From NCBI GenBank assembly GCA_964608275.1, contig CAZSNL010000001.1:9088-73087 (forward strand): a stretch of 64,000 nt of DNA, read 5' to 3'. The position numbers and the translations under genes were made by a program. Source of the stretch: an uncultured Hyphomicrobiales bacterium. Its GTDB lineage: Bacteria > Pseudomonadota > Alphaproteobacteria > Rhizobiales > CAZSNL01. Below, piece after piece: positions 1-64,000 of the stretch (positions are counted from its first letter, which is position 1; every line of letters starts with the position of its first letter). The notes beneath the pieces were generated by a model, which saw only the letters and a list, made by a program, of their open reading frames with translations, did not search any database and had not been told where the DNA came from.

Positions 1-117
1 CGATGATCGCCGCGGTCCACGCGACGTGGGGGTTCGATGCGCTGTTCCGGCTGCTGTCGGTGGCGGCAGTCGCGATCCTCGCGGCGGTGGCGCTGCTGCC
101 GCGCGCGTTGCCGCAGT
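1..117 (+). CDS. 3' end of a gene truncated by the window edge; hydrophobic C-terminus, product unknown
   Basis: Frame 3 reads MIAAVHATWGFDALFRLLSVAAVAILAAVALLPRALPQ and stops at TGA 115-117. It is Ala/Leu/Val-rich like a membrane segment. It is partial, so it is absent from the ORF track. Confidence 0.3.
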
Positions 118-171
118 GAGCAGCGGCGGGAGCTGACGGGGCGGTTGCAGCATTGGCGGCGAGGCGGAACA

Positions 172-648
172 ATGGCCGGAGTCGAAGAAGGAAACCGCGG
201 CGTGCTGACGGTCGAACGATTACTTCCGGTCGCCAAGGCGCGGCTGGCGACGGTCAGGCAGGACGAGCTCCTGGTCGATGCGGCAAGGATGCTGGCCGGC
301 GTCGAATGCAGTCTCGTCATCGTCTGCGACGGCTCGGGAACGGCGGTCGGGGTCATCACCGAGACCGACCTCGTGCGCCGGATCGGCCATTGCACGGGGG
401 CGACCTGCAGGATGCGTGCAGAGGACGTCATGTCCCGCGATATCGTCTCCTGCCATCCCGACGACCGCGTCGACCATGTGTGGGAGCGCATCAAGCTCAA
501 GGGGTTGAAGCACATGCCGGTGCTCGACGGCGCGCAGAGACCAGTGGGGGTGCTCAACGCGAGGGACGTGGTCGAGGCGCTGCTGGACGTGGTGCAGCAC
601 GAGGAACGGCTGTTGCGGGACTACGTCGCCTGCGTCGGATATCGATGA
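172..648 (+). CDS. CBS domain-containing protein
   Basis: ATG at 172 lies inside track ORF 37..648; the upstream 45 codons are Arg/Cys-rich and look non-coding. CBS-pair strings: VIVCDGSGTAVGVITETDLVRR and HMPVLDGAQRPVGVLNARDVVEAL. Confidence 0.8.
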   Translation: MAGVEEGNRGVLTVERLLPVAKARLATVRQDELLVDAARMLAGVECSLVIVCDGSGTAVGVITETDLVRRIGHCTGATCRMRAEDVMSRDIVSCHPDDRVDHVWERIKLKGLKHMPVLDGAQRPVGVLNARDVVEALLDVVQHEERLLRDYVACVGYR

Positions 649-705
649 GGCGACCGCTGCCTGCCCCGGCGCGCGAACGGTTGAAACGAGGGAAAGGACA
701 TACAG

Positions 706-1048
706 ATGGCATTGCCACCTGCGCGGCCCGCCGAGCGGGTTGACCTGCGCCCGCTCGGAAGCGGGCTCCGGGACGCCAAGACCGCGGCGATCGTCAAGAC
801 GAGACCAGTTCGAGGCCATTCGACTCATCGTTCCGGCCGGAACGGAGATCCCGTCGCACCGGGTTCCCGGCGAGATCACCCTGCACTGCCTGGAGGGCCA
901 CGTCGCGCTGGGACTGGCGGGTACGGAGGTCGAGCTGAAGGCCGGCGAATGGATGTACCTCGAAGGCGGCGCGGATCATTCGGTCCGCGGGCTGGAGGAC
1001 TCGTCGGTGCTCCTCACAATCATGTTCACCCACGGGAACGACGCCTGA
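706..1048 (+). pseudogene. small cupin-domain protein whose frame is broken by an apparent 1-nt insertion near 802 (true frameshift or sequencing error)
   Basis: The N-terminal 32 aa (MALPPARPAERVDLRPLGSGLRDAKTAAIVKT) are in the frame of track ORF 706..2064. The cupin barrel (DQFEAIRLIVPAGTEIPSHRVPGEITLHCLEGHV...GEWMYLEGGADHSVR) continues in the frame of ORF 740..1048. The junction is aag acg a gac at 796-805. Confidence 0.5.
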
Positions 1049-1068
1049 CGCAACGCCTCCAGGAGCGG

Positions 1069-1992
1069 TCAGGCGATCTCCACGCCCATGTCGGCGATCA
1101 GGCGCTCGCGGTCGGCGAGCGCGGCCAGCGCCCGGTCGCCAAGCCGTCCGGCGACAAGGTTCAGCAACGCTTCGCCGAACACCACGTAGGCGCCCATGCT
1201 GTTGGAAAAGAAGCTGCTGGCGTGCGGCACGAAGAAGGTGTGGCGGGCCGGCGGAACCAGCGGCGAGGCGCGGGAATCGGTAATCGCCACGACGGCAAGC
1301 CCGTTGGCGCCGGCGGTTTCGGCAACCTGGACTACGCTGCGGGTATACGGGGCGCAGCTTGCCACCACCACGACGTCTTCCGGTTCGAGCTGCGAAATCG
1401 CCTCGGCCTCGCCCAGCCGCGGCGCGTCGAGCAGCGCCACGTCCGAACGCAGCATGCCGAGCCCGTAGGCGAGAAAGCTCGCCAGCGCGTGGAACTGACG
1501 GACGCCGTGCAGCCGGACCCGGCGGGCTTCGGCGAGGAGCCCCGCAGCCCCGCGGAGCTGCCCGGCGTCCAGTTGTGCGATGAAGCCTTCGATGTTGGCG
1601 ATGGATTCGCGCGCCAGCCGCTCGAACACCTCGATCTCGGTACCCGCCCCGGCGCGGGACGCGAGCAGCCTGCCGGCCTGGCGGCTGTAGAAGTAACCGG
1701 TGTCGTCGGCGATGGCGTCGCGAAACACGCCCTGGAAATCGCTGAAGCCGTCATAGCCGAGCCGCTTGGCCAAGCGGGTGAGGGTGGACGGATTGACACC
1801 GAGGATATCGGCCAGCTCGGAGATCGAGCGAACGGCCGCCTGCTCGGGCGTGTCGACCAGCCGCGCAAACACGTCGCGCGCCTTGCTGCCGAGGGCGATC
1901 CCGCCTTCGTTGCGGCCTATGCGCAGGGACAGGGCTCTCAACTCCTCGATGGTCTTGGGCGGCCGCGGGGCCTGCTGTGCTGTTCCTGGCAT
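1069..1992 (-). CDS. MurR/RpiR family transcriptional regulator (HTH + SIS domain)
   Basis: HTH string ISELADILGVNPSTLTRLAKRLGYDGFSDFQ and SIS-like VVVASCAPYTRSVVQVAETAGANGLAVVAITD. I chose the ATG at 1992, 6 nt after the upstream stop; the track start at 2040 would overlap the upstream gene. Confidence 0.85.
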   Translation of the reverse strand: MPGTAQQAPRPPKTIEELRALSLRIGRNEGGIALGSKARDVFARLVDTPEQAAVRSISELADILGVNPSTLTRLAKRLGYDGFSDFQGVFRDAIADDTGYFYSRQAGRLLASRAGAGTEIEVFERLARESIANIEGFIAQLDAGQLRGAAGLLAEARRVRLHGVRQFHALASFLAYGLGMLRSDVALLDAPRLGEAEAISQLEPEDVVVVASCAPYTRSVVQVAETAGANGLAVVAITDSRASPLVPPARHTFFVPHASSFFSNSMGAYVVFGEALLNLVAGRLGDRALAALADRERLIADMGVEIA

Positions 1993-1997
1993 TTCGG

Positions 1998-3059
1998 CTA
2001 CACCGCTGCCGGCTCGAGTCCGCGGCCCATGTCGAAGCACGGCGACGCACCGGGGCGGTCATAGACCGCCCACCGAAGCCCGTCCCGCCCGATACGGAAG
2101 ACGGCGGTTGCGTGGGTATTCTCGTTGTCGGGGTCGCCGGGATCGGTGCGGTGGATGGGAAAGTCGCTGCACCCGGTGTCCCACAGCAGTTTCAGGGCGT
2201 CTGCCTCGCCACGGCCGCCGCCGGCTGCAGCCGCTGCAAGATCGGCGCCGCGTCGCTGCCGCTGCCCCGACGATCCGGTAACGCGTTGCGGGACGGCGGT
2301 CATGGCGGGATGAACGAAATGGTTGGCATGGACGCCGCACACGTCGACCTCCATTACCGATACCGCATCCGCCGAGAATTCGACGCTGAGCAGCCTGTCG
2401 TCGCCGGCCCTGGCCAGCGTGAGATGGAACGCGCCGCCGCGATCATGGGCGCGGATCAGCGAAACGGCGGCATCGAGGCCGTCGCAGTCGAGGGTGGCGC
2501 GGGTGAGGATCATGCGCGGCACTCCGCGTCCGCCGCGAAGCGGGCGGATGTTGTTGACCGTCTGTACCAGACCGTCCGCGGTCGCGGCAAACGTGTGGCC
2601 GGGCAGCGAGCCGGGATAGACGAACGCGGTGAACACGGCACCGCCGTCGGAGGCGATGCGGGCGACCGCGCAATGGCCGGCAAGCCGCGGTTCGCCGTCC
2701 TCGTTGTGGGCGACGACATGGGGAGGGCCGGGCATGTGCACCGTGGTACAGCCACCCGGCGCGGTGGGCCAGACGTCGCCACGGCAGTTCCACAGGAACA
2801 CGTCATCGAATGGCAGTTCGAGGCCCTCCGCCAGACCGCGCAACTCCTGCCAGTAGCGGGGGAACCGCTCGCGCACGAGGGTAGCCATCGCGGAGACGTC
2901 CGCCGCCGCGGAACGGCTCGTGACCTCGCGCCAGGCCCGCGAAGGCATCAGGACGTCGCGCACCGCGCGGGCACCGAACCGGCCGAGTGCGACCCCCACA
3001 TCGTGAGGCGTGCCGCGGATGTCGAGGAACCTCAGCCGCGGCGTCTGCTCAGGCAACAT
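1998..3059 (-). CDS. C45 family peptidase / acyl-CoA:6-aminopenicillanic acid acyltransferase-like Ntn hydrolase
   Basis: Strings PGGCTTVHMPG (candidate nucleophile Cys), VVAHNEDGE and GGAFHLTLA fit the family as I remember it. I prefer the internal ATG at 3059 ([22 protein letters not shown]). The track start at 3170 would read through the glnQ 3' end. Confidence 0.7.
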   Translation of the reverse strand: MLPEQTPRLRFLDIRGTPHDVGVALGRFGARAVRDVLMPSRAWREVTSRSAAADVSAMATLVRERFPRYWQELRGLAEGLELPFDDVFLWNCRGDVWPTAPGGCTTVHMPGPPHVVAHNEDGEPRLAGHCAVARIASDGGAVFTAFVYPGSLPGHTFAATADGLVQTVNNIRPLRGGRGVPRMILTRATLDCDGLDAAVSLIRAHDRGGAFHLTLARAGDDRLLSVEFSADAVSVMEVDVCGVHANHFVHPAMTAVPQRVTGSSGQRQRRGADLAAAAAGGGRGEADALKLLWDTGCSDFPIHRTDPGDPDNENTHATAVFRIGRDGLRWAVYDRPGASPCFDMGRGLEPAAV

Positions 3060-3777
3060 GCTGCAGGAACTCGCGAAGCCGGGTGTTGTCGGGCCTGTCG
3101 AGAAGCTCCGCTGGCGGACCGTCGACCGATATCTTGCCGCCTTCCATGAAGATGAGCCGGGTGCCGACACGGCTTGCGAACGACATCTCGTGGGTCACGA
3201 CGATCATCGTCATGCCCTCTTCGGCGAGCGTCTGCATGACCCTCAGAACTTCATGGCGCAGTTCCGGATCGAGCGCCGACGTCGGCTCGTCGAACAGCAT
3301 CAGCTTCGGCTTCACCGCAAGCGCGCGGGCGATGGCGACGCGCTGCTGCTGGCCGCCGGAGAGTTCGCTCGGATAGTGGTCGACGCGATCGGAAAGACCG
3401 ACCTTGCCGAGCATCTCCAGGGCCTGGCGGCGTGCCTCGCTCCTGCTCGCACCGCGCACCCGGCGCGGCCCGAAGGCGACATTCTCAAGCGCGGTCATCT
3501 GCGGGAAGAGATTGAACTGCTGGAACACCATGCCGGCCTCCTGGCGGATCAGCCGTACCTGCGAGCCGCCGGAGCGGACGCTGATGCCATCGACGACGAG
3601 GTCGCCGCCGTCGATCGATTCAAGCGCGTTGATGCACCTGAGCAGCGTCGACTTTCCCGATCCGGAAGGGCCAATGACGACGACGACCTCGCCGGGCTCG
3701 ATCGTGAGGTCGACGCCGTCGAGCACCACGACATCGCCGAACCGCTTGGTCACGTTCCTGAATTCGACGATGCTCAC
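3049..3777 (-). CDS. glnQ: polar amino acid (glutamine-type) ABC transporter ATP-binding protein
   Basis: Walker [10 protein letters not shown], signature [15 protein letters not shown], Walker [13 protein letters not shown]. The GTG start at 3777 ([13 protein letters not shown]) overlaps the glnP stop by 4 nt (GTGA). Confidence 0.9.
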
Positions 3778-4430
3778 AGGATCCGCATCCTCTTCTCGGT
3801 GGCGCGCAGGAGGAGGGTGAGGGTGCCGGTCATGATCAGGTAGAGGATGGCGACGGCACTCCAGATCTCGACCGCCCGGAAGTTGGCGGCCATGATCTCC
3901 TGGCCCTGGCGTGTCAGTTCGCCCACGCCGATGACGATGAACAGCGAGGTGTCCTTCAGGCTGACGATAAACTGGTTGCCGAGCGGCGGTATCATGCGGC
4001 GGAAGGCGACCGGGCCGATGATGTAGACGAGCACCTTCCACATCGGCAGCCCGAGCGCGAGACCCGCCTCGCGCAGGCCCTTGTGCACCGACAGGAAGGC
4101 TCCGCGGACGATCTCGGCAATGTAGGCGCCCGCGTTGACCACGATGGCGGCAATGGCGGCGGTAAGCGGATCGACCCGGATATCGGCGAGGGTCGGCAGG
4201 GCGAAATAGATGAACATGACCTGCACGACGATCGGCGTGCCGCGGATCAGCTCGATGTAACCGAAGGCCAGCGTATTGAGGGCGGCGTTGCCGTAGGCGC
4301 GCATCAGACCCGCCACGAAGCCGAGGGCGAGGCCGCCGGCGAGCCCGGCAACGGTGATCAGGACGGTAAGCCGTGCCCCCTTGAGAAGCGACGGCAGAGC
4401 GTCGACCACCACGGACCAGTCGAAGTCCAC
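3774..4430 (-). CDS. glnP: polar amino acid ABC transporter permease
   Basis: His/Glu/Gln/Arg-type permease strings [19 protein letters not shown] and [23 protein letters not shown] at 4430 ([13 protein letters not shown]) has GGAGG 7 nt upstream. The upstream part of the track ORF is Arg/Pro-rich junk. Confidence 0.85.
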
Positions 4431-4530
4431 GATCTGACCTCCATCCTGCGAGACGATGGCGACGGTGACGAGCGGCAGGAGCCGTCGGACGGACGGTACG
4501 TGCCCGCCGCTCGCGGGCCGGAAGAGGCGA

Positions 4531-5280
4531 TCACTTCGCTGGCGGTTCGGTCCCGAACCACTTCCGGTAGATGGCGTCGTAGCGGCCATCGGCGCGGATG
4601 GTCTTCAGTGCCTCGTTGACCTTCGCGACGAGCTCGCTGCCCTTCGGAAAGGCAATCCCGTACTCGTGCGCCATCATCTGCGCGCCCACCGCCTTGACCT
4701 TCCCGTTGCCTGCCTTGGCGATGTAGTAGAGCACGTTGGGGGTGTCGTGCATCGCGGCATCGACGCGGGCCGTCTGCAGTTCGAGGTAGGCATTGTCCAC
4801 GTTGGGGAACTGCCGCAGCTCGGTGTCCTTGAAATGCTCCTTGGCGTAGTCGGCCGCCGAGGTGCCCGTCTTCACCGCCAGCGTCTTGCCGGCAAGATCC
4901 TCGGGCCCCGTGATCGTGCTGTCGGCGGCGACCATCAGCAGGAAGCCGCTGTCGTAGTAGCCGTCGGAGAAGTCGATGACCTTCTTGCGTTCGTCCTTGA
5001 TGGTGATGCCGGCGAGGGCAACATCGACCTGTTTCGTCTGCAGCGCGGGAATGATGCCGTTGAAGTCCATCGGCTGCAGCCTGTACTCGAGCCCGAGGTC
5101 CTTGGCGATCTCGGCCCACAGGTCGATGTCGAAGCCGACGTACTTGTCGCCCTCCTTGAACTCGAACGGAACGAATGCCGTGTCCGTCGCGACGACGAGC
5201 TCATTGGCAGCCACGGGCTGAGCCAGCATCGCAATCGTTCCGAGCACTGCCGCGAAGAGTTTGCGAACGGTGGTGTTCAT
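4531..5280 (-). CDS. glnH: glutamine-type ABC transporter periplasmic substrate-binding protein
   Basis: Signal peptide [25 protein letters not shown]. This is followed by [85 protein letters not shown] and [10 protein letters not shown]. From memory these are collinear with E. coli GlnH. Confidence 0.9.
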
Positions 5281-5332
5281 GCCGGTTCCCTCCTGCCCAG
5301 CGTGATCAGGGACACGGACGGTAACACGCGAC

Positions 5333-5381
5333 ATGCAAATTCACAATGCATTTCGATCTGATTTGCACTCATTATTTGCAT
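5333..5381. promoter_or_regulatory. AT-rich dyad-symmetric element with four TGCA-core half-sites between glnH and ku
   Basis: ATGCAAAT(5333-5340)-N5-ATGCATTT(5346-5353)-N7-ATTTGCAC(5361-5368)-N5-ATTTGCAT(5374-5381). The outer pair is an exact reverse complement and both pairs are centred on 5357. Confidence 0.4.
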
Positions 5382-5460
5382 ATGCGCGATGGGTTCCGGA
5401 ACCGCGGCCGCCGGGCGTTCGTTGTCGTGCCGTGGGATACGACCTCCGGAGAAGACAAGC

Positions 5461-6324
5461 ATGGCTGCGCCGCGCGCATACTGGAAAGGACACCTGAGAC
5501 TGTCGCTGGTGGCGATCGGCGTCGAGCTCTATCCGGCAACGGATCGCAGGAGCGAACTGGCCATGCACCAGATCCACAAGGAGAGCGGCAAGCGGATCCG
5601 CTACCAGAAGATCGTGCCGGGCATGGGGCCGGTCGATACCGACGAGATCGTCAAGGGCTATGATCTCGGCGACGACACCTACGTGGTGCTGGAGCCGGAT
5701 GAACTCGACGCGATCAAGCTGGAGACGAAGCGGACGGTGGAACTGGTGCAGTTCGTCGACTACGCACAGGTCGATCCGCGATACTTCGAGCGGCCCTACT
5801 ACGTCGTCCCCGACAGCGACGTGTCGGAGGAGGGCTACGTCGTCATCCGCGAGGCGCTGCGGCGCTCCAACAAGGTCGGGCTGGGCCAGATCACGCTTCG
5901 CGGCCGCGAGAACCTGGTGGCGGTGAAGCCGTGCGGCAAGGGACTCCTGATGGAGACGCTCAGGTATGCCGACGAGTTGCGGGCGGCCGATCCGTTCTTC
6001 GAGGACATTCCGGACACCGAACCGGACGAGGAAATGATTGAACTGGCGAGCCAGCTCATCGAACGCAAGACGGCGCCATTCGACGCGTCGGCGTTCAAGG
6101 ACTCCTATGCCGATGCGCTGGCCGACCTGATCGAGGAAAAGCGCAAGGGTCGCGCCATCGTGGCGGCCGAGGAGGAGCCCGGGCGGCCGCGCCGGGGTGC
6201 CGAGGTCGTCGACCTGATGGAAGCGCTCAAACGATCGGTCGAGGGCGGCAAGGGCAAGGGCAAGTCCTCAGGCCGCAAACAGGGGTCCAAGAAATCGCAG
6301 AGCCGGCAACGCAAGGCAGGCTAG
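5461..6324 (+). CDS. ku: Ku protein (non-homologous end joining)
   Basis: ATG at 5461 gives MAAPRAYWKGHLRLSLVAIGVELYPA, the typical bacterial Ku N-terminus. Also ERPYYVVPD and a Lys/Gly/Ser-rich basic tail GGKGKGKSSGRKQGSKKSQSRQRKAG. Confidence 0.9.
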   Translation: MAAPRAYWKGHLRLSLVAIGVELYPATDRRSELAMHQIHKESGKRIRYQKIVPGMGPVDTDEIVKGYDLGDDTYVVLEPDELDAIKLETKRTVELVQFVDYAQVDPRYFERPYYVVPDSDVSEEGYVVIREALRRSNKVGLGQITLRGRENLVAVKPCGKGLLMETLRYADELRAADPFFEDIPDTEPDEEMIELASQLIERKTAPFDASAFKDSYADALADLIEEKRKGRAIVAAEEEPGRPRRGAEVVDLMEALKRSVEGGKGKGKSSGRKQGSKKSQSRQRKAG

Positions 6325-6327
6325 GCG

Positions 6328-8847
6328 ATGGCGCGGACGGGTGTTGCGGACTCCCTCACCGAGTATCGCAGGAAGCGGGACTTCTCGAAGACGACGGAAC
6401 CGGAGGGCGGCACGGCGCCGGCCGACGAGTACACCTACGTGATCCAGAAGCATGCGGCGCGCCGGCTGCACTACGACCTGAGGCTTGCCCTGGATGGCGT
6501 ACTGAAGAGCTGGGCGGTTACCCGGGGACCCTCGCTAGACCCTTCCGAAAAGCGACTGGCGGTGCGCACGGAGGACCATCCGCTCAAGTACGGCGGGTTC
6601 GAGGGCACCATTGCGCCCGGCGAATACGGCGCCGGCACGGTGATGCTGTGGGACCGCGGAACGTGGGAGCCGATCGGCGATCCGCATGAAGGACTGGAAA
6701 AGGGCGACCTGAAGTTTCGCCTGCACGGAGAACGGCTCAAGGGGACCTGGGTGCTGGTCCGGCTCAAGCCGCGCGACGGCGAAAAGCGCGAGAACTGGCT
6801 CCTGATCAAGAAGCGCGACAAGCACGCCGATGACGGGCGTGACGTGCTCGACCGCCATACGAAGAGCGTGGCGACCGGCCGGACGATGAAGCAGATCGCG
6901 AAGGGCGACGCGGTGTGGCACTCCGACAGGCCGGCCGGCGGGGCGGACGGGTCGGCCTCGGAGGCGCGGGCGCGGGTCGCGCGAAGGACGGGGAGCCGGG
7001 TGCCGAAACCGGTGGCGCCGCAACTCGCGACCCTCGTCGACGAAGCGCCGGAGGGGGAGGACTGGCTCCACGAGATCAAGTACGACGGCTATCGCATCGT
7101 GGCGGCCACAGGCGGCGGCGATGCCGTCCTGCAGACCCGCAAGGGCGAGGACTGGACGGCGCGTTTCCGCGGGCTCGTGCCCGACCTCGTGGCGCTGCCG
7201 GTGGGGTCGGCGCTGATCGACGGCGAGGTGGTGGTGCTGGACGACGCCGGACGCAGCCGGTTCGGCGATCTGCAGCGTGCACTGAAGGACCGGCACGATA
7301 CCTATACCTACGTGGCGTTCGACCTGCTGTCGGTCGACGGCGAGGATCTCCGACGGCAGCCGCTCGAAACGCGCAAGGAGCGGCTGCGCGACATCATGAG
7401 CGGAGCCGGCGGGCGGCTGCTCTATTGCGACCACGTGATCGGCAACGGTCCCGCGGTGCTGTCGCAGGCCTGCGCGATGGGACTGGAAGGCATCGTGTCG
7501 AAGCGCCGCGACAGCCGGTATCGCTCGGGACGATCGCGGAACTGGCTCAAGATCAAGTGCAACGGCCACGACGACTTCATCATCGGCGGCTGGCGGCCGT
7601 CGACGGTAGCGGGACGGCCGTTCGCATCCCTGCTGGTCGGCGAGCCAGTCGACGGGAAGCTCGTCTACCGCGGGCGCGTCGGCACCGGTTTCGACTCGCG
7701 CGATCTCGCCGAACTCGGAAAGAAGCTCCGGACGCTGGAAATCAAGGCGCCGCCGTTCGACACGCTGCCGCGCGAGGCGAGGCGTGACGCACGATGGGTC
7801 AAGCCGGAGCTGGTCGCCGAAATCGGCTACACTGAGACGACCGCCGACGGGCTCCTGCGCCAGCCGCGCTACCTGGGGCTGCGGGCGGACAAGCCGGCGT
7901 CAGGATCGCCGCCGGGCGAGGCGGACAGCAACGGGAGCAAGCCGATGGAGGTGCGTGTCGCCGGAGTACACATTTCCAGTCCCGACAAGGTGCTGTTTCC
8001 GGAGCAGGGGCTGACCAAACGGCAGCTCGCGGAGTATCTCGACCAGGTGGCGGACGTGATGCTGCCGCACGCGGCGATGCGGCCGCTGACCCTGCTGCGG
8101 TGCCCGGAAGGCCGGGCCAGGAAGTGCTTCTACCAGAAGCACGGCGGCCCGGGCGTCACCGACGCGTTCCAGACGATCGAGATCGAGGAGGCAAAGGGCA
8201 CGCGGGCCGACTATCTCTACATCAAGGACCGCAGAGGCCTCGTCGGCACCGCCCAGATGGGTGTCCTCGAACTGCACCTGTGGGGCGCCCGGGTCGACCG
8301 GCTGGACCGCCCCGACCGGCTGGTGTTCGATCTCGATCCGGACGAGGCGGTACCGTTTGCCGAGGTGCGGCGCGCCGCCGCCGACGTGGCCGAACTGCTC
8401 GAGGCCGCCGGCATCCGTTCTTTTCCGCTGCTGACCGGCGGCAAGGGTGTGCACGTGGTCGCGCCGCTCGCACGACGCCAGGGCTGGCCGGAGATCAAGG
8501 CCTTCGCCGCCGGCCTCGCCCGCAGCCTGTCCGCCGCCGATCCCGACCGCTTCCTTGCCAAGGCGTCGAAGGCGGCCCGGAAGGGCAAGATATTCATCGA
8601 CTGGCTGCGCAACGAGCGCGGCGCGAGCGCGATCGCGCCGTACTCGGTGCGGGCGAGGCCGGGAGCGCCGGTGGCGGTGCCGGTGGGCTGGCAGGAGCTG
8701 CCCCGCATGGAAAGCTCGGCGCGCTATTCCATGGATGCGGCGCTGCGGCGGGTGAGCGGGCTCAAGCGCGATCCGTGGGAAGACTATTTCGAGATCAGGC
8801 AGTCGATCGGCGCCAGGACGCTCGAACTGGTCAGGAAGGCACTGTAA
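6328..8847 (+). CDS. ligD: ATP-dependent DNA ligase LigD (phosphoesterase - ligase - polymerase/primase domains)
   Basis: 839 aa, starting 4 nt after the ku stop. N-terminal phosphoesterase strings [17 protein letters not shown], ligase motif [10 protein letters not shown], and a C-terminal polymerase domain ([20 protein letters not shown]). Confidence 0.9.
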
Positions 8848-8875
8848 GACCGTCGCCAGGAGGCAGCCGGCGATT

Positions 8876-8894
8876 CCCGCGGGGAAGCCGCGGG
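8876..8894 (+). terminator. GC hairpin downstream of ligD (weak intrinsic-terminator candidate)
   Basis: CCCGCGG-ggaag-CCGCGGG, a 7-bp perfect stem 29 nt after the ligD stop. Only TT follows, so there is no real U-tract. Confidence 0.3.
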
Positions 8895-8932
8895 TTCGCC
8901 CGCACAGGTGCACGGAACGGATCGGGAGAGCC

Positions 8933-9940
8933 ATGGTACCGCTGTCCATTCTCGACCTCGTCAGGGTGACCGAGGAAACCGACGCGCGAGGCGCGCTCGA
9001 CAACGCGCGCGACCTCGCCCGGCATGCCGAGGACTGGGGGTACCGGCGCCTATGGGTCGCCGAACACCACAACATCCCGGGGATCGCGAGCGCGGCAACC
9101 TCGATCGTGATTGCCCATGTCGCGGCGGGATCGCGGTCGATCCGGGTCGGGGCGGGCGGCATCATGCTGCCGAACCATTCGCCGCTCGTCATCGCCGAGC
9201 AGTTCGGCACCCTCGAGCTGCTGTTCCCGGGGCGCATCGACCTGGGGCTCGGACGCGCGCCGGGGACGGACCAGCTCACGCTGCGAGCGCTGCGACACAC
9301 ACCGGCGGCGGCCGACAACTTTCCCCAGGACGTGGTCGACCTGCAGGCGCTGCTGGCCCCGCCGCGGCCGGGCCAGGCCATCGTGGCGATCCCGGGAGCG
9401 GGAGCAGAGGTGCCGCTGTGGATCCTCGGATCGAGCCATTTCGGCGCCATGCTGGCGGCGGAACTCGGGCTCCCCTACGCCTTCGCGTCGCACTTCGCCC
9501 CGGCGATGCTGATGCAGGCGCTCGAACTCTACCGCACCCGGTTCAAGCCATCGAAGCAGCTCGACCGGCCGTACGCGATGGTCGGCGTCAACATCATTGC
9601 CGCACCCGACGACGACGAGGCGCGGCGACTGGCGACCACCCAGCAGATGTCGTTCACCGACATCTTCCGCGGCACCCGCGGCGTCGGCCGGCCGCCGATC
9701 GACGACATCGAGGCCTACTGGACGCCGGCGGAGAAGGCGAAGGTGATGCAGATGCTGGCCCGGTCGATCGTCGGCTCTCCCGACACCATCCGCGCCGGCC
9801 TCGAAGCGCTGATCGCGGAGACCGGCGCCGACGAACTGATCATCGTCTCAGACGTCTACGACCACCGCCTGCGGCTGCGCTCGTTCGAACTGATCGCCGA
9901 CGTCGCCCGCGGGATGAGCGGGATCCCGGCCGCGACCTGA
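8933..9940 (+). CDS. LLM class flavin-dependent oxidoreductase (luciferase-like monooxygenase family)
   Basis: [10 protein letters not shown]..., [70 protein letters not shown]. These are the typical N-terminal half of stand-alone LLM proteins. Confidence 0.85.
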
Positions 9941-10245
9941 CCGACGGTGCGGGGTAGCGAATTCCCGGCAGCACTCCTGATCCGTGGCTTCACGCAACCT
10001 GGCCGGCCCATTGCCGCCATCCGCGGTCCCCTCCGGTCTACCCCTTTCGGATATCCATTCATCCGGATGGGTGAATTCCTACCTCTCATGACTGGTTGCG
10101 CAGGGGCCATCATCTCCGAACGATAAACCGGTTGCGCGCAAAAGGTGTCCAAGTGGGCGCCTTTTGGTCCGCAAATGGTCCGCTACCGGACAACAACAAG
10201 CAGGCGTGCAAATTCAAGGACGCGCCGCATACTGGAGGAACGCCC

Positions 10246-11565
10246 ATGCTCAACCGCCGTACGATGCTGCGGATGGCGGGGGCCCTGCCCGTGGCGGGGA
10301 CCGTCTTCGCATCCATGATCGGCAAGTCGGAGGCAGCCTGGCTCGAGACGCCGACCGGAAGCGAACCGGCCGGCGATCCGATTTCCGTCGGCTTCCTTGC
10401 CGCACTGTCGGGCCCTGACGCCGGCTGGGGTCTGCCCGGACTGACCGGCAACCAGATGTTCATCGACGAGGTGAACAAGCAGGGAGGCCTGCTGGTCGGC
10501 GGCAAGCGTCACGAGCTGACGATGCACGCGTTCGACGACGAGGCGGTGGGCAGCAAGGCGCTGCAGGGCGCAAGGCAGCTCGTGCTGCAGCACGACGTCA
10601 AGTACATCAGCGCCATCGGCGGCAACCCGGCCGACGCCACGCACCCGTTCCTGACCAAGCACAAGGTCATGTACGGGAGCCTGATCTCGACCGACATCAA
10701 GCCGGACCGGCCGTACCTGATCGCCGGCGGGGACGTGACGCCGCGGATCGAGATGCTGCGGCCGCTGTACCACAAGATCACCAATCCGACGCTGACGCGG
10801 TGGGCGGTCTGCTCGCAGGACGACACCATCGGCCAGACCTGCCAGGCATGGGAGGTCGGCGCCGCGATGGCCGAGGGCTGGGACATCGTCTACGACGAGC
10901 ACTATGCGATCGAGACCACCGACTTCGCGCCGATCGTCACCGCGATCCTTGCCACCAATCCCGACGTGGTGAGCCTCAACCTGTCGTACCCGACGTTCGT
11001 CGCGCTGATCATCGAGCAGCTCTACCTGCAGGGCTTCAAGGGCAGGATCTCGGCCAACTACATCGACACCGAATCAGTGCTGCAGAAGGTGCCGGCGGAG
11101 TTCCTCGAGGGGGCGGTGGACAGCTTCCCGCTGTTCGACGACCCGTGGTGGGGCGAGCCGTCGTTCCAGGCGCAGTTCTACGAGGAATGGCTCGGCCGCT
11201 ACGGCCCCGGCGCGCCCGAGGACGTGCACCGCAACATCACCGGCATCGACTGGGACCATGTGATCCTGCTCAGGGTGTGGGCGCAGGGCGCGCAGATGGC
11301 GGGTACGTTCGATCCGGACGCGATCCTGGAGAGCCTGCGGGCGGCGCCGCAGATCCCGACCATCCTCGGCCCCGCCATCATGAGCGGCAAGGACATGTGG
11401 GGTCTCGACAACATGATCTCGCCGCCGATCCCGATCAACGAGGTGCGCCAGGGCACCAAGCGCATCCAAGCGCAGATCCGGTTCGACCAGTGGTTCGAGG
11501 CGCGCAAGGAGAAGATCATCGAGGTGGTTCGCGCCAGAGGCCAGATGTGGGACCAGCGCAGCTGA
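10246..11565 (+). CDS. ABC transporter substrate-binding protein (Liv/branched-chain amino acid-type periplasmic binding fold)
   Basis: ATG at 10246 with GGAGG 7 nt upstream. Tat-like signal MLNRRTMLRMAGALPVAGTVFA. It is followed by four Liv-type ABC components. Confidence 0.8.
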   Translation: MLNRRTMLRMAGALPVAGTVFASMIGKSEAAWLETPTGSEPAGDPISVGFLAALSGPDAGWGLPGLTGNQMFIDEVNKQGGLLVGGKRHELTMHAFDDEAVGSKALQGARQLVLQHDVKYISAIGGNPADATHPFLTKHKVMYGSLISTDIKPDRPYLIAGGDVTPRIEMLRPLYHKITNPTLTRWAVCSQDDTIGQTCQAWEVGAAMAEGWDIVYDEHYAIETTDFAPIVTAILATNPDVVSLNLSYPTFVALIIEQLYLQGFKGRISANYIDTESVLQKVPAEFLEGAVDSFPLFDDPWWGEPSFQAQFYEEWLGRYGPGAPEDVHRNITGIDWDHVILLRVWAQGAQMAGTFDPDAILESLRAAPQIPTILGPAIMSGKDMWGLDNMISPPIPINEVRQGTKRIQAQIRFDQWFEARKEKIIEVVRARGQMWDQRS

Positions 11566-11656
11566 TCCCGCGACCGGGCGGGCCGCGGACGTGGGACCGT
11601 CCGCGGCCTGCGGCCGGCGATCCCCGAATGCGGCTCTACAGTGACGGACCTGGCTG

Positions 11657-12526
11657 ATGGACGCGGGCACCCTCCTGCAGACGGTTGCGAACGCGGTGGT
11701 ACTGGGCTCGATCTACGCCACCGTGGCGGTGGGCCTCGCACTCGCCTTCGGCGTCATGCAGATGGCGAACTTCGCCCATGGCGAGTTCTTCATGATCGGC
11801 GCCTACGTCGTCTACGTGCTCTATGCGCTGGCCGGCGTGCCGTTTCCGCTGGCGGTGGTGGCGGCGTTCCCGATCGGCGCGCTGATCGGGCTGCTGACCG
11901 AGCGGTTCATCTTCCGGCCGACCCGGGACAACGTGCTGGCCGGCTTCATGGCGACCGCCGGCCTCGCCCTCATCCTGCAGGTGCTGGTCGGCCAGACCTG
12001 GGGCGTCGGCCTGATGCGCTCGATCCCGACGCCGTACATGGGGGTCGCCGAACTCGGGCCGGTGCGGCTCGGCTGGCAGCGGCTGATCGTCATCCCGGCG
12101 GCGCTGGTGATGATGGGCGGGCTGTGGCTGTTCCTGCAGAAGACCAGGCTGGGCAAGGGCCTGCGGGCGTGCGCCCAGGACCGCGAGGCGGCGGCGCTCA
12201 ACGGCATCGGCAACAATGCGATGGCGGCGCTGGCGCTGGCGATCGCCGGCGGCTTCGCCGGCGTCTCGGGGGCGCTGATGGCGCCGATCCACGCGGTGAC
12301 GCCGTACATGGGCCACGCCATCATCGTCACCGCGTTCGTCGTCGTCATCGTCGGCGGCATGGCGAGCATCGAGGGGGCGGTCGCCGCCGCCTTCCTGCTC
12401 GGCTTCATCCACACGTTCGTGACGACAACGGTCGACGCGGTGGTGGCGACCATGGTCGGCGTCGCGTTCATGGCCATCGTGCTGGTGGTGCGCCCGTCCG
12501 GCCTGCTGGGGCGGATCAGGGAATGA
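11657..12526 (+). CDS. branched-chain amino acid ABC transporter permease (LivH family)
   Basis: MDAGTLLQTVANAVVLGSIYATVAVGLALAFGVMQMANFAHGEFFMIGAY is the LivH-type N-terminus. The protein is hydrophobic throughout. Confidence 0.85.
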   Translation: MDAGTLLQTVANAVVLGSIYATVAVGLALAFGVMQMANFAHGEFFMIGAYVVYVLYALAGVPFPLAVVAAFPIGALIGLLTERFIFRPTRDNVLAGFMATAGLALILQVLVGQTWGVGLMRSIPTPYMGVAELGPVRLGWQRLIVIPAALVMMGGLWLFLQKTRLGKGLRACAQDREAAALNGIGNNAMAALALAIAGGFAGVSGALMAPIHAVTPYMGHAIIVTAFVVVIVGGMASIEGAVAAAFLLGFIHTFVTTTVDAVVATMVGVAFMAIVLVVRPSGLLGRIRE

Positions 12527-12542
12527 TCCCGGGCGGGGCGCC

Positions 12543-13499
12543 ATGATGTACGGGTTGCTCGCCGCCGTGGCCGTGCTGGCGATCGTCGCGCCGTGGCTGG
12601 TCGGCGAGTACCACCTCGAGATCCTGATCCTGTTCCTGATCAACGCGCTGCTGGCGTCGAGCTACCGGCTGCTGACGACGACCGGCGACTGGTCGCTCGG
12701 CCACGTGGTGCTGATGGGGGTGGGCGCGTATGCCACGGCGCTGGCCGCCAAGCTGCTGGGCTGGCCGTTCTGGCTCGGGCTGCCGCTGGCCGGCATCGCG
12801 GCGGCGAGCGTCGGCGCCATGATGATCTACCCGCTGCTCAGGACGCGCGGTTTCGGCTTCTTCATCGCCTCGTTCGCCATGGGCGAGTTCGTGCGGCTGA
12901 TCTGGGTCAAGTTCCGCGAGCCCTTCGGCGGCGCCCGCGGCATGATCAACATCCCGACGCCGGAGCTGCCGGGCGTCGATTTCTTCTTCGCCACCCCGTA
13001 CTACTATCTCACGCTGTGCGTGGTGTCGGCGTCGATCTGGATGCTGTACCGGATCGATCGCGCCGCCCTCGTCGGCGACGTCATGAAGGCGATCTACATG
13101 GACGGCGACCTCGCCCGCAGCGTCGGCGTCCGGGCCCGGCACTACCGCGCGCTCGCCTTCATCACCGGCGCCTTCTTCGCCGGCATCGCCGGAGCGCTCC
13201 TGGCCCACCGGCTGGGTGCCATCGATCCGAAGATCTTCGACATCAACGCGATGGTCTACCTGGTGATCTGGGTGGTGGTCGGCGGCGTGGCGACGTTCTG
13301 GGGGCCGCTGCTGGGCCTCACGGTCATGACCGCGGTGTTCGAGCTCAGCCGGCCGCTGCTCGAGTGGCGACCGCTGCTGTTCGGCGGCATCCTCATCTTC
13401 TTCCTGATCTTCCTGCCCGGCGGGCTGGAATCGCTGGTGCTCAAGGTCCGGTCGTGGTTCGCCCTGCGACGGTCGCCGGAGCGGGTGGCGGCGGAGTAG
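12543..13499 (+). CDS. branched-chain amino acid ABC transporter permease (LivM family)
   Basis: Hydrophobic 318 aa with LGHVVLMGVGAYATA and GGARGMINIP strings typical of LivM-type permeases. Confidence 0.85.
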   Translation: MMYGLLAAVAVLAIVAPWLVGEYHLEILILFLINALLASSYRLLTTTGDWSLGHVVLMGVGAYATALAAKLLGWPFWLGLPLAGIAAASVGAMMIYPLLRTRGFGFFIASFAMGEFVRLIWVKFREPFGGARGMINIPTPELPGVDFFFATPYYYLTLCVVSASIWMLYRIDRAALVGDVMKAIYMDGDLARSVGVRARHYRALAFITGAFFAGIAGALLAHRLGAIDPKIFDINAMVYLVIWVVVGGVATFWGPLLGLTVMTAVFELSRPLLEWRPLLFGGILIFFLIFLPGGLESLVLKVRSWFALRRSPERVAAE

Positions 13500-13506
13500 G
13501 GGCGGC

Positions 13507-14271
13507 ATGCTGCTGCGGACCGAATCGCTGACCCGGAACTTCGGCGGCGTTGCCGCCGTGGACGGGCTCACGCTCGACATCGCTGCGGGCGAGATCCGCG
13601 GCCTGATCGGCCCCAACGGGGCCGGCAAGACCACCTGCTTCAACCTGATCAGCGGCATGCTGAAGCCGACCGCCGGGCGGGTCTTCTTCGACGGCTCGGA
13701 CATCACCGGCCTGGAGCCGGACCGGATTGCGGCGCGCGGTGCTGTACGGACGTTTCAGCGGACGGCGATCTTCGGCCGGTTCCCGGTGCTCCGCAATGTC
13801 ATGATTGCCCGCCACCTGCACGCGAAGCAGGGCGTGCTGCAGGCGATCTTCGGCTCGGGACGGGCGGTCGCGGAGGAGAACGAACGCGTCGCCAGGGAAA
13901 TCCTCGGCTTCGTCGGCCTCGGGCAACGGGCGGACCAACAGGCCGACACGCTGCCGTACGGCTATCAGCGGGCGCTGAACGTGGCCATCGCACTGGCCAC
14001 GGAACCGAAGCTCCTGATGCTCGACGAACCGGTCGCCGGAATGAACCCGGCCGAGACGGCGCAGATGACCGCCCTTGTGCGGCGCCTGCGCGACGAGCGC
14101 GGCGTTACCATTCTCCTCGTCGAGCACGACATGCACACGGTCATGGGCGTTTGCGACAAGGTGACGGTGCTCGACTTCGGCCGCAAGATCGCCGAGGGAT
14201 CGCCGGCGGAGGTCGCCAACGACCCCAAGGTCGTCGAGGCCTATCTCGGATCGGAGGACGCCCTTGCTTAG
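13507..14271 (+). CDS. ABC transporter ATP-binding protein (LivG family)
   Basis: Walker A GPNGAGKTT, LPYGYQRALNVAIALATEPKLLMLDEPVAGMNP, VEHDMHTVMGVCD. Confidence 0.9.
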   Translation: MLLRTESLTRNFGGVAAVDGLTLDIAAGEIRGLIGPNGAGKTTCFNLISGMLKPTAGRVFFDGSDITGLEPDRIAARGAVRTFQRTAIFGRFPVLRNVMIARHLHAKQGVLQAIFGSGRAVAEENERVAREILGFVGLGQRADQQADTLPYGYQRALNVAIALATEPKLLMLDEPVAGMNPAETAQMTALVRRLRDERGVTILLVEHDMHTVMGVCDKVTVLDFGRKIAEGSPAEVANDPKVVEAYLGSEDALA

Positions 14272-14971
14272 CGTGAGGGGACTGACGGTGAAGTACGGCG
14301 GCGTGACAGCCGTCCGCGACGCGGCCTTCACCGTCGGCGAGGGCGAGATCGTGGCCATCATCGGCACCAATGGCGCGGGCAAGACGACCGTGCTCAGGAC
14401 CATCTCGGGACTTCAGCGGCCGGCCGCGGGCGAGATCGTGTTCGACGGCAACCGGATCGAGGCAACGAGCCCCGAGCGCATCAACGGCATGGGCATCGCC
14501 CATGTGCCGGAGGGCCGGCGGCTGTTCGCCAACATGTCGGTGCTGGAAAACCTCGAGATGGGGGCGTTCCGCAGACGCAACGCACGCGAGGTCGCCGACG
14601 ACCTGGAGCGCATCTTCCATCATTTCCCGGTACTTAAGGAACGCTCGGGCCAGATGGCCGGGTCGCTCAGCGGCGGCCAGCAGCAGATGGTGGCCATCGG
14701 CCGGGCATTGATGTCGGCCCCGAAACTCCTGCTGCTCGATGAACCCACGCTCGGCCTTTCGCCGATCATGTGCCAGGAGATCGCCAAGATCGTCCGCGAA
14801 ATACACCAGAGCGGCAGGACAATCGTGCTGGTCGAGCAGAACGCCCGGCTGGCCCTGGGGCTTGCCGAGCGCGGCTATGTCATGCAGACCGGCCGCATCG
14901 CGCTCGAGGGTGCCGCGTCCGTGCTTCGTGACGACCCGGAAGTGAAGCGCAGCTATCTGGGCGTGGCCTGA
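14264..14971 (+). CDS. ABC transporter ATP-binding protein (LivF family)
   Basis: Walker A GTNGAGKTT, LSGGQQQMVAIGRALMSAPKLLLLDEPTLGLSP. The TTG start at 14264 overlaps the livG-like stop; an alternative GTG lies at 14273. Confidence 0.9.
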   Translation: MLSVRGLTVKYGGVTAVRDAAFTVGEGEIVAIIGTNGAGKTTVLRTISGLQRPAAGEIVFDGNRIEATSPERINGMGIAHVPEGRRLFANMSVLENLEMGAFRRRNAREVADDLERIFHHFPVLKERSGQMAGSLSGGQQQMVAIGRALMSAPKLLLLDEPTLGLSPIMCQEIAKIVREIHQSGRTIVLVEQNARLALGLAERGYVMQTGRIALEGAASVLRDDPEVKRSYLGVA

Positions 14972-15084
14972 CGGGTGGCAAAAAAAAGCTGCCCGACAAT
15001 GACTTGCCGAGGCAGCGAGGTCTCCATGAGAAGCCACCATTCTCCGTTACCGGCTCTGCGGTACAAGCGGGCAGACAGACGACA

Positions 15085-16695
15085 ATGACGTCCGAAGGGG
15101 TTAGTATGTCCCCCGAAAGTATCGGGGATCCTGCGCCCGAGCATTCGCGCAGCGCGGATCTGCCGCTCCCGCCGGGAATGACCATGAGCGAAGCTGCCGG
15201 TCTGTTCGAGATCCTCGCCAATTACACGTATGACTGGGAAACGTGGTTTTCGCATACCGGCGCGGTGCGCTGGATAAACCCTGCGGTCGAGCGGATGACT
15301 GCATACTCGCCGGCGGAATGTCTCGCCATGGCGGACTATCCGTTGCCGCTGATTCACGAACAGGACCGCGAGGCTTTCCGGGCGCTCCTCGCGTCGGCGC
15401 TGTCGGGCAGCAGCGGCAACGATGTCGAGTTCCGTTTCCTGCGCAAGGACGGCAGCTTCGGCTGGGGCGCCGTGTCGTGGCAGCCGGTCCGCGCCGAGGG
15501 GGTCGGATCGCTGGGCTTCCGCACCAGCATCCGCGACATCACGAAGCGCAAGAGTGCCGAAGACGCGCTCAGACTGGCAAAGGCGGAGTCGGAGAAGGCC
15601 AACCTGGACAAGAGCCGGTTCCTGGCTTCCGTGAGTCACGACCTGCGCCAGCCGCTGCAGGCAATCTCGATGTACGTGGGCGCGCTGCGCCACAGGCTCG
15701 AAGGTGAGAAGGAGCGGATGCTTCTCGATGACGTGCGGCTTTGCCTCGCCAACTGCAACGAGCTGCTCGACGACCTCGTCGACATCTCCAAGCTCGATGC
15801 CGGGGTGGTCGTCGCGCAGCCGAAGGACTTCGCCCTGGCCGATGTGTTCGAGACGATCGAGACGAGTTTCCGGTCGTCGGCGCGCGAAAAGGGGCTCGAC
15901 CTGAGGGTCGTGGCGACGAGCCTCTACGTGCACTGCGATCTCACGATGCTGACCCGTATCCTGCAGAATCTCGTCTCGAATGCGATCCGCTACACGGAGA
16001 CCGGGCGCGTGCTGGTCGGATGCCGGCGACGCGGCGACAAGGTGGCGCTCGAAGTCTGGGATACCGGCATCGGCATCAGCGAGGATCAGCTGGAGCACGT
16101 ATTCGAGGAGTTCTTCCAGATCGGCAACCCCGGCCGCGACCGCCGCCGCGGCATCGGGCTCGGCCTCGCCATTGTTCGCCGGCAGGCGCGACTGATGGGG
16201 ACCGAAGTCGCGGTCAGGTCGACACCCGGAAAGGGTTCGGTCTTCCGGGTCGAGGTCCCGCTCGCCACGTCCGTAAGCCCGGTTACCGAGACCGAGCCTG
16301 CAATCTGCCACCACAGCATTGTCGACGGGTTGAGCATCGTCGTGATCGATGACGAGCCGGTGCAACTCGACGCAATCGCGTCCTTCCTGACTATCAACCG
16401 GGCAAAGGTCATTGCGGCGGCGTCGGCAGAGGACGCGCTCCGGCATCTCGATGATCCCGGTGCGTCGAGACTGTCGGTCATCGTCGCCGACTACAGGCTC
16501 GCCGACGGCACGTCCGGGGTACAGGCGATCGCAGCCATTCGCGAACGCCTGGGCGCCAGAGTCCCGGCCATCATCATCACCGGCGATATCGAACCGCAGC
16601 GGATTGCCGATGCCGACGCAAGCGGATGCGTGCTCCTGCACAAGCCGGTGGAGCCCGCCACGCTTCTGAAATTCATAGCCGAGTGCGTCGACTGA
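15085..16695 (+). CDS. hybrid sensor histidine kinase/response regulator with N-terminal PAS domain, no obvious transmembrane segment
   Basis: PAS-like WINPAVERMTAYSPAECL...FRFLRKDGSFGW, H-box FLASVSHDLRQPL, G-boxes DTGIGI and GIGLGLAIV, and a C-terminal receiver (VVIDDEP...VIVADYRLADG...HKP). The start is uncertain (15085 or 15106). Confidence 0.85.
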   Translation: MTSEGVSMSPESIGDPAPEHSRSADLPLPPGMTMSEAAGLFEILANYTYDWETWFSHTGAVRWINPAVERMTAYSPAECLAMADYPLPLIHEQDREAFRALLASALSGSSGNDVEFRFLRKDGSFGWGAVSWQPVRAEGVGSLGFRTSIRDITKRKSAEDALRLAKAESEKANLDKSRFLASVSHDLRQPLQAISMYVGALRHRLEGEKERMLLDDVRLCLANCNELLDDLVDISKLDAGVVVAQPKDFALADVFETIETSFRSSAREKGLDLRVVATSLYVHCDLTMLTRILQNLVSNAIRYTETGRVLVGCRRRGDKVALEVWDTGIGISEDQLEHVFEEFFQIGNPGRDRRRGIGLGLAIVRRQARLMGTEVAVRSTPGKGSVFRVEVPLATSVSPVTETEPAICHHSIVDGLSIVVIDDEPVQLDAIASFLTINRAKVIAAASAEDALRHLDDPGASRLSVIVADYRLADGTSGVQAIAAIRERLGARVPAIIITGDIEPQRIADADASGCVLLHKPVEPATLLKFIAECVD

Positions 16696-16704
16696 TCGCG
16701 TGCC

Positions 16705-17379
16705 TCAGGGCGCGCGGGTGCGCAGCGGACGCGGCCAGCCGAGATCCGCGGCGATGAGGGCAGCCTGGGTTCGGTTGCTGGCGCCGAGCTTCTTCAGGAT
16801 CACCTTCACGTGCGCCTTGACCGTGCTCTCCAGCAGGCCGAGGCTACGCGCGATCTCCTTGTTGGACTGTCCCTCGACCATCAGGGCGAGGGTGTCGCGC
16901 TGGCGATTGGTGAGCTGCTTAAGCGGGTTGGTGTCGGGCAGATGCTCAAGCCCCGGCGTGTGCTCGCCGGGGCCGCTACGAATGCGCGCGACAACTTCGG
17001 ACGGCATGAAGATCTCGCCGGCGAGCACCAGTGCGATCGCGTGGCGCAAAACCGTTTCGGTCACGGATTTCGGTATGTAGCCCCGTACTCCGAGATCGAT
17101 GCATTCAAGGATCTCGTCGCAATCCACATGCGCCGACAGCATGATCACCGGCGTCGCCGGGCGGCGTGCCGCGAACCGGCGCACACCGGCGACCCCGTTC
17201 ATGCCGGGCATCGCAAGGTCGAGGAATATGATGTCGAACGGCTCGGAGGCTTCGAGGATGTCCCACGCCTGGCCGGCGTCGCCGGCGCCGACCAGTTCGG
17301 CATCGGGAAAGAGTTGCGACAGCATGAGCTTGAGCCCGCGCCGGAACAACGCATGATCGTCGGCGACGAGTATTCTCAT
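16705..17379 (-). CDS. NarL/FixJ (LuxR-type HTH) family response regulator
   Basis: Receiver MRILVADDHALFRRGL...IIFLDLAMPGMNG. C-terminal LTNRQRDTLALMVEGQSNKEIARSLGLLESTVKAHVKVILKKLGASNRTQAA. Confidence 0.9.
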   Translation of the reverse strand: MRILVADDHALFRRGLKLMLSQLFPDAELVGAGDAGQAWDILEASEPFDIIFLDLAMPGMNGVAGVRRFAARRPATPVIMLSAHVDCDEILECIDLGVRGYIPKSVTETVLRHAIALVLAGEIFMPSEVVARIRSGPGEHTPGLEHLPDTNPLKQLTNRQRDTLALMVEGQSNKEIARSLGLLESTVKAHVKVILKKLGASNRTQAALIAADLGWPRPLRTRAP

Positions 17380-17572
17380 GGTGCCCCTTCGGTGACGCGG
17401 ACGACGGCCGGAGGCCGGACGCGGGAAACCTTACTCCACAACAGGAGGAATTTCGACACCGTGACCGCGCCGGCGCAACCGCGACGAACGTGCTGGCGCA
17501 TCGGTCCGGGGAGCCCCCGCGGATGTCGCGTTGCAAGCCCCGTCCGGGCCTGGCCGGGCTACAGCATGCGGC

Positions 17573-18217
17573 TCAGCGGCGGTCGCCGGAGCGGCCGCGC
17601 ACCTTGTCCAGCGTCTTGCCTATCCTCGCCTGGGCCGCCTTCAGGTCGTCGATGTCGCCGGCCATGAAGACGCGGCCGGAAGCGCCGATCATCTGCACGT
17701 CGACCAGGGTGGCCCCGGGGGCGGCCCGTTCCGCCTCGTTGGCGGCAACCGCCGCAAACAGCGCCGGCGCCATTTCGTAGAGCAGCAGGGACTGACCCGG
17801 CAGGACCATCGAGGCCTCTCGCGACCGGTTGAGGATCACCGCATGCTGGTCGGAGATCTCCTCCACGATGTCGGTATAGAGCGTCTTCGGCTTGAGCTGG
17901 TGCTCCGGTTTGGCGCCGATGCCGGCGAGGATCGCCGTACCGGCCGCCTCCAGCCTGTCCCGGTCGGTCGAATGGAGCTCAAGGACACCGAACTGGCGCT
18001 CGGTGAACAGGATGCCGGGCTCGAGATCCGGTGCGGCCTTCAGGGCGAGGTCGACGATCCGGTGAATCGACAACGCCGGAGCCACCTCGATGATCAGGCT
18101 GTGATCGCCCTCGAAGGGAGGATAGCCACGGGCGCGCATGGGCGATGACAGATAGGCCGAGAACTGCGGTTGCAGGTCCTCGATCGGCAGATATACGCGC
18201 AGTTCGGTCATTGCCAT
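17573..18217 (-). CDS. BMC shell protein with two BMC-like domains (tandem, BMC-T class candidate)
   Basis: 214 aa. First repeat RIVDLALKAAPDLEPGILFTERQFGVLELHS. Second repeat AAVAANEAERAAPGATLVDVQMIGASGRVFMAGDIDDLKAA. It is a paralogue of ORF 19301..19912 and the last gene of the shell block. Confidence 0.75.
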   Translation of the reverse strand: MAMTELRVYLPIEDLQPQFSAYLSSPMRARGYPPFEGDHSLIIEVAPALSIHRIVDLALKAAPDLEPGILFTERQFGVLELHSTDRDRLEAAGTAILAGIGAKPEHQLKPKTLYTDIVEEISDQHAVILNRSREASMVLPGQSLLLYEMAPALFAAVAANEAERAAPGATLVDVQMIGASGRVFMAGDIDDLKAAQARIGKTLDKVRGRSGDRR

Positions 18218-18266
18218 GCAGCGTTTCCGTCAGCCGTTCCGCCGGTTCGGTCCGCGGGCGGGCCCA

Positions 18267-18548
18267 CTATTTCGAGGCGGCAGCAAAGTGCTTGCCGAGA
18301 TCGGGGTGCGGGCGCGGGATGACGTGGACGGAGACAAGTTCGCCGACCTGGTTGGCCGTTTCGGCCCCGGCTTCCGTCGCGGCCTTCACCGCACCGACAT
18401 CGCCGTTGATGATGACGGCGACGAGGCCGTCCCCGACCTGTTCCCGGCCCACGATGGTCACGTTGGCCGCCTTGACCATCGCGTCGGCCGCCGCGAGCGC
18501 GGCAACGTAGCCCTTGGTCTCGATCATTCCGATAGCATTCTGCGCCAT
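18267..18548 (-). CDS. BMC-H hexameric shell protein (PduA/EutM/CcmK-like)
   Basis: [63 protein letters not shown]...VHVIPRPH is a canonical single BMC domain. Confidence 0.9.
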
Positions 18549-18605
18549 TTCACTTCTCCTCGATTTGCCGCGAGTCCTCGCAGCGTTCTGGCTGGCAATA
18601 GCCGT

Positions 18606-18854
18606 TCATCGTCCGGCCGGTTCATCGATGGAGCCGACGATGAGGGCGTCGACAGGAGCCGGTGCCGGAAAATAGCTGGCCGCGACCGACCCCTGGGCGA
18701 CCAGCACGCTTTCACCGATCCCGCATCCCAGCGGGTCGAAGGCGATGAGGCGGGAACCGTTGTCCAGTTCGATTTCGAGCAACGCTCCCTGGGGCAGGCT
18801 CGAAATCCGCTTGGTCGACCAGATGCGGCCGGCAACACGTCCACGAACCATCAC
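18606..18854 (-). CDS. BMC-P pentameric vertex protein (EutN/CcmL family)
   Basis: (M)MVRGRVAGRIWSTKRISSLPQGALLEIELDNGSRLIAFDPLGCGIGESVLVAQGSVAA is the EutN/CcmL pattern. The GTG at 18854 overlaps the upstream stop (GTGA); an ATG at 18851 is an alternative. Confidence 0.85.
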   Translation of the reverse strand: MMVRGRVAGRIWSTKRISSLPQGALLEIELDNGSRLIAFDPLGCGIGESVLVAQGSVAASYFPAPAPVDALIVGSIDEPAGR

Positions 18855-19297
18855 GCGCTCCTTTCGATCTCGATACCGCGCTTGCGAGCCAGATCTCGGG
18901 CGAGCGGTGACAGCCGGACCCGCTTGCCGATCACGATCCTGCGCGTTCCCGGCGGCAGGGCGTTGATCTGCCGCTCGGCAACGAGACCGCGGTCGAAACG
19001 GGCCACCTCCGACACCGCCGCGGCCCCGGTGGTGGCGATGGGGGTGCTGAGCGTTGCGCCGCCGGAAAGGCGGAACACCCAGCGTCCCTCCTCGATCTCG
19101 CGCCGGGCCGTGCCATCGGCCGCCAGTGCCAGGATCCGGTGAACGAAGCGCATGAGATCACCGTCGGATCGCAGGGTAACCGTCTCCTCGCGGATCTGCC
19201 GGCGTGGCGTGTTCTCGCGCGGATGGTGCGCACGCAGCCGGCTCAGCTCCTCGGCGAGGATCTCACGCACCATCATCCTGATGTCGCCCGACGCCAT
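18851..19297 (-). CDS. uncharacterised BMC-locus protein with an N-terminal encapsulation-peptide-like amphipathic helix
   Basis: 148 aa wedged between shell genes: a 3-nt gap upstream and a 4-nt overlap downstream. N-terminus IRMMVREILAEELSRLRA resembles the AldDH C-terminal helix. The C-terminal string RRIVIGKRVRLSPLARDLARKRGIEIE recalls the short ...TPLARD..GI.I module seen on some BMC-associated proteins (from memory). Confidence 0.6.
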   Translation of the reverse strand: MASGDIRMMVREILAEELSRLRAHHPRENTPRRQIREETVTLRSDGDLMRFVHRILALAADGTARREIEEGRWVFRLSGGATLSTPIATTGAAAVSEVARFDRGLVAERQINALPPGTRRIVIGKRVRLSPLARDLARKRGIEIERSA

Positions 19298-19300
19298 CGG

Positions 19301-19912
19301 CTAACCCACCCCGAGTTCCTTCAGTGCGTCCTCCGCCGCGTCACGCGCATTGCGGATCTCGGCTTCGTCGCCCGAGAGATAGACGCGACCGGTCGCGCCG
19401 ATCAGGCGCAGGTCGACGACCTTGATGGTGGCTGCCTTTTCCGCCTCGTTGGCGGCTATCACCGCATACGAGGCCGGCTGCATCTCGAGTACGTAGAGCG
19501 ATTCCCCGCCGAGGATCATCGAGCCCAGCTTGTTGCGATTGATCAGGAAGGCGTGACTGTGATCGACGCGCGTGATGATCCGTGATGCGAGCACCACCGG
19601 CCGCGTTGCATCCTCTGCCCGTGCACCCAGCGCATCCAGCACGGCATCGGCCGAGGCCTTCACCGCCGCGGTCGAGCGGGAGTGAAACTCCAGGTACCCG
19701 AACTGGCGTTCGACCACCAGGATGCCGGATTTCACCTCGGCATGCTTGAGGGCGACATCCGTCAGGGCCTCGATGTCCAGCCCAGGAGCGACCTCAATGA
19801 TCTGCGCCGCCATGTTGGAGCGCGGCAGGCTGCCGCGCATCCAGGTGCCCAGATAGCACATCGTCTGCGGCTGCAGCTGATCGATGAAGATGAAGGACCT
19901 CAGCTCCGCCAT
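19301..19912 (-). CDS. BMC shell protein with two BMC-like domains (tandem, BMC-T class candidate)
   Basis: MAELRSFIFIDQLQPQTMCYLGT...IIEVAPGLDIEALTDVALKHAEVKSGILVVERQFGYLEFHS, plus a second repeat VIAANEAEKAATIKVVDLRLIGATGRVYLSGDEAEIRNA. The ATG at 19912 is 1 nt from the AldDH stop, with a GAAGGAA Shine-Dalgarno. Confidence 0.8.
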   Translation of the reverse strand: MAELRSFIFIDQLQPQTMCYLGTWMRGSLPRSNMAAQIIEVAPGLDIEALTDVALKHAEVKSGILVVERQFGYLEFHSRSTAAVKASADAVLDALGARAEDATRPVVLASRIITRVDHSHAFLINRNKLGSMILGGESLYVLEMQPASYAVIAANEAEKAATIKVVDLRLIGATGRVYLSGDEAEIRNARDAAEDALKELGVG

Positions 19913-19913
19913 G

Positions 19914-21488
19914 TCATTCCTTCAAGGCAGCCCGCAATTCCTCGACGATGATCCGGCGGATCTCTTCCCTCATCGCATCGTCGTCCCTGCGTCGGGGCGA
20001 CGAGGGTGCGCCGAGCGGCTCGCGTCGCGTTTCACCGGGCACGCCGTCCGATGGCGCCTTCGGCAACGGCCCCTGCAGGTGCATCCTCGCGGTCTCGAAG
20101 GCAGCCATCGCTTCGCCTGGCTCGCTCGAATGAGCGATCCGCGTCCAGTGCACGAGATGCTGCGGGCCGATGTTCTCGCCGATCGAAGAGCGACCGAAGT
20201 ATCCCGTTCCCACCGTGAAGCTGGGCGCAAGGTAGGTTCCGTAGCCGGCCGCGCCCTGGCTGCAAGGCGCATTCACGACAACGCGGTAAGCCTCCACGGT
20301 GGAGCCGAAATCCAGGATCGTCTGCGCATTGCGGCTGTGGATCGCGGCAGAATGGCCGGCGCCCGAACTGCGAAGCAGTGCGCGCGCCTGGGCGATCGCA
20401 TCCTTGATGGTCCTTGCGACATAGTACCCGAGCACCGGGCACAGCTTCTCGCGCGACAGCTTTTCGCCGAAGCCGATGGTCTGTATCGGCGCCACAAGGA
20501 TCCGCGTCTTCGGCGGGACCTTGAATCCCGCTTCCGCCGCCACCCATGCCGCGTCGCGGCCCACCGACTCGACGTTGAAACCGCGTTCGTGGAAGAGGTA
20601 GCGGCGCAGGAGGTCACACTCGTCCTCGGAGCAGATGTGTGCGCCCGCCTTTTCCAGCTCGCGGACCAGCGATCCGGCAATCGATTCGACGGCGATCAGC
20701 ACCGACTCGTTGGTGCAGAGAATGGAATTGTCGAACGACTTCGACTCGACAATCCTTTCGGCGGCCTTCCTGAGGTCGGCGGTATCGTCGACCACGACCG
20801 GCGCGTTGCCGGGGCCGACGCCGATTGCCGGATTGGACGAGGAGTAGGCCGCCCGCACCATCGCGTTACCGCCGGTGGCGAGGATGACGTCGGTCTTGTC
20901 CGAGCGCATGTACTCCTCGATCAGCGGAATGGTCGGCCGTTCCACGACCTGTATCGCGGCTTCCGGAGCGCCGGCCTCTTCCGCCACCGATGCGAGATAG
21001 CGGGCGGCATGGACGCAGCATTCGCGCGCCGCCGGGTGCGGTGACAGGACCACGGCGTTGCGCGTCATCAGCGAAATCAGCGTCTTGAAGTTGACGGTGG
21101 CGATGGGATTGGTCGACGGCGTGAGCGCGAACACGACGCCGGCAGGCCGCGGCAATTCGACGATGCGCCGGTCGGCGTCGATCCGCGGATTGACGAAATC
21201 CCAGGATCGATAGTGATCGGCCAACGGCTTCGAGGTGAGGCGGTTCTTGATCGTCTTGTGCTCGACCACGCCGAAGCCGGTCTCGCGCACCGCCCATTCG
21301 GCATAGAAGGCCGCCTTCTCCTCGGCCGCCTCGGCCACCGCGTCGACAATCCGCTGGGTGTCCTCCCGGCCGTACCGCCGGAATGTCTCGCTGGCCCAGC
21401 GGGCCCGCTCGAGAACGATTTCCGCTGTCGAGCGACGGGCAGCGGGCGTATCGGAAATGTCGACCAGGGTGCGGATCTGCGGGTCCAT
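19914..21488 (-). CDS. CoA-acylating aldehyde dehydrogenase (PduP/EutE class) with Pro/Ser/Arg linker and C-terminal encapsulation-peptide-like helix
   Basis: The ATG at 21488 (MDPQIRTLV) overlaps the upstream stop (ATGA). Core strings FALTPSTNPIATV, ILATGGNAMVRAAYSSSNP, SFDNSILCTNESV (catalytic Cys context). The tail is ...PLPKAPSDGVPGETRREPLGAPSSPRRRDDDAMREEIRRIIVEELRAALKE. The 706-aa track ORF is an artefact of an open upstream frame. Confidence 0.9.
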   Translation of the reverse strand: MDPQIRTLVDISDTPAARRSTAEIVLERARWASETFRRYGREDTQRIVDAVAEAAEEKAAFYAEWAVRETGFGVVEHKTIKNRLTSKPLADHYRSWDFVNPRIDADRRIVELPRPAGVVFALTPSTNPIATVNFKTLISLMTRNAVVLSPHPAARECCVHAARYLASVAEEAGAPEAAIQVVERPTIPLIEEYMRSDKTDVILATGGNAMVRAAYSSSNPAIGVGPGNAPVVVDDTADLRKAAERIVESKSFDNSILCTNESVLIAVESIAGSLVRELEKAGAHICSEDECDLLRRYLFHERGFNVESVGRDAAWVAAEAGFKVPPKTRILVAPIQTIGFGEKLSREKLCPVLGYYVARTIKDAIAQARALLRSSGAGHSAAIHSRNAQTILDFGSTVEAYRVVVNAPCSQGAAGYGTYLAPSFTVGTGYFGRSSIGENIGPQHLVHWTRIAHSSEPGEAMAAFETARMHLQGPLPKAPSDGVPGETRREPLGAPSSPRRRDDDAMREEIRRIIVEELRAALKE

Positions 21489-22753
21489 CAGACTGCGCGC
21501 CTCCTGGTTCCCATGACCTCCGCGCTTGCCTTGCCGATGGCGACCTCCACCCGCCGCAGGAGGTCCTCGCACAGCGACTGGGTCATCAGGATGCCCGGCT
21601 TGAACTGCAGCACGCGCGGGTCGAGGGTCGAGAAGATCGCCCACACACCGTTCTCGTAAAGATGACGCATGACCGGCTTGGCGCCTTCGGGATGGTTGAA
21701 CTCCAGGCCCATCACCACCCCGTGCTGGCGGATGCCGACGAAGAAGTCCGGATAGAGATCGCGTATCTCGTCGAGGCCGGCGCGAATGAAGTCGGAGACG
21801 TAGCGGACCGTCGAGACGACCTCCGGGCGCTGGCAGATCTCCAGCACTTTCATCGCGACGATGCAGCCGATCTCCGCGCCACCCGCGGTGGACATGTGGG
21901 CAAACCCGTCTTCCTCGAGCCAGCCACCGTGGCGTTCGGAGACGACGCAGCAGGCAATGGGATAAAGCCCGCCGGTGATGCCCTTGCCGGTCACCAGGAT
22001 GTCGGGTTCGACGCCGTACCGCGTGATGCCCCACATGGCGCCGGTCCGCATGAGCCCGGTCTGGACCTCGTCGGCGATGTAGAGCGAACCATACCGTTCA
22101 CAGAGCTTCTTGACGCCCGGCAGGTAACCCTCCTGCGGCATCGGGAAGCCGTAGGTCGCCGGTATCGTCTCCATGATCACGGCGGCGACGTCGCGGCCGC
22201 GCAACGCGTCCTCCATCGCGTCGAGGTCGTTGAACGGCACCTGGATGAACTCGCCCTCGCGGTCCTCCGACAAAAACAGCTTGGAGAACCGCGGATCGCC
22301 GGTCTTGACCGCAAGGCCGGTGTGGCCGTGGTAGGCCTTGATGATCGAGACGATCCGGCGACGCTTGGTCGAGTGCCGCGCGGTCTTCAGGGCGAGGTCG
22401 ATGGCCTCGGCACCGCCGGCGCCATACATCGTGTAGGTCAGGTCGCCCGGGGTGCAGGCGGCAAGCGCTTCGGCCAGCGCGGTGCGCGCCAGCGAGGGGA
22501 AGTGGTGGTTCCCCATGTCGAAATGCCGGGTCGCGGCGTTCATCACCTCGACCAGCTCGGGATGGCGGTGCCCCAGGTTGTAGGTGCCGCCATTGAGATG
22601 GACGTCGTACAGCCGACGGCCATCCATGTCGTACAGGAAGTAGCCCTCGCGACGATCGATCACGAGGTCGACGCCCGCCTCCTGCCAGAACCGGGTCTTC
22701 CCGGGGTTCCAGAACGCTTTCGAGCGTTCGAGAAACTCTGCCTTCTCGATCAC
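21488..22753 (-). CDS. class-III aminotransferase-fold PLP enzyme; predicted amino-alcohol O-phosphate phospho-lyase by locus context
   Basis: GTG at 22753 with GGGAG upstream. LYIADEVQTGLMRTGAMWG and DILVTGKGITGG (PLP-Lys context) are class-III aminotransferase strings. The phospho-lyase role is inferred from neighbours only. Confidence 0.8.
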   Translation of the reverse strand: MIEKAEFLERSKAFWNPGKTRFWQEAGVDLVIDRREGYFLYDMDGRRLYDVHLNGGTYNLGHRHPELVEVMNAATRHFDMGNHHFPSLARTALAEALAACTPGDLTYTMYGAGGAEAIDLALKTARHSTKRRRIVSIIKAYHGHTGLAVKTGDPRFSKLFLSEDREGEFIQVPFNDLDAMEDALRGRDVAAVIMETIPATYGFPMPQEGYLPGVKKLCERYGSLYIADEVQTGLMRTGAMWGITRYGVEPDILVTGKGITGGLYPIACCVVSERHGGWLEEDGFAHMSTAGGAEIGCIVAMKVLEICQRPEVVSTVRYVSDFIRAGLDEIRDLYPDFFVGIRQHGVVMGLEFNHPEGAKPVMRHLYENGVWAIFSTLDPRVLQFKPGILMTQSLCEDLLRRVEVAIGKASAEVMGTRRRAV

Positions 22754-22800
22754 TGACCGCTCCCTGCTGCAATCCTCTTAGAAGGGATCGCCGTCAGACG

Positions 22801-22834
22801 CTTGACAGGTCACCGGAGCAACTTGACATCGCGC
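22801..22834. promoter_or_regulatory. bipartite direct repeat CTTGACAG-N13-CTTGACATCGCGC (copy A), 48 nt upstream of the aminotransferase-fold gene
   Basis: CTTGACA occurs at 22801-22807 and 22822-22828 (21-bp period), followed by TCGCGC. The same 8+13 nt core is found at 28804-28837. Confidence 0.55.
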
Positions 22835-22842
22835 ATCGGGGA

Positions 22843-23862
22843 TCAGGCGAAGCGACTGAGGTAGTCTTCCGCAAGCTCACAGGACACTCTCGTGAAATGC
22901 GGGGCCTGTTCCTGGGCCAGGTCCGTTTCGCTGTGCGAGCCGATCCACGCCAGCAGGCACATACGACGCAGCATCACGAACGTCGGGATTTCGTCCACGT
23001 CGGCCTTCGGAAGGTCCCGGACGGTGCGATAGCCGCGCAGCCAGGCATCGATGAGGTTGGGGACCTGGGGATTGTCCTCGATGAACGACAGTGCGGTTGC
23101 GACGTCGTACATGAACCAGCCGAATCCGGAGTCGTCGAAATCGATGACGCGCGTCTCGTCGCCGTCGATCAGCAGGTTGGCGAGCCGGATGTCGGCGTGG
23201 ATGAGGTTGTAGCGATCGGGCGCCTTCCCATACGCGGCAAGCCGGCGGCGTATCACGTCCTCCTGGCGCTGCAGGATGGCTTGTGCCTCGCGGTCCATGT
23301 TCGGGGCCTCACGCCAGTCGCCCCAGTTCGGCGTCGCGCCGATGGTGTGATCGAAATCCCAGATCAGGCGCTCGAAGTTGTCTGGCCGTTTCCAGCCCAT
23401 GGCATGCAGATGCAGGCGGGCCGAAACCGCGCCCAGCCGTTCGAACGGCTTCGTCAGGTCCTGGCTTTCGTCCGGTTCGACCCCTTCGACGAACTCGAAC
23501 ATCACCATGTACCGCGGCCGTGGCAGCCCCGGGACCTGGCCACGCTGGATGAGATTGCCGTCGCGGCCGGGAATGGCGGGCGGCGTCTCGACGCCGCCCT
23601 CCTCGCGCAACGCCTTCATCCATGCCAGCTCGCAGGCGATCGCGTTGCGGGTGTGATAGTCCTCGCGGTGAATGCGCAGGACCGTTCGCCGCCCGGAGGT
23701 CATCTCCACCAGGTAGGTGGCGTTTTCCGACAGGTTGATCAGCCGGGTGGTGGCGCCGTCCTCGACATCCCAGAGCGGCAGCGAGGCATCCGCGAGCCGG
23801 GCGAGATTGTCGAGAAGCGCCGCATGGTCCTCCGCGGGCGGTGGCTGGGTATGGGTATCCAT
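22843..23862 (-). CDS. aminoglycoside phosphotransferase (APH)-fold kinase; predicted amino-alcohol (1-amino-2-propanol) kinase by context
   Basis: The ATG at 23862 gives MDTHTQPPP... APH/choline-kinase signatures: LIHADIRLANLLIDGDETRVIDFDDSGFGWFMYD (HxD...N...IDFDD). Confidence 0.85.
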   Translation of the reverse strand: MDTHTQPPPAEDHAALLDNLARLADASLPLWDVEDGATTRLINLSENATYLVEMTSGRRTVLRIHREDYHTRNAIACELAWMKALREEGGVETPPAIPGRDGNLIQRGQVPGLPRPRYMVMFEFVEGVEPDESQDLTKPFERLGAVSARLHLHAMGWKRPDNFERLIWDFDHTIGATPNWGDWREAPNMDREAQAILQRQEDVIRRRLAAYGKAPDRYNLIHADIRLANLLIDGDETRVIDFDDSGFGWFMYDVATALSFIEDNPQVPNLIDAWLRGYRTVRDLPKADVDEIPTFVMLRRMCLLAWIGSHSETDLAQEQAPHFTRVSCELAEDYLSRFA

Positions 23863-23897
23863 GACGTTTTCCTCGTCCTGCACCGATCCGGGGCGCA

Positions 23898-24677
23898 TCA
23901 GGCCTCGGCCAGTGCCTCGATCGATTCGGGCAGTATCTGTCCGCCGTCGACGACGAGCGTCTGTCCGGTGATGTAGCCCGCTTCATCGGTGGCGAAGAAC
24001 AGCGCCGCGTTGCCGATGTCCTCGACGGCACCCAGCCGCTTGAGCGGGATGGAAGCCGCCATCGTGTCCAGGTATTCCTGACCCAGCCCCTCGAGCCCTT
24101 CGGTGATGATGTTGCCGGGCATGACGGCGTTGATGGTGATGTTGTACCGGGCCAGTTCCATGGCCGCCGTCTTCAGGAACCCGAGCTGGCCGGCCTTCGA
24201 GGCGGCGTAATGGGTCCAGCCGGGATAGCCGGTGATCGGACCGGTGATCGACGAGGTGATGATGATGCGGCCCTTGCCGCGGCGCTGCATCGCCGGGACC
24301 GCCGACCGGACCGAGAGGAACGTGCTCTTCAGGTTCGTGTTCAGGACGTGGTCCCAGTCATCCGGACCCATTTCGAGTAATTTGGTCTGCGGAAAGATGC
24401 CGGCATTCGCACACAGGATGTCGAGGCCGCCGAACTCGGCTTCGGTGCGCTCGACAAGGGCCTCGATCTGGTCGGGTTGGGTGACGTCACATGCACACCA
24501 TGCCGCCTTGCCGCCGGCTGCCTTCAGTTCGTCGACCGTGCGTTCGGCATCGGCCTGGCCGCGGGCGGCGATCATCACGTTCGCGCCGGCATTGGCGAAG
24601 ACGCGGGCGATTCCCTTGCCGATGCCCTTCGAACCGCCTGTAACGATGGCAGTACGGCCGGCGATAGACTTGAACAT
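23898..24677 (-). CDS. SDR family NAD(P)-dependent oxidoreductase (FabG-like); candidate aminoacetone/aminopropanol oxidoreductase by context
   Basis: [12 protein letters not shown] (TGxxxGIG), NAG, and the catalytic YAASKAG (YxxxK). Confidence 0.9.
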
Positions 24678-24704
24678 CAGTACCTCCTTGGGGTTCGTGC
24701 GACA

Positions 24705-25514
24705 TTAATCGGATGAAACGGCGCCGGCGCGCCGGCTCATCCACCAGGAAACTCCAATGACGATGACGGTGAGTACGGCCGAGGCGGCCACCATCAGGGT
24801 GCCGACCGCCGGCACCAGCGGCGAGTAGCCGGAGACCATCTTGGCGTAGAGCCATTCCGGCAGCGTGGAGTCGGCGCCGGTGGTAAACAGCGACAGCGGG
24901 AAATTGCCCCACGACAGCAGGAATGCGAACGCGCCGGCGGCGACCACGCCGGGCCACAGAAGCGGCAACGTGACCTCGCGGAGCACCTGCCAGCCGCTTG
25001 CGCCCATGTCGCGGGCTGCCTCTTCCAGCGCCGGGTCGAACCCGAACGCGCGGATGGCGATGATGAGCGTCGCGATCGGCGCGATCCATACGAGATGGGC
25101 GACGATGGCGGTGTGCCAGGTCGGGATGATGCCCACCGCGTTGAACCACATCAGCAGGGCGAGCCCGAGCACCGCCTGCGGGAAGAAGATCGGCAGCAGG
25201 ATGAACTTCTGGAAGACGCCGCGGAAGCGCCAGCGGTAGCGGGCGAAGGCGAGGGCGCCGAAGAAGCCAACGATGACGGCGATCACGGTGACCGAAACGG
25301 CGATCTTCAGCGAGGTCAGGGTGAACTCGCGGACGGTGTAGGACGTGACCGCGTCGGCGTACCAGTCGGCGGTGTAGCGCTTGATCGGGAACGAGAGGTA
25401 CCGTGCCCTCGAGAACGACGCGAGGGTGACCGCAAGGATCGGCAGGTACAGGAAGGCGAGTATCAGGCCCCCGTAGACGTAGTAGGCAAGGCGCTCGGAG
25501 CGGGATCGTGTCAT
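24705..25514 (-). CDS. ABC transporter permease (PotC/PotI-like)
   Basis: The ATG at 25514 gives MTRSRSERLAYYVYGGLILAFLYLPIL... EAA-loop-like EEAARDMGASGWQVLREVTLPLLWPG. Confidence 0.85.
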   Translation of the reverse strand: MTRSRSERLAYYVYGGLILAFLYLPILAVTLASFSRARYLSFPIKRYTADWYADAVTSYTVREFTLTSLKIAVSVTVIAVIVGFFGALAFARYRWRFRGVFQKFILLPIFFPQAVLGLALLMWFNAVGIIPTWHTAIVAHLVWIAPIATLIIAIRAFGFDPALEEAARDMGASGWQVLREVTLPLLWPGVVAAGAFAFLLSWGNFPLSLFTTGADSTLPEWLYAKMVSGYSPLVPAVGTLMVAASAVLTVIVIGVSWWMSRRAGAVSSD

Positions 25515-25516
25515 CG

Positions 25517-26368
25517 CTATCTCCGCCCCATGATCCCGTCGAGGTCGATGCGCGACAGGGCGACGAACGCCAACGCACCGATGATCGCGATCAGCGATAC
25601 CGACAGCGCCGATCCCAGGGGCCAGTTCTGGCCGTAGGTGAACGCCCGCTCGATCTCGTCGGCGATGACGATGACGGCGCGGCCGCCGAGCAGCTTGGAT
25701 TCGGCGATCGCCCCGGCGGCGAGGACGAAGGTCAGCAGGCAGCCGACGACGATGCCCGGCATCGCGAGCGGAAGATCGATCTCCCACAGGATCCGCCACC
25801 GCGATGCGCCGAGATCGCTCGCCGCCTGGCGCACCTCCTCGGGGATCATTGCCAGTCCCTGCAGCAGCGGAAACAGCATGAACGGCAGGTACACGTAGAC
25901 GAGACCGAACACGATGATCGGCGTGTTGTAGGTCCAGCCCTCGAGGACGATCCCGGTCCACGACTGGACGTAGCCGCCGATCAGCCCCCCCTTCATCAGG
26001 GTGAGCACCCAGCCGTACAGCCGGATGTTCTCGGACACGATCAGCGTCAGCACGATGGCGATGACGATCACCAGGGAGAAGCGGCCGAAGACCCTCGTCA
26101 TCGCGTGGGCGAGCGGATAGCAGACGAGGAACAGGATCGCCGTCGCGAGCGCGGCCATGGCCAGCGACCAGGCGAGCGAACGCCAGTAGCCCTGTTCGAC
26201 GAACACGCGATAGGCCTCGAACGTGGGCGAATGGGCGAACGTGAACACCCGTTGCGGCATGATCGAGAACACCGCGATGACGACCAGCGGCGCAACGAAG
26301 ATCAGGACCATCAGGACCGTCATCGGCAACGATGACAGCAAGCCCTGACGTGCCTCCAGCCGGTCCAT
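25517..26368 (-). CDS. ABC transporter permease (PotB/PotH-like)
   Basis: The ATG at 26368 gives MDRLEARQGLLSSLPMTVLMVLIFVAPL... EAA loop RQAASDLGASRWRILWEIDLPLAMPG. It starts 1 nt after the ATPase stop. Confidence 0.85.
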   Translation of the reverse strand: MDRLEARQGLLSSLPMTVLMVLIFVAPLVVIAVFSIMPQRVFTFAHSPTFEAYRVFVEQGYWRSLAWSLAMAALATAILFLVCYPLAHAMTRVFGRFSLVIVIAIVLTLIVSENIRLYGWVLTLMKGGLIGGYVQSWTGIVLEGWTYNTPIIVFGLVYVYLPFMLFPLLQGLAMIPEEVRQAASDLGASRWRILWEIDLPLAMPGIVVGCLLTFVLAAGAIAESKLLGGRAVIVIADEIERAFTYGQNWPLGSALSVSLIAIIGALAFVALSRIDLDGIMGRR

Positions 26369-26369
26369 C

Positions 26370-27449
26370 TCAGCCCTCCAGGTCGTCGGCGAGCAGATGG
26401 GTCGAGGCGAGGTCGAAGCCGAGCCGGAGCTCGCTTCCGCCGTTGCCGGCAAGCTGGTCGTCGCGCAGTTTCTCGACGGTGATGGAACGGTCGCCGACGA
26501 GGACGTCGTAGTGAATGCGCGAACCGAGCTCGAAGGTCTCGCGCAGCTGGCCGGTCATGGTGCAGTCGGCATGCTGGCCGGCGGCCAGGAACCGGACCGA
26601 CTCGGGGCGGACCATGAGCAGCGCGCGCTCGCCCTCGGCGAGGCCGAGGCTGCCGTTGGCCACCGTGATCGGCAGGTCGACCCCACGGAAGCCGCCGTTG
26701 CCGTCGCCTTCCACCCGGAACAGATTGACCTCGCCCATGAACTCGGCGACGAACCGGGACCGGGGCGCCGCGTAGATCTCGGCTGCCGTGCCGACCTGAG
26801 CGATGCGGCCGGCGCGCATGATCGCGATGCGGTCGGACATCACCATCGCCTCCTCCAGCGAGTGGGTGATGTAGACGAACGTCCGGCCGGTGCGGCGGTG
26901 GAGCTCCTTGAGCTCCTTCTGGAGCTCCTTGCGAAGCCGGTAGTCGAGCGCCGACAGCGGCTCGTCGAAGAACAGGATCTGCGGGTCGAACGCCAGCGCG
27001 CGGGCGAGCGCGACGCGTTGCCGCTCGCCGCCGGAGCACTGGGTGACGCGCTTGCCGTAGTAGTTTCTCGGCAGCCGCAGGAGATCGAGAAGCTCCAACG
27101 CGCGGGCCTGCCGGTCAGCCGGCGGCACCCCCTTGATCTTCAAGGGAAACTCGATGTTCTGCCCGACCGTGCGATGGGGGAACAGCGCCAGCGACTGGAA
27201 CACCATGCAGGTCGGCCGCCGGTTGGCCGGGACGTGGTTGATGACCTCGTCGTGGAGATAGATCCGACCTTCGGTCGGCTCGTCCATGCCGACCAAGAGG
27301 CGGATCATCGTCGTCTTGCCGGATCCGGACGGTCCGACGATGGTGAGGAACTCGCCCTCCCGGATATCGAGGTCTATTCCGTCTATTGCCGTAAAATTGC
27401 CGAAGCGCTTGCTGACGCTGTCGAGTCGCAGCACGACCTTGGACGACAT
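26370..27449 (-). CDS. ABC transporter ATP-binding protein (PotA/spermidine-putrescine type, with C-terminal TOBE-like domain)
   Basis: Walker A GPSGSGKTT, CSGGERQRVALARALAFDPQILFFDEPLSALD, YITHSLEEAM. Confidence 0.9.
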   Translation of the reverse strand: MSSKVVLRLDSVSKRFGNFTAIDGIDLDIREGEFLTIVGPSGSGKTTMIRLLVGMDEPTEGRIYLHDEVINHVPANRRPTCMVFQSLALFPHRTVGQNIEFPLKIKGVPPADRQARALELLDLLRLPRNYYGKRVTQCSGGERQRVALARALAFDPQILFFDEPLSALDYRLRKELQKELKELHRRTGRTFVYITHSLEEAMVMSDRIAIMRAGRIAQVGTAAEIYAAPRSRFVAEFMGEVNLFRVEGDGNGGFRGVDLPITVANGSLGLAEGERALLMVRPESVRFLAAGQHADCTMTGQLRETFELGSRIHYDVLVGDRSITVEKLRDDQLAGNGGSELRLGFDLASTHLLADDLEG

Positions 27450-27523
27450 TCGTGAAACCCCAGGACAACGCCCCCGGTGCCGCGGAAGCTACAATGCGGG
27501 TGAACGGCGCACTTGCAGAGGGA

Positions 27524-27558
27524 AGGGGCCGGACGTGATCGCGGGCGTCGCGGCCCCT
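27524..27558 (-). other. GC-rich stem-loop immediately after the substrate-binding-protein gene (intercistronic attenuator/stabiliser candidate)
   Basis: On the minus-strand RNA: AGGGGCCG-C-GACG-(10 nt)-CGTC-CGGCCCCU, 12 paired positions with one bulge. It starts 7 nt after the stop at 27565 and has no U-tract. Confidence 0.4.
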
Positions 27559-27564
27559 GCCGGA

Positions 27565-28695
27565 TCAGCCCCGCCGAGCGGCGTTGTAAATCTCGATCAG
27601 CCGGTCATAGTCGGCGACAACGCCGTACTCGACGCAGCGGTCGATGTCCTCCTCAAGTTCGCTCCACTGGATGGCCTCGAGTTCCTCCTCGTCAAACTTC
27701 TCCATGACGTCCTCACGCCCCATCTGCGACACGGGGTTGTACGTTCCTTCCGAGAAGGCCACCGCCTTGCAGATGTCGGGTTCGTTGATGAAATGGAGGA
27801 AGTCCTCGGCGAGGGGACTGGGGTTGGGGTTGTTGACGAGTGACGTCAGTTCCACCCACACGATCCCGCTCTTGCCGTCCACCGGGCCGGAACGCGGCGT
27901 GATGGCCCGCACCTGCGTCTGGCCGTCATAGCGGGCTGGAGAGGCCGTATAGACACCGCCGGTGAAATAGGCGTCGATCTCGCCGTTGATGAGCGCGGTA
28001 TTCATGGTGACGAGATCTTCGCTGGCAAGGGTCGCCCCGCCGAAGATCTGCCTGGCGACCTCCTCGAAGCGGGATTCGCCGTCATCCGGCATCGGTTCGA
28101 ACGGATTGAGGTCGGCCGCCATGCACATGTGCATGATGTTCCAGTTGTCGTAGGTCAGCACCCCGTATTTCTTGTTCATCGACGGGTCGAGGAACAACTT
28201 GAAGCCCTGATCCTCCGCCATTTCCTGCGAGATCTTCTCGGTGTTGACCACGAACGAGAAGGGGCCGAAGCGCTGCACCATCCCGAGCAGGTGCTCGCCG
28301 GATTCGTCGTACGCCAGCGGGTAGTTCTGGAATGCCGGAAGCATGTCCTTGAAGTAGCCCTCGAACGCAGCCTTATCCATCGGCCGGATCAGGCCCTCCG
28401 GGTACATCCGCTGGCGTGCCCACGGCTGGTTGACGTTGATCAGGTCCCAGACGTTGACTTCGCCGGCGCGCAGCTTGTTGATCATGTCGGGATCGGAGGT
28501 GCCGCTTTCGGCGCGAACCGTGGCGCCCGGATGCCTTTCCCGGAACGGGCCCAGCACCTGATCGGTGTTGTAGCCCTCCCAGCACAGGATGTTCATTTCG
28601 TTTTCCCGCTGTGCCCAGGCACTGCGCGGCAATCCCATCGCGCTGACACCTGCCAGAGCGGCAGTTCCCTTCAGGAACGATCTGCGGTCAGCCAT
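27565..28695 (-). CDS. ABC transporter periplasmic substrate-binding protein (PotD/PotF family), Tat signal
   Basis: The ATG at 28695 is preceded by GGAGGAGGAGGA. Twin-arginine signal MADRRSFLKGTAALAGVSAMGLPRSAWA. The body matches family-1 solute-binding proteins of the polyamine type. Confidence 0.85.
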   Translation of the reverse strand: MADRRSFLKGTAALAGVSAMGLPRSAWAQRENEMNILCWEGYNTDQVLGPFRERHPGATVRAESGTSDPDMINKLRAGEVNVWDLINVNQPWARQRMYPEGLIRPMDKAAFEGYFKDMLPAFQNYPLAYDESGEHLLGMVQRFGPFSFVVNTEKISQEMAEDQGFKLFLDPSMNKKYGVLTYDNWNIMHMCMAADLNPFEPMPDDGESRFEEVARQIFGGATLASEDLVTMNTALINGEIDAYFTGGVYTASPARYDGQTQVRAITPRSGPVDGKSGIVWVELTSLVNNPNPSPLAEDFLHFINEPDICKAVAFSEGTYNPVSQMGREDVMEKFDEEELEAIQWSELEEDIDRCVEYGVVADYDRLIEIYNAARRG

Positions 28696-28803
28696 TCTCC
28701 TCCTCCTCCCAGCTATCGGGCGACAGGCAACACGTTGCGCCGCGGTCGCCAACGTGAGCTCCGTGCCAGAACCCGATAGTATCGAAGGAAGGCGGGCGGA
28801 CGG

Positions 28804-28837
28804 CTTGACAGTAGCCGACACGATCTTGACATCGCGC
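28804..28837. promoter_or_regulatory. bipartite direct repeat CTTGACAG-N13-CTTGACATCGCGC (copy B), between the AraC gene stop and the ABC importer
   Basis: CTTGACA occurs at 28804-28810 and 28825-28831 (21-bp period), followed by TCGCGC. It lies 109 nt upstream of the SBP start. A -10-like TACTAT (minus strand, 28776-28781) sits 23 nt downstream. Confidence 0.55.
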
Positions 28838-28863
28838 CGGCGGCGTGGCCGGCGGGAGTGCGG

Positions 28864-29922
28864 TCACGCCATGGCACGATCCCGCTCGGCGGCCGCCCGC
28901 CGGTATCTCTGTGGCGACATGCCCGTCCACAATCGGAACGCGCGACTGAAGGCGGACAGCTCCGAATACCCGAGCGCAAGGGCAGCCTCGGTGAGGCTTA
29001 TGTCGGGATCGGCGACATAGCGCAGGGCGAGTTCCTGGCGCGCGGCCCGTACGATGTCGTTGAACGAGGCACCGTGTTCCTTGAGCCGTCGCTGCAAGGT
29101 GCACGGCGTCATGCCGAAGCGCTCTGCAACGCCCTTCAGCGTGGGCGCATTCGGCGTTCCCAGTTCCAGTTTCACATGGTGCCGCAAAAGCTGGACGAAA
29201 TCCTGCGGCACCGCCCGGCTGGCGCGCCGGTGGGCGAGATATTCCGAAATGAGAACATGCAGATACGGGTCGGCGTTGGGCATGATGGTGTCCGCATCGG
29301 ACTTGCGGAGCGCAATGGCATTGGCGCGCTGGGAGAAGATGACTGGGGCGCCGAAACGGCGCTCGTGTTCCGCCGGATCAAGCGGTGCGGAATGCTCGAA
29401 ATGTATCTCCAGGGGCCGCCAGTCCCTGCCCAGTCCATGCCTGAGAATGTTGAGGAACATCCCGAGTGACAGTTCGGCGTCCTGCCGACGCGAAGGGATG
29501 CGCTTGTCGATGATCTGATAGGAGAGCCATAGAAGCCCGTCATCTTCCGACAGCGTGAGTATGCTGTTGTCCTGGTGAGCCGGGAAGTACCGCACGAGAT
29601 TGGCCAGCGCGGAGAAGACGGTAGGTGAATTTATCGCGACGTAGCCGATCGGACCGAGACGCTGGGGGGCGAAATCATCGCCGAACCGCAGTCCGAAATT
29701 GTCGTTTCCCGTCTGCCTGGCCGCTTCCTCGAACAGCGCGCAGAACTGCGTCAGATCGAGCTCGTTATAGGGGCTCTCCAAGATCCGCTCGTCTATCGAG
29801 GCCCTGGCGAAGATCGCGCCGACGTCTCCATGGTCGCGGGCGATCGCGTCCGCCACGCCGTTGGCGGCCGCCGCCAGAACCTTCGGCGGCAAGAACTCGG
29901 AGATATCTGAATTCCCGGACAT
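28864..29922 (-). CDS. AraC family transcriptional regulator with N-terminal ligand-binding-type domain
   Basis: The C-terminal double HTH reads LKGVAERFGMTPCTLQRRLKEHGASFNDIVRAARQELALRYVADPDISLTEAALALGYSELSAFSRAFRLWTGMSPQRYR. Confidence 0.85.
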   Translation of the reverse strand: MSGNSDISEFLPPKVLAAAANGVADAIARDHGDVGAIFARASIDERILESPYNELDLTQFCALFEEAARQTGNDNFGLRFGDDFAPQRLGPIGYVAINSPTVFSALANLVRYFPAHQDNSILTLSEDDGLLWLSYQIIDKRIPSRRQDAELSLGMFLNILRHGLGRDWRPLEIHFEHSAPLDPAEHERRFGAPVIFSQRANAIALRKSDADTIMPNADPYLHVLISEYLAHRRASRAVPQDFVQLLRHHVKLELGTPNAPTLKGVAERFGMTPCTLQRRLKEHGASFNDIVRAARQELALRYVADPDISLTEAALALGYSELSAFSRAFRLWTGMSPQRYRRAAAERDRAMA

Positions 29923-30024
29923 CTACTCTTCCCTCGAGGTGTCGCGGGTCTCTCGCTACAGGGCCACAGGGACGGCCTGCCTCCCATCCCTCGACACCGT
30001 TATCTGCTTACGATCTTTTGCATC

Positions 30025-30053
30025 ATTATAGACAAGCTCCGCTCCGGTGTCAT
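30025..30053 (-). promoter_or_regulatory. near-consensus sigma70-type promoter pointing at the AraC gene
   Basis: On the minus strand: -35 ATGACA (30048-30053), a 17-nt spacer, then -10 TATAAT (30025-30030). It lies about 100 nt upstream of the AraC start and stands out in a GC-rich background. Confidence 0.45.
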
Positions 30054-30501
30054 GATGCGCCACCGACCGGTGCCTCGGGAAGGTTCCCCCGGCGACGGCC
30101 GGGGACCGGTTCGGTGTTCGAGCAGCCCATGCCCTCTGGCCGGAGGCGGCTGGGCGCCGCAGCACTCCCACAACCGTGGCATGAATTCCTGCTCGCGCCG
30201 CTCGTACCCCTCCCGATTGTTGAAGGCGGGGGGCTTTGTTATCGTGCACATGTGGCAGGCAACCCCGGTGGTGCTCGCCTGACGGGAATCACCGGAAGCA
30301 AGCTGCGGCATTCGGCGATTTGCCAAACATTCACGTGGTTCCGCCGGGCTGGGCCGTGGGAGCGGGTCCGGCAACGCTTCGGGACATCCGCAACGTGGAT
30401 CGGATGGTGAACACCGATAGCAACAATGGGGTGATCTGGGAGGATCATCCATTCCGGGGGGTTGAGGATACTCCTCGGGAGTGCGAGAGGGAGGAACGGG
30501 A

Positions 30502-31632
30502 ATGAAGGATCTTCGGCTGACGCGTCGCCGTATGCTGGTCGGCGCGGGCAACATCGTTGCGGCGGCGGCCCTGACGGCGTCACCGCACTGGCGGGCGCTG
30601 GCTCAAGACGCAAAGGAGATCACCGTCGGGTTCATCTACGCGGCCACCCGCAACGACTACGGCTGGAACCAGGCCCACGCGGTGGCTGCCAAGAAGATCG
30701 CGGAACTGCCCGGAGTGTCGCTGGTCGAGCAGGAACGTGTCCCGGAGACGGCCGAGGTCGTCAGGGTGATGGAAAGCATGATCCAGCTCGACGGGGCGAA
30801 GGTCCTGTTCCCGACGTCCTTCGGCTTCTGGCCGTTCATCCAGGAGCTGGCACCGAAATATCCGGATGTCCTGTTCGTTCACGCGGGAGGCCTGTGGAAG
30901 GAAGGCGATGCGATCAACACGATCGGCTACCGCGGCTACATGGAGGAACCCCACTATCTTTGCGGCATCGCGGCCGGGCGCATGAGCAAGACCGGGAAGC
31001 TCGGGTTCATCGGTTCGAAGCCCCTGTACTTCATATTCAACAACTGCAACGGCTTTGTGATGGGCGCGCGGTCGGTCAATCCCGAGGCCACCTGCCAGGT
31101 CGTCATTACCGGTGACTGGGACAATCCCGTCAAGGAAGCCGAGACGGTGAACGTGCTCGCCGACCAGGGCGTCGACGTGATCGTGGCCAATGTCGACAGT
31201 CCGAAAGTGGCGATCGAGACAGCGGAACGGCGCGGCATCTACAGCTGCGGCTACCACACCGACCTGAGCGACCTGGCGCCGGAAGGCTTTCTCACCGGAG
31301 CGGAGTGGAACTGGGCCAAGGGTGGTGATTTCGTCCAGGCCTGGCAGACCGGTGGGGAGTATCCCAACCTCTACCGTGGCGGGTTCCAGCGCGACATGGT
31401 GAACATCAGCCCGTTCGGAAAGGTGGTTCCCGATGATGTTCGAGAGGAGGTGCTGGCCGCCAAACAGGCGTTCGTTGACGACACCCTGAAGCTCTACAAG
31501 GGACCCCTGCGCGACAACCAGGGGAACGAGGTGCTCGCAGAGGGGCAGGAGATCGCCAACGACGACAACGAGTTCAAGCTCTCCGTGAAGTGGCTGGTCG
31601 AGGGCGCGATCGGCGAGACCGGTCTGCAGTAG
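30502..31632 (+). CDS. BMP family (basic membrane protein / nucleoside-type) ABC transporter substrate-binding protein
   Basis: The ATG at 30502 gives MKDLRLTRRRMLVGAGNIVAAAALTASP (Tat-like). Also ITVGFIYAATRNDYGWNQAH and VIVANVDSP, typical of BMP/PnrA-like binding proteins. Confidence 0.85.
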   Translation: MKDLRLTRRRMLVGAGNIVAAAALTASPHWRALAQDAKEITVGFIYAATRNDYGWNQAHAVAAKKIAELPGVSLVEQERVPETAEVVRVMESMIQLDGAKVLFPTSFGFWPFIQELAPKYPDVLFVHAGGLWKEGDAINTIGYRGYMEEPHYLCGIAAGRMSKTGKLGFIGSKPLYFIFNNCNGFVMGARSVNPEATCQVVITGDWDNPVKEAETVNVLADQGVDVIVANVDSPKVAIETAERRGIYSCGYHTDLSDLAPEGFLTGAEWNWAKGGDFVQAWQTGGEYPNLYRGGFQRDMVNISPFGKVVPDDVREEVLAAKQAFVDDTLKLYKGPLRDNQGNEVLAEGQEIANDDNEFKLSVKWLVEGAIGETGLQ

Positions 31633-31681
31633 TTGGTGCGGAAGTCGACCTCCCGGATCATCGGGTGAGTGAGTTCCCCGC

Positions 31682-32809
31682 ATGACCAACCGTTCCGAGG
31701 CGGACGATGTTGGCCGTCACTCGCTGTCCAGTGCCCATGGTGCTTCGCGCATGGCGCTGGTGACAATGCTCGCGCCCTCGGCTCGCGGCTTCGAAGCGTT
31801 GATCCTTTCGCTCGGCGCCCTCGTGGTCGCGCTCGTGCTGTTCGGGATCTTCGCGGCGATGACGGGTGCTGATCCGATTGCCGTCTACCGGACGCTCTGG
31901 CTGGGGGCGTTCGGTACGCGGTTCTCGATCGAGAACACGTTGACGCTGGCCGCCCCGCTCATGCTAACGGCGCTGTGCACCCTGATCCCGGCGCGACTGG
32001 GGCTCCTGGTCATCGGAGGGGAGGGAGCTCTCGTTGTCGGCGGCCTTGGTGCGGTGCTTGCGGGCGCGCTGCTTACCGGACTGCCGTGGCCGGTGGGTAC
32101 TCTGGCGTGTTTCATCAGTGGCGCCGCGGCCGGAGCCCTGTGGATCGGCTTTGCCGGCGCGCTGAAACACTGGCGCGGTGTCAACGAGACGATTTCGACC
32201 CTTTTGCTGAACTACATCGCGATCGCCGTTCTCATGCATCTCGTGAGCGGGCCGATCCGCGACTTCGCCGTTACGCTGAAGGCGCAGAGCTGGTCGATAT
32301 CGCAGAGCTACATGATCTCCAACATCCCCGGCTGGTCGGTACACTGGGGGCTCGTGATCGGGATCGGCGTGTGCATCGTCATGTTCCTGATCCTGCGCTA
32401 CACGGTGCTGGGATTCTCCATCGACGTTGCTGGCGGCAACGTGCGTGCCGCCGAGATGGCCGGGCTGCCGGTGGGTCGCCTGGTGCTGCTTGCGTCCTGT
32501 CTTGGCGGTGCGGCCGCAGGGTTGGCGGGAGCAATCGAAGTGGTCGCCGTGCACGGCGCGGTGAGCGAGTCGCTGGTCGTGGGGTTCGGCTACACCGGTA
32601 TCCTGGTGGCATTTGTCGCACGCCAGAATCCGCTGGCCGTCATCGTGGTGGCGCTTGTGCTCGGCGGCATTTCGGCGAGCGGCGGCCTGTTGCAGCGGCG
32701 CTTCGACATGCCCGATGCGGCGACCGTTGTCCTGCAGGGCCTGATCTTCCTGTGCGTGCTTGCCGGCAACGCCCTGTCCGGCCGCATTGTCAGAACAGGT
32801 GGCAATTGA
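31682..32809 (+). CDS. ABC transporter permease (BMP/nucleoside-type system)
   Basis: Hydrophobic 375 aa with RLGLLVIGGEGALVVGGLGA and NETISTLLLNYIA. The true start may be the ATG at 31751 (MALVTML). Confidence 0.8.
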   Translation: MTNRSEADDVGRHSLSSAHGASRMALVTMLAPSARGFEALILSLGALVVALVLFGIFAAMTGADPIAVYRTLWLGAFGTRFSIENTLTLAAPLMLTALCTLIPARLGLLVIGGEGALVVGGLGAVLAGALLTGLPWPVGTLACFISGAAAGALWIGFAGALKHWRGVNETISTLLLNYIAIAVLMHLVSGPIRDFAVTLKAQSWSISQSYMISNIPGWSVHWGLVIGIGVCIVMFLILRYTVLGFSIDVAGGNVRAAEMAGLPVGRLVLLASCLGGAAAGLAGAIEVVAVHGAVSESLVVGFGYTGILVAFVARQNPLAVIVVALVLGGISASGGLLQRRFDMPDAATVVLQGLIFLCVLAGNALSGRIVRTGGN

Positions 32810-32810
32810 C

Positions 32811-33737
32811 ATGGAGTTCATTGCAGCGGGCTGGTGGGGCGTACTGATCGCGGTCGTCGGGGGCGCGGTCCGGGTATCGACGCCGTACCTGTTCATCAGC
32901 CTTGGCGAGACGCTGACAGAGCGAAGTGGCCGCGTCAACCTGGGCCTCGAGGGTACCCTTGTCCTTGGCGCGATGACGGGTTTCGCCGTCTGCTATCTCA
33001 CCGGTTCTCCGTGGCTTGGCGTGCTGGCAGCTGGCTTCGCAGGCGCATGCATGGGAATTCTGCACGCGATCATCTGTTCGCTGCCGCGCGTCAACGACAT
33101 TGCGGTAGGCATTGCGCTGTTCATCTTCGGCACCGGGCTCGCCTTCTATCTTGGCAAGCCTTTCATCCAGCCACGCGCACCGATGTTGCCGGCCATTCCT
33201 CTCGGCGCGTGGTCCGACAGCCCGGCAATCCGCTCGGCTCTCGAAATCAGTCCGCTCTTCATCATCGGCATCGCGATTGCGTTTGGCCTCCGCTGGGGCC
33301 TCAAGAACACGCGGTGGGGCCTGTTGCTGCGCATGGCCGGTGACAGCGAGGATGCCGCGCTTGCGCTTGGCCGTTCAGTGAACACGATCCGCCTCCTGGC
33401 CACCACGGCAGGCGGCTTCCTGTCGGGAATCGGCGGTGCGTTCCTCTCGCTCTACTACCCCGGTAACTGGAACGAGGGCCTGTCGAGCGGGCAGGGCCTG
33501 ATGGCGGTGGCGCTGGTCATCTTCGCGCGGTGGGACCCGGTGCGCTGCTTCTGGGCATCGCTGCTGTTCGGCGGTGCCTCGGCGCTCGGGCCCGCGGTGC
33601 AAACCGTTGGCATCACCCAGGGGTATTACCTGTTCAACGCGGCACCCTACGTGCTCACCCTGATCCTGCTGATCTATTCCTCGTCGCCCACTCAGATGCT
33701 GGCGGGCGCGCCCAGGGAGCTCTCGATCTCGCGATGA
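32811..33737 (+). CDS. ABC transporter permease (BMP/nucleoside-type system)
   Basis: The ATG at 32811 is 1 nt after the upstream stop. MEFIAAGWWGVLIAVVGGAVRVSTPYLFISLGETLTERSGRVNLGLEGTLVLGAM. Confidence 0.85.
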   Translation: MEFIAAGWWGVLIAVVGGAVRVSTPYLFISLGETLTERSGRVNLGLEGTLVLGAMTGFAVCYLTGSPWLGVLAAGFAGACMGILHAIICSLPRVNDIAVGIALFIFGTGLAFYLGKPFIQPRAPMLPAIPLGAWSDSPAIRSALEISPLFIIGIAIAFGLRWGLKNTRWGLLLRMAGDSEDAALALGRSVNTIRLLATTAGGFLSGIGGAFLSLYYPGNWNEGLSSGQGLMAVALVIFARWDPVRCFWASLLFGGASALGPAVQTVGITQGYYLFNAAPYVLTLILLIYSSSPTQMLAGAPRELSISR

Positions 33738-35275
33738 CCGGGTCAGTTGAACAGTCTCCTCCCACGGTCGAAGCGATCGAGATTTCCAAGCGGTTCGGCA
33801 GCGTTCTAGCGCTGGATCGTGTTTCCGTACGCTTCGAAGCGGGCAGACTGCATGCCCTCCTGGGAGAGAATGGCGCCGGCAAGAGCACCCTGGTGAAGTG
33901 CCTGCTCGGATACTATCGCCGCGACGAAGGTTCGGTCGTCGTTGACGGCACGCCACAGCCGGTATCGCAGCCGCGCGAGGCCCATGCGCTCGGGATGGGG
34001 ATGGTCTACCAGCACTTCACCCTCGTCGAGCCGATGACGGTTGCAGAGAACCTGATCCTGTCACGGGCCCACGTGCCGGCGATCGTCGACTGGCGGGCGG
34101 AACACGAGGCGTTGCGCGAGTTCATGCGCGGCATGCCGTTCCAGCTTGATCCCGAGCATCCGGTGACGAGCCTTGCGGCGGGCGAGAAGCAGAAACTGGA
34201 AATCCTCAAGCAGCTCTATCTGCGGCGCCGGTTCCTTGTGCTCGACGAACCGACATCCGTGCTCACACCCGACGAAGCAGACGAAGTCCTCGGCGAGATG
34301 CGCCGTCTCGCCGACGAGGGCAGGCTCAGCGTGGTGCTCATCACCCACAAGTTCCGCGAAGTCCTGAGCTTCGCGCAGGATGTCACCGTGCTACGGGACG
34401 GCCGCGCCGTCGCTACCCGTCGGATCGAGGATACCTCGCGGGAGGAACTGGCGAACCTGATGTTCGGAAAGACAGCGGTCAGCTCCGGTCCGGTTACCCG
34501 CGACACCGTAAAGGGAGAGGTCTATCTCGACATCGACAACCTGTCCGCGCTCAGCGACCGGGGAACGCTGGCGGTGGACGGTGCCAGACTCGCGGTACGA
34601 TCCGGCGAGATCGTCGGCGTTGCCGGCGTATCCGGCAACGGCCAGAAGCAGCTCGTGGAGGTTCTGGCGGGTCAGCGGCCGGCTGCCGGCGGGGAGATCC
34701 GGGTCGCAGGTGTTCCCTACCATCACACCCGCCGGGAGATACAGCGTCACGGAGTTCGCCTGCTCACCGAGGAGCCGCTCGCCAATGGCTGCGTGCGTGC
34801 GATGTCGGTGATGGAAAACCTCATGCTGAGGCAGTACGACCGGCCGCCGGTCGCTGCCGGACCGCTGCTGCGGCGCAGCGTGATGCGGCGGCTGGCAACG
34901 GACCTCATCGAGCGCTACCGGATCAAGACCCCGTCGCCGGCGGCGCGGATAGACAATCTGTCAGGCGGCAACGTCCAGCGCGTCGTGCTGGCGAGAGAGC
35001 TTTCGCGGGACGTTCGCCTGCTCATCGCGCAGAACCCGTGCTTCGGACTGGACGCGGCCGCAGCCGATGAGATCCGCGGCCAGATGACCGCAGCCCGCAA
35101 TCGCGGGGCCGCCATCCTCCTCATCAGCGAGGATCTCGACGAGATCCTGGAACTTTCGGACCGCATCCTGGTGATGTCCGGTGGACGCATCGTCTACGAG
35201 GTAAGCCGGGATGCCGCCGATCGGTATGAGATCGGCCGACACATGGCCGAAGGCCGTAAGGACCACGCAGCATGA
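33734..35275 (+). CDS. ABC transporter ATP-binding protein with duplicated ATPase domains
   Basis: The ATG at 33734 overlaps the permease stop (ATGA). Walker A GENGAGKST, LAAGEKQKLEILKQL. Second half GVSGNGQ, LSGGNVQRVVLAREL. Confidence 0.9.
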   Translation: MTGSVEQSPPTVEAIEISKRFGSVLALDRVSVRFEAGRLHALLGENGAGKSTLVKCLLGYYRRDEGSVVVDGTPQPVSQPREAHALGMGMVYQHFTLVEPMTVAENLILSRAHVPAIVDWRAEHEALREFMRGMPFQLDPEHPVTSLAAGEKQKLEILKQLYLRRRFLVLDEPTSVLTPDEADEVLGEMRRLADEGRLSVVLITHKFREVLSFAQDVTVLRDGRAVATRRIEDTSREELANLMFGKTAVSSGPVTRDTVKGEVYLDIDNLSALSDRGTLAVDGARLAVRSGEIVGVAGVSGNGQKQLVEVLAGQRPAAGGEIRVAGVPYHHTRREIQRHGVRLLTEEPLANGCVRAMSVMENLMLRQYDRPPVAAGPLLRRSVMRRLATDLIERYRIKTPSPAARIDNLSGGNVQRVVLARELSRDVRLLIAQNPCFGLDAAAADEIRGQMTAARNRGAAILLISEDLDEILELSDRILVMSGGRIVYEVSRDAADRYEIGRHMAEGRKDHAA

Positions 35276-36783
35276 GCACGCAATTCGAATCGCTGCTGAT
35301 ACGCGGTGGCCGCGTCCTGCGCGGCGATCTCGCCACCACGGCGGAAGCCGATCTTCTCGTCGAACGCGGCTGGATCGCTGCGATCGAACCCGCCGGCACG
35401 ATAACGCGCGAGGGCAGACAGGTATTCGACGCCTCGGACCGTCTGCTGATCCCGGGGCTGGTCAACGCCCACACACATGGCCACGGCGCGCTGGCCAAGG
35501 GCCTGATCGGTGATCGCGTACCGCTCGAGGTTTTCCTGAATGCCAACGGTGCCGTGAACGGCAACCGGACGGTCGAGGACAAGCGGCTGACGGCGAAGCT
35601 GTCGGCGGTCGAGCTTGTCCGCAAGGGGTGCACGGCGTGCTACGACCTGTTTGCCGAGTTCCCGGCCCCATCCCGCGAAGGACTAGACGCCGTGGCCGAA
35701 GCCTATGCGGAAGTGGGCATTAGGGCCGTCGTGGCGCCGATGATGGCCGACCGAACCCTGTTCGAGGCACTGCCGGGCCTGATCGAGTCACTACCGGACC
35801 CTTTGCGCCGGAAGGCCGAAGCCTTGAAAACGGCGCCCTACGAGGTGAGCCTCGAGGCCGCGCGCGACGTCCTCACGCACTGGAGTCACGACCGGGATCG
35901 GATCCGACCTGCGGTCGCGCCGACGATCCCGCTGCACTGCTCCGATGACTTCATGATCGGCTGCAAGCAGCTGGCCGCGGAGTTCGACGTTCCGCTGCAG
36001 ACGCATCTTGCGGAAACGAAGGCCCAGGCGGTGCTCGGAACCAAGAGGTACGGGCGCAGCCTGACGGCACACCTGGAAAGTCTCGGCCTTATCGGCGCCG
36101 GCTTTTCCGCCGCGCATGGAATCTGGCTGGACGACGAGGACATGTCGCGCCTGGGCGCGGCAGGCGCCTCGGTCGCGCACAATCCGATGAGCAATCTTCG
36201 ACTCGGGTCGGGCGTCGCCGCGGTGCGCCGGCTGCTGAGGGCGGGCGTCAACGTCGGCATCGGCACGGACGCGACCAATACGTCGGACGGGCAGAACATG
36301 TTCGAGGCGATGCGGCTCGCCGCCGGCCTCTCCCGCATCGCCGATCCGGATCCCTCCGCGTGGCTGAGCGTCGAGGAGGCATTTGCGGCCGCGACCACCG
36401 GCAGTGCGGCGATCCTCGGCTTCGATCGCGTGGGTCGGTTGGAGCCCGGCTGGCGGGCGGACATCGTCTTCCTCGATCTGGCCCATATCAACTACGTGCC
36501 CTTGCATTCACCACTGCGGCAGATCGTGTTTGCCGAGAACGGCGCGGCCGTGGCCTCGGTCATGATCGACGGGCGCATGATCCTGCAAGACGGGCAGCTG
36601 ACGACGATCGATGAAGCGGGATTGAGGCGCGAAGTGGAGGCGGCGGCACAGAGGCTGGATGCCGCGAATGCGGCGGCCCGGGCGGAAGCGCATGCGCTGG
36701 CTGATCTCGTGGGATGCTTCTGTCTTGCGCATGCCCGTCAGGCGTGGCCTGTCCACCGGCGTCTGCCAGACGACCAGACGTAA
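35272..36783 (+). CDS. amidohydrolase family protein (chlorohydrolase/aminohydrolase, guanine- or 8-oxoguanine-deaminase-like)
   Basis: The start overlaps the ATPase stop. The metal-binding HxH sits in LIPGLVNAHTHGHGAL, with HLAETKAQ, AHGIWLDDED and VGIGTDATN. Confidence 0.8.
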   Translation: MSTQFESLLIRGGRVLRGDLATTAEADLLVERGWIAAIEPAGTITREGRQVFDASDRLLIPGLVNAHTHGHGALAKGLIGDRVPLEVFLNANGAVNGNRTVEDKRLTAKLSAVELVRKGCTACYDLFAEFPAPSREGLDAVAEAYAEVGIRAVVAPMMADRTLFEALPGLIESLPDPLRRKAEALKTAPYEVSLEAARDVLTHWSHDRDRIRPAVAPTIPLHCSDDFMIGCKQLAAEFDVPLQTHLAETKAQAVLGTKRYGRSLTAHLESLGLIGAGFSAAHGIWLDDEDMSRLGAAGASVAHNPMSNLRLGSGVAAVRRLLRAGVNVGIGTDATNTSDGQNMFEAMRLAAGLSRIADPDPSAWLSVEEAFAAATTGSAAILGFDRVGRLEPGWRADIVFLDLAHINYVPLHSPLRQIVFAENGAAVASVMIDGRMILQDGQLTTIDEAGLRREVEAAAQRLDAANAAARAEAHALADLVGCFCLAHARQAWPVHRRLPDDQT

Positions 36784-36962
36784 AAGCTCACGCACAGAAT
36801 CGGCACCAGCGACATATTCGCGATGGCGTCCGTCGCCCTCGTGGAGGGTGCGGCATGCCGACTGCGTGCTTTGACCTTTGACCGAGGTGCCACCACATCC
36901 CTGGGTGTTGATGGGCCGACGTCCTTCATTTCCCATATGCCAACTTCCCCCAGGATCGTGTC

Positions 36963-37679
36963 ATGCCCCAGAAGCGGGAAACCTTCTTTGCCGTGACCGA
37001 AGTGCGGGTCGGCAAGCTGGCTCCGCTGGGAGCCACCGAGGTCCTCAGCGGCATCGACAAGAAGATCGTGCTAGGTCCGGTCACCGCCCGCGCGACCGGC
37101 CTGGACGGCGACGAACAGGGCGATCGCCGTCATCACGGCGGGCCCGACAAGGCGATCCACGTCTACCCGTTATCGCACTACACGCGGTGGGCTGCGGAAC
37201 TGCCCGACCAGGCCGAACTGTTCCGGCCCGGAGGTTTCGGCGAGAACTTCGTCGTCGACGGCGTGACAGAGGCCGACGTCTGTCTCGGGGATCGATTCCG
37301 GCTTGGCGATGCCCTGCTCGAGCTCAGCCAGAGCCGTCAGCCGTGCTGGCGCCTGAATATCCGCTTCGGCAGAGCCGACATGGCGCGGCTGGTGCAGACC
37401 ACTGGACGGACCGGCTGGTATTTTCGCGTGCTGGAGCCCGGTGAGATCACGGCGGGCGGGCCGGCAACGCTCGAGGCGCGCCCGCATCCGGAATGGACGC
37501 TTCAGCGTATCGCCCGGCTGCTTTACCACGACACGCAGAACGAAACCGAGCTCGCCGAATTTGCCGCCCTGCCGGATCTCCCCGAACGCTGGCGCCGGCT
37601 TGCGAAGCGTCGATTGTCAACACGCGGAACAGAAGACTGGACGTCTCGGATCGTCACCCCCGAGGGGGTAGCGCCGTAG
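36963..37679 (+). CDS. MOSC domain-containing protein (YiiM-like)
   Basis: GDEQGDRRHHGGPDKAIHVYP, GENFVVDG, LELSQSRQPCWRL (conserved Cys), GWYFRVLEPG. Confidence 0.85.
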   Translation: MPQKRETFFAVTEVRVGKLAPLGATEVLSGIDKKIVLGPVTARATGLDGDEQGDRRHHGGPDKAIHVYPLSHYTRWAAELPDQAELFRPGGFGENFVVDGVTEADVCLGDRFRLGDALLELSQSRQPCWRLNIRFGRADMARLVQTTGRTGWYFRVLEPGEITAGGPATLEARPHPEWTLQRIARLLYHDTQNETELAEFAALPDLPERWRRLAKRRLSTRGTEDWTSRIVTPEGVAP

Positions 37680-37716
37680 CAGTCGTGCCGCACATGCTCA
37701 CGTGTGGCGCGCGGAG

Positions 37717-38091
37717 CTACTTGCCGGACGCAAGTCGCTCGATGAGGTAGTCGCGCAGCACGACGGCCTGGTTGTGCTCGCGATCGCGGGCGCCGTAGAG
37801 AAGCGTCACCGGCCCTTTTCGGCACCATCGGAGGCACCGTTCCACGGCTTCCGAATTGGCATCCAGTTCGGCCCTGTAGCGGCGCCGGAATTCCTCCCAT
37901 CTCGCGGGGTCATGGCCAAACCATTTGCGAAGCCCGGAGCTGGGCGCCACCTCGCGGATCCAGTCGTCATGCCCGAGTTCCGCTTTTGCAATGCCGCGCG
38001 GCCAGAGACGATCCACCAGCAGCCGCGCGCCGACCGACTGCGACGGGTCGTCGTGGACCCGCAGGATCCTGATCTCGGGTATCTTGCTCAA
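37717..38091 (-). CDS. DUF488 family protein
   Basis: RILRVHDDP...GARLLVDRLWPRGIAKAELGHDDWIREVAPSSGLRKWFGHDPARWEEFRRRYRAEL. A TTG start at 38091 overlaps the upstream stop by 4 nt; there is no in-frame ATG nearby. Confidence 0.7.
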   Translation of the reverse strand: MSKIPEIRILRVHDDPSQSVGARLLVDRLWPRGIAKAELGHDDWIREVAPSSGLRKWFGHDPARWEEFRRRYRAELDANSEAVERCLRWCRKGPVTLLYGARDREHNQAVVLRDYLIERLASGK

Positions 38092-38423
38092 GGCAATTCG
38101 TCCGACAGCAGATCGAGCGTCTTGGTCGAATGGGCGAAGGCCGCGCCCGCCCGCATCTCGGCTGCCACCCAGATCGCCTCCATGATCTGCTCGGCGCTGG
38201 CACCCTCGCGACGGGCGGCCTTCACATGGCCTTCGATGCACCAGGGGCACTGGGTGACGTGCGCAACCGCAACCGCGATCAGCTGCTTGGTGCGGGTGTC
38301 CAGAGCACCATCGGCGAACACGGCCTTTGAGAATGCCTTGAAAGCGTCGTCTGCCTGGGGCGCCAGCGCATGTCTGCGTTCGGCATGGGCGCGAGTGGCT
38401 TTCGGGAAGCTGATGTCGGGCAT
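38088..38423 (-). CDS. carboxymuconolactone decarboxylase (AhpD-like) family protein
   Basis: LDTRTKQLIAVAVAHVTQCPWCIEGHVKAARREGAS contains the CxxC motif of the AhpD/CMD fold. Confidence 0.85.
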   Translation of the reverse strand: MPDISFPKATRAHAERRHALAPQADDAFKAFSKAVFADGALDTRTKQLIAVAVAHVTQCPWCIEGHVKAARREGASAEQIMEAIWVAAEMRAGAAFAHSTKTLDLLSDELP

Positions 38424-38460
38424 GGCTTTCTCCGTAGGGCTGGCCGGTCTGACATGGAGA

Positions 38461-38763
38461 CTAGTCGCGCCAGTAGTTGTTCGCCCGCGCGATCGTGGCG
38501 AAGTACGTTGCGACCACTCCGGATACGGTGATCAGGCTGTCCGGATCGTGCGCATAGGCCGGGCGCAGCTTGTGCAGCGTCTCGACGTCAGGCTGGGTGG
38601 TCTTGACCGCCTTGCGGGCCATCGCAACCGCGAGGTCGAACCCTTCTGCCGGCGTCTCCGTGACCAGCGTCGGCAGCCACGACTGCCCGGCCTCCTGCGC
38701 AATGGCCGGCGTGGCCGCAAACAGGAATGCCACCACGATCGGGACAACCATCCTGCGGAACAT
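38461..38763 (-). CDS. small secreted hypothetical protein
   Basis: The ATG at 38763 has AAGGAG 6 nt upstream. Signal peptide MFRRMVVPIVVAFLFAATPAIAQE. I recognise no domain. Confidence 0.5.
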   Translation of the reverse strand: MFRRMVVPIVVAFLFAATPAIAQEAGQSWLPTLVTETPAEGFDLAVAMARKAVKTTQPDVETLHKLRPAYAHDPDSLITVSGVVATYFATIARANNYWRD

Positions 38764-38816
38764 CACGAACTCCTTTCGCTGTTGACGGTGCGGGGCAAGG
38801 GCTGGCGCAGAAGACT

Positions 38817-39293
38817 TCAGGCGTTGCGCTCGAACGGCGGAAACAGGATCTCGTTTTCCAGGCGGATATGTTCGTGGAGGTCGTCGATGAATTCGCCGAG
38901 CCCTGCGTAGAGCGCGGTCCACTTGCGACAGGCCCCTTCGGGCAGGGCCAGGTCGCCCGTGATGCGGCGTATCTGCGCGACCTCGCCTTCGTGATCATCG
39001 TGGTCGGCGCGCATGGCGGCAATTCGGTCGGCTACGTCCGGCGATCCGCCCCGGCGTATCGCCGGGAAGAGAAGCAGCTCCTCCTTCTTCATGTGAACTT
39101 CCAGCTCGCCGATCAGTTTCCGGAGTAGCCCGGACAGCCCATTGGGCGCTGCAGGATCGTCGGCGTGTACCGTCTCGACCTGGGTGGCGAGCGCGGTGAG
39201 TTCCGGCAGCTGTTCGCGGTGGCGGACGTGATAGCGGGTTTCGATATGCCGGGTCAGGGCGGCCAGATCGTTGACCGGGGCAGCTTCGCTCAT
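38817..39293 (-). CDS. hemerythrin-like domain protein (DnrN/YtfE-RIC C-terminal-domain type)
   Basis: The strings HIETRYHVRHREQLPEL, HMKKEELLLFP, DHDDHEGE and HEHIRLENEILFP give His/Glu ligand spacing typical of hemerythrin-like di-iron domains. Confidence 0.75.
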   Translation of the reverse strand: MSEAAPVNDLAALTRHIETRYHVRHREQLPELTALATQVETVHADDPAAPNGLSGLLRKLIGELEVHMKKEELLLFPAIRRGGSPDVADRIAAMRADHDDHEGEVAQIRRITGDLALPEGACRKWTALYAGLGEFIDDLHEHIRLENEILFPPFERNA

Positions 39294-39769
39294 GGCATCC
39301 TCGTTGGTCGGCGGCGGTCGGGGACGTCGCCCGGAAGTCTGCCGGCGGCCGTCTCGACCGCCATGTGCAGCGAACGGGCAATGAGTTCGGCCCGCTCGAT
39401 GACGTGGGCAGCCCCTGCCGGCGGGCAGGTTTCGTGCGCCGTTTCCCGGAACAGGGACAGCCAGCGCTCGAAGTGCTCCCAGGTGACCGGCAGGCGGGCG
39501 TGCTTGGGCATCGGCGCGCCGTGAAAGCGCCCGGTCATGAGGGCTACCGAGGACCAGAAGTCGACCATCTGAGCGAGATGCACATCCCAGTCCCGGACGC
39601 GCTCGTCGAAGATCGGGCCCAGCATGGCATCAGTGCGGACGCGGGCATAGAAGCGGTGCACAAGATCGGTCAATCGGCCATCGTCCAGGCCTGTCCGGGC
39701 CATCAGTTCGGCCGTTATCGCAGGTCTGGCAGAGCGGATCGGCGCGGGAGGTGTCGCTGCTTCAGTCAT
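39290..39769 (-). CDS. group III truncated haemoglobin-like globin
   Basis: LVHRFYARVRTDAMLGPIF...W..HLAQMVDFWSSVALMTGRFHGAPMPKHARLP...FERWLSLF parallels Ctb-type trHb III as I recall it. I prefer the ATG at 39769 (AAGGA upstream); a GTG at 39781 is an alternative. Confidence 0.75.
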   Translation of the reverse strand: MTEAATPPAPIRSARPAITAELMARTGLDDGRLTDLVHRFYARVRTDAMLGPIFDERVRDWDVHLAQMVDFWSSVALMTGRFHGAPMPKHARLPVTWEHFERWLSLFRETAHETCPPAGAAHVIERAELIARSLHMAVETAAGRLPGDVPDRRRPTRMP

Positions 39770-39810
39770 CTCGTCCTTCACGGGGTTTTGCCACTCGACC
39801 TGATCATGTT

Positions 39811-39833
39811 AATAGGCATGCGGAATACCAATT
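39811..39833. promoter_or_regulatory. imperfect AT-rich inverted repeat in the nsrR / globin divergent intergenic region (weak NsrR-operator candidate)
   Basis: AATAGGCAT-N5-ATACCAATT, with 7 of 9 positions complementary. It is the only AT-rich patch in the 68-80 bp between the divergent starts. Confidence 0.25.
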
Positions 39834-39849
39834 CGTCAAGGGACCCTGC

Positions 39850-40296
39850 ATGCGACTGACGGCCTTCACCGACTATGGTCTGCGCGCCCTGATGCGGATG
39901 GCCAGCGCGCCGGGACAGCCGTTCTCGACTGCGCAACTGGCCGATGAGTTCGGTCTTTCGCGCAATCACCTGGCCAAGATCATGCAGCGGCTTGCGCGGG
40001 GCGGCATCGTCGCGACCCGCAGGGGCGGCGGCGGAGGTGCGGTACTTGCACGCAGGCCGCAGGACATCCGTCTAGGCGACCTCGTGCGCCTGCTGGAGGA
40101 TGGCCAGGCGCTGGTCGAATGCCTTGCCGGCAGCGGCAACTGCACGATCGCCGGATGCTGCCGGCTGAAGGCGCGGTTGCGGGCCGCCGAGGCGGCGTTT
40201 CTGGCCGAACTCGATCGAACGACGCTGGCCGATATCGCACTTCCAGCGCCGGCCATGTCCCCAGTCGCTGCGGAGATGCAGGCAAGCACTCTGTAG
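39850..40296 (+). CDS. nsrR: Rrf2 family NO-sensing transcriptional repressor
   Basis: The ATG at 39850 gives MRLTAFTDYGLRALMRMA... HTH LSRNHLAKIMQRLARGGIV. Three-Cys cluster ligand pattern VECLAGSGNCTIAGCCRL. It is divergent from globin/hemerythrin genes. Confidence 0.8.
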   Translation: MRLTAFTDYGLRALMRMASAPGQPFSTAQLADEFGLSRNHLAKIMQRLARGGIVATRRGGGGGAVLARRPQDIRLGDLVRLLEDGQALVECLAGSGNCTIAGCCRLKARLRAAEAAFLAELDRTTLADIALPAPAMSPVAAEMQASTL

Positions 40297-40393
40297 GGCG
40301 CGACGGCGGAGACTGCAGGACGGCCTTGCCGCCACGGGTGGACGGTCGCGTCTGCGACCCCATCTTGGTGGGTGACGGTCGAGGTGCTGATCA

Positions 40394-40873
40394 ATGCTGT
40401 TCGAGACACTCAAGCGACTGCTGTCCGGGGAAACAGGCGTCGGGCCGGACCAGTCCGACATCCGCCGGGCGGTCGCGGCGCTGCTGATCTACGCGTCGCG
40501 CATCGACGACGAGATCGACCCGGCGGAAGTGGCTGTGCGGGACCGGTTGCTGAAGGAAAAGTTCGACCTCGAGGATGGCGAGATCGCAACGCTCGTGATG
40601 GAGGCGGAGAGAGCCGAGGCGGAGGCGATCGACCTCTACCGTTTCACGCGGGCGATCAAGGACCGGTATGACCGCAGGCACCGCGGCCGGATCGTCGAGA
40701 TGCTGTGGGAAGTCGTGCTTGCCGACGGCGTGGTCGACCCGCTGGAGGCGAACCTCGTCTGGCGCGTATCGGGCCTGCTCGGCTTCACCAGCCGCGAGAA
40801 TGCGGAGCTCCGCCGCACCGTGAAGGCGCGCCTCGACAATTCGCACGCCGATCCGCCGGCCGACCTGTCCTAG
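40394..40873 (+). CDS. TerB family tellurite-resistance-like protein
   Basis: AVAALLIYASRIDDEIDPAEV, RIVEMLWEVVLADGVVDPLEANLVWRVSGLLGF. Confidence 0.75.
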   Translation: MLFETLKRLLSGETGVGPDQSDIRRAVAALLIYASRIDDEIDPAEVAVRDRLLKEKFDLEDGEIATLVMEAERAEAEAIDLYRFTRAIKDRYDRRHRGRIVEMLWEVVLADGVVDPLEANLVWRVSGLLGFTSRENAELRRTVKARLDNSHADPPADLS

Positions 40874-41004
40874 CGGCGCCTTCGCGGCGGGGACATACAA
40901 GAATGACGCCGCACGCCAACCCGCCGCAAAGCTCTATGAAGGCGATTCTCGCAAGCTTGCGTGACCGCGCATCGAGCCCGCACCAAAGCAAGCCAGATTG
41001 AAAA

Positions 41005-41014
41005 TTGTCGACAA
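41005..41014. promoter_or_regulatory. perfect palindrome TTGTCGACAA (GntR/FadR-type operator candidate) upstream of the racemase gene
   Basis: The context is gAAAATTGTCGACAAAAGa. The reverse complement of the same 16-nt core recurs at 46032-46049. A TTGACA hexamer follows at 41022-41027. Confidence 0.5.
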
Positions 41015-41082
41015 AAGACGGTTGACAAATCGCACGGCGGCACGGAACGTATCGACCTGAACAGTGGTCTTGGAGGGCTGGC

Positions 41083-41808
41083 GTGAAGCTCCTGGCGGTC
41101 AATCCCAACATATCGGAAATCGTGCTCGACGTAATTGTCGCTGCTGCCAAGCGGGCGGCTTCGCCCGGAACGGAAATCATTGGTCTCCATTCGCCGAAGG
41201 GGACCCGGAACATCGACAGCGCCTACGGTGACTACATGAGTGCGCCGTACATGATCGAGGCGGTGCGGCGCAAAGTGGCGGAAGAGTCAATCGATGCAGT
41301 CGTGCTCTGCGGCTTCGGGAATGTCGGGATCTACGCGCTTCGAGAAGTGCTTCACGTTCCGGTCGTGTCCATTTCCGAGGCGAGCATGGCAATGGCGTGT
41401 ACATTGGGGCACCGCTTTTCCACGCTGACCATGCTGGAGCAGTTCATTCCCTATCAACAGGACATCGTCCGCCTGTTCGGGTTCGAAGCGAAATGCGCCT
41501 CGGTGCGGGCAATCAACGTCAACGTCGAACGCGCAACCATCGAGCGCAAGCGCGTGCTGGCAGACCTGAAGGAGCAGGTGATGCTGCTCGTCGAGCAGGA
41601 TCAGGCTGAGGTGGTAATCTTGGCTTGTGCGGGCTTGTGCGGCTACGATCGCGATCTCACCGAGGCCGCGGGTATCCCCGTCATTGACCCCGTGGTCGCG
41701 GGAGTGAAGATGGCCGAAAGTCTCGTTTCCATGGGACTCTCGCATTCCAAGGTCCGCAAGTTCGCAACTCCGCCGCAACCGCTCGAGGATTATCACCTTA
41801 CGAACTGA
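41083..41808 (+). CDS. Asp/Glu/hydantoin racemase family protein
   Basis: GTG start. LLAVNPNIS..., AVVLCGFGNVG and VVILACAGLCGY provide the two catalytic-Cys contexts of hydantoin-racemase-like proteins. Confidence 0.8.
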   Translation: MKLLAVNPNISEIVLDVIVAAAKRAASPGTEIIGLHSPKGTRNIDSAYGDYMSAPYMIEAVRRKVAEESIDAVVLCGFGNVGIYALREVLHVPVVSISEASMAMACTLGHRFSTLTMLEQFIPYQQDIVRLFGFEAKCASVRAINVNVERATIERKRVLADLKEQVMLLVEQDQAEVVILACAGLCGYDRDLTEAAGIPVIDPVVAGVKMAESLVSMGLSHSKVRKFATPPQPLEDYHLTN

Positions 41809-41943
41809 TTGCGGTCTGCGTCCGGCGCGTTGGCCAACCTCGACATGGTTCTTGAAATCGCTGGGTAATGGCGCTCGGATGCAGCACGGGGGCAAGCAGG
41901 ATTCGGTCAGCATCGGCCAGGCCGATCCGTCACGAAGAAGGGG

Positions 41944-42705
41944 ATGAATATGGGCAAACTGGACGGTCGCACAGCTCTTGTCACAGGTTCGAGTTCGGGC
42001 ATCGGCGCAGGTGTAGCGGTCGCATTTGCCCGCGAAGGGGCAGACGTGGTGGTCAACTTTCCGACCCCGCGTCAGAAGGCAGAGGCCGAACAGGTTCGCG
42101 CACAAGTCGAGAGCGAGGGACGACGCTGCATCGCGGTGGAGGCTGACGTCACCGATGAGGCGGCAACGAAAAGGCTCTTCGAGGAGGCAAACGAATTCCT
42201 CGGCCGGATCGATATCCTGGTCAACAATGCCGGAATATCCGAGACGGCCCCGATCGAGAAGCTTTCCGCCGCATCCTGGGACCGAATGATCGCGGTTCAC
42301 CTGCGCGGGCTCTTTCTCATGACCAGGCTGTGCCTTCCCGGCATGTATGAACGCGACCACGGAAAGATCATCAACACGGCATCGCAGCTGGCCTACATCG
42401 GCGCCCCGGGCTACGCGCATTACGTGACCGCAAAGGCCGGCATCATCGGGTTTACCCGGTCATTGGCACTTGAGATCGGGACGCGCAACATCAACGCCAA
42501 TTGCGTCGCGCCGGGCGCGACCAATACGCCGCTCCTCGATAACGTTTCGCCGGAGCTGCTCGACCAGATTCGTGCCTCGATCCCGAAGGGACGATTCGCC
42601 GAGGTCAGCGATATCGTGCCTGCCTACGTGTTTCTCGCCTCAGACGAGGCCGCCTTCTTTCAGGGCCAATGCCTGAGCCCGAACGGCGGTGACGCCTTCC
42701 TCTAG
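41944..42705 (+). CDS. SDR family oxidoreductase
   Basis: TGSSSGIGAGVA, NNAG, YVTAKAG (YxxxK). Confidence 0.9.
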   Translation: MNMGKLDGRTALVTGSSSGIGAGVAVAFAREGADVVVNFPTPRQKAEAEQVRAQVESEGRRCIAVEADVTDEAATKRLFEEANEFLGRIDILVNNAGISETAPIEKLSAASWDRMIAVHLRGLFLMTRLCLPGMYERDHGKIINTASQLAYIGAPGYAHYVTAKAGIIGFTRSLALEIGTRNINANCVAPGATNTPLLDNVSPELLDQIRASIPKGRFAEVSDIVPAYVFLASDEAAFFQGQCLSPNGGDAFL

Positions 42706-42955
42706 GACGGAAAAGACAACGGAACCCAGGTAACAGGATTCGCAAGACCGCCGGATCTGTTGGAGGTCAGCTGCCAGCCGCTGTCCACGATTGTAGCGGC
42801 AGATGCCTGCGGAACCGGTGCCGGAGCAAGAGCGGTCGATATCAACCGCTTGGCGGACGCGTCGGCCGTGTCATGAACTTCAGCGGATGATCCGGCGATG
42901 ACGCCGCCCCGACCTGCAGCCAATCGGCTGTGACGAAGATGTACGTGTCCGGCTA

Positions 42956-44266
42956 CTACCGGATCGCCATTCGCGGCACCCACAGTGCGATGTCGGGGAC
43001 ATACATCAACAACACTGTCACCGCGATCATGATCCCGACGAAGGGCAATGATCCGACGATCACGTCGTTGATGCTCTTGCCGCCACCACGAACGCCCTGA
43101 ACAACATAAAGGTTAAGGCCGACCGGAGGTGTGATCAGCGCAAGTTCGCAGACGATCACGATGAACACGCCGAACCAGACGGGGTCATAGCCGAGCGCGA
43201 CGACGAGGGGGGTGGTAATCGGGATTGTCGTGATCATCATCGACAACGTCTCGAGGAAGCAGCCAAGGATGATGTATATCAGGAGCAACACCCACAATGT
43301 CGCGAGCGGTGATACTCCGAGATCTGTGATCCAGCGCGCTATGGCTTGCGGCAGACCGACCAGGCTGAAGACGAAGTTGAGGAAGAATGCTGCCACGATT
43401 ATGAGCAGCAACATTGCGGTAGTCCGCAGCGTGGACTGAAACGCCTGGTGCAGCATCGCAATGGAAAACCGACCATAGAACATTGCCATGAGGACCACGG
43501 CAACGACACCGATCGCTGCGGCTTCGGTAGGCGTCGCCAATCCCGAGTAGAGGCTGCCCAGGACGACGAGGAAAATCACTACAGGAGGAACGAGGTCGAG
43601 GAGCAGCGACACGCGTTCGCGCCATGGCACGCTTGAATTACCTTCGCCCCGAAGCTGCGGCCACAGGGCGACGGCAGCGAAGATCAGTACCCCGAAGGCA
43701 GCAGTCATTATCAGGCCAGGAATGATTGCGGCGAGGAACAGCTGCCCGATCGAAGTGTTGGTGATTGCGCCGTAGAGGATGAGATTGATGCTGGGCGGGA
43801 TCAGGATACCCAACGTTCCGCCAGCCGCGAGCGAGCCGAGCACCAAGCGTTCGTTATAGCCATGACGGGCGAAGGACGGCAGAGCCACCGTTCCGATGGT
43901 CGCGGCGGTGGCGACGCTAGAGCCGGACGTTGCGGAGAAAAGCGCACAGGCACCGATATTCGTATGCAGCAGTCCGCCGGGGATCGGCGACAGCCAGGCA
44001 GCGAGTGCCTGATACATTCTGTCGGCAATTCCGCTCCTCAGCATTATCTCGCCCATCAGGACGAAAAGCGGAATGGCGACCAGGATAAAGTCGTTGAGAT
44101 TGCTCCAGGCAAGATCGCCAAAGCTCAGTACGACCGGCCAGCCGAGCAGGACAACCGCACCAGCCACCCCGAGAAGGAAGAGGACTGCCGCGATCGGAAG
44201 ACCGAGCGCGGCAAGGGCCAGCAAAAAGACGAGATAGAGAAGGCCAACCCACACCATCTCGTTCAT
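42956..44266 (-). CDS. dctM: TRAP transporter large permease subunit
   Basis: 436 aa, hydrophobic, with GIADRMYQALAAWLSPIPGGLLHTNIGACALFSATSGSSVATAATIG, the DctM signature region. Confidence 0.9.
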   Translation of the reverse strand: MNEMVWVGLLYLVFLLALAALGLPIAAVLFLLGVAGAVVLLGWPVVLSFGDLAWSNLNDFILVAIPLFVLMGEIMLRSGIADRMYQALAAWLSPIPGGLLHTNIGACALFSATSGSSVATAATIGTVALPSFARHGYNERLVLGSLAAGGTLGILIPPSINLILYGAITNTSIGQLFLAAIIPGLIMTAAFGVLIFAAVALWPQLRGEGNSSVPWRERVSLLLDLVPPVVIFLVVLGSLYSGLATPTEAAAIGVVAVVLMAMFYGRFSIAMLHQAFQSTLRTTAMLLLIIVAAFFLNFVFSLVGLPQAIARWITDLGVSPLATLWVLLLIYIILGCFLETLSMMITTIPITTPLVVALGYDPVWFGVFIVIVCELALITPPVGLNLYVVQGVRGGGKSINDVIVGSLPFVGIMIAVTVLLMYVPDIALWVPRMAIR

Positions 44267-44853
44267 GAGACCAGCCTCTCTGTCGTTCCGCCTGAACCGC
44301 GAGCTTTAGCGCTATGAAGTTCCTCGGCAACTTCGGCCTCGATCGGCTTGGTACCGAAACGGCTATCGGCTTCCTTGCTGGCACCGGTGCAGAGAAGAAC
44401 GGCACAGTGCACCGTCTGCGCGACGGCCATGACGGCAAACAGCGCCAAACCGGCAACCCATAATCCCTGCGGCACGACGAGCGGCAGGCCCAGTCCGGTG
44501 GAGGCGCTCGCAGAAAGCCGCCAGGAGGTAAGCGCGACAAGGCCGCCCCGCCACAGCAGGATCACCGCGTAGGTGCTGATGGCGATAAGTGATACGAGAT
44601 GGAGAAATGCCCGGGCACGCAGCTGGAGGTGGTCCAACACCATGTCGACCCTGATGTGAGCCTTCTCGGCAAGCGCATACGCAAATCCGAACGTTGCGCT
44701 AACGGCCAGAACATATCCGCCCAGTTCATCCGTGCCGCCAATGGTTATCCCGAACAGCTTTCGCGCCAGGACGTCGATCAGGATGAGGACGGACAGCCCA
44801 AGGATTGCCCACCCCGAGGCTATCGCCATGATGTTGCTCAGACGTGCGAGCAC
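44263..44853 (-). CDS. dctQ: TRAP transporter small permease subunit
   Basis: Four predicted hydrophobic segments. Its stop overlaps the dctM start by 4 nt, the typical Q-M arrangement. Confidence 0.75.
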   Translation of the reverse strand: MLARLSNIMAIASGWAILGLSVLILIDVLARKLFGITIGGTDELGGYVLAVSATFGFAYALAEKAHIRVDMVLDHLQLRARAFLHLVSLIAISTYAVILLWRGGLVALTSWRLSASASTGLGLPLVVPQGLWVAGLALFAVMAVAQTVHCAVLLCTGASKEADSRFGTKPIEAEVAEELHSAKARGSGGTTERLVS

Positions 44854-44889
44854 GAGGATCTGCTTCGTGACAGGCAGTTCGGCCGGTAA

Positions 44890-45951
44890 CTACTGCTCGA
44901 CAGCGAGACCCACCACGGCGCCTACCGTTTCGTTCCAGACACGCGCACAGTTCTCGTAGGTGCTTGCGCATCTCTCCGCCCAGCCCGGAAGGACGGTCTT
45001 CTGCGCAGTCTGTTGCAGCAACTGACGATCTTCCTCGCTGACCTCGACCAGGGTCATGGTCTCTTCCGTGCCGTATCGGCACTCACCTTGGCCGGTATTA
45101 CAGTTGATGCCGTCCTCGGTATAGAGTTCACCAGCGTCCCAGTTCTTCTGCTCGAACTTGGCGAACTCCGTTGCCAGAAGATCCTGTGCTTCGGGCGACA
45201 GCCGGTTCCAGAAGTCCAGATTGGCAACGTGGGCCTGGATCGACCAGCCCACGAAGAGGGGGTAGAGATAGTTGGTGACTTCGAACCATTTGCTGGTATT
45301 GCCCGGCAGTGTGCCGGTAATGGCGCAGTCGATGACTCCCCTCTGGAGTGCCTGATAGACCTCCGGGAAGGAGAGTGACACGGCCGAGCCGCCAAGCGCC
45401 TCAATCAGGTTGGCGACGGCCGGATTGTGGACACGCACCTTGAGCCCGTCGAGTTCCGATAACCCCTTGATTTCCGACCGACAGAAGAACGCCTGGCCCG
45501 GGAACGGCCACAGGGCAAGAAGCTTCCCGTTGTATTTTTCTTCGAGCAGTGCGCCGATCCGATCGCGATACGCGTCGACAACCTTGCGTTCGATTTCCAG
45601 GGTAGGGGCGATACCGGGCAGGTCCACACCTTGTACGAACGGTGCGTCGCCGCTTATGTAGCCAAGCTGCATCGCCATGATATCGAACGTTCCGAACTGA
45701 AGTAGGCGCACGGCCTCGAAGCCCTTGATGCCCGTTTCGTCCATCGTGCGGAACTCGATGGTGAAAGCGCCCTCACTGGCAGCCGGCAATTCGGTTTCGA
45801 AAAACGGCCGCTCGATTTCACTGCTCTGGAGAGTGTTCTGGACGTTACCCAGCACACGGATGCTTGTCTTCTCGACCGCCTCAGCGGCAACCGAAACAAC
45901 CATGGAAGCCAAGAGGGCTGCCGTAGCAGCTGATACGAACAGTCGTGTCAT
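44890..45951 (-). CDS. TRAP-type periplasmic substrate-binding protein (divergent, Cys-rich C-terminal part)
   Basis: The ATG at 45951 gives signal peptide MTRLFVSAATAALLASMVVSVAAEA. The position upstream of dctQM and the size fit DctP-like proteins, but the sequence is not a textbook DctP. Confidence 0.7.
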   Translation of the reverse strand: MTRLFVSAATAALLASMVVSVAAEAVEKTSIRVLGNVQNTLQSSEIERPFFETELPAASEGAFTIEFRTMDETGIKGFEAVRLLQFGTFDIMAMQLGYISGDAPFVQGVDLPGIAPTLEIERKVVDAYRDRIGALLEEKYNGKLLALWPFPGQAFFCRSEIKGLSELDGLKVRVHNPAVANLIEALGGSAVSLSFPEVYQALQRGVIDCAITGTLPGNTSKWFEVTNYLYPLFVGWSIQAHVANLDFWNRLSPEAQDLLATEFAKFEQKNWDAGELYTEDGINCNTGQGECRYGTEETMTLVEVSEEDRQLLQQTAQKTVLPGWAERCASTYENCARVWNETVGAVVGLAVEQ

Positions 45952-46035
45952 TCTGGTCCCCTTCGGTTCGCCGTTGGCGGGATCAACCTGCTGCCGTGGG
46001 ATCGTACCGGGCACACTGGGGGTGTCAAATGCTTT

Positions 46036-46045
46036 TTGTCGACAA
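46036..46045. promoter_or_regulatory. second copy of palindrome TTGTCGACAA in the TRAP / GntR divergent region
   Basis: The context is cTTTTTGTCGACAATTTc, the reverse complement of the 41001-41018 context. It lies 85 nt upstream of the TRAP binding-protein start and about 97 nt upstream of the GntR start. Confidence 0.5.
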
Positions 46046-46060
46046 TTTCTCATCGCATGA

Positions 46061-46070
46061 TGCAATTGCA
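46061..46070. promoter_or_regulatory. perfect 10-bp palindrome TGCAATTGCA in the same divergent region
   Basis: It lies 16 nt right of the TTGTCGACAA box. Its function is unknown. Confidence 0.3.
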
Positions 46071-46141
46071 CTTGCCTTCGTTGGGCACTGTGCGGACAAT
46101 CGGCAAGACAGTTTCAATTAGGCCAGAGACCCGACGACGCC

Positions 46142-46840
46142 ATGGAGCCGACAGAAGAGGCGTTGAACTTCCTGAGGTCCCATTCAATGGTGACCGTGAT
46201 CGAACGCAAAATCGAGCGGATGATCCTGAGTGGAGAGCTCACGCCGGGGAGTTGGCTCAACGAGCGGAAACTGGCTGCTCGGCTGAATGTTAGCAGGGGG
46301 CCGGTACGCGAAGCCTGCCGGAAACTCGAAAACGCGGGGCTGGTACAAATTGTCAACAACCGCGGCGTCTTCATCTGCCAGCTCGAATTCCAGGAAGCAA
46401 TCGAGCTGGTGGAAATTCGCGCCGAACTCGGTACGCTGTTGGGACGCCGCGCAGCGGAAAACGCACTTCAGGAAGATATAGACCACCTGAATCAAATGGT
46501 CTCTGACATGGACACCATAGTGGCTGAGCATGATATTGAATCGTATCATGTATTAAACCACGAATTTCACAACAAATTGCTAGCATGCGCGAAGAACAAG
46601 CGCCTGGGCAGCATCTTTCAGGGCATGGAGATGGAGTTGCGCCTGTTCCGTCAACAGGTGCTGATCGAGAATTCAGGCCTCGAACAATCGAATGCGGAGC
46701 ATCGGGCAATCGTTTCTGCAATCGCCTCGCGAGACCCGAGGAAGGCAGGTACGGCGGTTGCCAGACACTTGCGTCGTACGCGTGATCGCATGATGAGCGC
46801 GCTGGCTCGAGCGTCCGCCGCTGACAAGGCCAAGGACTGA
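46142..46840 (+). CDS. GntR family transcriptional regulator (FadR/FCD subfamily)
   Basis: Winged HTH LNERKLAARLNVSRGPVREACRKLENAGLVQIVNNRGVF plus an all-helical FCD-like C-terminus. The start could be 46187 (MVTVIERKI). Confidence 0.85.
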   Translation: MEPTEEALNFLRSHSMVTVIERKIERMILSGELTPGSWLNERKLAARLNVSRGPVREACRKLENAGLVQIVNNRGVFICQLEFQEAIELVEIRAELGTLLGRRAAENALQEDIDHLNQMVSDMDTIVAEHDIESYHVLNHEFHNKLLACAKNKRLGSIFQGMEMELRLFRQQVLIENSGLEQSNAEHRAIVSAIASRDPRKAGTAVARHLRRTRDRMMSALARASAADKAKD

Positions 46841-46994
46841 ATGCCTCCTCTCCGGTGATTGCAATGGCGCATGCAAGCGGTTATGTGAAAGCCGGTAGAT
46901 CCGGATGCCCAACTCCTGTCCGGGCGTACGGGCACCGGTGGGCGCCGGTTGCAGATCCGGAAGGATGGTTTGGCGTCGTCTTGCCGCCCGGCAC

Positions 46995-47070
46995 GCCGCT
47001 TTAGCTCAGTTGGTAGAGCACATCATTCGTAATGATGGGGTCGTCAGTTCGAGTCTGACAAGCGGCACCA
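46995..47070 (+). tRNA. tRNA-Thr (anticodon CGU), CCA encoded
   Basis: GCCGCTT/AAGCGGC acceptor stem, D arm GCTC-AGTTGGTA-GAGC, anticodon arm CATCA-TTCGTAA-TGATG, T arm GTCAG-TTCGAGT-CTGAC, then ACCA. 76 nt in total. Confidence 0.9.
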
Positions 47071-47416
47071 CTTTCCTTTCTGCGTTCTGATCCCGCTTTT
47101 CCGTACCACCTGCGCAGATCACCCGGATCGCTCGCCGATAATTGGGGGGTGATGCGGTACGTGCTGATGCCACAATCCGCCATCCTGCCAGGTATTCCGA
47201 CCACAAGGTCGACGGCAGATACAATGCCGCCATGGTGGTCTCTGCCGGACGTCGCGACCCATTCTGTACAATACAATCAAAAGTGGTAGTATATCCGCAC
47301 TCTGCCACCGTTGAGGGCCGACAGGTCGCGGCGGGAGCGGACAAGACAGCCTTGGGTGTCCTGAGGGACGCGTGGCGTTCGTCTCTGGCGCTGCGTACCG
47401 AACGGGGGGAGACACC

Positions 47417-50400
47417 ATGGGTACGCTTGCGCGCGTCGACACACGGGACGGTCGTCGATCGGTCGAGGCACTGAAGGACGAGGTCCGCCGCACCGGATTG
47501 TTCCACGATGACTGGTACAGGAGCAGGTATTACCCTGAGATCCGGTACACGGATGACCTGCTCGTTGACTACCTGATCGACGGTGCGGAAGCCGGCAGAA
47601 ACCCCAACCCCTACTTCGATGTCGCGTGGTACTGCGCGGCCTATCCCGAAGCAGGCGAACCCGTACGCTGCCTCCTGCACTACAGCCGGCGCGGGTGGAA
47701 AAGAGGCCACCGGCCGTGCGCGCACTTTGACCCGCAGCGGTACATCTCGGCCTATCCTGATGTTCGTGAAAGCGGCGCCGAGCCGCTCAAGCACTACCTT
47801 CACAACGGGTACTATGAGCAGCGGCGCATATTCCCGGTCGAGCATCCACGCTCGGCAACCGCCGTCGAGATTGCGCGGAGCGGGCTGTTCGCCGAAGGCT
47901 GGTACCGGGCGTCTCATCCCGACATCGGCGACAACTACGTGGATGCGGTGGAGCATTTCGTCATTCACGGCGCGGGAGAGGGGCGTCGTCCCAACCCGCT
48001 GTTCGACCCTGACTGGTATTCGCGAAACTGCCAGGCGGCAGGGAAGGGTGCTGAGCTGCTACTCCACTATGCCACCACGGGCTGGAAAGAGGGCTTGAAC
48101 CCGTCACCCCGGTTTGACGGCGACCGATATCTCGCCTGCTATGACGATGCCCGGACCGCGGCCATGTGTCCGCTGGCGCACTATCTGACGATCGGGGTGC
48201 TCGACGGCCGGGCCATCTTCGCAGTCACCGGCGCGTGTGACGAACGTCGGAAGGATGGCGAAGCAGATCGATCGCGGGTTCGGGTAGACCAACGGCTGCG
48301 GTTGCTGCTGTCGGGACGGAGCAATGGCGGCCGCCGGGCGAAGAAACCGCGGATCGGTCGCAGGTTTGACCCGTCCAGCCTCGACATTCACTGGGTGATA
48401 CCGGGCTTCGAGGCGGGAAGCGGCGGCCACATGGTCATCTTCCGCGTCGCCGCATTGCTGGAGTCGTTCGGTCACCGACAAACGCTCTGGATTGCCGATC
48501 CTGGCCGCGGTACCGCGGAGGAGATCAGGCGCGATGCGCTGATGCACTTTTTCCCGCTGCGCGCGCGATTTGCACTGCTGCATGAAGGCTTCGCGGCGGC
48601 AACGGGCGACGTGGTCCTGGCAACCGGTTGGGAAACGGTGGCTCCCGTCATGCGCAATCACGGCTTCCGCAACCGGATGTACTTCGTTCAGGACTACGAA
48701 CCCGACTTCTTTCCGAAGGGCAGCAACAGCCTCGCCGCCGAGTCGACCTACCGCTACGATATCGACTGTCTCTGCTCGAGCGCGTGGCTCGAGGATATCC
48801 TGCGCGACCGCTACGGCCGCTGGGTGCGGGCCTTCCACTATGCCGCCGACCGTGGCATGTTCGGTGCCCCTCCCAACGCGAGGTCGGAACGATCGCCCGG
48901 TGAACCGTACCGCATCGCGCTCTACCATCGTCCCGCGACCGCGCGGAGGGCGGGCGATCTTGCGCTTCTCGGACTTGAGGAACTCGCCGCCAGGAAGATC
49001 GACTTCCGGGCCGATTTATTCGGCGGCGTGGACCATCCCGGTGAATTGCCGTTCGGCTTCGTCCATCACGGTGTGCTGCCGGAGCCGGGCCTCGCCGATC
49101 TGTACAGGACCTGCGATGTCGGGGTCGTGTTCTCGTCGACCAATCCGTCGCTCGTGCCGTTGGAGATGATGGCATCCGGCCTGCCGGTGGTTGAGCTCGA
49201 CGGCGAGAGCACCCGTCGCGTGATTCCCGGGAACGTGGTCACTCTCACGCTGCCCGAGCCGGCATCGATCGCAGACGCCATAGAGGGGTTGCTGCACGAT
49301 CCGGAACGGCGGCAGCGGCAGGCCGCGGCCGCACGGGACTGGATCGGCCATTTCGAGTGGGTGGCGACGGCGCGGACGATAGAAGAGGCCATGGTCGAGC
49401 GTGTTGAGGAGCGCGGCTTCAGGCGGTCGGCGCCCCGGATCCAAATCGCGCAGGACACGGTGTCTGTGGTCATCCCCACCCTCAACGGCGGTGACGCATT
49501 GCTGGAGACCGTGAACAGGGTGCGCCGGCAACGGATCAGGCAGGCGATCGAGATCGTCGTTGTCGACAGTCAGTCCGACGATGGAACTGCTGAGGAATTG
49601 CGGCGTGCGGGCGATGTGAGGATGATCACTATCGATCGGGCCGACTTTTCGCACGGTGCGACGCGCAATCTTGCTGTCGATGCGGCGCGAGGCGAGACGG
49701 TCGCCTTGCTGACCCAGGATGCCCTGCCGGTGGATGACTGGTGGCTCGGTAACCTTGTCACCCTGCTCGATACCTATCCCGGTGCAGGCGGAGTTTTCGG
49801 CCGGCATTTCGCCCGGCCGGATGCATCGGCGTTCATCAAGCGCGATCTCATGCTCCATTTCGACGGTTTCGCCGACGGCCCGATTGTCGTGACGAAAGAG
49901 GACAGGACGCGGCTCGGCTCGGCCTGGCATTACTTCAGCAACAACAATTCAGCCATTCGCCGCTCCGTCTGGAAGGACATGCCGTTTCCCGATCTTCCGT
50001 TCGGCGAGGATCAGGTATGGGCCCGCACCATTCTGGACGCCGGCTATCAGAAGCTCTACGCCAATCGCGCGGCTGTCTACCACTCGCACGAGTACGATCC
50101 AGACGGCATCCGGGCACGCGCCGCAATGGAAGCGGGGTACTTCTGCCGCCAGTTCGGCTATGTGCTCGTCGCGTCGGAAGAGGATCTCCTCGAACAACTT
50201 CTGGTGCTCAATGATATCGACATGCGCTGGGGCAGCGGGCGCCAGCTGCCTCAGGCCGAGATAGACGCAAGACTTGCGTTGAACGCGGCCCGGCTGCGGG
50301 GCTTGCTCGACGGCTATCGCGAAGCCCGATACGGGCTGGACATCGAGCCGCCGTCACCAACGGAACTGCAACCGCCTCCTCCTTCAACGCGAGCTACGGG

Positions 50401-50434
50401 GTCGCCGCGGGGCGAGACAGGAGCGCCATCCTGA
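47417..50434 (+). CDS. large multidomain glycosyltransferase: N-terminal repeat array, GT4-like (group 1) domain, C-terminal GT2 (rhamnosyltransferase-like) domain
   Basis: The ATG at 47417 has GGGGGGAG upstream. GT4-type string VFSSTNPSLVPLEMMASGLPVVELDG. GT2-type VSVVIPTLNGGDALLETVNRV...VVVDSQSDDGT...LTQDALP. Confidence 0.8.
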   Translation: MGTLARVDTRDGRRSVEALKDEVRRTGLFHDDWYRSRYYPEIRYTDDLLVDYLIDGAEAGRNPNPYFDVAWYCAAYPEAGEPVRCLLHYSRRGWKRGHRPCAHFDPQRYISAYPDVRESGAEPLKHYLHNGYYEQRRIFPVEHPRSATAVEIARSGLFAEGWYRASHPDIGDNYVDAVEHFVIHGAGEGRRPNPLFDPDWYSRNCQAAGKGAELLLHYATTGWKEGLNPSPRFDGDRYLACYDDARTAAMCPLAHYLTIGVLDGRAIFAVTGACDERRKDGEADRSRVRVDQRLRLLLSGRSNGGRRAKKPRIGRRFDPSSLDIHWVIPGFEAGSGGHMVIFRVAALLESFGHRQTLWIADPGRGTAEEIRRDALMHFFPLRARFALLHEGFAAATGDVVLATGWETVAPVMRNHGFRNRMYFVQDYEPDFFPKGSNSLAAESTYRYDIDCLCSSAWLEDILRDRYGRWVRAFHYAADRGMFGAPPNARSERSPGEPYRIALYHRPATARRAGDLALLGLEELAARKIDFRADLFGGVDHPGELPFGFVHHGVLPEPGLADLYRTCDVGVVFSSTNPSLVPLEMMASGLPVVELDGESTRRVIPGNVVTLTLPEPASIADAIEGLLHDPERRQRQAAAARDWIGHFEWVATARTIEEAMVERVEERGFRRSAPRIQIAQDTVSVVIPTLNGGDALLETVNRVRRQRIRQAIEIVVVDSQSDDGTAEELRRAGDVRMITIDRADFSHGATRNLAVDAARGETVALLTQDALPVDDWWLGNLVTLLDTYPGAGGVFGRHFARPDASAFIKRDLMLHFDGFADGPIVVTKEDRTRLGSAWHYFSNNNSAIRRSVWKDMPFPDLPFGEDQVWARTILDAGYQKLYANRAAVYHSHEYDPDGIRARAAMEAGYFCRQFGYVLVASEEDLLEQLLVLNDIDMRWGSGRQLPQAEIDARLALNAARLRGLLDGYREARYGLDIEPPSPTELQPPPPSTRATGSPRGETGAPS

Positions 50435-50554
50435 GCCGGTGCGGGGTCAAGCGCGGACGCGGTTTTCCGGGGTTGTCTTGCCGATCGGTTGCAGCCGGTC
50501 AGGATCGGGTCGTCTCCGACAACCATGCCGCAGTCCACCGGAGCGGAGCCCGCG

Positions 50555-51256
50555 ATGCCACATCTGCCGATCTTCATGCACCTGACAAAGACCGCTGGCG
50601 GAACCCTCAAGGAGGGCATTCGCCAGGCCGCCGGCATGAGGCCACTGTTCGTATATTCGCCGGATGCCCTGGCCGAATTCGATCGCGAGGAGCACAACAT
50701 CGTCTATGGCCACATGGCTTTCGGCGTGCATGCGACACTCGACATCCCGCCCGAGTACTACTGCTTCCTGCGCCATCCGTGGTCCCGGACGATTTCCCAT
50801 TTTCATCATCTCGCAAACAACGATCGCTCCCGGGTCGGCGACAAGATGCGCCGCTACGACGATATCAACGACTTCTTCCGTCACGGCCGGCACTGGGAGT
50901 TCGAGAACTTCATGTGTCGCATGCTGTCGGGCGTGGCGGACGGCGATTGCGAGGTCGACCGACTGTACGAACTGGCCGCCGACAACGCCGTACGCCATTT
51001 CCGGTTCATCGGTTTTCATGAGTTCTTCGACCTGTCGGTGCTCAAGCTGTCGCACTGCCTCGGGCGGCGCATCAGGATCAGGCGCAACGTCAATGTGGGC
51101 AGCTACGACCGGTTTTCGGTCAACCGCCGGACGGCCGACCGCATCGTGGCCGAGAACCAGGCCGACATGCGCCTCTACCGGTTTTGCCTGACGCAGTTCC
51201 TGGAGCGGTTCGATAGCGGCCGAGACTTTCTGCTCGCCGACTCCCGGCCGTTCTAA
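50555..51256 (+). CDS. sulfotransferase family protein
   Basis: MPHLPIFMHLTKTAGGTLKEGI matches the PAPS 5'-phosphosulfate-binding loop pattern (hIP/LKTGGT) of bacterial sulfotransferase family 2. FLRHPWSRTISHFHH may be the 3'-phosphate motif. An alternative start lies at 50525. Confidence 0.7.
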   Translation: MPHLPIFMHLTKTAGGTLKEGIRQAAGMRPLFVYSPDALAEFDREEHNIVYGHMAFGVHATLDIPPEYYCFLRHPWSRTISHFHHLANNDRSRVGDKMRRYDDINDFFRHGRHWEFENFMCRMLSGVADGDCEVDRLYELAADNAVRHFRFIGFHEFFDLSVLKLSHCLGRRIRIRRNVNVGSYDRFSVNRRTADRIVAENQADMRLYRFCLTQFLERFDSGRDFLLADSRPF

Positions 51257-51301
51257 GCCCCGGACGAGGAGTTCCTCCATGCCGAGGCTTGGCGTCACGA
51301 T

Positions 51302-51316
51302 CCGTATCGTATACGG
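51302..51316. promoter_or_regulatory. inverted repeat CCGTAT-cgt-ATACGG containing the palindrome CGTATACG; GntR-type autoregulatory operator candidate
   Basis: It lies 37-51 nt upstream of the GntR start at 51353. The GT..AC core fits the generic GntR-family operator logic. Confidence 0.4.
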
Positions 51317-51352
51317 TATTCGGAATTTGCTACCGGCCAGCGAGCATGCGTC

Positions 51353-52063
51353 ATGCAGGAGTTGCCGCGCCAGTCCACGATCTTCGACGCCGTCTATGAA
51401 GCGATCCGGGATTCCATCTGCGACGGCGACCTCGCGCCCGGCGAGCGGATCACCCAGGACAACATTGCCGACCGTCTCGGTGTCTCGCGTCAGCCGGTAG
51501 GTCAGGCCCTGATCCTGCTCAAGGCGCAGGGGTTCGTCAGCGATGCCGGTCGGCGCGGCGTCGTGGTTGCGCCGCTGGATGCGCAGAGCGTGAGGGACAT
51601 CTACGCAATTCGCGGTGCGCTGGATTCCCTGGCAGCGCGGCTGGCGGCCAGGCGCGGGCCGGACGGTGCGGCACGCAAGGACGGCGCCCGCCTCATCGCC
51701 GACGGACGGGCGGCTGTCGCGGACGGTGCAAGCCTGTCCACGCTGGTGAGAGCCGACATGGCGTTCCACGAGTTTATATACGAGCTTTCAGGGAATGCCC
51801 TTATCCACCAGTCGCTGCTCACCCATTGGCAGCACCTGCGTCGGGTGATGGCCAGCGTGATCGAGAACACGACATATTTGGACAGGATGTGGCAGGAGCA
51901 CGAGGCGATCCTCGAAGCGATCGCCGCCGGCGACGAGGCGCGCGCCGCTGAGCTGTCACAGAGCCATGTCGAACGCGCGTCGCAGGCGCTTCAGGAAAGG
52001 CTTGCCGTGGTCAGCGGCAGCCATACGCACAGGCAGATCAAATCAAGAGGCACGGGTACATGA
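51353..52063 (+). CDS. GntR family transcriptional regulator (FCD subfamily), first gene of the mutase operon
   Basis: ITQDNIADRLGVSRQPVGQALILLKAQGFVSDAGRRGVVV plus an FCD-like C-terminus. Its stop overlaps the next start (ATGA at 52060). Confidence 0.85.
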   Translation: MQELPRQSTIFDAVYEAIRDSICDGDLAPGERITQDNIADRLGVSRQPVGQALILLKAQGFVSDAGRRGVVVAPLDAQSVRDIYAIRGALDSLAARLAARRGPDGAARKDGARLIADGRAAVADGASLSTLVRADMAFHEFIYELSGNALIHQSLLTHWQHLRRVMASVIENTTYLDRMWQEHEAILEAIAAGDEARAAELSQSHVERASQALQERLAVVSGSHTHRQIKSRGTGT

Positions 52064-52479
52064 CACCTACGGGTTCCCCACAAATCCGCGTCATGCTGGC
52101 CAAGGTCGGGCTCGATGGCCACGACCGCGGCGTCAAGGTCGTTGCGCGGGCGCTGCGCGATGCCGGGATGGACGTGATCTACACCGGACTTCACCGTACC
52201 GCCGAGGAGGTGGCGCTCGCCGCGGTGCAGGAGGACGTCGACGTGCTGGGCATCAGTCTTCTGTCCGGCGCACACATGACGATCTTTCCCAAGGTATTGA
52301 AGACGCTCGAGGAGCAGGACAGCAAGGGCATCATCGTCGTCGGCGGCGGCGTGATGCCCGACGAAGACGCGACAGCGCTGAAGGAGATGGGCGTGAGGGA
52401 GATCCTCATGCAGGACACCCCGCCGAAGACCATTGTTGACACGATCGAGCGCCTCGTCGTCGAGCGCGGACCGCGCTGA
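52060..52479 (+). CDS. hcmB: B12-binding small subunit of an acyl-CoA mutase (2-hydroxyisobutyryl-CoA mutase HcmB-like)
   Basis: IRVMLAKVGLDGHDRGVKVVARALRDAGMDVIYTG carries the DxHxxG cobalamin-binding motif. 139 aa, the size of IcmB/HcmB-type subunits. Confidence 0.8.
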   Translation: MTPTGSPQIRVMLAKVGLDGHDRGVKVVARALRDAGMDVIYTGLHRTAEEVALAAVQEDVDVLGISLLSGAHMTIFPKVLKTLEEQDSKGIIVVGGGVMPDEDATALKEMGVREILMQDTPPKTIVDTIERLVVERGPR

Positions 52480-52502
52480 CGCTGCGAGGACCGGCTGCGG
52501 CG

Positions 52503-54245
52503 ATGACGGGACAGGTTTCCGATTGCAGTGTCGCGGCGGCCGTCGCCCGTCTGTTGCGTGCCCGCGGCACGGAGCGGATCTTCGCGCTGTGTGGCGGCCA
52601 CATCATGCCGTTGTGGATGCGGATCGACGCCGAGGGGATCGCGATCGTCGACGTGCGCGACGAGCGGGCCGCGGTCCACATGGCGCAGGCCCATGCGGAG
52701 GTGACCGGCGGCCTTGGGGTCGCGCTCGTCACCGCCGGTCCCGGCGTCACCAACGCGGTCACCGGCATTGCCAACGCCCATGTCTCGCGCACGCCGGTGC
52801 TGGTGCTGTCGGGAAGCGTCACGCGCCCACAGGCCGGCCGCGGCGCGCTCCAGGACATGGACCACGCTACGCTTGCGCGGCCGATCACGCGTTACGCCCG
52901 CACGGTCTCCGAACCCGGTTCGGTCCTGCGCGAGCTCGACGAGGCGATCGCCAGGGCGTCCGGCGAGGGGGGCGAGCCGGGCCCCGTCCTGTTCGATCTT
53001 CCCGTCGATACCCAGCGGTCCGAACTGCCGGCAGCGGTTGAACTGACCGAACACGTCGCCGCGAAGCCGGCGCCGGTCCTGGTGCCGGAGGCGGCAGCCG
53101 TACGGCGCGCGGCCGAGAAGCTTCTTGACGCCGAACGTCCGCTGGTCATCTCGGGTCGCGGGGCGCGGAAGGCGGGGCCGGAACTCGTCGCGCTGCTCGA
53201 CCGGCTGGACGCCGTCTATCTCGATACCGGCGAGAGCCGGGGCCTCGTCCCGGACGATCATCGTGCCGTGGTATCGTCGATGCGTGGCACCGCCATGCGC
53301 GAAGCCGATCTGGTGCTGACCGTCGGCCGGAGGCTCGACTTTCAGCTGGCGTTCGGTTCACCGGCCGTGTTCGGCGATGCCGAGTTCATCCGCATTGCCG
53401 ACTGCGCCGCCGAGTTGCGCGACAACCGTCGCGGCACGGTCGAACTGCTCGGCAGCATTCCCGAGACGCTGGCCGCCATCACCGAGGCGATCGGCAATGC
53501 CCGGCGCCGTCGCGACACGGCCTGGCTTGCCCGGTTGCGGGAGGGCCACGCGGAGCGGGTGCGGACGGCCCGCAGCAGCATGGCCGAGGCGCCGGACGGA
53601 GGCGATGGCCGGGTGCACCCGAAGCGGCTTCTTTCGGCGCTCCAGGCACGACTCGGACCGGATGCCATCGTCGTCATAGACGGCGGCGACTTCCTGAGCT
53701 TTGCGCGCATCGGGCTGTCGGCTCCGACCATGCTCGATCCGGGTCCGTTCGGCTGCATCGGCGTCGGCGTACCCTACGGCATCGCGGCGAGCCTTGCGCG
53801 CCCGGATGCCCCGGTCGTCGTGGCGACCGGCGACGGCGCCTTCGGGTTCAACGCGATCGAGATCGATACCGCGGTCCGACACAAGGCGCCCCTTCTCATC
53901 GTCGTCGCCAACAACGGCGCCTGGCAGATCGAGGTGCATGATCAGCTGCACACCCATGGCCGGGTGGTCGGGACACAGCTCCAGTTCGCCGACCATGCCG
54001 CGATGGCGCGCGCCTTCGGCATGTACGCCGAGCGGGTCGAACGGGCGGACGATCTCGACGGCGCGCTCGACAGGGCGTTCGCGAACCGCCCGTCACTCGT
54101 CGATGTCGTGGTGACGCCGGAAGCGGTGTCGTCGGACTCACGGACGGGGCTGGCGCAGGTTCCCGACCTGCAGCCGCTTGCCGCCTGGGACGAGGCGGAA
54201 CGGGCGTGGCTGCAGGCGGGGTCCGCGAGCGGGGGAGTGGGATGA
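52503..54245 (+). CDS. thiamine diphosphate-dependent enzyme of the oxalyl-CoA decarboxylase / 2-hydroxyacyl-CoA lyase type
   Basis: N-terminal Pyr domain ALVTAGPGVTNAVTGIANA. Central RGLVPDDH resembles the KGL(L/V)PDNH string of OXC/HACL rather than acetolactate synthase. ThDP motif GDGAFGFNAIEIDTAVRHKAPLLIVVANNGAW. Confidence 0.8.
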   Translation: MTGQVSDCSVAAAVARLLRARGTERIFALCGGHIMPLWMRIDAEGIAIVDVRDERAAVHMAQAHAEVTGGLGVALVTAGPGVTNAVTGIANAHVSRTPVLVLSGSVTRPQAGRGALQDMDHATLARPITRYARTVSEPGSVLRELDEAIARASGEGGEPGPVLFDLPVDTQRSELPAAVELTEHVAAKPAPVLVPEAAAVRRAAEKLLDAERPLVISGRGARKAGPELVALLDRLDAVYLDTGESRGLVPDDHRAVVSSMRGTAMREADLVLTVGRRLDFQLAFGSPAVFGDAEFIRIADCAAELRDNRRGTVELLGSIPETLAAITEAIGNARRRRDTAWLARLREGHAERVRTARSSMAEAPDGGDGRVHPKRLLSALQARLGPDAIVVIDGGDFLSFARIGLSAPTMLDPGPFGCIGVGVPYGIAASLARPDAPVVVATGDGAFGFNAIEIDTAVRHKAPLLIVVANNGAWQIEVHDQLHTHGRVVGTQLQFADHAAMARAFGMYAERVERADDLDGALDRAFANRPSLVDVVVTPEAVSSDSRTGLAQVPDLQPLAAWDEAERAWLQAGSASGGVG

Positions 54246-55675
54246 TGGAATACTGGACGTTTCCGCCGGCCTACGATGACGGCTACCTGCCCGGCGCTGA
54301 CAGCCGCTACTGGTTCCCGGTGCGGGAAACCATGGATCCCGGCGAGCGGGAGCGGGCGATCCTCGAACGCCTGAAGCAGGTCACCCGTTACGCCTGGGAG
54401 AAGTCGCCGTTCTATCGCCGCAAGTGGGACGCGGCGGGATTCCACCCCGACCACCTGAAGTCGCTGGAGGACTTCGAGGACAAGGTGCCGGTCATCACCA
54501 AGGCCGACCTGCGCGAGGCCCAGGAACGAGCGCCGACGTTCGGCGATTATCTCTGCATCGGCGAAGATGAGGTGTTTCATATCCACGGCACGTCCGGGAC
54601 CACTGGCAACCCGACCGCGTTCGGCATCGGTCGCGGCGACTGGAATGCCATCGCCAATGCCCATGCCCGCATCATGTGGGCAATGGGTCTGCGGCCCGGA
54701 GACACCATATTCATCGCCGCCGTGTTCAGCCTCTATCTCGGGTCCTGGGGCGCGCTCATTGGCGCCGAACGGCTGGGGGCGCGCGCATTCCCGTTCGGTG
54801 CCGGTGCCTCCGGCATGTCGGCGCGGGCGGTTCAATGGATGCGCCGCTTCAAGCCGACCGCCTTCTACGGAACACCGTCCTATGCCATCCATCTGACCGA
54901 GGTGGCCGCGGAGGCCGGCATCGACCCGCGCGAGTTCGGGCTCAAGCTCCTGTTCTTCTCCGGCGAGCCCGGCGCCTCGATACCGGGCGTGCGGGACCGC
55001 ATTGCCGAGAGCTATGGTGCCCGCGTCATCGATTGCGGCTCGATGGCCGAGATGACGCCGTGGATGAACCTCGCCGGTACCGACGGGACCGACGGCATGG
55101 TGGTGTGGCAGGACGTGGTCTATACCCAGGTGTGCGACCCGAAGTCCTTCCGCCGGGTCGGCTACGGCGAGCGCGGAACGCCCGTCTACACGCACCTGGA
55201 ACGGACGTCACAGCCGATGATCCGTCTGGTCTCCGGCGACCTGACGCTGTGGCAGGATGGGCCTACTCCGTGCGGCCGCACCTACCCGCACCTGCCGAAC
55301 GGCGTTTTCGGCCGCATCGATGATGCGTTCACGGTGCGCGGCGAGAACATCTATCCGAGCGAGATCGATGCGGCGCTGAACGAACTCGAGGGCTACGGCG
55401 GCGAGCACCGCATCATCATCACCCGCGAGGCGGCCATGGACGAGCTGATCGTTCAGGTGGAGGCCAGCCGGGACATCTGTGCCGCGGGGGACGGGGCGAA
55501 ACGCCGGTTTGGCCAGACCGTGACCCAGGAGCTCAACAGGCTGCTGGGCATCCGTGCATCCGTGGAGGTGGTCGACGAGCAGACCATCCCGCGCACCGAC
55601 TTCAAGGCGCGCCGCGTGATCGACGATCGCGAGGTGTTCCGTCAGTTCGAACAGAAGCTGGGACCGAAGCCATGA
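54242..55675 (+). CDS. hcl: phenylacetate-CoA-ligase-like AMP-forming acyl-CoA ligase (2-hydroxyisobutyrate-CoA ligase candidate)
   Basis: The ATG at 54242 overlaps the upstream stop (ATGA). HGTSGTTGNPT (P-loop of the PaaK clade), YGTPSYAIHL, FTVRGENIYPSEID, TDFKARRVIDDRE. Confidence 0.75.
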   Translation: MMEYWTFPPAYDDGYLPGADSRYWFPVRETMDPGERERAILERLKQVTRYAWEKSPFYRRKWDAAGFHPDHLKSLEDFEDKVPVITKADLREAQERAPTFGDYLCIGEDEVFHIHGTSGTTGNPTAFGIGRGDWNAIANAHARIMWAMGLRPGDTIFIAAVFSLYLGSWGALIGAERLGARAFPFGAGASGMSARAVQWMRRFKPTAFYGTPSYAIHLTEVAAEAGIDPREFGLKLLFFSGEPGASIPGVRDRIAESYGARVIDCGSMAEMTPWMNLAGTDGTDGMVVWQDVVYTQVCDPKSFRRVGYGERGTPVYTHLERTSQPMIRLVSGDLTLWQDGPTPCGRTYPHLPNGVFGRIDDAFTVRGENIYPSEIDAALNELEGYGGEHRIIITREAAMDELIVQVEASRDICAAGDGAKRRFGQTVTQELNRLLGIRASVEVVDEQTIPRTDFKARRVIDDREVFRQFEQKLGPKP

Positions 55676-56670
55676 CCGCCGTACCGCCACTTCCCTCACT
55701 GGCCCTTGTCGAGGGCGTCCGCGCCGGCAAGGTGGCCGCGATCGCCCGGCTCATCTCGCGCGTCGAGGCGAACAGCGACGAGGTCGAAGAGGCACTCGCC
55801 GAGATCCACCGCCACACCGGGAAGGCGCACATCGTCGGCATCACCGGGGTTCCCGGCAGCGGCAAGTCGACCCTCATCGCCCAGCTGTGCCGGGCGGTGC
55901 GCGAGACCGGCCGCAAGGTCGGTGTCGTGGCCATCGATCCGACCAGCCCGTTCTCCGGTGGCGCTATCCTCGGCGACAGGATACGCATGAGCGACCTCAA
56001 CGCCGATCCCGACGTGTTCATCCGCTCGATGGCCACGCGCGGCGCCCTCGGCGGCCTCTCTCGCGCCACCGTGCCGGCGGTCGACGTACTGGACGCGGCG
56101 GGATACGAGGTCGTCATCATAGAAACCGTCGGCGTCGGCCAGGACGAGGTCGACGTGGTGAGGGCCGCGCACACCACGGTCGTGGTGTCCGCCCCGGGTC
56201 TCGGCGACGACATCCAGGCGATCAAGGCCGGTGTGCTGGAGATCGCCGACATCCATGTCGTTTCCAAATGCGACCGCCCCGACGCCAACCGGACGGTAAC
56301 TGAGCTGAAGAGCATGCTCGGGCTGGGCCTGAAGCTGGAGCAGGGCGGCGGCTGGCGGATCCCCGTGATCCCCACGAGCTCGGTCTCGGGCGAGGGAATC
56401 GACGAGTTGCTCTCCGCAATCGACGGGCACCTCCAGTCGATGAAGGAAAGCGGCGAGCTTGCAGAGCGTCTCCTCGCCATGGCGGAGATGCGCCTGCTCA
56501 AGTCGGCAGAGGGCATGCTGCGCGACCGCTTCGAGGCCGAACGCAAGGGCAAGGTGCGGTCCATCGCCGAGCGGATTATCCGCTTCGAACTTTCGCCACG
56601 GGCCGGTGCCCGCCTGCTGCTCGACGAGATACAGGGAGAGATCAATGGTCAAGGCAATGAACCCGCATGA
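55672..56670 (+). CDS. meaH: MeaB/ArgK-type G-protein chaperone for B12 mutases
   Basis: GITGVPGSGKSTLI (P-loop), VVAIDPTSPFSGGAILGDRIRM, IIETVGVGQDEVD, VVSKCDR. The start overlaps the ligase stop (ATGA). Confidence 0.85.
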   Translation: MTAVPPLPSLALVEGVRAGKVAAIARLISRVEANSDEVEEALAEIHRHTGKAHIVGITGVPGSGKSTLIAQLCRAVRETGRKVGVVAIDPTSPFSGGAILGDRIRMSDLNADPDVFIRSMATRGALGGLSRATVPAVDVLDAAGYEVVIIETVGVGQDEVDVVRAAHTTVVVSAPGLGDDIQAIKAGVLEIADIHVVSKCDRPDANRTVTELKSMLGLGLKLEQGGGWRIPVIPTSSVSGEGIDELLSAIDGHLQSMKESGELAERLLAMAEMRLLKSAEGMLRDRFEAERKGKVRSIAERIIRFELSPRAGARLLLDEIQGEINGQGNEPA

Positions 56671-58339
56671 CGATCTGAGCGAGATCGAGCGCTCGCTGGA
56701 AGACTGGGAGCGCGGCGAGCTTGCCGCGTTCCTGCAGCGACAGCCGGAACGGAAGGACGAGTTCCAGACCTACGGCGGTTTCCCGACCAAGCGCGTCTAT
56801 ACGCCTCTCGACGTGGCGGACATCCCGTACGAGGACATCGGCCTGCCCGGTCGCTATCCGTTCACCCGCGGGCCCTATCCCACCATGTACCGCGGCCGGA
56901 TCTGGACCATGCGCCAGATCGCGGGCTTCGGTACCGCGGAGGATACCAACGCACGCTTCAGGTATCTGATCGAGCAGGGCCAGACCGGGATTTCGACCGA
57001 CTTCGACATGCCGACGCTCATGGGCTACGACTCCGACCATCCGATGAGCGAGGGCGAGGTCGGACGCGAGGGCGTCGCCGTCGATACGCTCGCCGACATG
57101 GAGATCCTGTACGACGGCATCGACCTGGAGAACATCTCCGTGTCGATGACCATCAATCCGACGGCCTGGATCCTGCTGGCGATGTACGTGGCGCTGGCCG
57201 AGAAGCGGGGTCTCGACCTCAACCGGCTGTCGGGAACCATCCAGGCCGATATCCTGAAAGAGTATATCGCGCAGAAGGAGTGGATCTTCCCGATTGCGCC
57301 ATCGGTCCGGATCGTGCGCGACTGCATCACCTGGTCGGCGCGCAACATGAAGCGCTACAACCCGATCAACATCTCCGGCTACCACATCTCCGAAGCGGGC
57401 GCGTCGCCGGTCCAGGAAGTCGCCTTCACGCTCGCCAACACCATCACCTACGTCGAGGAAGTCACGAAGACGGGCATGGACGTCGACGAGTTCGCGCCAA
57501 GGCTCTCGTTCTTCTTCGTCTGCCAGGCCGATTTCTTCGAGGAGGTGGCCAAGTTCCGTGCCGCAAGACGGTGCTACGCAAAGATCATGAAGGAGCGCTT
57601 CGGCGCCAAGGACCCGGCGTCGATGCGGCTCAGGTTCCATTGCCAGACGGCTGCGGCAAGCCTCACCAAGCCGCAATACAAGATCAACATCGTCCGCACC
57701 GGGCTGCAGGCGCTTGCCGCGGTGCTCGGCGGCGCCCAGAGCCTGCATACCAACGGCATGGACGAGGCCTTCGCGATCCCGACCGAGGAGGCGATGAAGA
57801 TCGCGCTGCGGACCCAGCAGATCATTGCCCATGAGACGCGCGTCGCCGACGTCATCGATCCGCTGGGAGGCTCGTACTACGTCGAATCGCTGACCAGCCA
57901 GTACGAGAAGGCGATCTTCGCGATCCTTGACGAGATCGACGCCAAGGGCGGAACGATCAAGCTCATCAACGAAGGCTGGTTCCAGCGGCACATTGCGGAC
58001 TTCGCCTACGAAACGGCAATCCGGAAGCAGGACGGCGAACACCCGGTGGTAGGCGTCAACTGCTACGTCGAGGGCGAGGAGCAGCACGACATCGAGATCC
58101 ACCCCTACGATCCGACGACGGCGGAACGCCAGATCGCCCGGCTGAACCATGTCCGTGCCACCCGCAACGAGGCGGAGGTGCAAGGCCTGCTGGAGCGGCT
58201 CAAGGCGGTCGCCCGCGACGAGAGCGAGAACATCATGCCGGTCACGATCGACCTCGTCCGGGCCGGCGCCACGATGGGCGACATAGTCGAGACACTGAAG
58301 ACCGTCTGGGGGACCTACCGCGAAAACCCGGTGTTCTGA
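56645..58339 (+). CDS. hcmA: acyl-CoA mutase large (substrate-binding) subunit with 2-hydroxyisobutyryl-CoA mutase signature residues
   Basis: GRYPFTRGPYPTMYRGRIWTMRQIAGFGT has Ile at 56918-56920, where methylmalonyl-CoA mutase has Tyr and isobutyryl-CoA mutase has Phe. GISTDFDMPT has Asp at 56999-57001. C-terminus GATMGDIVETLKTVWGTYRENPVF. The start is 56645 or 56657, overlapping meaH. Confidence 0.85.
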   Translation: MVKAMNPHDDLSEIERSLEDWERGELAAFLQRQPERKDEFQTYGGFPTKRVYTPLDVADIPYEDIGLPGRYPFTRGPYPTMYRGRIWTMRQIAGFGTAEDTNARFRYLIEQGQTGISTDFDMPTLMGYDSDHPMSEGEVGREGVAVDTLADMEILYDGIDLENISVSMTINPTAWILLAMYVALAEKRGLDLNRLSGTIQADILKEYIAQKEWIFPIAPSVRIVRDCITWSARNMKRYNPINISGYHISEAGASPVQEVAFTLANTITYVEEVTKTGMDVDEFAPRLSFFFVCQADFFEEVAKFRAARRCYAKIMKERFGAKDPASMRLRFHCQTAAASLTKPQYKINIVRTGLQALAAVLGGAQSLHTNGMDEAFAIPTEEAMKIALRTQQIIAHETRVADVIDPLGGSYYVESLTSQYEKAIFAILDEIDAKGGTIKLINEGWFQRHIADFAYETAIRKQDGEHPVVGVNCYVEGEEQHDIEIHPYDPTTAERQIARLNHVRATRNEAEVQGLLERLKAVARDESENIMPVTIDLVRAGATMGDIVETLKTVWGTYRENPVF

Positions 58340-58492
58340 TGTCGCGCAGCGGGCGGTAGTGCCACGCACATGGCAGACTGTCGACGGCATCGCGCATCTC
58401 GCCGCCGTGGACGTGCGGCTCCCATCGCTTGCCGATGCGCTGCCGCACCGTTATTGCCCGGTGAGCGATGAGGCAACGACGAGGAGCAGGCG

Positions 58493-59320
58493 ATGATCGA
58501 AACCGTGCGCAGTGTCGTCCACCCGTGGGAATGTGACGCGGTCGAGCATTTCACCACCGCCTACTATTACCGCGCCTTCGGGTGGGCAGGCTGGCACCTG
58601 CTGCAGCGCCTCGGTCACGATGCGGCGGCCATCGCCGCTCTGCGACCGGTGAGCTGCCGCACCCGGTTCCTGCAGGAGCTGCGGGCCGGCGATGCCTACC
58701 ACATCACCTCGGGCATCGTCGAAGCCGGCGGAGGGGCCCTCGTGCTCGGTCACAGGCTGTTCAATTCGGAAACCGGGGAAACGGCCGCGACGCATGCCGA
58801 ACGCCGCGAGGGACCGACGCGCAGCCGCTACGATCCCGGCCTTGCAGCGGAGCTGGACGAGACGAAGCCTGTGGGGGAAGTGGATTTCGAACGGCTGGAC
58901 ATGTGGTCGACCACCGCCATGACCATTGTCAAGGCGAGCGACCTCGACCACACTGGACAGTTCGGCCTCGATGCGCTGATCCACCATGCATCCGACGCCA
59001 ACGTCCAGTTCCAGAACATGATCGCGATGACCTCCAGCTACATGCACGAGAATCGCATCGGGTTTGCCACGGCGGAGTACCAGATCGCACTCGGCCCGCT
59101 GCCCCGGGCCATCGGAACGGTGGTGGAAACGAAGAGTGCGCTCGCCCATCTCGGGAGAACGTCGCTGTGGATGGCGCATCGGGCGACGGACTGCGCGACC
59201 GGCGAGACGGTGGCCAGGATCGCGCAGTTCGGCGTCCACCTCGACCGCAGGGCCCGCCGCCCCGCCGAGATCCCGCCGCACATCCGGGAAGCCGCCTCCG
59301 CCCGCCTCGTGACGGCCTGA
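58493..59320 (+). CDS. tandem hotdog-fold acyl-CoA thioesterase (two 4HBT-like halves)
   Basis: The two halves each begin with a thioesterase-like string: SVVHPWECDAVEHFTTAYYY and MTIVKASDLDHTGQFGLDALIHHASDA. 275 aa is consistent with a double hotdog. Confidence 0.65.
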   Translation: MIETVRSVVHPWECDAVEHFTTAYYYRAFGWAGWHLLQRLGHDAAAIAALRPVSCRTRFLQELRAGDAYHITSGIVEAGGGALVLGHRLFNSETGETAATHAERREGPTRSRYDPGLAAELDETKPVGEVDFERLDMWSTTAMTIVKASDLDHTGQFGLDALIHHASDANVQFQNMIAMTSSYMHENRIGFATAEYQIALGPLPRAIGTVVETKSALAHLGRTSLWMAHRATDCATGETVARIAQFGVHLDRRARRPAEIPPHIREAASARLVTA

Positions 59321-59329
59321 TCTCCGCCG

Positions 59330-61387
59330 CTATACGCCGAACGGAAATGTCTCGCGTGGATGCGCTCCGTGCTGCCTTGCGTCGGCCGGGACGGTGACGG
59401 CCCGGGTCTCCTCGATCCACACGAAGGCGTCGAACTGACGGGCGAGTTCCGCCTCGAAGTAATGTGACATGAGCTCGCTCTCCGGCCGGTAGACGACACC
59501 GATGGCCCGCTCGAGCAGCGGCTGGGCGAGGGTATCGCGTATGTCGCGGCGCTGATCTTCACCGAAATCGGCGAGGAAGGCCGGAATCCCGGTGTTATGG
59601 CAGCGACCTTCGAACGAGTCGTCGCGGGCCGGATTGACGCGCTTGATCTCCATCGGCCGGTCCCAGCTCGAGGCGGCGGCAACGGTTCCGCGATCGGTTC
59701 CGAAGCCGACCAGTACCGCGGCCTCGCCGAACCGCTCGCGGATTAGCTGGCCGATGTTGTGTTCGCCCCTGATCTGGCCCATTTCGGTGTGGCGCGCATC
59801 GCCGATGTGCGAGTTGTGCGCCCAGACGACGGCCCTGGACTGCGGTCCGCGATGATCGAGGATCCGCTCGAGCGTGTCGAACATGTGCTGGTCGCGAAGG
59901 TTCCAGGCGTCGGCGTCGCCATAATAGATCGCGCGGTAGTAGGCTTCCGCGCTGGCGACTATGCGGGCATTCTGCTCGGCCGAGAACAACGCGTCGCCAT
60001 TTTCGACGAGGTAGGCGAGTCGCTGATCGAGGAGGTCGATCAGCGTCCTGGTTACCTCTTCCTCGCAGGTTCTGAATCCCGGTGTCAGTGCCATGCGGCC
60101 GTAGCCCGCCGGCTCGTTGCGCCACGGCGTGAGGCAGCCATAGCGTTCGCGCGCGACCCGGGCGGCGTCCGGGTCCACACGGTCGAGGTAATCGAGCACA
60201 GCCTCGATCGACGCACCGAGCGAGTAGATGTCGAGACCGTAGAAGCCTGCCCTGGCGCTCGGATCGGCAAACTCGTCGTTGATCGCGGCGAGACGCTCCA
60301 GGAACCGATAAACTTCCGCATTACGCCACATCCACTGCGGGAAGCGGCGAAACGCCTTGTCGGCATCCTCCGGTCGCCGTCGTCTGCGGACATGGGCATC
60401 GTAGATCGCGGCGTCGGGCCAGTCTGCTTCGACTGCGACGATGTTGAAGCCGTGATCGCGCACCAGCCGTTCGGTGATGTACGCCCTAGCCTCGTAGAAC
60501 TCGGCTGTGCCGTGGGTCGCCTCGCCGAGTGCAACGATGCGCCGGTCGGCGTAGCGTTCGGTCAGGCGTGCCAGTGCGTCGAAGTCGGCGAAGGGTTCGG
60601 CGGCTTCTACGAATGCGGTGACCACCGGATCACGCCCGCGCCCCGGCGCCAGCCGCTTCTTGAGGCCGGCCAGAACACCCGAATGCCCCGTTTCGCCCGC
60701 CGCGGTCGTTGCCGGTCGGGAGGCGGAATGCTCGTCGTCGTCCCGCCAGCCGTGTTCACCGACCAGCGGCACGAAGGCGACCGCCCCGTGGTCCTCCTCC
60801 TCGAACTGATCGGGGCCCGTGCGGTGCACCACGACAAGGCGTTGAACCGTCCGCTTGCCGACGGGCAGGACCAGCCGGCCGCCGACGGCAAGCTGATCGC
60901 GCAGGGTCTCCGGAACGTCCGGTCCCCCCGCTGCCACCAGAATGGCGTCGAAGGGAGCCTTTTCCGGCAGCCCGCGGGTTCCGTCGCCGTGGATGATGGT
61001 GACATTGTCATAGCCAAGTGCCTGCATCCGCCGGCGTGCCAGCGAGGCGAGCTCGGCATGACGTTCGATCGCGTAGACTTCCTTGGCGATCCTGCCCATC
61101 ACCGCCGCCGCGTAACCCGAACCGGCTCCGATCTCGAGCACGCGGTCGCCGGGCGATACCCTGGCGAGTTCGACCATGTGGGCAACGATGTAGGGCTGGG
61201 AGATGGTCTGTCCGGCCTCGATCGGCAGCGGTGCGTCCTCGTAGGCAAACTCGCGCAGCGACTCGGAGACGAATTCCTCGCGCGGTACTTCGCGCATCGC
61301 CGCCAGGACCCGCTCGTCGCGTACTCCGCGCCCGGCGATCTGACGTTCCACCATGCGCTCGCGCGCCTTCGCCAGTTCCTGCGGCAC
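59330..61387 (-). CDS. pcm: fusion protein: protein-L-isoaspartate O-methyltransferase (N-terminal) + erythromycin esterase/ChaN-like domain (C-terminal)
   Basis: N-terminal strings MVERQIAGRGVRDERVLAAMREVPREEF, GQTISQPYIVAHM, VLEIGAGSGYAAAVM (SAM motif I). C-terminal strings IVALGEATHGTAEFY, VAVEADWPDA, VVWAHNSHIGDAR are typical of the erythromycin-esterase family. Confidence 0.85.
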   Translation of the reverse strand: MPQELAKARERMVERQIAGRGVRDERVLAAMREVPREEFVSESLREFAYEDAPLPIEAGQTISQPYIVAHMVELARVSPGDRVLEIGAGSGYAAAVMGRIAKEVYAIERHAELASLARRRMQALGYDNVTIIHGDGTRGLPEKAPFDAILVAAGGPDVPETLRDQLAVGGRLVLPVGKRTVQRLVVVHRTGPDQFEEEDHGAVAFVPLVGEHGWRDDDEHSASRPATTAAGETGHSGVLAGLKKRLAPGRGRDPVVTAFVEAAEPFADFDALARLTERYADRRIVALGEATHGTAEFYEARAYITERLVRDHGFNIVAVEADWPDAAIYDAHVRRRRRPEDADKAFRRFPQWMWRNAEVYRFLERLAAINDEFADPSARAGFYGLDIYSLGASIEAVLDYLDRVDPDAARVARERYGCLTPWRNEPAGYGRMALTPGFRTCEEEVTRTLIDLLDQRLAYLVENGDALFSAEQNARIVASAEAYYRAIYYGDADAWNLRDQHMFDTLERILDHRGPQSRAVVWAHNSHIGDARHTEMGQIRGEHNIGQLIRERFGEAAVLVGFGTDRGTVAAASSWDRPMEIKRVNPARDDSFEGRCHNTGIPAFLADFGEDQRRDIRDTLAQPLLERAIGVVYRPESELMSHYFEAELARQFDAFVWIEETRAVTVPADARQHGAHPRETFPFGV

Positions 61388-61469
61388 TGCCTGCTCCGCC
61401 TGTCAACCGGTCCTGCACCCAACGCCTGAGCACGGCAAATGTTCTGACCCGCAAGGCGGTCTCATTGTA

Positions 61470-62240
61470 CTACCTGTCGGTTTCGTCGCGCTTCAGGCCC
61501 TTCAGCCAGTCGGCGATCTCCATCGGGAAGGGAAACACGATCGTGGAATTCTTCTCGCTGCCGATGACGGTCAGCGCACCGAGATATCTGAGTTGCATCG
61601 CCTCGGGGCGCTGCGCCAGGATGTTGGCCGCCTCGAGGAGGCTTTGCGCCGCCTGTTGCTCGCCGAGGGCGTTGATCACCTTGGCTCGTCGCTCGCGTTC
61701 GGCCTCGGCCTGGCGGGCAATGGCGCGGACCATCGATTCGTCGATGTCGACATGCTTGATCTCGACATTGGCAACCTTGATCCCCCAGGCGTCGGTCTGT
61801 GCGTCGAGGATCTCCTGGATGTCGTTGTTGAGCTTGTCGCGTTCGGCCAGCATCGCATCGAGATCGTGCTTGCCGAGTACCGAGCGCAGCGTTGTCTGGG
61901 CGAGCTGGCTCGTGGCCGTCATGTAGTCCTCGACCTGGATGGTGGCCCGCGCCGGATCGATGACGCGGAAGTAGATCACCGCATTGACCCGTACGGAGAC
62001 GTTGTCGCGGCTGATCACGTCCTGGGTCGGTACATCGAGGACCAGGACGCGCAGGTCCATTCGCACCATCTGCTGGATGAACGGAATCAGAATGATCAGG
62101 CCCGGTCCCTTGACGCTGGTGAATCGGCCGAGGGTGAACACCACGCCGCGCTCGTACTCGCGCAGGATCTTGATCGCTGTCGCCAGGAAGGCGACCACGA
62201 TGATGGCAATCGCCAGATAGAAGCTGATGTCCTCGAACAT
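61470..62240 (-). CDS. SPFH/Band 7 (stomatin-like, slipin) family protein
   Basis: N-terminal TM, then [13 protein letters not shown]...[11 protein letters not shown]...[26 protein letters not shown]...TLRSVLG...ER. Confidence 0.9.
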
Positions 62241-62255
62241 GGTCGTTTCCTCTGT

Positions 62256-63710
62256 TTATTGATTGACGTCGGCCGCGGGTTCGACCTCAAGGGTAAGGCC
62301 ATCGAGCGAAAGCACCCGCACCGTCTGGCCCTTTCGAAGCGGGGCCTTCGACACCGCCTTCCAGCGTTCGCCGTGGACGAGGATGTAGCCCCTGTTGCCG
62401 CGCCATTCCGACACCTCCCCGGTGCTGCCGATCATCTGTTCACGGCCGCTCACGACCTTGCGGCGATGCGCCCCGACCGCCAGCGGTACCACGAACAGGG
62501 TGAACGCAAGGCCCATAAGGGCAATCGCCCCGATCACCGGCCACGAAACCTGGAACGCGGGCTGTTCGGTATCGATCAGGATGGCCGCCCCAAGCGCGAG
62601 TGCGATGGTGCCGCCGATACCCAGAATGCCGAACGTCGGAGTGAAGGCTTCGGCAACGATCAGGACAAGGCCGAGAAGCATCAGCCCGATCCCGGTGTAG
62701 TCGAGCGGCAGCGCCGCGAGCGCGTACAGCCCCAACAGAAGGCAGATCGCTCCGATGGTTCCCGGATAGAGGGCGCCGGGATTGAGGAACTCGAAGATCA
62801 GGCCGTAGATGCCGATCATCATCAGGATCAGGGCGATGTTGGGATTGGTGATGACGGCAAGGAGTTCGGTGCGCCAGTCGGGTTCGATGCGTTCGATGGC
62901 AATGGCCCCGGTCGCGAGCCTCACCTCCTGTCCTGCTACATTGACGATCCGGCCATCCAACTGTGCCAGGAGTTTCTGCAGGTTGGCCGCGGTGAGGTCG
63001 ATGACACCGCGGTCGAGAGCGGCTTCGGCCGACAGGCTGGCCGCCAGACGGACCGAGTCTTCCGCCCAGTCGGCGTTGCGCCCCCGCATTTCGGCGAGCG
63101 AGCGGATGTAGGCCACCGCATCGTTGATCGCCTTGCGTTCCGAGGCATTGCCCGGTTGCGGTGACGCGGTTTCCGGGTCGTCCTGTGCGTCCTGGCCGTC
63201 GCCTCCCGGCTTCTTGTCCTTCTTGTCGTCGTCTCCGCCGCCGAACGGCAATCCGCCGCCGCCAATCTGAACCGGCGTGGCGGCACCGAGGTTGGTGCCC
63301 GGAGCCATGGCGGCGACGTGGCTGGCATAGAGGATGTAGGTGCCGGCGCTCGCGGCCCGGGCGCCGCTCGGCGCGACGTAGGTGACGACAGGGACAGGTG
63401 AAGCAAGGATGGCGCGAATGATTTCGCGCATGGACGTATCCAGGCCGCCCGGTGTGTCCATCCGCAGGATGACGAGTTGCGCACCGCTCTTGCCGGCGCC
63501 CTCGATGCTCCTGACAATGAAGTCCGCCATGGCCGGTCCGATGGCGCCGTCCACGTCAAGGACGAAGGCACTTCCGGTTCGATTATCCTGCGCCATGGCA
63601 AGCGGTGTAGATGCCGCAAGCCCCTGAAGGACCGCGCCGAGGATGGCCAGCCATGAGAGTGCAGCCAATGCAGACCGTCCGCGATCGCGTCTTTGGACGC
63701 CCTTCCTCAT
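62256..63710 (-). CDS. NfeD family membrane-bound ClpP-class serine protease (long form)
   Basis: Signal peptide, ClpP-like domain LVILRMDTPGGLDTSMREI...YVAPSGARAASAGTYI, central membrane segments, and a C-terminal OB-like GYILVHGERWKAVS. Its stop is 15 nt before the SPFH start. Confidence 0.85.
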   Translation of the reverse strand: MRKGVQRRDRGRSALAALSWLAILGAVLQGLAASTPLAMAQDNRTGSAFVLDVDGAIGPAMADFIVRSIEGAGKSGAQLVILRMDTPGGLDTSMREIIRAILASPVPVVTYVAPSGARAASAGTYILYASHVAAMAPGTNLGAATPVQIGGGGLPFGGGDDDKKDKKPGGDGQDAQDDPETASPQPGNASERKAINDAVAYIRSLAEMRGRNADWAEDSVRLAASLSAEAALDRGVIDLTAANLQKLLAQLDGRIVNVAGQEVRLATGAIAIERIEPDWRTELLAVITNPNIALILMMIGIYGLIFEFLNPGALYPGTIGAICLLLGLYALAALPLDYTGIGLMLLGLVLIVAEAFTPTFGILGIGGTIALALGAAILIDTEQPAFQVSWPVIGAIALMGLAFTLFVVPLAVGAHRRKVVSGREQMIGSTGEVSEWRGNRGYILVHGERWKAVSKAPLRKGQTVRVLSLDGLTLEVEPAADVNQ

Positions 63711-63833
63711 GGCTACAATCTATGACGCGACCGGGCCCGGGTTAAGGGTAACGCCCGCCCGTATCTGCTGTTGCCGGTTCTCCGGACACCGATTTTCGCT
63801 TGCGCGCAAGGAAGCCGAAGGTGGTTCCCCATA

Positions 63834-64000
63834 TTATGGCTGAAGCGGCCACAGCAGTGGAATGCCGAGAATGGTAACAGTGCCGGCAAGCAGGTTCATC
63901 GGGATCCCGATACGGAGAAAGTCGCTGAACCGGTAGCCGCCGGCGGAGTAGACAAGAGTGTTGGTCTGGTAGCCGATCGGCGTGGCAAAGCTCGCGCTCG
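63834..64000 (-). CDS. 3' end of an SLC13/DASS-type permease gene, truncated by the window edge
   Basis: The reverse strand reads ...[52 protein letters not shown], then TAA (63834-63836). The PIGYQTN..VY..GGY.F.DF motif is characteristic of this permease family. It is not in the ORF track because it has no start in the window. Confidence 0.6.

Follow-up and report, generated by a model that had tools for sequence, protein, structure and literature searches.

An RMM2/AAUM2-type metabolosome locus with a predicted aminoacetone/1-amino-2-propanol pathway and a candidate AraC-type operator

Searches for open reading frames and protein domains identified 14 intact, closely packed genes on the minus strand between positions 17573 and 29922 (about 12 kb) of the window, by which we mean the whole 64,000-nucleotide stretch of DNA that was analysed. 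Along this strand, the genes for an AraC-family regulator, a periplasmic substrate-binding protein (SBP), an ABC ATPase and two permeases are followed by those for an SDR, an APH-fold kinase, an Aminotran_3-fold enzyme and an aldehyde dehydrogenase (AldDH), and then by a shell set that runs BMC-Tdp, 148-aa ORF, BMC-P, BMC-H, BMC-Tdp. The features are as follows:

30025..30053, minus: sigma-70-like promoter match, ATGACA-17-TATAAT, 11/12
28864..29922, minus: AraC-family regulator; PF12625 6e-49, PF12833 6.7e-21
28804..28831, minus: direct repeat TGTCAAG-N14-TGTCAAG, copy 1, between the AraC and SBP genes
27565..28695, minus: periplasmic SBP; twin-arginine signal, weakly PotD/PotF-like
26370..27449, minus: ABC ATPase, PotA-like, with TOBE domain; PF00005, PF08402
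25517..26368, minus: ABC permease, PotB-like; PotB 4.1e-40, under cutoff
24705..25514, minus: ABC permease, PotC-like; PotC 2.4e-39, under cutoff
23898..24677, minus: SDR; adh_short_C2 1.1e-65; best PDB relative 6CI8/6CI9, 1.5e-101
22843..23898, minus: APH-fold kinase; PF01636 1.4e-28; best PDB relative 6EF6, 3.4e-93
22801..22828, minus: direct repeat TGTCAAG-N14-TGTCAAG, copy 2, inside the 89-bp gap after the kinase gene
21488..22753, minus: class-III aminotransferase-fold PLP enzyme; PF00202 1.1e-69
19914..21491, minus: CoA-acylating AldDH of EutE/PduP/AdhE-N type; TIGR02518 2e-120, NF010378 1.4e-131
19301..19912, minus: BMC-Tdp (rmmT1, T1), MSM0275 counterpart; CcmP model 1.6e-65; best natural PDB match 5L39, 3.5e-95
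18851..19297, minus: 148-aa conserved protein, in the position of msmeg_0274
18606..18854, minus: BMC-P vertex pentamer (EutN/CcmL), MSM0273 counterpart; PF03319 1.1e-17; best natural PDB match 5L37, 6e-26
18267..18548, minus: BMC-H hexamer, MSM0272 counterpart; PF00936 2.7e-28; best natural PDB match 5L38, 1.7e-44
17573..18217, minus: second BMC-Tdp (rmmT2, T2), MSM0271 counterpart; CcmP model 2e-52; best natural PDB match 5SUH, 3.8e-85

All of these ORFs lie on the strand and at the positions where a first-pass annotation had placed them, and the junctions it described were likewise correct: an 89-bp gap (22754-22842) between the kinase and Aminotran_3 genes, an ATGA overlap (21488-21491) between the latter and the AldDH gene, gaps of 1 nt at 19913 and 3 nt at 19298-19300, and a GTGA overlap (18851-18854) through which BMC-P is translationally coupled to the 148-aa ORF. 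A genome scan found relatives of the Aminotran_3 enzyme in 545 species genomes, and synteny was assessed in a sample of 80 fetched loci, 65 of them evaluable for the shell and 59 for the importer, kinase, SDR and AraC genes. The window is collinear with most of the 80. Cultured carriers of the collinear arrangement include Stappia, Roseovarius, Afifella, Fodinicurvata and Dongia. Among evaluable loci, the shell is complete in 61/65, the 148-aa ORF is found in 60/65, and the kinase and ABC importer are present in 57 and 51 of 59, respectively.

Each of the four shell proteins matches its M. smegmatis RMM counterpart best among natural proteins of solved structure, and for BMC-P the second match falls to 6e-6. 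A Pfam check of the shell ORFs that the first-pass annotation had proposed succeeded for BMC-H and BMC-P and failed for T2, which gave no PF00936 score in the Pfam search; despite this, T2 is clearly a BMC-Tdp protein by its CcmP-model and 5SUH matches, and it is 43% identical to T1. The SDR matches M. smegmatis (S)-1-amino-2-propanol dehydrogenase over its full length. The kinase, in which the HxD...N and DFDD motifs are intact, matches M. smegmatis (S)-1-amino-2-propanol kinase (6EF6) far ahead of its second PDB match, an amicoumacin kinase (1e-14). Judged by sequence, both are orthologue-level matches to the M. smegmatis aminopropanol enzymes. Since M. smegmatis RMM proteins are the best natural solved-structure relatives of the kinase, the SDR and all four shell proteins, a function in converting aminoacetone or 1-amino-2-propanol to propionyl-CoA is well supported by orthology, in line with the RMM/AAUM-type assignment made at first pass and with the published proposal of a BMC that converts aminoacetone to propionyl-CoA (PMC8156839).

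The importer may deliver this substrate. The SBP, whose start was set at the ATG at 28695, carries the twin-arginine motif RRSFLK (in MADRRSFLK...; TAT_signal 20.4 bits), which bears out its earlier description as Tat-exported; its described likeness to PotD proved marginal, with 8Y5H at 7.6e-4 and no Pfam or NCBIfam SBP family at E<=0.001. The ATPase matches PotA at 1.7e-92, with 310 bits vs a cutoff of 482. SBP homologues in related loci are collinear and 53-72% identical, and the divergence of this protein gives no ligand clue in PDB and NCBIfam searches. That divergence leaves room for the same machinery to act on another small amino alcohol, such as ethanolamine (through phosphoethanolamine to acetaldehyde) or longer 1-amino-2-alkanols, in which case the organelle would trap acetaldehyde or another aldehyde. 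The AldDH is indeed most similar to acetaldehyde dehydrogenases, and the M. smegmatis kinase is reported by Mallette & Kimber 2018 to be only 'moderately specific'. However, the SDR, which has no role in ethanolamine catabolism, is kept in 54/59 loci, and both it and the kinase match aminopropanol-specific M. smegmatis enzymes far above all other PDB entries. We therefore regard a different substrate as unlikely.

The signature enzyme of the pathway is the Aminotran_3-fold protein, which we infer, from gene context and not from family membership, to be a 1-amino-2-propanol O-phosphate phospho-lyase that would yield propionaldehyde, NH3 and Pi. It contains the PLP-lysine motif, and its homologues are 73-86% identical across Proteobacteria. 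By sequence similarity to proteins of solved structure it sits nearer to ordinary transaminases of the putrescine/acetylornithine types (YgjG at 6.6e-50, also PigE and ArgD) than to ETNPPL, a phospho-lyase that has been characterised (1.3e-28), a result that the first-pass annotation had named as counting against the lyase reading. Its best NCBIfam matches are also aminotransferases, every one under cutoff, and the literature searched contained no demonstration of phospho-lyase activity for this family. A true aminotransferase would produce lactaldehyde from 1-amino-2-propanol or methylglyoxal from aminoacetone, and from these the AldDH would form lactyl-CoA or pyruvyl-CoA, with the APH-fold protein acting later as a phosphotransferase; such 'Aut' scenarios have been published (Axen 2014, Ravcheev 2019; PMC4207490, PMC6620236). 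Several observations run counter to this route, which we judge unlikely. The orthologue-level match of the kinase to 6EF6 implies that it acts on an amino alcohol, not on an acyl-CoA, and the kinase and lyase genes adjoin in nearly all loci, often with one common intergenic control region. In addition, the motif LQFKPG is invariant in 120/120 lyase homologues, and its Gln stands where 2-oxoglutarate-dependent class-III transaminases usually have a carboxylate-binding Arg. Finally, later literature takes up the propionyl-CoA route (PMC8156839).

Under the phospho-lyase reading, the aldehyde would be handled by the AldDH, which has an FDNSILC catalytic-Cys motif and, beyond residue ~456, a Pro/Gly-rich linker that leads into a C-terminal amphipathic helix, MREEIRRIIVEELRAALKE. 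We read this helix as a putative encapsulation peptide; it is kept in shell-bearing loci and missing from the shell-less loci L058 and L069. As a point against the reading, the lyase, kinase and SDR show no encapsulation-type extension that would bring the aldehyde-producing step into the shell. Domain searches also found no phosphotransacylase or alcohol dehydrogenase for cofactor recycling, a gap already recognized as unsolved in RMM/AAUM systems (PMC11626177). The 148-aa protein begins with an amphipathic helix, IRMMVREILAEELSRLRA, that resembles the AldDH peptide, after which a small alpha/beta domain is joined through a disordered linker to a beta-alpha-beta domain of ~45 aa at the C-terminus (...SPLARD...). 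It has no Pfam, NCBIfam or PDB match, and its AF2 model (pLDDT 78.7) gave no fold match. The family is large and unannotated (891 representative clusters), and 7/26 homologues weakly match the PduM family PF15953. The protein may be a lumen or assembly adaptor.

The regulator scores as QhpR-like (NF049968, 2.3e-87, 292.8 bits vs a cutoff of 250), a type of AraC protein that responds to amines, and is a candidate activator of the two operons. Its homologue adjoins 42/59 evaluable loci, usually divergently, and is co-directional as in the window in only 2/42. The sigma-70-like sequence ~100 nt upstream of its start is a consensus match only. The direct repeat, with its 21-bp register, occurs twice in the window, both times in intergenic DNA inside the locus, vs 0.01 expected. 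Copy 1, near a TACTAT -10-like box (28776-28781), is a candidate operator of the importer-SDR-kinase operon. Copy 2, which shares the kinase-lyase gap with an AGGGAG ribosome-binding site (22760-22765), is a candidate operator and internal promoter of the lyase-AldDH-shell operon. Other loci have related sites ahead of their SBP genes, and 56/79 loci carry an equivalent of copy 2, in most cases 51-60 nt before the lyase start. Overall, 1.44 Mb of related loci contain 135 repeat matches vs 3-13 in shuffles, and 112 of the 135 precede the start of a lyase, kinase or SBP gene by no more than 260 nt. The repeat is likely an AraC-type operator, its binding by this AraC protein being read from adjacency and repeat geometry only.

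The locus belongs to a type that a 2021 catalogue already records for Proteobacteria. Its core genes, lyase-AldDH-T-ORF-P-H-T, follow the order of msmeg_0277 to 0271 in M. smegmatis, and the best matches are all from Proteobacteria, mainly Alphaproteobacteria, consistent with the proteobacterial, not actinobacterial, context recognized at first pass. Sutter et al. 2021 (PMC8217296, Suppl. Data 2) list RMM1/AAUM1 in 'Actinobacteria and Proteobacteria' and RMM2/AAUM2 as 32 loci in Proteobacteria. One RMM2 member, in Roseovarius (Pelagicola) litorisediminis CECT 8287, is collinear with the window, importer and AraC included, and the catalogue names PEL8287_02587 and PEL8287_02589 of this locus as RMM2 rmmT1 and rmmP (PMC8217296). 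The window locus is accordingly an RMM2/AAUM2 member, and the importer and AraC gene, thought at first pass to set it apart, are standard for the type. The two-component pair that had been called adjacent exists, but as convergent genes on opposite strands (hybrid kinase, plus, 15004-16695; NarL-type regulator, minus, 16705-17379). The NarL-type regulator gave no tblastn match (E<=1e-8, at least half its length) in any of the 80 related loci, and nucleotide-level resemblance to other genomes breaks off at about 17585 and at 29889, the last gene of the module being the second BMC-Tdp, which places the pair outside the module. Although the catalogue's HMM table includes neither ABC nor AraC models, nor an entry for msmeg_0274, and our literature search found no paper describing the importer, regulator or operator, an undescribed proteobacterial variant marked by importer, AraC and two-component pair is very improbable given the catalogued type, its collinear member and the unconserved two-component genes. 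The analysis adds the candidate operator repeat, the 148-aa family with its peptide-like helix and the exclusion of the two-component genes.

Taken as encoding an RMM2/AAUM2-type metabolosome of an uncultured proteobacterial, most likely alphaproteobacterial, host, the locus probably works as follows. The Tat-exported SBP and Pot-like ABC transporter would import 1-amino-2-propanol or aminoacetone, the SDR would interconvert aminoacetone and (S)-1-amino-2-propanol, and the APH-fold kinase would make the O-phosphate, from which the aminotransferase-fold PLP enzyme would eliminate phosphate and ammonia to give propionaldehyde. The acylating AldDH, with its C-terminal encapsulation peptide, would trap this aldehyde as propionyl-CoA. 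These reactions would be housed in a shell of one BMC-H, one BMC-P and two BMC-Tdp proteins, with the 148-aa protein, through its similar N-terminal helix, probably aiding assembly or cargo recruitment. The adjacent AraC-type regulator would probably drive expression through the 21-bp-spaced repeat, which would front two transcription units, importer-SDR-kinase and lyase-dehydrogenase-shell.

Fourteen intact genes, all on the minus strand, form a single block at 17573-29922 of the window, which has about 65% G+C overall. They run from an AraC-family regulator, through an importer and a set of enzymes, to the proteins of a microcompartment shell.

Genes of the locus (window coordinates)
28864-29922, minus strand, AraC-family regulator (PF12625 and PF12833)
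27565-28695, minus strand, binding protein of the importer (SBP) with a twin-arginine signal, RRSFLK
26370-27449, minus strand, PotA-like ATPase (family scan)
25517-26368, minus strand, PotB-like permease (family scan)
24705-25514, minus strand, PotC-like permease (family scan)
23898-24677, minus strand, short-chain dehydrogenase (SDR; family scan)
22843-23898, minus strand, APH-fold kinase (family scan)
21488-22753, minus strand, class-III aminotransferase-fold PLP enzyme, here called the lyase (family scan)
19914-21491, minus strand, CoA-acylating aldehyde dehydrogenase (AldDH; family scan, catalytic motif FDNSILC)
19301-19912, minus strand, tandem-domain BMC protein T1 (203 aa)
18851-19297, minus strand, 148-aa ORF, no family assigned
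18606-18854, minus strand, EutN/CcmL pentamer protein P (family scan)
18267-18548, minus strand, PduA/EutM-like hexamer protein H (family scan)
17573-18217, minus strand, second tandem-domain BMC protein T2 (BMC-Tdp)

ORF coordinates and sequence bear out the gene block described in the first-pass annotation together with its junctions, namely the 89-bp gap, the 1-nt and 3-nt gaps, the GTGA overlap and the start/stop overlap ATGA that joins the lyase and AldDH genes. The shell set consists of a single BMC-H, a single BMC-P and a pair of different BMC-Tdp proteins, and the 64-kb window holds no further shell genes or second enzyme copies. When the shell ORFs were checked against the Pfam BMC model, as had been proposed, the last of them (T2) failed, yet other models and PDB matches identify it unambiguously as a BMC-Tdp protein. 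Neither a phosphotransacylase (PTAC) nor an alcohol dehydrogenase was found among the 14 locus genes or the other window ORFs scanned, which matches the "incomplete core" by which RMM loci are defined (PMC4207490). A search with Rfam returned no riboswitch or other RNA element in the locus; the only tRNA gene of the window (46995-47067, plus strand) lies outside it, in a stretch of about 6 kb (42000-48000) where G+C falls to 0.59-0.60. This low-G+C segment was possibly acquired, and is followed by a 1020-aa multi-domain glycosyltransferase (47372-50434). For the locus itself, composition gives no signal of recent horizontal transfer, as its G+C (0.63-0.66) differs little from that of the adjoining DNA.

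To our knowledge, RMM1/AAUM1 of Mycobacterium smegmatis mc2 155 (msmeg_0269-0279) is the sole system of this kind studied both biochemically and structurally. We searched the window proteins by sequence against all solved structures and recorded the best natural PDB relative of each. The kinase matched 6EF6, an (S)-1-amino-2-propanol kinase, at 3.4e-93 (next, amicoumacin kinase at 1e-14), the SDR matched 6CI8/6CI9 (1.5e-101), and the shell proteins T1, T2, H and P matched 5L39 (MSM0275; 3.5e-95), 5SUH (MSM0271; 3.8e-85), 5L38 (MSM0272; 1.7e-44) and 5L37 (MSM0273; 6e-26, next 6e-6) respectively. Homology thus links each of these components to its counterpart in the M. smegmatis RMM/AAUM organelle, and the kinase and SDR are orthologue-level counterparts of its aminopropanol kinase and dehydrogenase, with the corresponding activities predicted. 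With the shell set, the signature enzyme beside its AldDH, and the kinase and SDR all in place, the initial reading of a complete microcompartment locus of RMM/AAUM type was correct.

The core order lyase-AldDH-T-ORF-P-H-T is also that of msmeg_0277 down to msmeg_0271 (Sutter et al. table), and M. smegmatis RMM1 likewise has two distinct BMC-Tdp proteins beside its single BMC-H and single BMC-P, and lacks a PTAC or alcohol dehydrogenase. However, the SDR and kinase genes lie upstream of the lyase in the window, whereas by locus-tag order they follow the shell genes in M. smegmatis. The window has an ABC importer where M. smegmatis has the APC-type amino-acid permease msmeg_0279, an AraC regulator where it has GntR, and none of the alpha/beta hydrolases listed for RMM1, so that the features of the RMM1/AAUM1 subtype (GntR, APC-family permease and alpha/beta hydrolases) are all missing from the window locus.

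Judged by its proteobacterial host, probably an alphaproteobacterium, and by the gene order of catalogued members, the locus is assigned to the RMM2/AAUM2 type. One such member is L043, the locus of Roseovarius litorisediminis CECT 8287 (of which Pelagicola litorisediminis is a synonym), which holds the same genes in the same order, SBP-ATPase-two permeases-SDR-kinase-lyase-AldDH-T1-small ORF-P-H-T2, at 47-77% protein identity to the window. Its PEL8287_02587 and PEL8287_02589 are the RMM2 rmmT1 and rmmP of the catalogue trees (Sutter et al. 2021), PEL8287_02588, which lies between the two, is homologous to the window 148-aa ORF, and the catalogued rmmT1 has the same length of 203 aa as T1. 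This collinearity argues that the window carries an RMM2/AAUM2 locus in which importer and regulator are ordinary parts of the type. The earlier suggestion of an undescribed proteobacterial variant is accordingly dropped, since RMM2/AAUM2 was catalogued in Proteobacteria in 2021; Supplementary Data 2 of the same work (Sutter et al. 2021; PMC8217296) counts 140 RMM1/AAUM1 loci, from "various Actinobacteria and Proteobacteria", and Ravcheev et al. 2019 reported the cluster from Actinobacteria, Firmicutes and Proteobacteria. The locus type itself brings no new biology, and its chemistry was proposed earlier from the M. smegmatis work.

A scan of one genome per species recovered relatives of the lyase in 545 species-level genomes, the best 80 of which were fetched for comparison. 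These 80 come mostly from Alphaproteobacteria, with Gammaproteobacteria and a few others, and the alphaproteobacterial carriers among them include Rhizobiaceae, Hyphomicrobiaceae, Rhodospirillales, Kiloniellales, Roseovarius, Stappia, Afifella, Fodinicurvata, Dongia and Pacificispira. Cultured carriers of the collinear locus include Stappia indica, Roseovarius litorisediminis CECT 8287, Afifella pfennigii and Dongia soli. Gene presence and synteny were scored by tblastn over the 80 loci, with evaluable loci as denominators. A complete shell was found in 61 of 65 loci and a homologue of the 148-aa ORF in 60 of 65; out of 59 loci, the kinase was present in 57, the SDR in 54, the four-gene ABC importer in 51 and AraC in 42. 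The commonest arrangement is the window order with AraC divergent. Of the 42 evaluable loci that have AraC, 40 show it in that orientation; in the other 2 it is co-directional, as in the window. Importer and AraC, once taken as distinguishing marks of this locus, are therefore regular in the type, and only the co-directional AraC is a minority layout.

While its architecture is importer-like of the Pot kind, as had been noted, the importer is no curated Pot orthologue, and the SBP is only marginally Pot-like. All three remaining components fall below the curated equivalog scores (PotA 310 vs 482 bits, PotB 138 vs 348, PotC 135.5 vs 326), and the SBP has no NCBIfam match and no informative relatives. 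These scores indicate an importer of Pot-like architecture that is non-orthologous to PotABCD/PotFGHI.

No fetched locus exceeds about 74% nucleotide identity to that of the window, and comparison with the catalogued RMM2 members places the window carrier in a different, uncultured lineage. Assemblies from NCBI, JGI, ENA and Logan contain proteins identical to those of the window, on up to 41 contigs of which the longest measures 117,696 bp, and the same proteins are present in several SRA runs, among them SRR33696299, SRR17041387 and SRR29457795, indicating that the organism recurs in public metagenomes. The flanking genes of RMM2 loci differ from those of the window, and nucleotide similarity to every other genome ends at about 17585 and 29889, which suggests that the module is a discrete cassette found in varying contexts. 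Beyond its end, a NahK/ErcS-like hybrid histidine kinase (15004-16695, plus strand) converges on a NarL/LuxR-type response regulator (16705-17379, minus strand) with 9 bp between their stop codons. These two-component genes had been counted as part of the system, but the histidine kinase is on the opposite strand, the pair is not conserved with the module in any locus, and the regulator has no tblastn match (E<=1e-8, at least half length) in any of the 80 related loci, so we place both genes outside the module. Elsewhere, the window encodes a bacterial non-homologous end-joining pair (5389-8847, plus strand), in which Ku (PF02735) precedes a LigD of 839 aa with phosphoesterase, ligase and polymerase domains in that order, and an ORF (38461-38922, minus strand) whose C-terminal half is an HTHP domain (hexameric tyrosine-coordinated heme protein, PF11534, 1.8e-35), a rarely annotated family.

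In the pathway predicted for this locus, the SDR would, by orthology, interconvert aminoacetone and (S)-1-amino-2-propanol, and the kinase, again by orthology, would phosphorylate the amino alcohol. The PLP enzyme would then eliminate phosphate and ammonia to give propionaldehyde, which the acylating AldDH would turn into propionyl-CoA within the shell. The PLP enzyme is the step where alternatives have to be weighed. Its nearest solved relatives are putrescine (YgjG, 6.6e-50) and acetylornithine transaminases, and human ethanolamine-phosphate phospho-lyase (ETNPPL, 6TOR) scores 1.3e-28. The check named in the first-pass annotation, which set this protein against ordinary transaminases, thus came out on the transaminase side. 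These scores put the enzyme outside the ETNPPL/AGXT2L phospho-lyase clade, though it may still work like a phospho-lyase. Transamination to lactaldehyde or methylglyoxal has been published as a route (PMC4207490; PMC6620236), but such routes sit poorly with a kinase whose substrate is the amino alcohol. The motif LQFKPG is invariant in 120 of 120 lyase homologues, shell-less ones included, and its Gln presumably occupies the position of the carboxylate-binding arginine of 2-oxoglutarate-dependent class-III transaminases. Together with the near-constant adjacency of the kinase, in 57 of 59 loci, this invariance counts in favour of the predicted lyase role.

The pathway needs ATP, PLP, NAD+/CoA and NAD(P)H, and enzymes for their recycling are absent from the locus, a gap already acknowledged for RMM/AAUM (PMC11626177). 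A methylmalonyl-CoA-mutase-like gene at 56.5 kb was considered as a downstream route for propionyl-CoA and set aside, as it belongs to a separate 2-hydroxyacyl-CoA lyase/mutase cluster. That cluster (about 51353-58339, plus strand) encodes a GntR regulator, a small B12-binding subunit, a 2-hydroxyacyl-CoA lyase (NF058623, 3.1e-236), an AMP-dependent ligase, a MeaB-like GTPase and an acyl-CoA mutase large subunit, and resembles 2-hydroxyisobutyrate-type degradation clusters.

Like the Pdu and Eut systems, the window locus combines a predicted aldehyde intermediate, trapped by a CoA-acylating AldDH with an encapsulation-type peptide, with a PduA/EutM-like hexamer and an EutN-like pentamer, and its predicted product, propionyl-CoA, is that of Pdu. 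However, the Pdu/Eut signature enzyme is a B12 or glycyl-radical enzyme, whereas that of the window is a PLP enzyme fed by a kinase, and the locus lacks the PTAC, alcohol dehydrogenase and reactivase of those systems. In addition, its shell uses double-stacking BMC-Tdp proteins, which classic Pdu1 and Eut1 lack (PMC8217296). Two of the fetched loci, L058 and L069 from Deltaproteobacteria MAGs, are shell-less versions of the pathway with a lyase (74% identity), AldDH and AraC, and L058 additionally has a kinase (51%) and an SDR (63%). Aminopropanol kinase and phospho-lyase activities also occur without a shell in Pseudomonas.

In the window AldDH, a Pro/Gly-rich linker leads to the C-terminal sequence MREEIRRIIVEELRAALKE. 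Essentially all shell-bearing loci show the consensus LREEIRRIIAEELRAALKG at this end of the AldDH, including the RMM2 loci of Roseovarius litorisediminis CECT 8287 and Roseovarius nubinhibens, which have the same type of peptide as the window. It is missing from the shell-less L058 and L069, in contrast to the window, where a complete shell set accompanies the pathway; the two loci thereby provide a natural control for reading this extension as an encapsulation peptide. When their termini were compared with those of shell-less homologues, the lyase, kinase and SDR showed no encapsulation-type extension.

A helix closely resembling the AldDH C-terminal peptide is found at the N-terminus of the 148-aa ORF (IRMMVREILAEELSRLRA), which occupies the msmeg_0274 position in RMM loci. 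The family consensus of this helix is LRxLIREVLAEEL, and residues 3-23 are helical in the AF2 model (pLDDT 78.7), in which small folded domains at 36-78 and 98-146 are separated by a disordered linker. Family members share a fixed architecture, in which the N-terminal amphipathic helix precedes a small alpha/beta domain and a linker leads on to the C-terminal (S/T)PLARD domain. Conserved helices of this type on the AldDH and the 148-aa ORF are indirect evidence for the predicted shell formation and encapsulation. The ORF has no Pfam, NCBIfam or PDB sequence match, and a Foldseek search of the model against the PDB returned nothing below E 0.09. While the window protein does not match the PduM model PF15953, 7 of 26 homologues do so over the C-terminal ~45 positions only (best E 0.0018, below cutoff). 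The family is large, with 891 representative clusters of same-sized proteins at E<=1e-3 and 576 at 1e-10, and neither it nor the msmeg_0274 position has an entry in the HMM table of the BMC catalogue. One further variant is seen in L057 (1659-3562), from an uncultured Gammaproteobacteria MAG, where the AldDH frame runs into a segment like the 148-aa C-terminal domain and then directly into BMC-P; T1, H and T2 were not detected there, and the locus is either degenerate or rearranged, or else an assembly artefact.

The two-domain build, the lack of fold relatives in the PDB, the faint resemblance to PduM, the size of the family and its absence from the HMM table make the 148-aa protein an obvious candidate adaptor for bringing the aldehyde-forming enzyme into the shell. 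A more specific proposal, which we offer tentatively and consider rather unlikely, is that this family is the missing encapsulation or assembly adaptor of RMM/AAUM, with the helix docking to the shell and the domains recruiting the peptide-less lyase and perhaps the kinase and SDR. If true, it would explain how the aldehyde-forming step enters the shell.

The second feature of the locus concerns its regulation. The direct repeat TGTCAAG-N14-TGTCAAG occurs exactly twice in the 64-kb window (0.01 copies expected by chance), both times on the coding strand of the locus and in its only two sizeable intergenic regions.

Regulatory features of the locus (window coordinates)
30025-30053, minus strand, sigma-70-like promoter match of the AraC gene (consensus match)
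28804-28831, minus strand, direct repeat copy 1, between the AraC and SBP genes
22801-22828, minus strand, direct repeat copy 2, within the 89-bp gap between kinase and lyase genes

Allowing at most 1 mismatch per half-site, we found 135 matches to the repeat in the 80 related loci (1.44 Mb), compared with 3-13 in shuffles. The large majority (112 of the 135) lie at most 260 nt upstream, on the same strand, of the start of the lyase (55), SBP (31) or kinase (26) gene, and 69 of the 80 loci have at least one such site. A site within 220 nt upstream of the lyase start is present in 56 of 79 loci, most often at a distance of 51-60 nt, and in Dongia-type loci, where AraC is divergent before the kinase, the site is shifted to that intergenic region. 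The consensus reads c-TGTCAA(g/a)-tt-N11-c-TGTCAAG-c, followed about 20 nt on by a tAnnnT box. Direct repeats that keep a 21-bp register and adjoin the -35 position are the textbook form of AraC/XylS class-II activator sites, and the repeat is probably an operator, at this stage a candidate, of the AraC-type regulator. Given this layout, our reading of the locus is one of two transcription units under common regulation, importer-SDR-kinase and lyase-AldDH-shell, both of which would be controlled by the adjacent AraC-type protein. This protein scores as QhpR-like (292.8 vs the NCBIfam cutoff of 250), a type that we take to be amine-responsive. No quinohemoprotein amine dehydrogenase gene was identified among the window ORFs scanned, the AraC gene being linked to the BMC locus instead, and the equivalog name QhpR probably over-reaches. 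The conserved repeat as a regulatory element is a new addition of this analysis.

Overall, these observations show the breadth of the RMM2/AAUM2 branch: most of the 80 loci inspected have a full shell, and importer, AraC and the small unannotated protein are regular companions. If the adaptor reading is true, adaptor and TGTCAAG-N14-TGTCAAG operator together would provide a first model of how organelles of the proteobacterial branch are assembled and regulated. As additions, the repeat and the small peptide-bearing protein are modest, but they offer two handles on an experimentally untouched organelle, bear on cofactor recycling and cargo targeting, both acknowledged as unsolved in RMM/AAUM, and could guide first experiments. 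Several cultured Alphaproteobacteria of marine and soil origin have the collinear locus, which makes these points accessible to experiment.

What the first reader, a model, noticed from the sequence alone, without database searches (positions are those of the whole stretch)
52503..54245. An oxalyl-CoA-decarboxylase / 2-hydroxyacyl-CoA-lyase-like ThDP enzyme is nested inside the mutase operon
- The 580-aa ThDP enzyme sits between the small mutase subunit and the CoA ligase. Its stop is translationally coupled to the ligase start (ATGA at 54242).
- Its central string RGLVPDDH resembles the KGL(L/V)PDNH string I associate with OXC/HACL enzymes rather than acetolactate synthases.
- Established knowledge (from memory): an actinobacterial HACL-family lyase cleaves 2-hydroxyisobutyryl-CoA to acetone + formyl-CoA as an alternative to the mutase route. 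HACL enzymes can also run the reverse acyloin condensation.
- Inference: one operon may encode both known fates of 2-hydroxyisobutyryl-CoA, giving a branch point or a B12-independent bypass.
- Alternatively it may encode an assimilation route: acetone + formyl-CoA to 2-hydroxyisobutyryl-CoA to 3-hydroxybutyryl-CoA.
- I am not aware of a described operon combining the two enzymes.
- The downstream double-hotdog thioesterase (58493-59320) could handle formyl-CoA or proofread off-pathway CoA esters.
Basis: partly seen in the sequence, partly recalled or inferred. Interest (0 to 1): 0.65.

Follow-up and report, generated by a model that had tools for sequence, protein, structure and literature searches.

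The report
2-Hydroxyisobutyryl-CoA lyase inside the mutase operon
One tightly packed, transcribed operon of a compost alphaproteobacterium encodes both known enzymes that consume 2-hydroxyisobutyryl-CoA (the B12 mutase and a thiamine-dependent lyase), a pairing that is widespread, old, repeatedly lost and almost unremarked in the literature.

Summary
ORF 52503-54245 (580 aa) lies between hcmB and hcl, and its stop codon overlaps the hcl start.

It is an orthologue of the Actinomycetospora 2-hydroxyisobutyryl-CoA lyase (AcHACL), not just HACL-like:
- It passes NCBIfam equivalog NF058623 (785 bits, cutoff 600).
- It is 52% identical to PDB 7PT1, and its model matches at TM 0.90.
- The hallmark residues E54, L116, Q117, I476 and E477 and the C-terminal lid are conserved.

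Its neighbours match the crystallised HCL and HcmA at E 1e-236 and 7e-298. Compost metatranscriptome contigs span the gene junctions.

The combination is not unique. About a third of related hcm operons (12 of 35) carry this lyase after hcmA, including Methylibium petroleiphilum PM1, where the searchable literature does not mention it. A 2026 paper notes it in Mycolicibacterium ELW1. The nested position is rarer: 3 complete cases and 2 cut contigs.

The window's closest lyase-less relatives keep lyase-gene stubs in the hcmB-hcl spacer. The gene was therefore deleted there, not recently inserted here.

The most likely role is a second catabolic outlet (ketone plus formyl-CoA) for CoA esters made by HCL. 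ELW1 still needs cobalt, which argues against a growth-supporting B12-free bypass. This is a new variant of a known kind, of moderate interest.

The parts
51353..52063 (+). GntR/FCD-family transcriptional regulator, co-directional with the operon. Its stop overlaps the hcmB start by 4 bp.
   Evidence: Pfam GntR + FCD. Coordinates. RNA contig 51639-52714 runs from this gene through hcmB into the lyase.
52060..52479 (+). hcmB, the small B12-binding subunit of 2-hydroxyisobutyryl-CoA mutase
   Evidence: Pfam B12-binding; TIGR00640, 147 bits. 63-86% identical to HcmB of the related hcm operons surveyed.
52503..54245 (+). ThDP-dependent 2-hydroxyacyl-CoA lyase of the AcHACL type, predicted to be a 2-hydroxyisobutyryl-CoA lyase (the finding)
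   Evidence: NF058623 at 785.5 bits against a cutoff of 600. PDB 7pt1 at E 5e-172. 52% identity and conserved hallmark residues. Foldseek TM 0.90 to AcHACL.
54242..55675 (+). hcl, 2-hydroxyisobutyrate-CoA ligase (PaaK type). The start is ATG 54242 or 54245; both overlap the lyase stop.
   Evidence: PDB 6hdw (2-hydroxyisobutyryl-CoA synthetase) at E 1e-236, 789 bits; phenylacetate-CoA ligases score only 231 bits.
55672..56670 (+). meaH/meaB, the G-protein chaperone of the mutase
   Evidence: Pfam MeaB at 299 bits; TIGR00750 at 331 bits, cutoff 241.
56645..58339 (+). hcmA, large subunit of 2-hydroxyisobutyryl-CoA mutase (564 aa by public gene calls). It overlaps meaH by 26 bp.
   Evidence: PDB 4r3u_A at E 7e-298, 992 bits, against 447 bits for methylmalonyl-CoA mutase. 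The motifs RQIAGFG and GISTDFD are identical to the crystallised HcmA. Gene call.
58493..59320 (+). Double-hotdog thioesterase-like protein, 154 bp after hcmA. Probably the last gene of the unit. It is a generic accessory of hcm operons, not tied to the lyase.
   Evidence: Two 4HBT_2 stretches. The same gene follows hcmA in the lyase-less relatives L088-L090 and L167-L169. RNA contig 57355-61718 covers it.

Best explanation
The gene encodes a functional ThDP-dependent 2-hydroxyacyl-CoA lyase of the AcHACL family. It is co-transcribed with hcl, hcmAB and meaH.

Proposed mechanism:
1. HCL activates 2-hydroxyisobutyrate, and probably close tertiary 2-hydroxy acids, to the CoA ester.
2. The AdoCbl mutase HcmAB, kept active by MeaH, isomerises 2-hydroxyisobutyryl-CoA to (S)-3-hydroxybutyryl-CoA. 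This is the carbon-conserving main route.
3. The lyase is a second catabolic outlet. It cleaves the same ester to acetone plus formyl-CoA, and C5 homologues to butanone plus formyl-CoA.

What the outlet would achieve:
- It disposes of esters the mutase cannot convert.
- It frees CoA when the mutase is short of cofactor or inactivated.

The outlet is accessory. It was part of hcm operons early, sits at different places in them, and has been deleted repeatedly.

Basis:
- Shown by sequence and structure comparison: the identities of all six proteins, the operon packing, transcription in compost, and the evolutionary pattern.
- Inferred only: the substrates, the direction of the reaction in vivo, and the physiological benefit.
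For: Identity of the enzyme:
- It passes the curated equivalog model NF058623 (785 bits, cutoff 600). It fails every ALS, OXC and Xsc model.
- The best PDB matches are the five AcHACL sequences (about 575 bits). Other HACL, HACS and OXC chains score about 220 bits or less.
- E54, L116, I476 and E477 correspond to AcHACL E65, L127, I492 and E493. A 41-residue C-terminal lid aligns without a gap. Q117 is invariant in alignment A1 and corresponds to AcHACL Q128.
- These are the residues Zahn et al. tie to catalysis and to the C4/C5 size limit.
- The AlphaFold model matches AcHACL at TM 0.90, against 0.82 for HACS and OXC.

Partners:
- HCL matches at E 1e-236 and HcmA at E 7e-298, with the Ile/Asp signature motifs.

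Operon and expression:
- Neighbouring genes overlap or lie at most 23 bp apart.
- No internal terminator stands out above chance.
- RNA contigs identical to the window span 51639-52714 and 53679-57040. Depth is 30-44 over the operon against 0.65-9 upstream.

Catabolic direction:
- This lyase family almost always sits beside an acyl-CoA ligase. That ligase is HCL in actinobacteria and in hcm operons, and an ANL-type ligase in 73 of 80 proteobacterial loci, there often with a PQQ alcohol dehydrogenase.
- AcHACL is the catabolic enzyme of 2-HIBA degradation and cleaves the C5 homologue at an equal rate.

Recurrent linkage with the mutase:
- 12 of 35 hcm operons with enough downstream sequence carry the lyase after hcmA.
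- It is nested in the window, L061 and L073, and directly upstream of hcl in L153 and L164.
- PM1 and ELW1 have it in the same cluster.
- In ELW1 it is co-induced with the mutase, at log2FC 5.3 for RNA and 5.0 for protein.

Accessory and dispensable:
- Lyase stubs lie in the hcmB-hcl spacer of L142, L160 and L167/L168. They score 23.6, 13.2 and 15.4 bits, against control maxima of 1.8 and 3.9.
Against: - No enzyme assay exists for any proteobacterial member. Identity to the characterised enzyme is only 52%.
- The window holds no gene for acetone, formate or formyl-CoA metabolism, so the fate of the products is unknown.
- Making both enzymes from one transcript gives no obvious way to partition flux.
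- ELW1 cannot grow on 2-HIBA without Co2+ although it expresses the lyase. So at least there the outlet does not sustain growth.
- The RNA evidence comes from assembled contigs without strand information. One contig runs across a convergent gene boundary, so some DNA carry-over cannot be excluded.
- Frequent loss could also mean the gene brings little benefit.
Confidence: 0.6

Rival explanations
1. Ketone assimilation. The lyase runs in the condensing direction (acetone + formyl-CoA to 2-hydroxyisobutyryl-CoA), and the mutase then makes 3-hydroxybutyryl-CoA. This would be an aerobic counterpart of the acetone-activation route of Desulfococcus and Desulfosarcina, without a carboxylase.
For: - AcHACL is reversible.
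- Sulfate reducers combine a ThDP enzyme with a 2-hydroxyisobutyryl-CoA mutase for exactly this purpose.
- Lyase and mutase are linked in many operons.
- PM1 has a 3-hydroxybutyryl-CoA dehydrogenase at the end of the same cluster.
Against: - The operon keeps HCL, a ligase specific for the free acid, which this route does not need. Rohwerder et al. note that D. biacutus lacks HCL for this reason.
- The conserved partner of this lyase family is always a ligase.
- No gene that generates formyl-CoA (frc, oxc, acylating dehydrogenase) lies in the window or in the inspected clusters.
- The regulator is a GntR/FCD type. From general knowledge, these usually sense carboxylates.
- The Desulfococcus enzyme is only 22% identical to AcHACL.
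Confidence: 0.12
2. True B12-independent bypass. The lyase alone lets the cell grow on 2-HIBA when cobalamin is lacking.
For: - The lyase route supports slow growth of A. chiangmaiensis, which has no mutase.
- hcm clusters are full of cobalamin-handling genes (MeaH, and adenosyltransferases in PM1 and Py2). This shows that cofactor supply is a real constraint.
Against: - ELW1 has and induces the lyase yet needs Co2+ for growth on 2-HIBA and its precursors.
- The window shows no acetone-utilisation genes.
- The lyase is co-expressed with the mutase rather than regulated separately.
Confidence: 0.12
3. The enzyme serves another substrate that merely shares the ligase, for example 2-methylglyceryl-CoA or other small 2-hydroxyacyl-CoA esters from isoprene or alkene breakdown. 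In that case its link to 2-HIBA is incidental.
For: - AcHACL binds and cleaves 2-methylglyceryl-CoA.
- Rohwerder et al. propose isoprene-derived substrates.
- Most proteobacterial homologues sit with a different ligase and a PQQ alcohol dehydrogenase, not with HCL.
Against: - In the window the only ligase in the unit is a close homologue of the 2-HIBA-specific HCL.
- The residues that limit substrate size (L116, I476) and the lid are as in AcHACL.
- Linkage to hcmAB recurs in several independent arrangements.
Confidence: 0.1
4. Functionless passenger. The gene is a relic on its way to loss and does nothing useful in this organism.
For: - It has been deleted repeatedly from the same position in related operons.
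- It is absent from many hcm operons, including X. autotrophicus Py2 and Agrobacterium deltaense.
Against: - The 580-codon frame is intact and all catalytic and cofactor-binding residues are conserved.
- GC3 is typical of the operon.
- The protein is identical across 22 contigs from different samples.
- It is transcribed at operon level in compost.
- It retains translational coupling to hcl.
Confidence: 0.06

Closest known systems
[quoted passage not shown]
   Same: - Same NCBIfam equivalog family.
- 52% identity over the full length.
- Same catalytic Glu on the active-site helix, the same size-limiting Leu and Ile, the same Gln, and the same long C-terminal lid.
- Adjacent to hcl and near a GntR-family regulator gene.
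   Different: - The host is an alphaproteobacterium (Hyphomicrobiales by the best slipin hits).
- The gene lies inside an hcmB-hcl-meaH-hcmA operon, whereas A. chiangmaiensis has no mutase and pairs the lyase with mpdBC.
- No biochemistry exists for this clade.
hcmAB-hcl-meaH operon of Aquincola tertiaricarbonis L108 and Methylibium petroleiphilum PM1 (B12-dependent 2-HIBA pathway)
   Same: - Same four genes in the same order, hcmB-hcl-meaH-hcmA.
- HcmA E 7e-298 and HCL E 1e-236 against the crystallised L108 proteins.
- A GntR-family regulator sits next to the operon.
   Different: - The window has the lyase inserted between hcmB and hcl, a co-directional regulator, and a hotdog thioesterase.
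- PM1 has the lyase three genes after hcmA, followed by a gamma-CA-like protein, adenosyltransferases and a 3-hydroxybutyryl-CoA dehydrogenase.
- The searchable literature lists the PM1 pathway genes without the lyase.
ibc cluster 2 of Mycolicibacterium sp. ELW1 plasmid pELW1-1 (AEM 2026)
   Same: - hcl, mutase, chaperone and an AcHACL-family lyase lie in one catabolic cluster.
- The lyase is induced together with the mutase.
[quoted passage not shown]
   Different: - In ELW1 the lyase lies 4.5 kb after hcmA, behind a regulator gene, an oppositely oriented ilvC and a dehydrogenase gene. It is therefore a separate transcription unit.
- It is 47% identical to the window protein.
- The host is an actinobacterium.
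Acetone activation in Desulfococcus biacutus and Desulfosarcina cetonica (ThDP enzyme plus RcmAB-like mutase)
   Same: A ThDP enzyme and a 2-hydroxyisobutyryl-CoA mutase act on the same intermediate and are induced together.
   Different: - The ThDP enzyme there has 685 aa and is only 22% identical to AcHACL.
- The mutase is of the Rcm type.
- There is no HCL.
- The pathway runs towards assimilation under anoxic conditions.
Oxalyl-CoA decarboxylase and HACL1/HACS-type lyases (E. coli Oxc, RuHACL, ApbHACS)
   Same: Same ThDP fold and the same formyl-CoA-releasing chemistry. Foldseek TM about 0.82.
   Different: - Only 26-28% identity.
- E. coli Oxc has Tyr at both positions where the window enzyme has L116 and E477, and a C-terminal tail of only 20 residues.
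- The window protein fails the OXC family cutoffs (256 bits against 557; 237 against 739).

Membership tests
AcHACL-type 2-hydroxyacyl-CoA lyase (NCBIfam NF058623) | Scores above the curated equivalog cutoff of the family model and below the cutoffs of sister families | tested here: met
   785.5 bits against a cutoff of 600. The next models all fail: PRK05858 376 against 587, OXC 256 against 557, ALS 252 against 538, Xsc 207 against 676.
AcHACL-type 2-hydroxyacyl-CoA lyase (NCBIfam NF058623) | Catalytic glutamate E493 on the short active-site helix, with neighbouring I492 | tested here: met
   The window has I476-E477 in the aligned columns. E. coli OXC has I-Y there.
AcHACL-type 2-hydroxyacyl-CoA lyase (NCBIfam NF058623) | L127 and Q128 in the active site (size limit and carbanion handling) | tested here: met
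   L116-Q117 in the string GALQD. Both are invariant in the 28-sequence alignment. OXC has Tyr at the Leu position.
AcHACL-type 2-hydroxyacyl-CoA lyase (NCBIfam NF058623) | Extended C-terminal lid (AcHACL residues 556-590) that closes the site and limits substrates to C4/C5 | tested here: met
   - A 41-residue tail aligns without a gap to the AcHACL lid. OXC has 20 residues.
- Foldseek aligns 567-580 columns to AcHACL chains.
- The model is of low confidence at 543-555, so the closed conformation itself is not shown.
AcHACL-type 2-hydroxyacyl-CoA lyase (NCBIfam NF058623) | ThDP binding: cofactor-activating Glu and the GDG(X)nNN motif | tested here: met
   E54 in VRDE aligns with AcHACL E65. 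GDGAFGFNAIEIDTAVRHKAPLLIVVANN lies at 443-471.
AcHACL-type 2-hydroxyacyl-CoA lyase (NCBIfam NF058623) | Cleaves 2-hydroxyisobutyryl-CoA to acetone plus formyl-CoA | not testable with these tools
   This needs an enzyme assay. Only the Actinomycetospora enzyme has been assayed.
2-Hydroxyisobutyryl-CoA mutase operon (hcmAB-hcl-meaH) | Large subunit closest to HcmA, with the Ile and Asp substrate-site signature instead of the Tyr/Arg of methylmalonyl-CoA mutase | tested here: met
   - 4r3u_A scores 992 bits against 447 for MCM.
- The motifs RQIAGFG and GISTDFD are identical to the crystallised HcmA.
- The meaning of the two residues rests on my recollection of Yaneva 2012 and Kurteva-Yaneva 2015, which are not held in the library.
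2-Hydroxyisobutyryl-CoA mutase operon (hcmAB-hcl-meaH) | Separate small B12-binding subunit, MeaB-type chaperone and PaaK-type 2-HIBA-CoA ligase in one unit | tested here: met
   The order hcmB-hcl-meaH-hcmA is that of the complete operons among the 80 related loci.
Oxalyl-CoA decarboxylase | Passes the OXC family models and has active-site tyrosines at the positions aligned with AcHACL 127 and 493 | tested here: not met
   256 bits against 557 and 237 against 739. The window has Leu and Glu where E. coli Oxc has Tyr and Tyr. Identity is 28%.
Acetolactate synthase / sulfoacetaldehyde acetyltransferase | Passes any ALS or Xsc family model | tested here: not met
   All ALS and Xsc models score 185-376 bits against cutoffs of 510-1084.

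The most novel reading that the evidence does not exclude
The AcHACL-type lyase and the Hcm mutase form an old two-enzyme module that can also run backwards in aerobes. In that direction formyl-CoA plus acetone (or butanone) gives 2-hydroxyisobutyryl-CoA, which the mutase converts to 3-hydroxybutyryl-CoA. This would give soil and compost Proteobacteria an ATP-sparing, carboxylase-free route for ketone and C1 assimilation, built from an enzyme unrelated to the one used by sulfate reducers.
Probability: 0.12. Interest if true: 0.8.

Novelty: new variant of a known kind. Interest (0 to 1): 0.5.

Why it matters
Current accounts treat the mutase route and the lyase route as alternatives found in different bacteria. 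The survey here points to a different picture:
- The two enzymes are often encoded together, including in the model MTBE degrader PM1.
- The pairing is old.
- The lyase has been lost again and again.

This raises a concrete question that cultured strains can answer: what does a cell gain from a carbon-wasting cleavage beside a carbon-saving isomerisation of the same ester? Candidate answers are cofactor shortage, C5 substrates or CoA rescue.

It also matters for fuel-oxygenate and isobutene bioremediation, because acetone and formate may be unrecognised by-products.

For synthetic one-carbon pathways, the survey gave 416 confirmed relatives in species-representative genomes. These proteobacterial AcHACL-type enzymes are naturally co-expressed with a mutase that pulls the condensation product on to 3-hydroxybutyryl-CoA.

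Tried and rejected
1. Recent insertion of the lyase into the window's operon.
   - This was my first reading, because the closest syntenic operons lack the gene.
   - I rejected it when lyase stubs turned up in the same spacer of L142, L160 and L167/L168.
   - GC3 also shows no anomaly.
2. The thioesterase as a lyase-specific formyl-CoA hydrolase.
   - Rejected as specific. The hotdog gene, a tandem hexapeptide (PaaY/gamma-CA-like) gene or an ECH_2 hydrolase-type gene occupies the same place in operons with and without the lyase.
3. The RGLVPDDH motif as a family marker.
   - It is only loosely shared with E. coli OXC, so I did not use it.
4. Promoter and terminator scan of the operon.
   - Nothing above chance, so it is uninformative.
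5. Search of the rest of the window for acetone, formate or formyl-CoA genes.
   - None found.
6. Stub search in X. autotrophicus Py2 and Agrobacterium deltaense.
   - Negative.
7. Older hcm papers (Rohwerder 2006, Yaneva 2012, Weichler 2015).
   - They are not held in the library, so I could not check whether their gene-cluster figures show the ThDP gene.
8. First bootstrap run with Biopython.
   - It timed out. I redid it with numpy distances.
9. Relations among the basal hcm-linked lyases.
   - They stay unresolved (bootstraps 4-12%), so the number of independent rearrangements cannot be stated.
Full report
**Observation.** The ORF at 52503-54245 (+) is real. It starts with ATG, encodes 580 aa and ends with TGA at 54243-54245. 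It follows the B12-binding small mutase subunit (52060-52479) after 23 bp. Two in-frame ATGs of the ligase gene (54242 and 54245) both overlap its stop, so translational coupling holds whichever start is used. Public gene calls and homologue alignments favour 54245.

The whole unit is tightly packed:
- GntR/FCD regulator, 51353-52063
- hcmB, 52060-52479
- lyase, 52503-54245
- hcl, to 55675
- meaH, 55672-56670
- hcmA, 56645-58339
- double-hotdog protein, 58493-59320

GC3 of the lyase gene (0.84) matches its neighbours at 0.85-0.87. The window is 65% G+C. Its slipin protein is closest to those of Chelativorans, Phyllobacterium and Methyloceanibacter (80-85%), which places the organism in the Hyphomicrobiales without a close named relative. 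About 20 manure, compost, soil and fertiliser metagenome runs hold 98-100% of the sampled words of the locus. The lyase protein is identical on 22 contigs with the same gene order.

**What the protein is.** Pfam sees only the three generic ThDP domains. NCBIfam is more specific. The protein scores 785.5 bits on NF058623, the equivalog model for 2-hydroxyacyl-CoA lyase (cutoff 600), and fails every acetolactate synthase, oxalyl-CoA decarboxylase and sulfoacetaldehyde acetyltransferase model. Against all PDB sequences, the five best matches are the Actinomycetospora lyase AcHACL and its mutants (E 5e-172, about 575 bits). Other HACL, HACS and OXC chains reach about 220 bits or less.

Identity to AcHACL is 52% over 566 aligned positions. 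Zahn et al. defined the features that make AcHACL a short-chain lyase, and the 2026 follow-up adds Q128:
- the cofactor-activating E65
- the catalytic E493 on a short helix
- L127 and I492, which limit the acyl size
- a long C-terminal lid, residues 556-590

The window protein has E54, L116, Q117, I476 and E477 in those columns, and a 41-residue tail that aligns without a gap. E. coli Oxc has Tyr at both the 127 and 493 positions and a 20-residue tail.

An AlphaFold model (pLDDT 81.7) matches AcHACL chains at TM 0.90 (ranks 1-16), and HACS and OXC at 0.82. The model is uncertain only in the E477 helix and the lid breakout. These correspond to the elements that close over the substrate in the crystal structures.

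E. coli Oxc reads KGILEDTH there.

**The neighbours.** HcmA matches the crystallised 2-hydroxyisobutyryl-CoA mutase large subunit at E 7e-298 (992 bits, against 447 for methylmalonyl-CoA mutase). The motifs RQIAGFG and GISTDFD, which hold the Ile and Asp that distinguish Hcm, are identical. The meaning of these two residues rests on my recollection of papers that the library does not hold. The ligase matches the crystallised 2-HIBA-CoA ligase at E 1e-236, against 1e-67 for phenylacetate-CoA ligases. MeaH and HcmB pass their family models. So the operon encodes the activating enzyme and both known consumers of 2-hydroxyisobutyryl-CoA.

**Expression.** Compost metatranscriptomes contain the gene. 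In run X25, assembled RNA contigs identical to the window span two stretches:
- 51639-52714 (regulator, hcmB, lyase)
- 53679-57040 (lyase, hcl, meaH, hcmA)

Depth is 30-44 over the operon, against 0.65-9 at 44-47 kb and 5 just upstream. This uneven profile argues against plain DNA carry-over. However, contigs carry no strand, and one contig runs on into the convergent downstream gene. Co-transcription is therefore likely but not proven. No σ70-like promoter and no convincing terminator lie inside the unit.

**How common is the combination?**

*Searching with the lyase.* The scan of one genome per species gave 416 confirmed relatives. Among the 80 closest (68-74% identity; Bradyrhizobium, Acetobacteraceae, Methylobacterium, Xanthobacter, Burkholderiaceae), only two share the window's order hcmB-lyase-hcl-meaH-hcmA. 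These are L061, a Xanthobacteraceae MAG, and L073. In 73 of the 80, the lyase instead sits beside an ANL-type acyl-CoA ligase, often with a PQQ alcohol dehydrogenase and a GntR regulator.

*Searching with HCL.* In 80 metagenome loci (68-80% identity), the standard operon is hcmB-hcl-meaH-hcmA with an hcmB-hcl spacer of 8-173 bp. Twelve of the 35 operons with at least 2 kb after hcmA carry the lyase 97-1128 bp downstream on the same strand. These represent about eight distinct lineages. Two further contigs (L153, L164) begin inside a lyase C-terminus directly upstream of hcl, and L125 has a lyase start directly after hcl.

*Cultured strains with plasmid-borne hcm.* M. petroleiphilum PM1 and Mycobacterium sp. 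ELW1 carry the lyase in the same cluster. X. autotrophicus Py2 and Agrobacterium deltaense do not. All tested homologues pass the equivalog cutoff at 685-962 bits.

**Gain or loss?** The window's closest HCL relatives (79-82% identity) share even its co-directional regulator and hotdog gene, but they lack the lyase. That looked like a recent insertion into the window's operon. It is not.

- In L167/L168 (80% HCL identity) the 175-bp hcmB-hcl spacer holds a 40-codon ORF, MTAMTNAFGIAACIERRLRVHGVDQVFGLCGGEAPAAGDK. It matches positions 7-31 of a profile built from 123 full-length lyases (15.4 bits, E 6e-5 among the 231 spacer translations).
- In L142 the spacer encodes AHVASVPDLHALATWDQAERAWRER, matching the last 25 profile positions, the end of the lid (23.6 bits, E 2e-7). 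It still scores E 1e-5 among 18,897 six-frame segments.
- In L160 the spacer encodes a shorter version of the same end (13.2 bits).
- Reverse-strand translations of the same spacers score at most 1.8 bits. Translations of 20 shuffles of each spacer score at most 3.9.

The nested lyase was therefore present in the ancestors of at least three lyase-less lineages and was deleted. The window retains it.

A neighbour-joining tree agrees:
- The family is separated from its outgroups (bootstrap 100%).
- The proteobacterial clade has 99.5% support.
- The lyases not linked to hcm form one derived crown clade (100%).
- The hcm-linked lyases, whether nested or downstream, form the basal grade.
- Two hcm-linked sequences (L138, L156) group with the actinobacterial enzymes (96.5%).

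Relations within the basal grade are unresolved, so I cannot say how many rearrangements occurred.

**Accessory genes.** A thioester-hydrolase-like gene follows hcmA or the lyase in most operons, but its fold varies:
- a double hotdog in the window and its nearest relatives
- a tandem hexapeptide (gamma-CA/PaaY-like) protein in many others, including PM1, Py2, L061 and L073
- an ECH_2 (3-hydroxyisobutyryl-CoA-hydrolase-type) protein in L138

These genes occur with and without the lyase. A general CoA-rescue role is my inference, by analogy with PaaY of the phenylacetate pathway, recalled from memory.

**Literature.**
- Rohwerder et al. (2020) describe lyase-hcl clusters in actinobacteria that lack the mutase. 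They state that hcl was otherwise known only with mutase genes, and they point to D. biacutus as the one strain combining a distant ThDP enzyme (22% identical) with an Rcm-type mutase for acetone activation.
- Frey et al. (2021) extend this to Desulfosarcina.
- The 2026 ELW1 paper lists a ThDP lyase at the edge of the 37-kb cluster that also holds hcl and the mutase, calling it a possible minor route. Its Table S3 shows log2FC 5.26 (RNA) and 5.04 (protein) on isobutylene. ELW1 nevertheless needs Co2+ to grow on 2-HIBA.
- No paper in the searchable library mentions the PM1 gene or links this lyase family with hcm operons in Proteobacteria. The older hcm papers are not held, so I cannot exclude that a figure there shows it.

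**Mechanism.** The best-supported reading is a catabolic branch. HCL makes the CoA ester, HcmAB with MeaH carries the main flux to 3-hydroxybutyryl-CoA, and the lyase cleaves the same ester or its C5 homologue to a ketone and formyl-CoA. The conserved ligase-lyase pairing across the whole family speaks for the cleavage direction. AcHACL's equal activity on 2-hydroxy-2-methylbutyryl-CoA suggests substrate-range extension. Repeated loss, and the ELW1 cobalt requirement, fit an accessory relief outlet better than a growth-supporting bypass. The reverse, assimilatory reading remains possible but lacks a formyl-CoA source and does not explain HCL.

**Verdict.** The family assignment is right and can be made more specific. 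The 'both fates in one operon' idea holds at sequence level. The novelty claim is only partly right. New here are:
- the nested architecture
- the frequency of the pairing, including in PM1
- the stubs that show repeated deletion

This is a new variant of a known kind, of moderate interest and readily testable in PM1.

Noticed in passing
L167:6863-6985 (also L168:3167-3289); L142:597-734; L160, hcmB-hcl spacer 3571-3680: The hcmB-hcl spacers of lyase-less hcm operons hold short remnants of the lyase gene. L167/L168 keep the N-terminal 25 residues. L142 and L160 keep the C-terminal 22-25 residues. All score far above reverse-strand and shuffled controls.
   Followed up: yes
L174 (M. petroleiphilum PM1 plasmid RPME01), 11929-13689: The model MTBE degrader PM1 has an AcHACL-family gene (MPE_RS22155, 742 bits on NF058623) inside its hcm cluster, between an adenosyltransferase and a gamma-CA-like gene. 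The published pathway gene table that I could read skips it.
   Followed up: partly
L061:15893-16933, L073:7330-8454, L097:15884-17026, L151:7822-8880, L174:13686-14708, L178:8972-10018: A tandem hexapeptide (left-handed beta-helix, gamma-carbonic-anhydrase/PaaY-like) protein of about 350 aa is a frequent last gene of hcm operons. The window and its nearest relatives have a double-hotdog protein at that place, and L138 has an ECH_2 hydrolase-type gene. Three unrelated folds thus occupy one position.
   Followed up: partly
L016:9003-10001 (B. oligotrophicum S58) and 25 other loci of L001-L080: A conserved ORF of about 330 aa with no Pfam match sits between the ANL-type ligase and the lyase in 26 of the 80 loci that hold the window lyase's closest relatives. 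Its function is unknown.
   Followed up: no
window 19301-25961 (- strand): A protein with a C-terminal BMC shell domain lies beside an aldehyde-dehydrogenase-like ORF, an APH-family kinase and an SDR. This resembles the aminoacetone / 1-amino-2-propanol (RMM-type) microcompartment loci, which I know from memory.
   Followed up: no
window 5389-8847 (+): A Ku gene is followed directly by a full-length LigD (phosphoesterase, ligase and primase-polymerase domains). This is a non-homologous end-joining pair.
   Followed up: no
window 46995-51256: tRNA-Thr(CGT) is followed by a 1005-1020 aa double glycosyltransferase (WsaF-like plus GT2) and a 233-255 aa ORF without a Pfam match. They separate a TRAP-transporter block from the hcm operon. 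The RNA contigs covering 48.2-50.6 kb carry many variants, as if from a second strain.
   Followed up: no
L116:10273-10494: A second fragment matching the lyase C-terminus (profile 522-569, 60 bits) lies in another frame directly after the full-length lyase gene. It could be a partial tandem duplication or an assembly artefact.
   Followed up: no
L125:2167-2379: A lyase N-terminus starts 146 bp after hcl, where meaH normally lies. This is a third gene order, seen only on a cut contig.
   Followed up: no
plasmid hits H6 and H7; Natrinema, Natribaculum and Haloarcula hits: Haloarchaeal plasmids carry lyase-like genes (42-43% identical) and HcmA-like genes (about 53%). I did not check whether both lie on the same replicon or in one cluster.
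   Followed up: no
window 57355-61718: One metatranscriptome contig of run X25 covers the end of hcmA, the thioesterase and the whole convergent PCMT/erythromycin-esterase fusion gene (59330-61387, - strand). This could be read-through, antisense RNA or DNA carry-over.
   Followed up: partly
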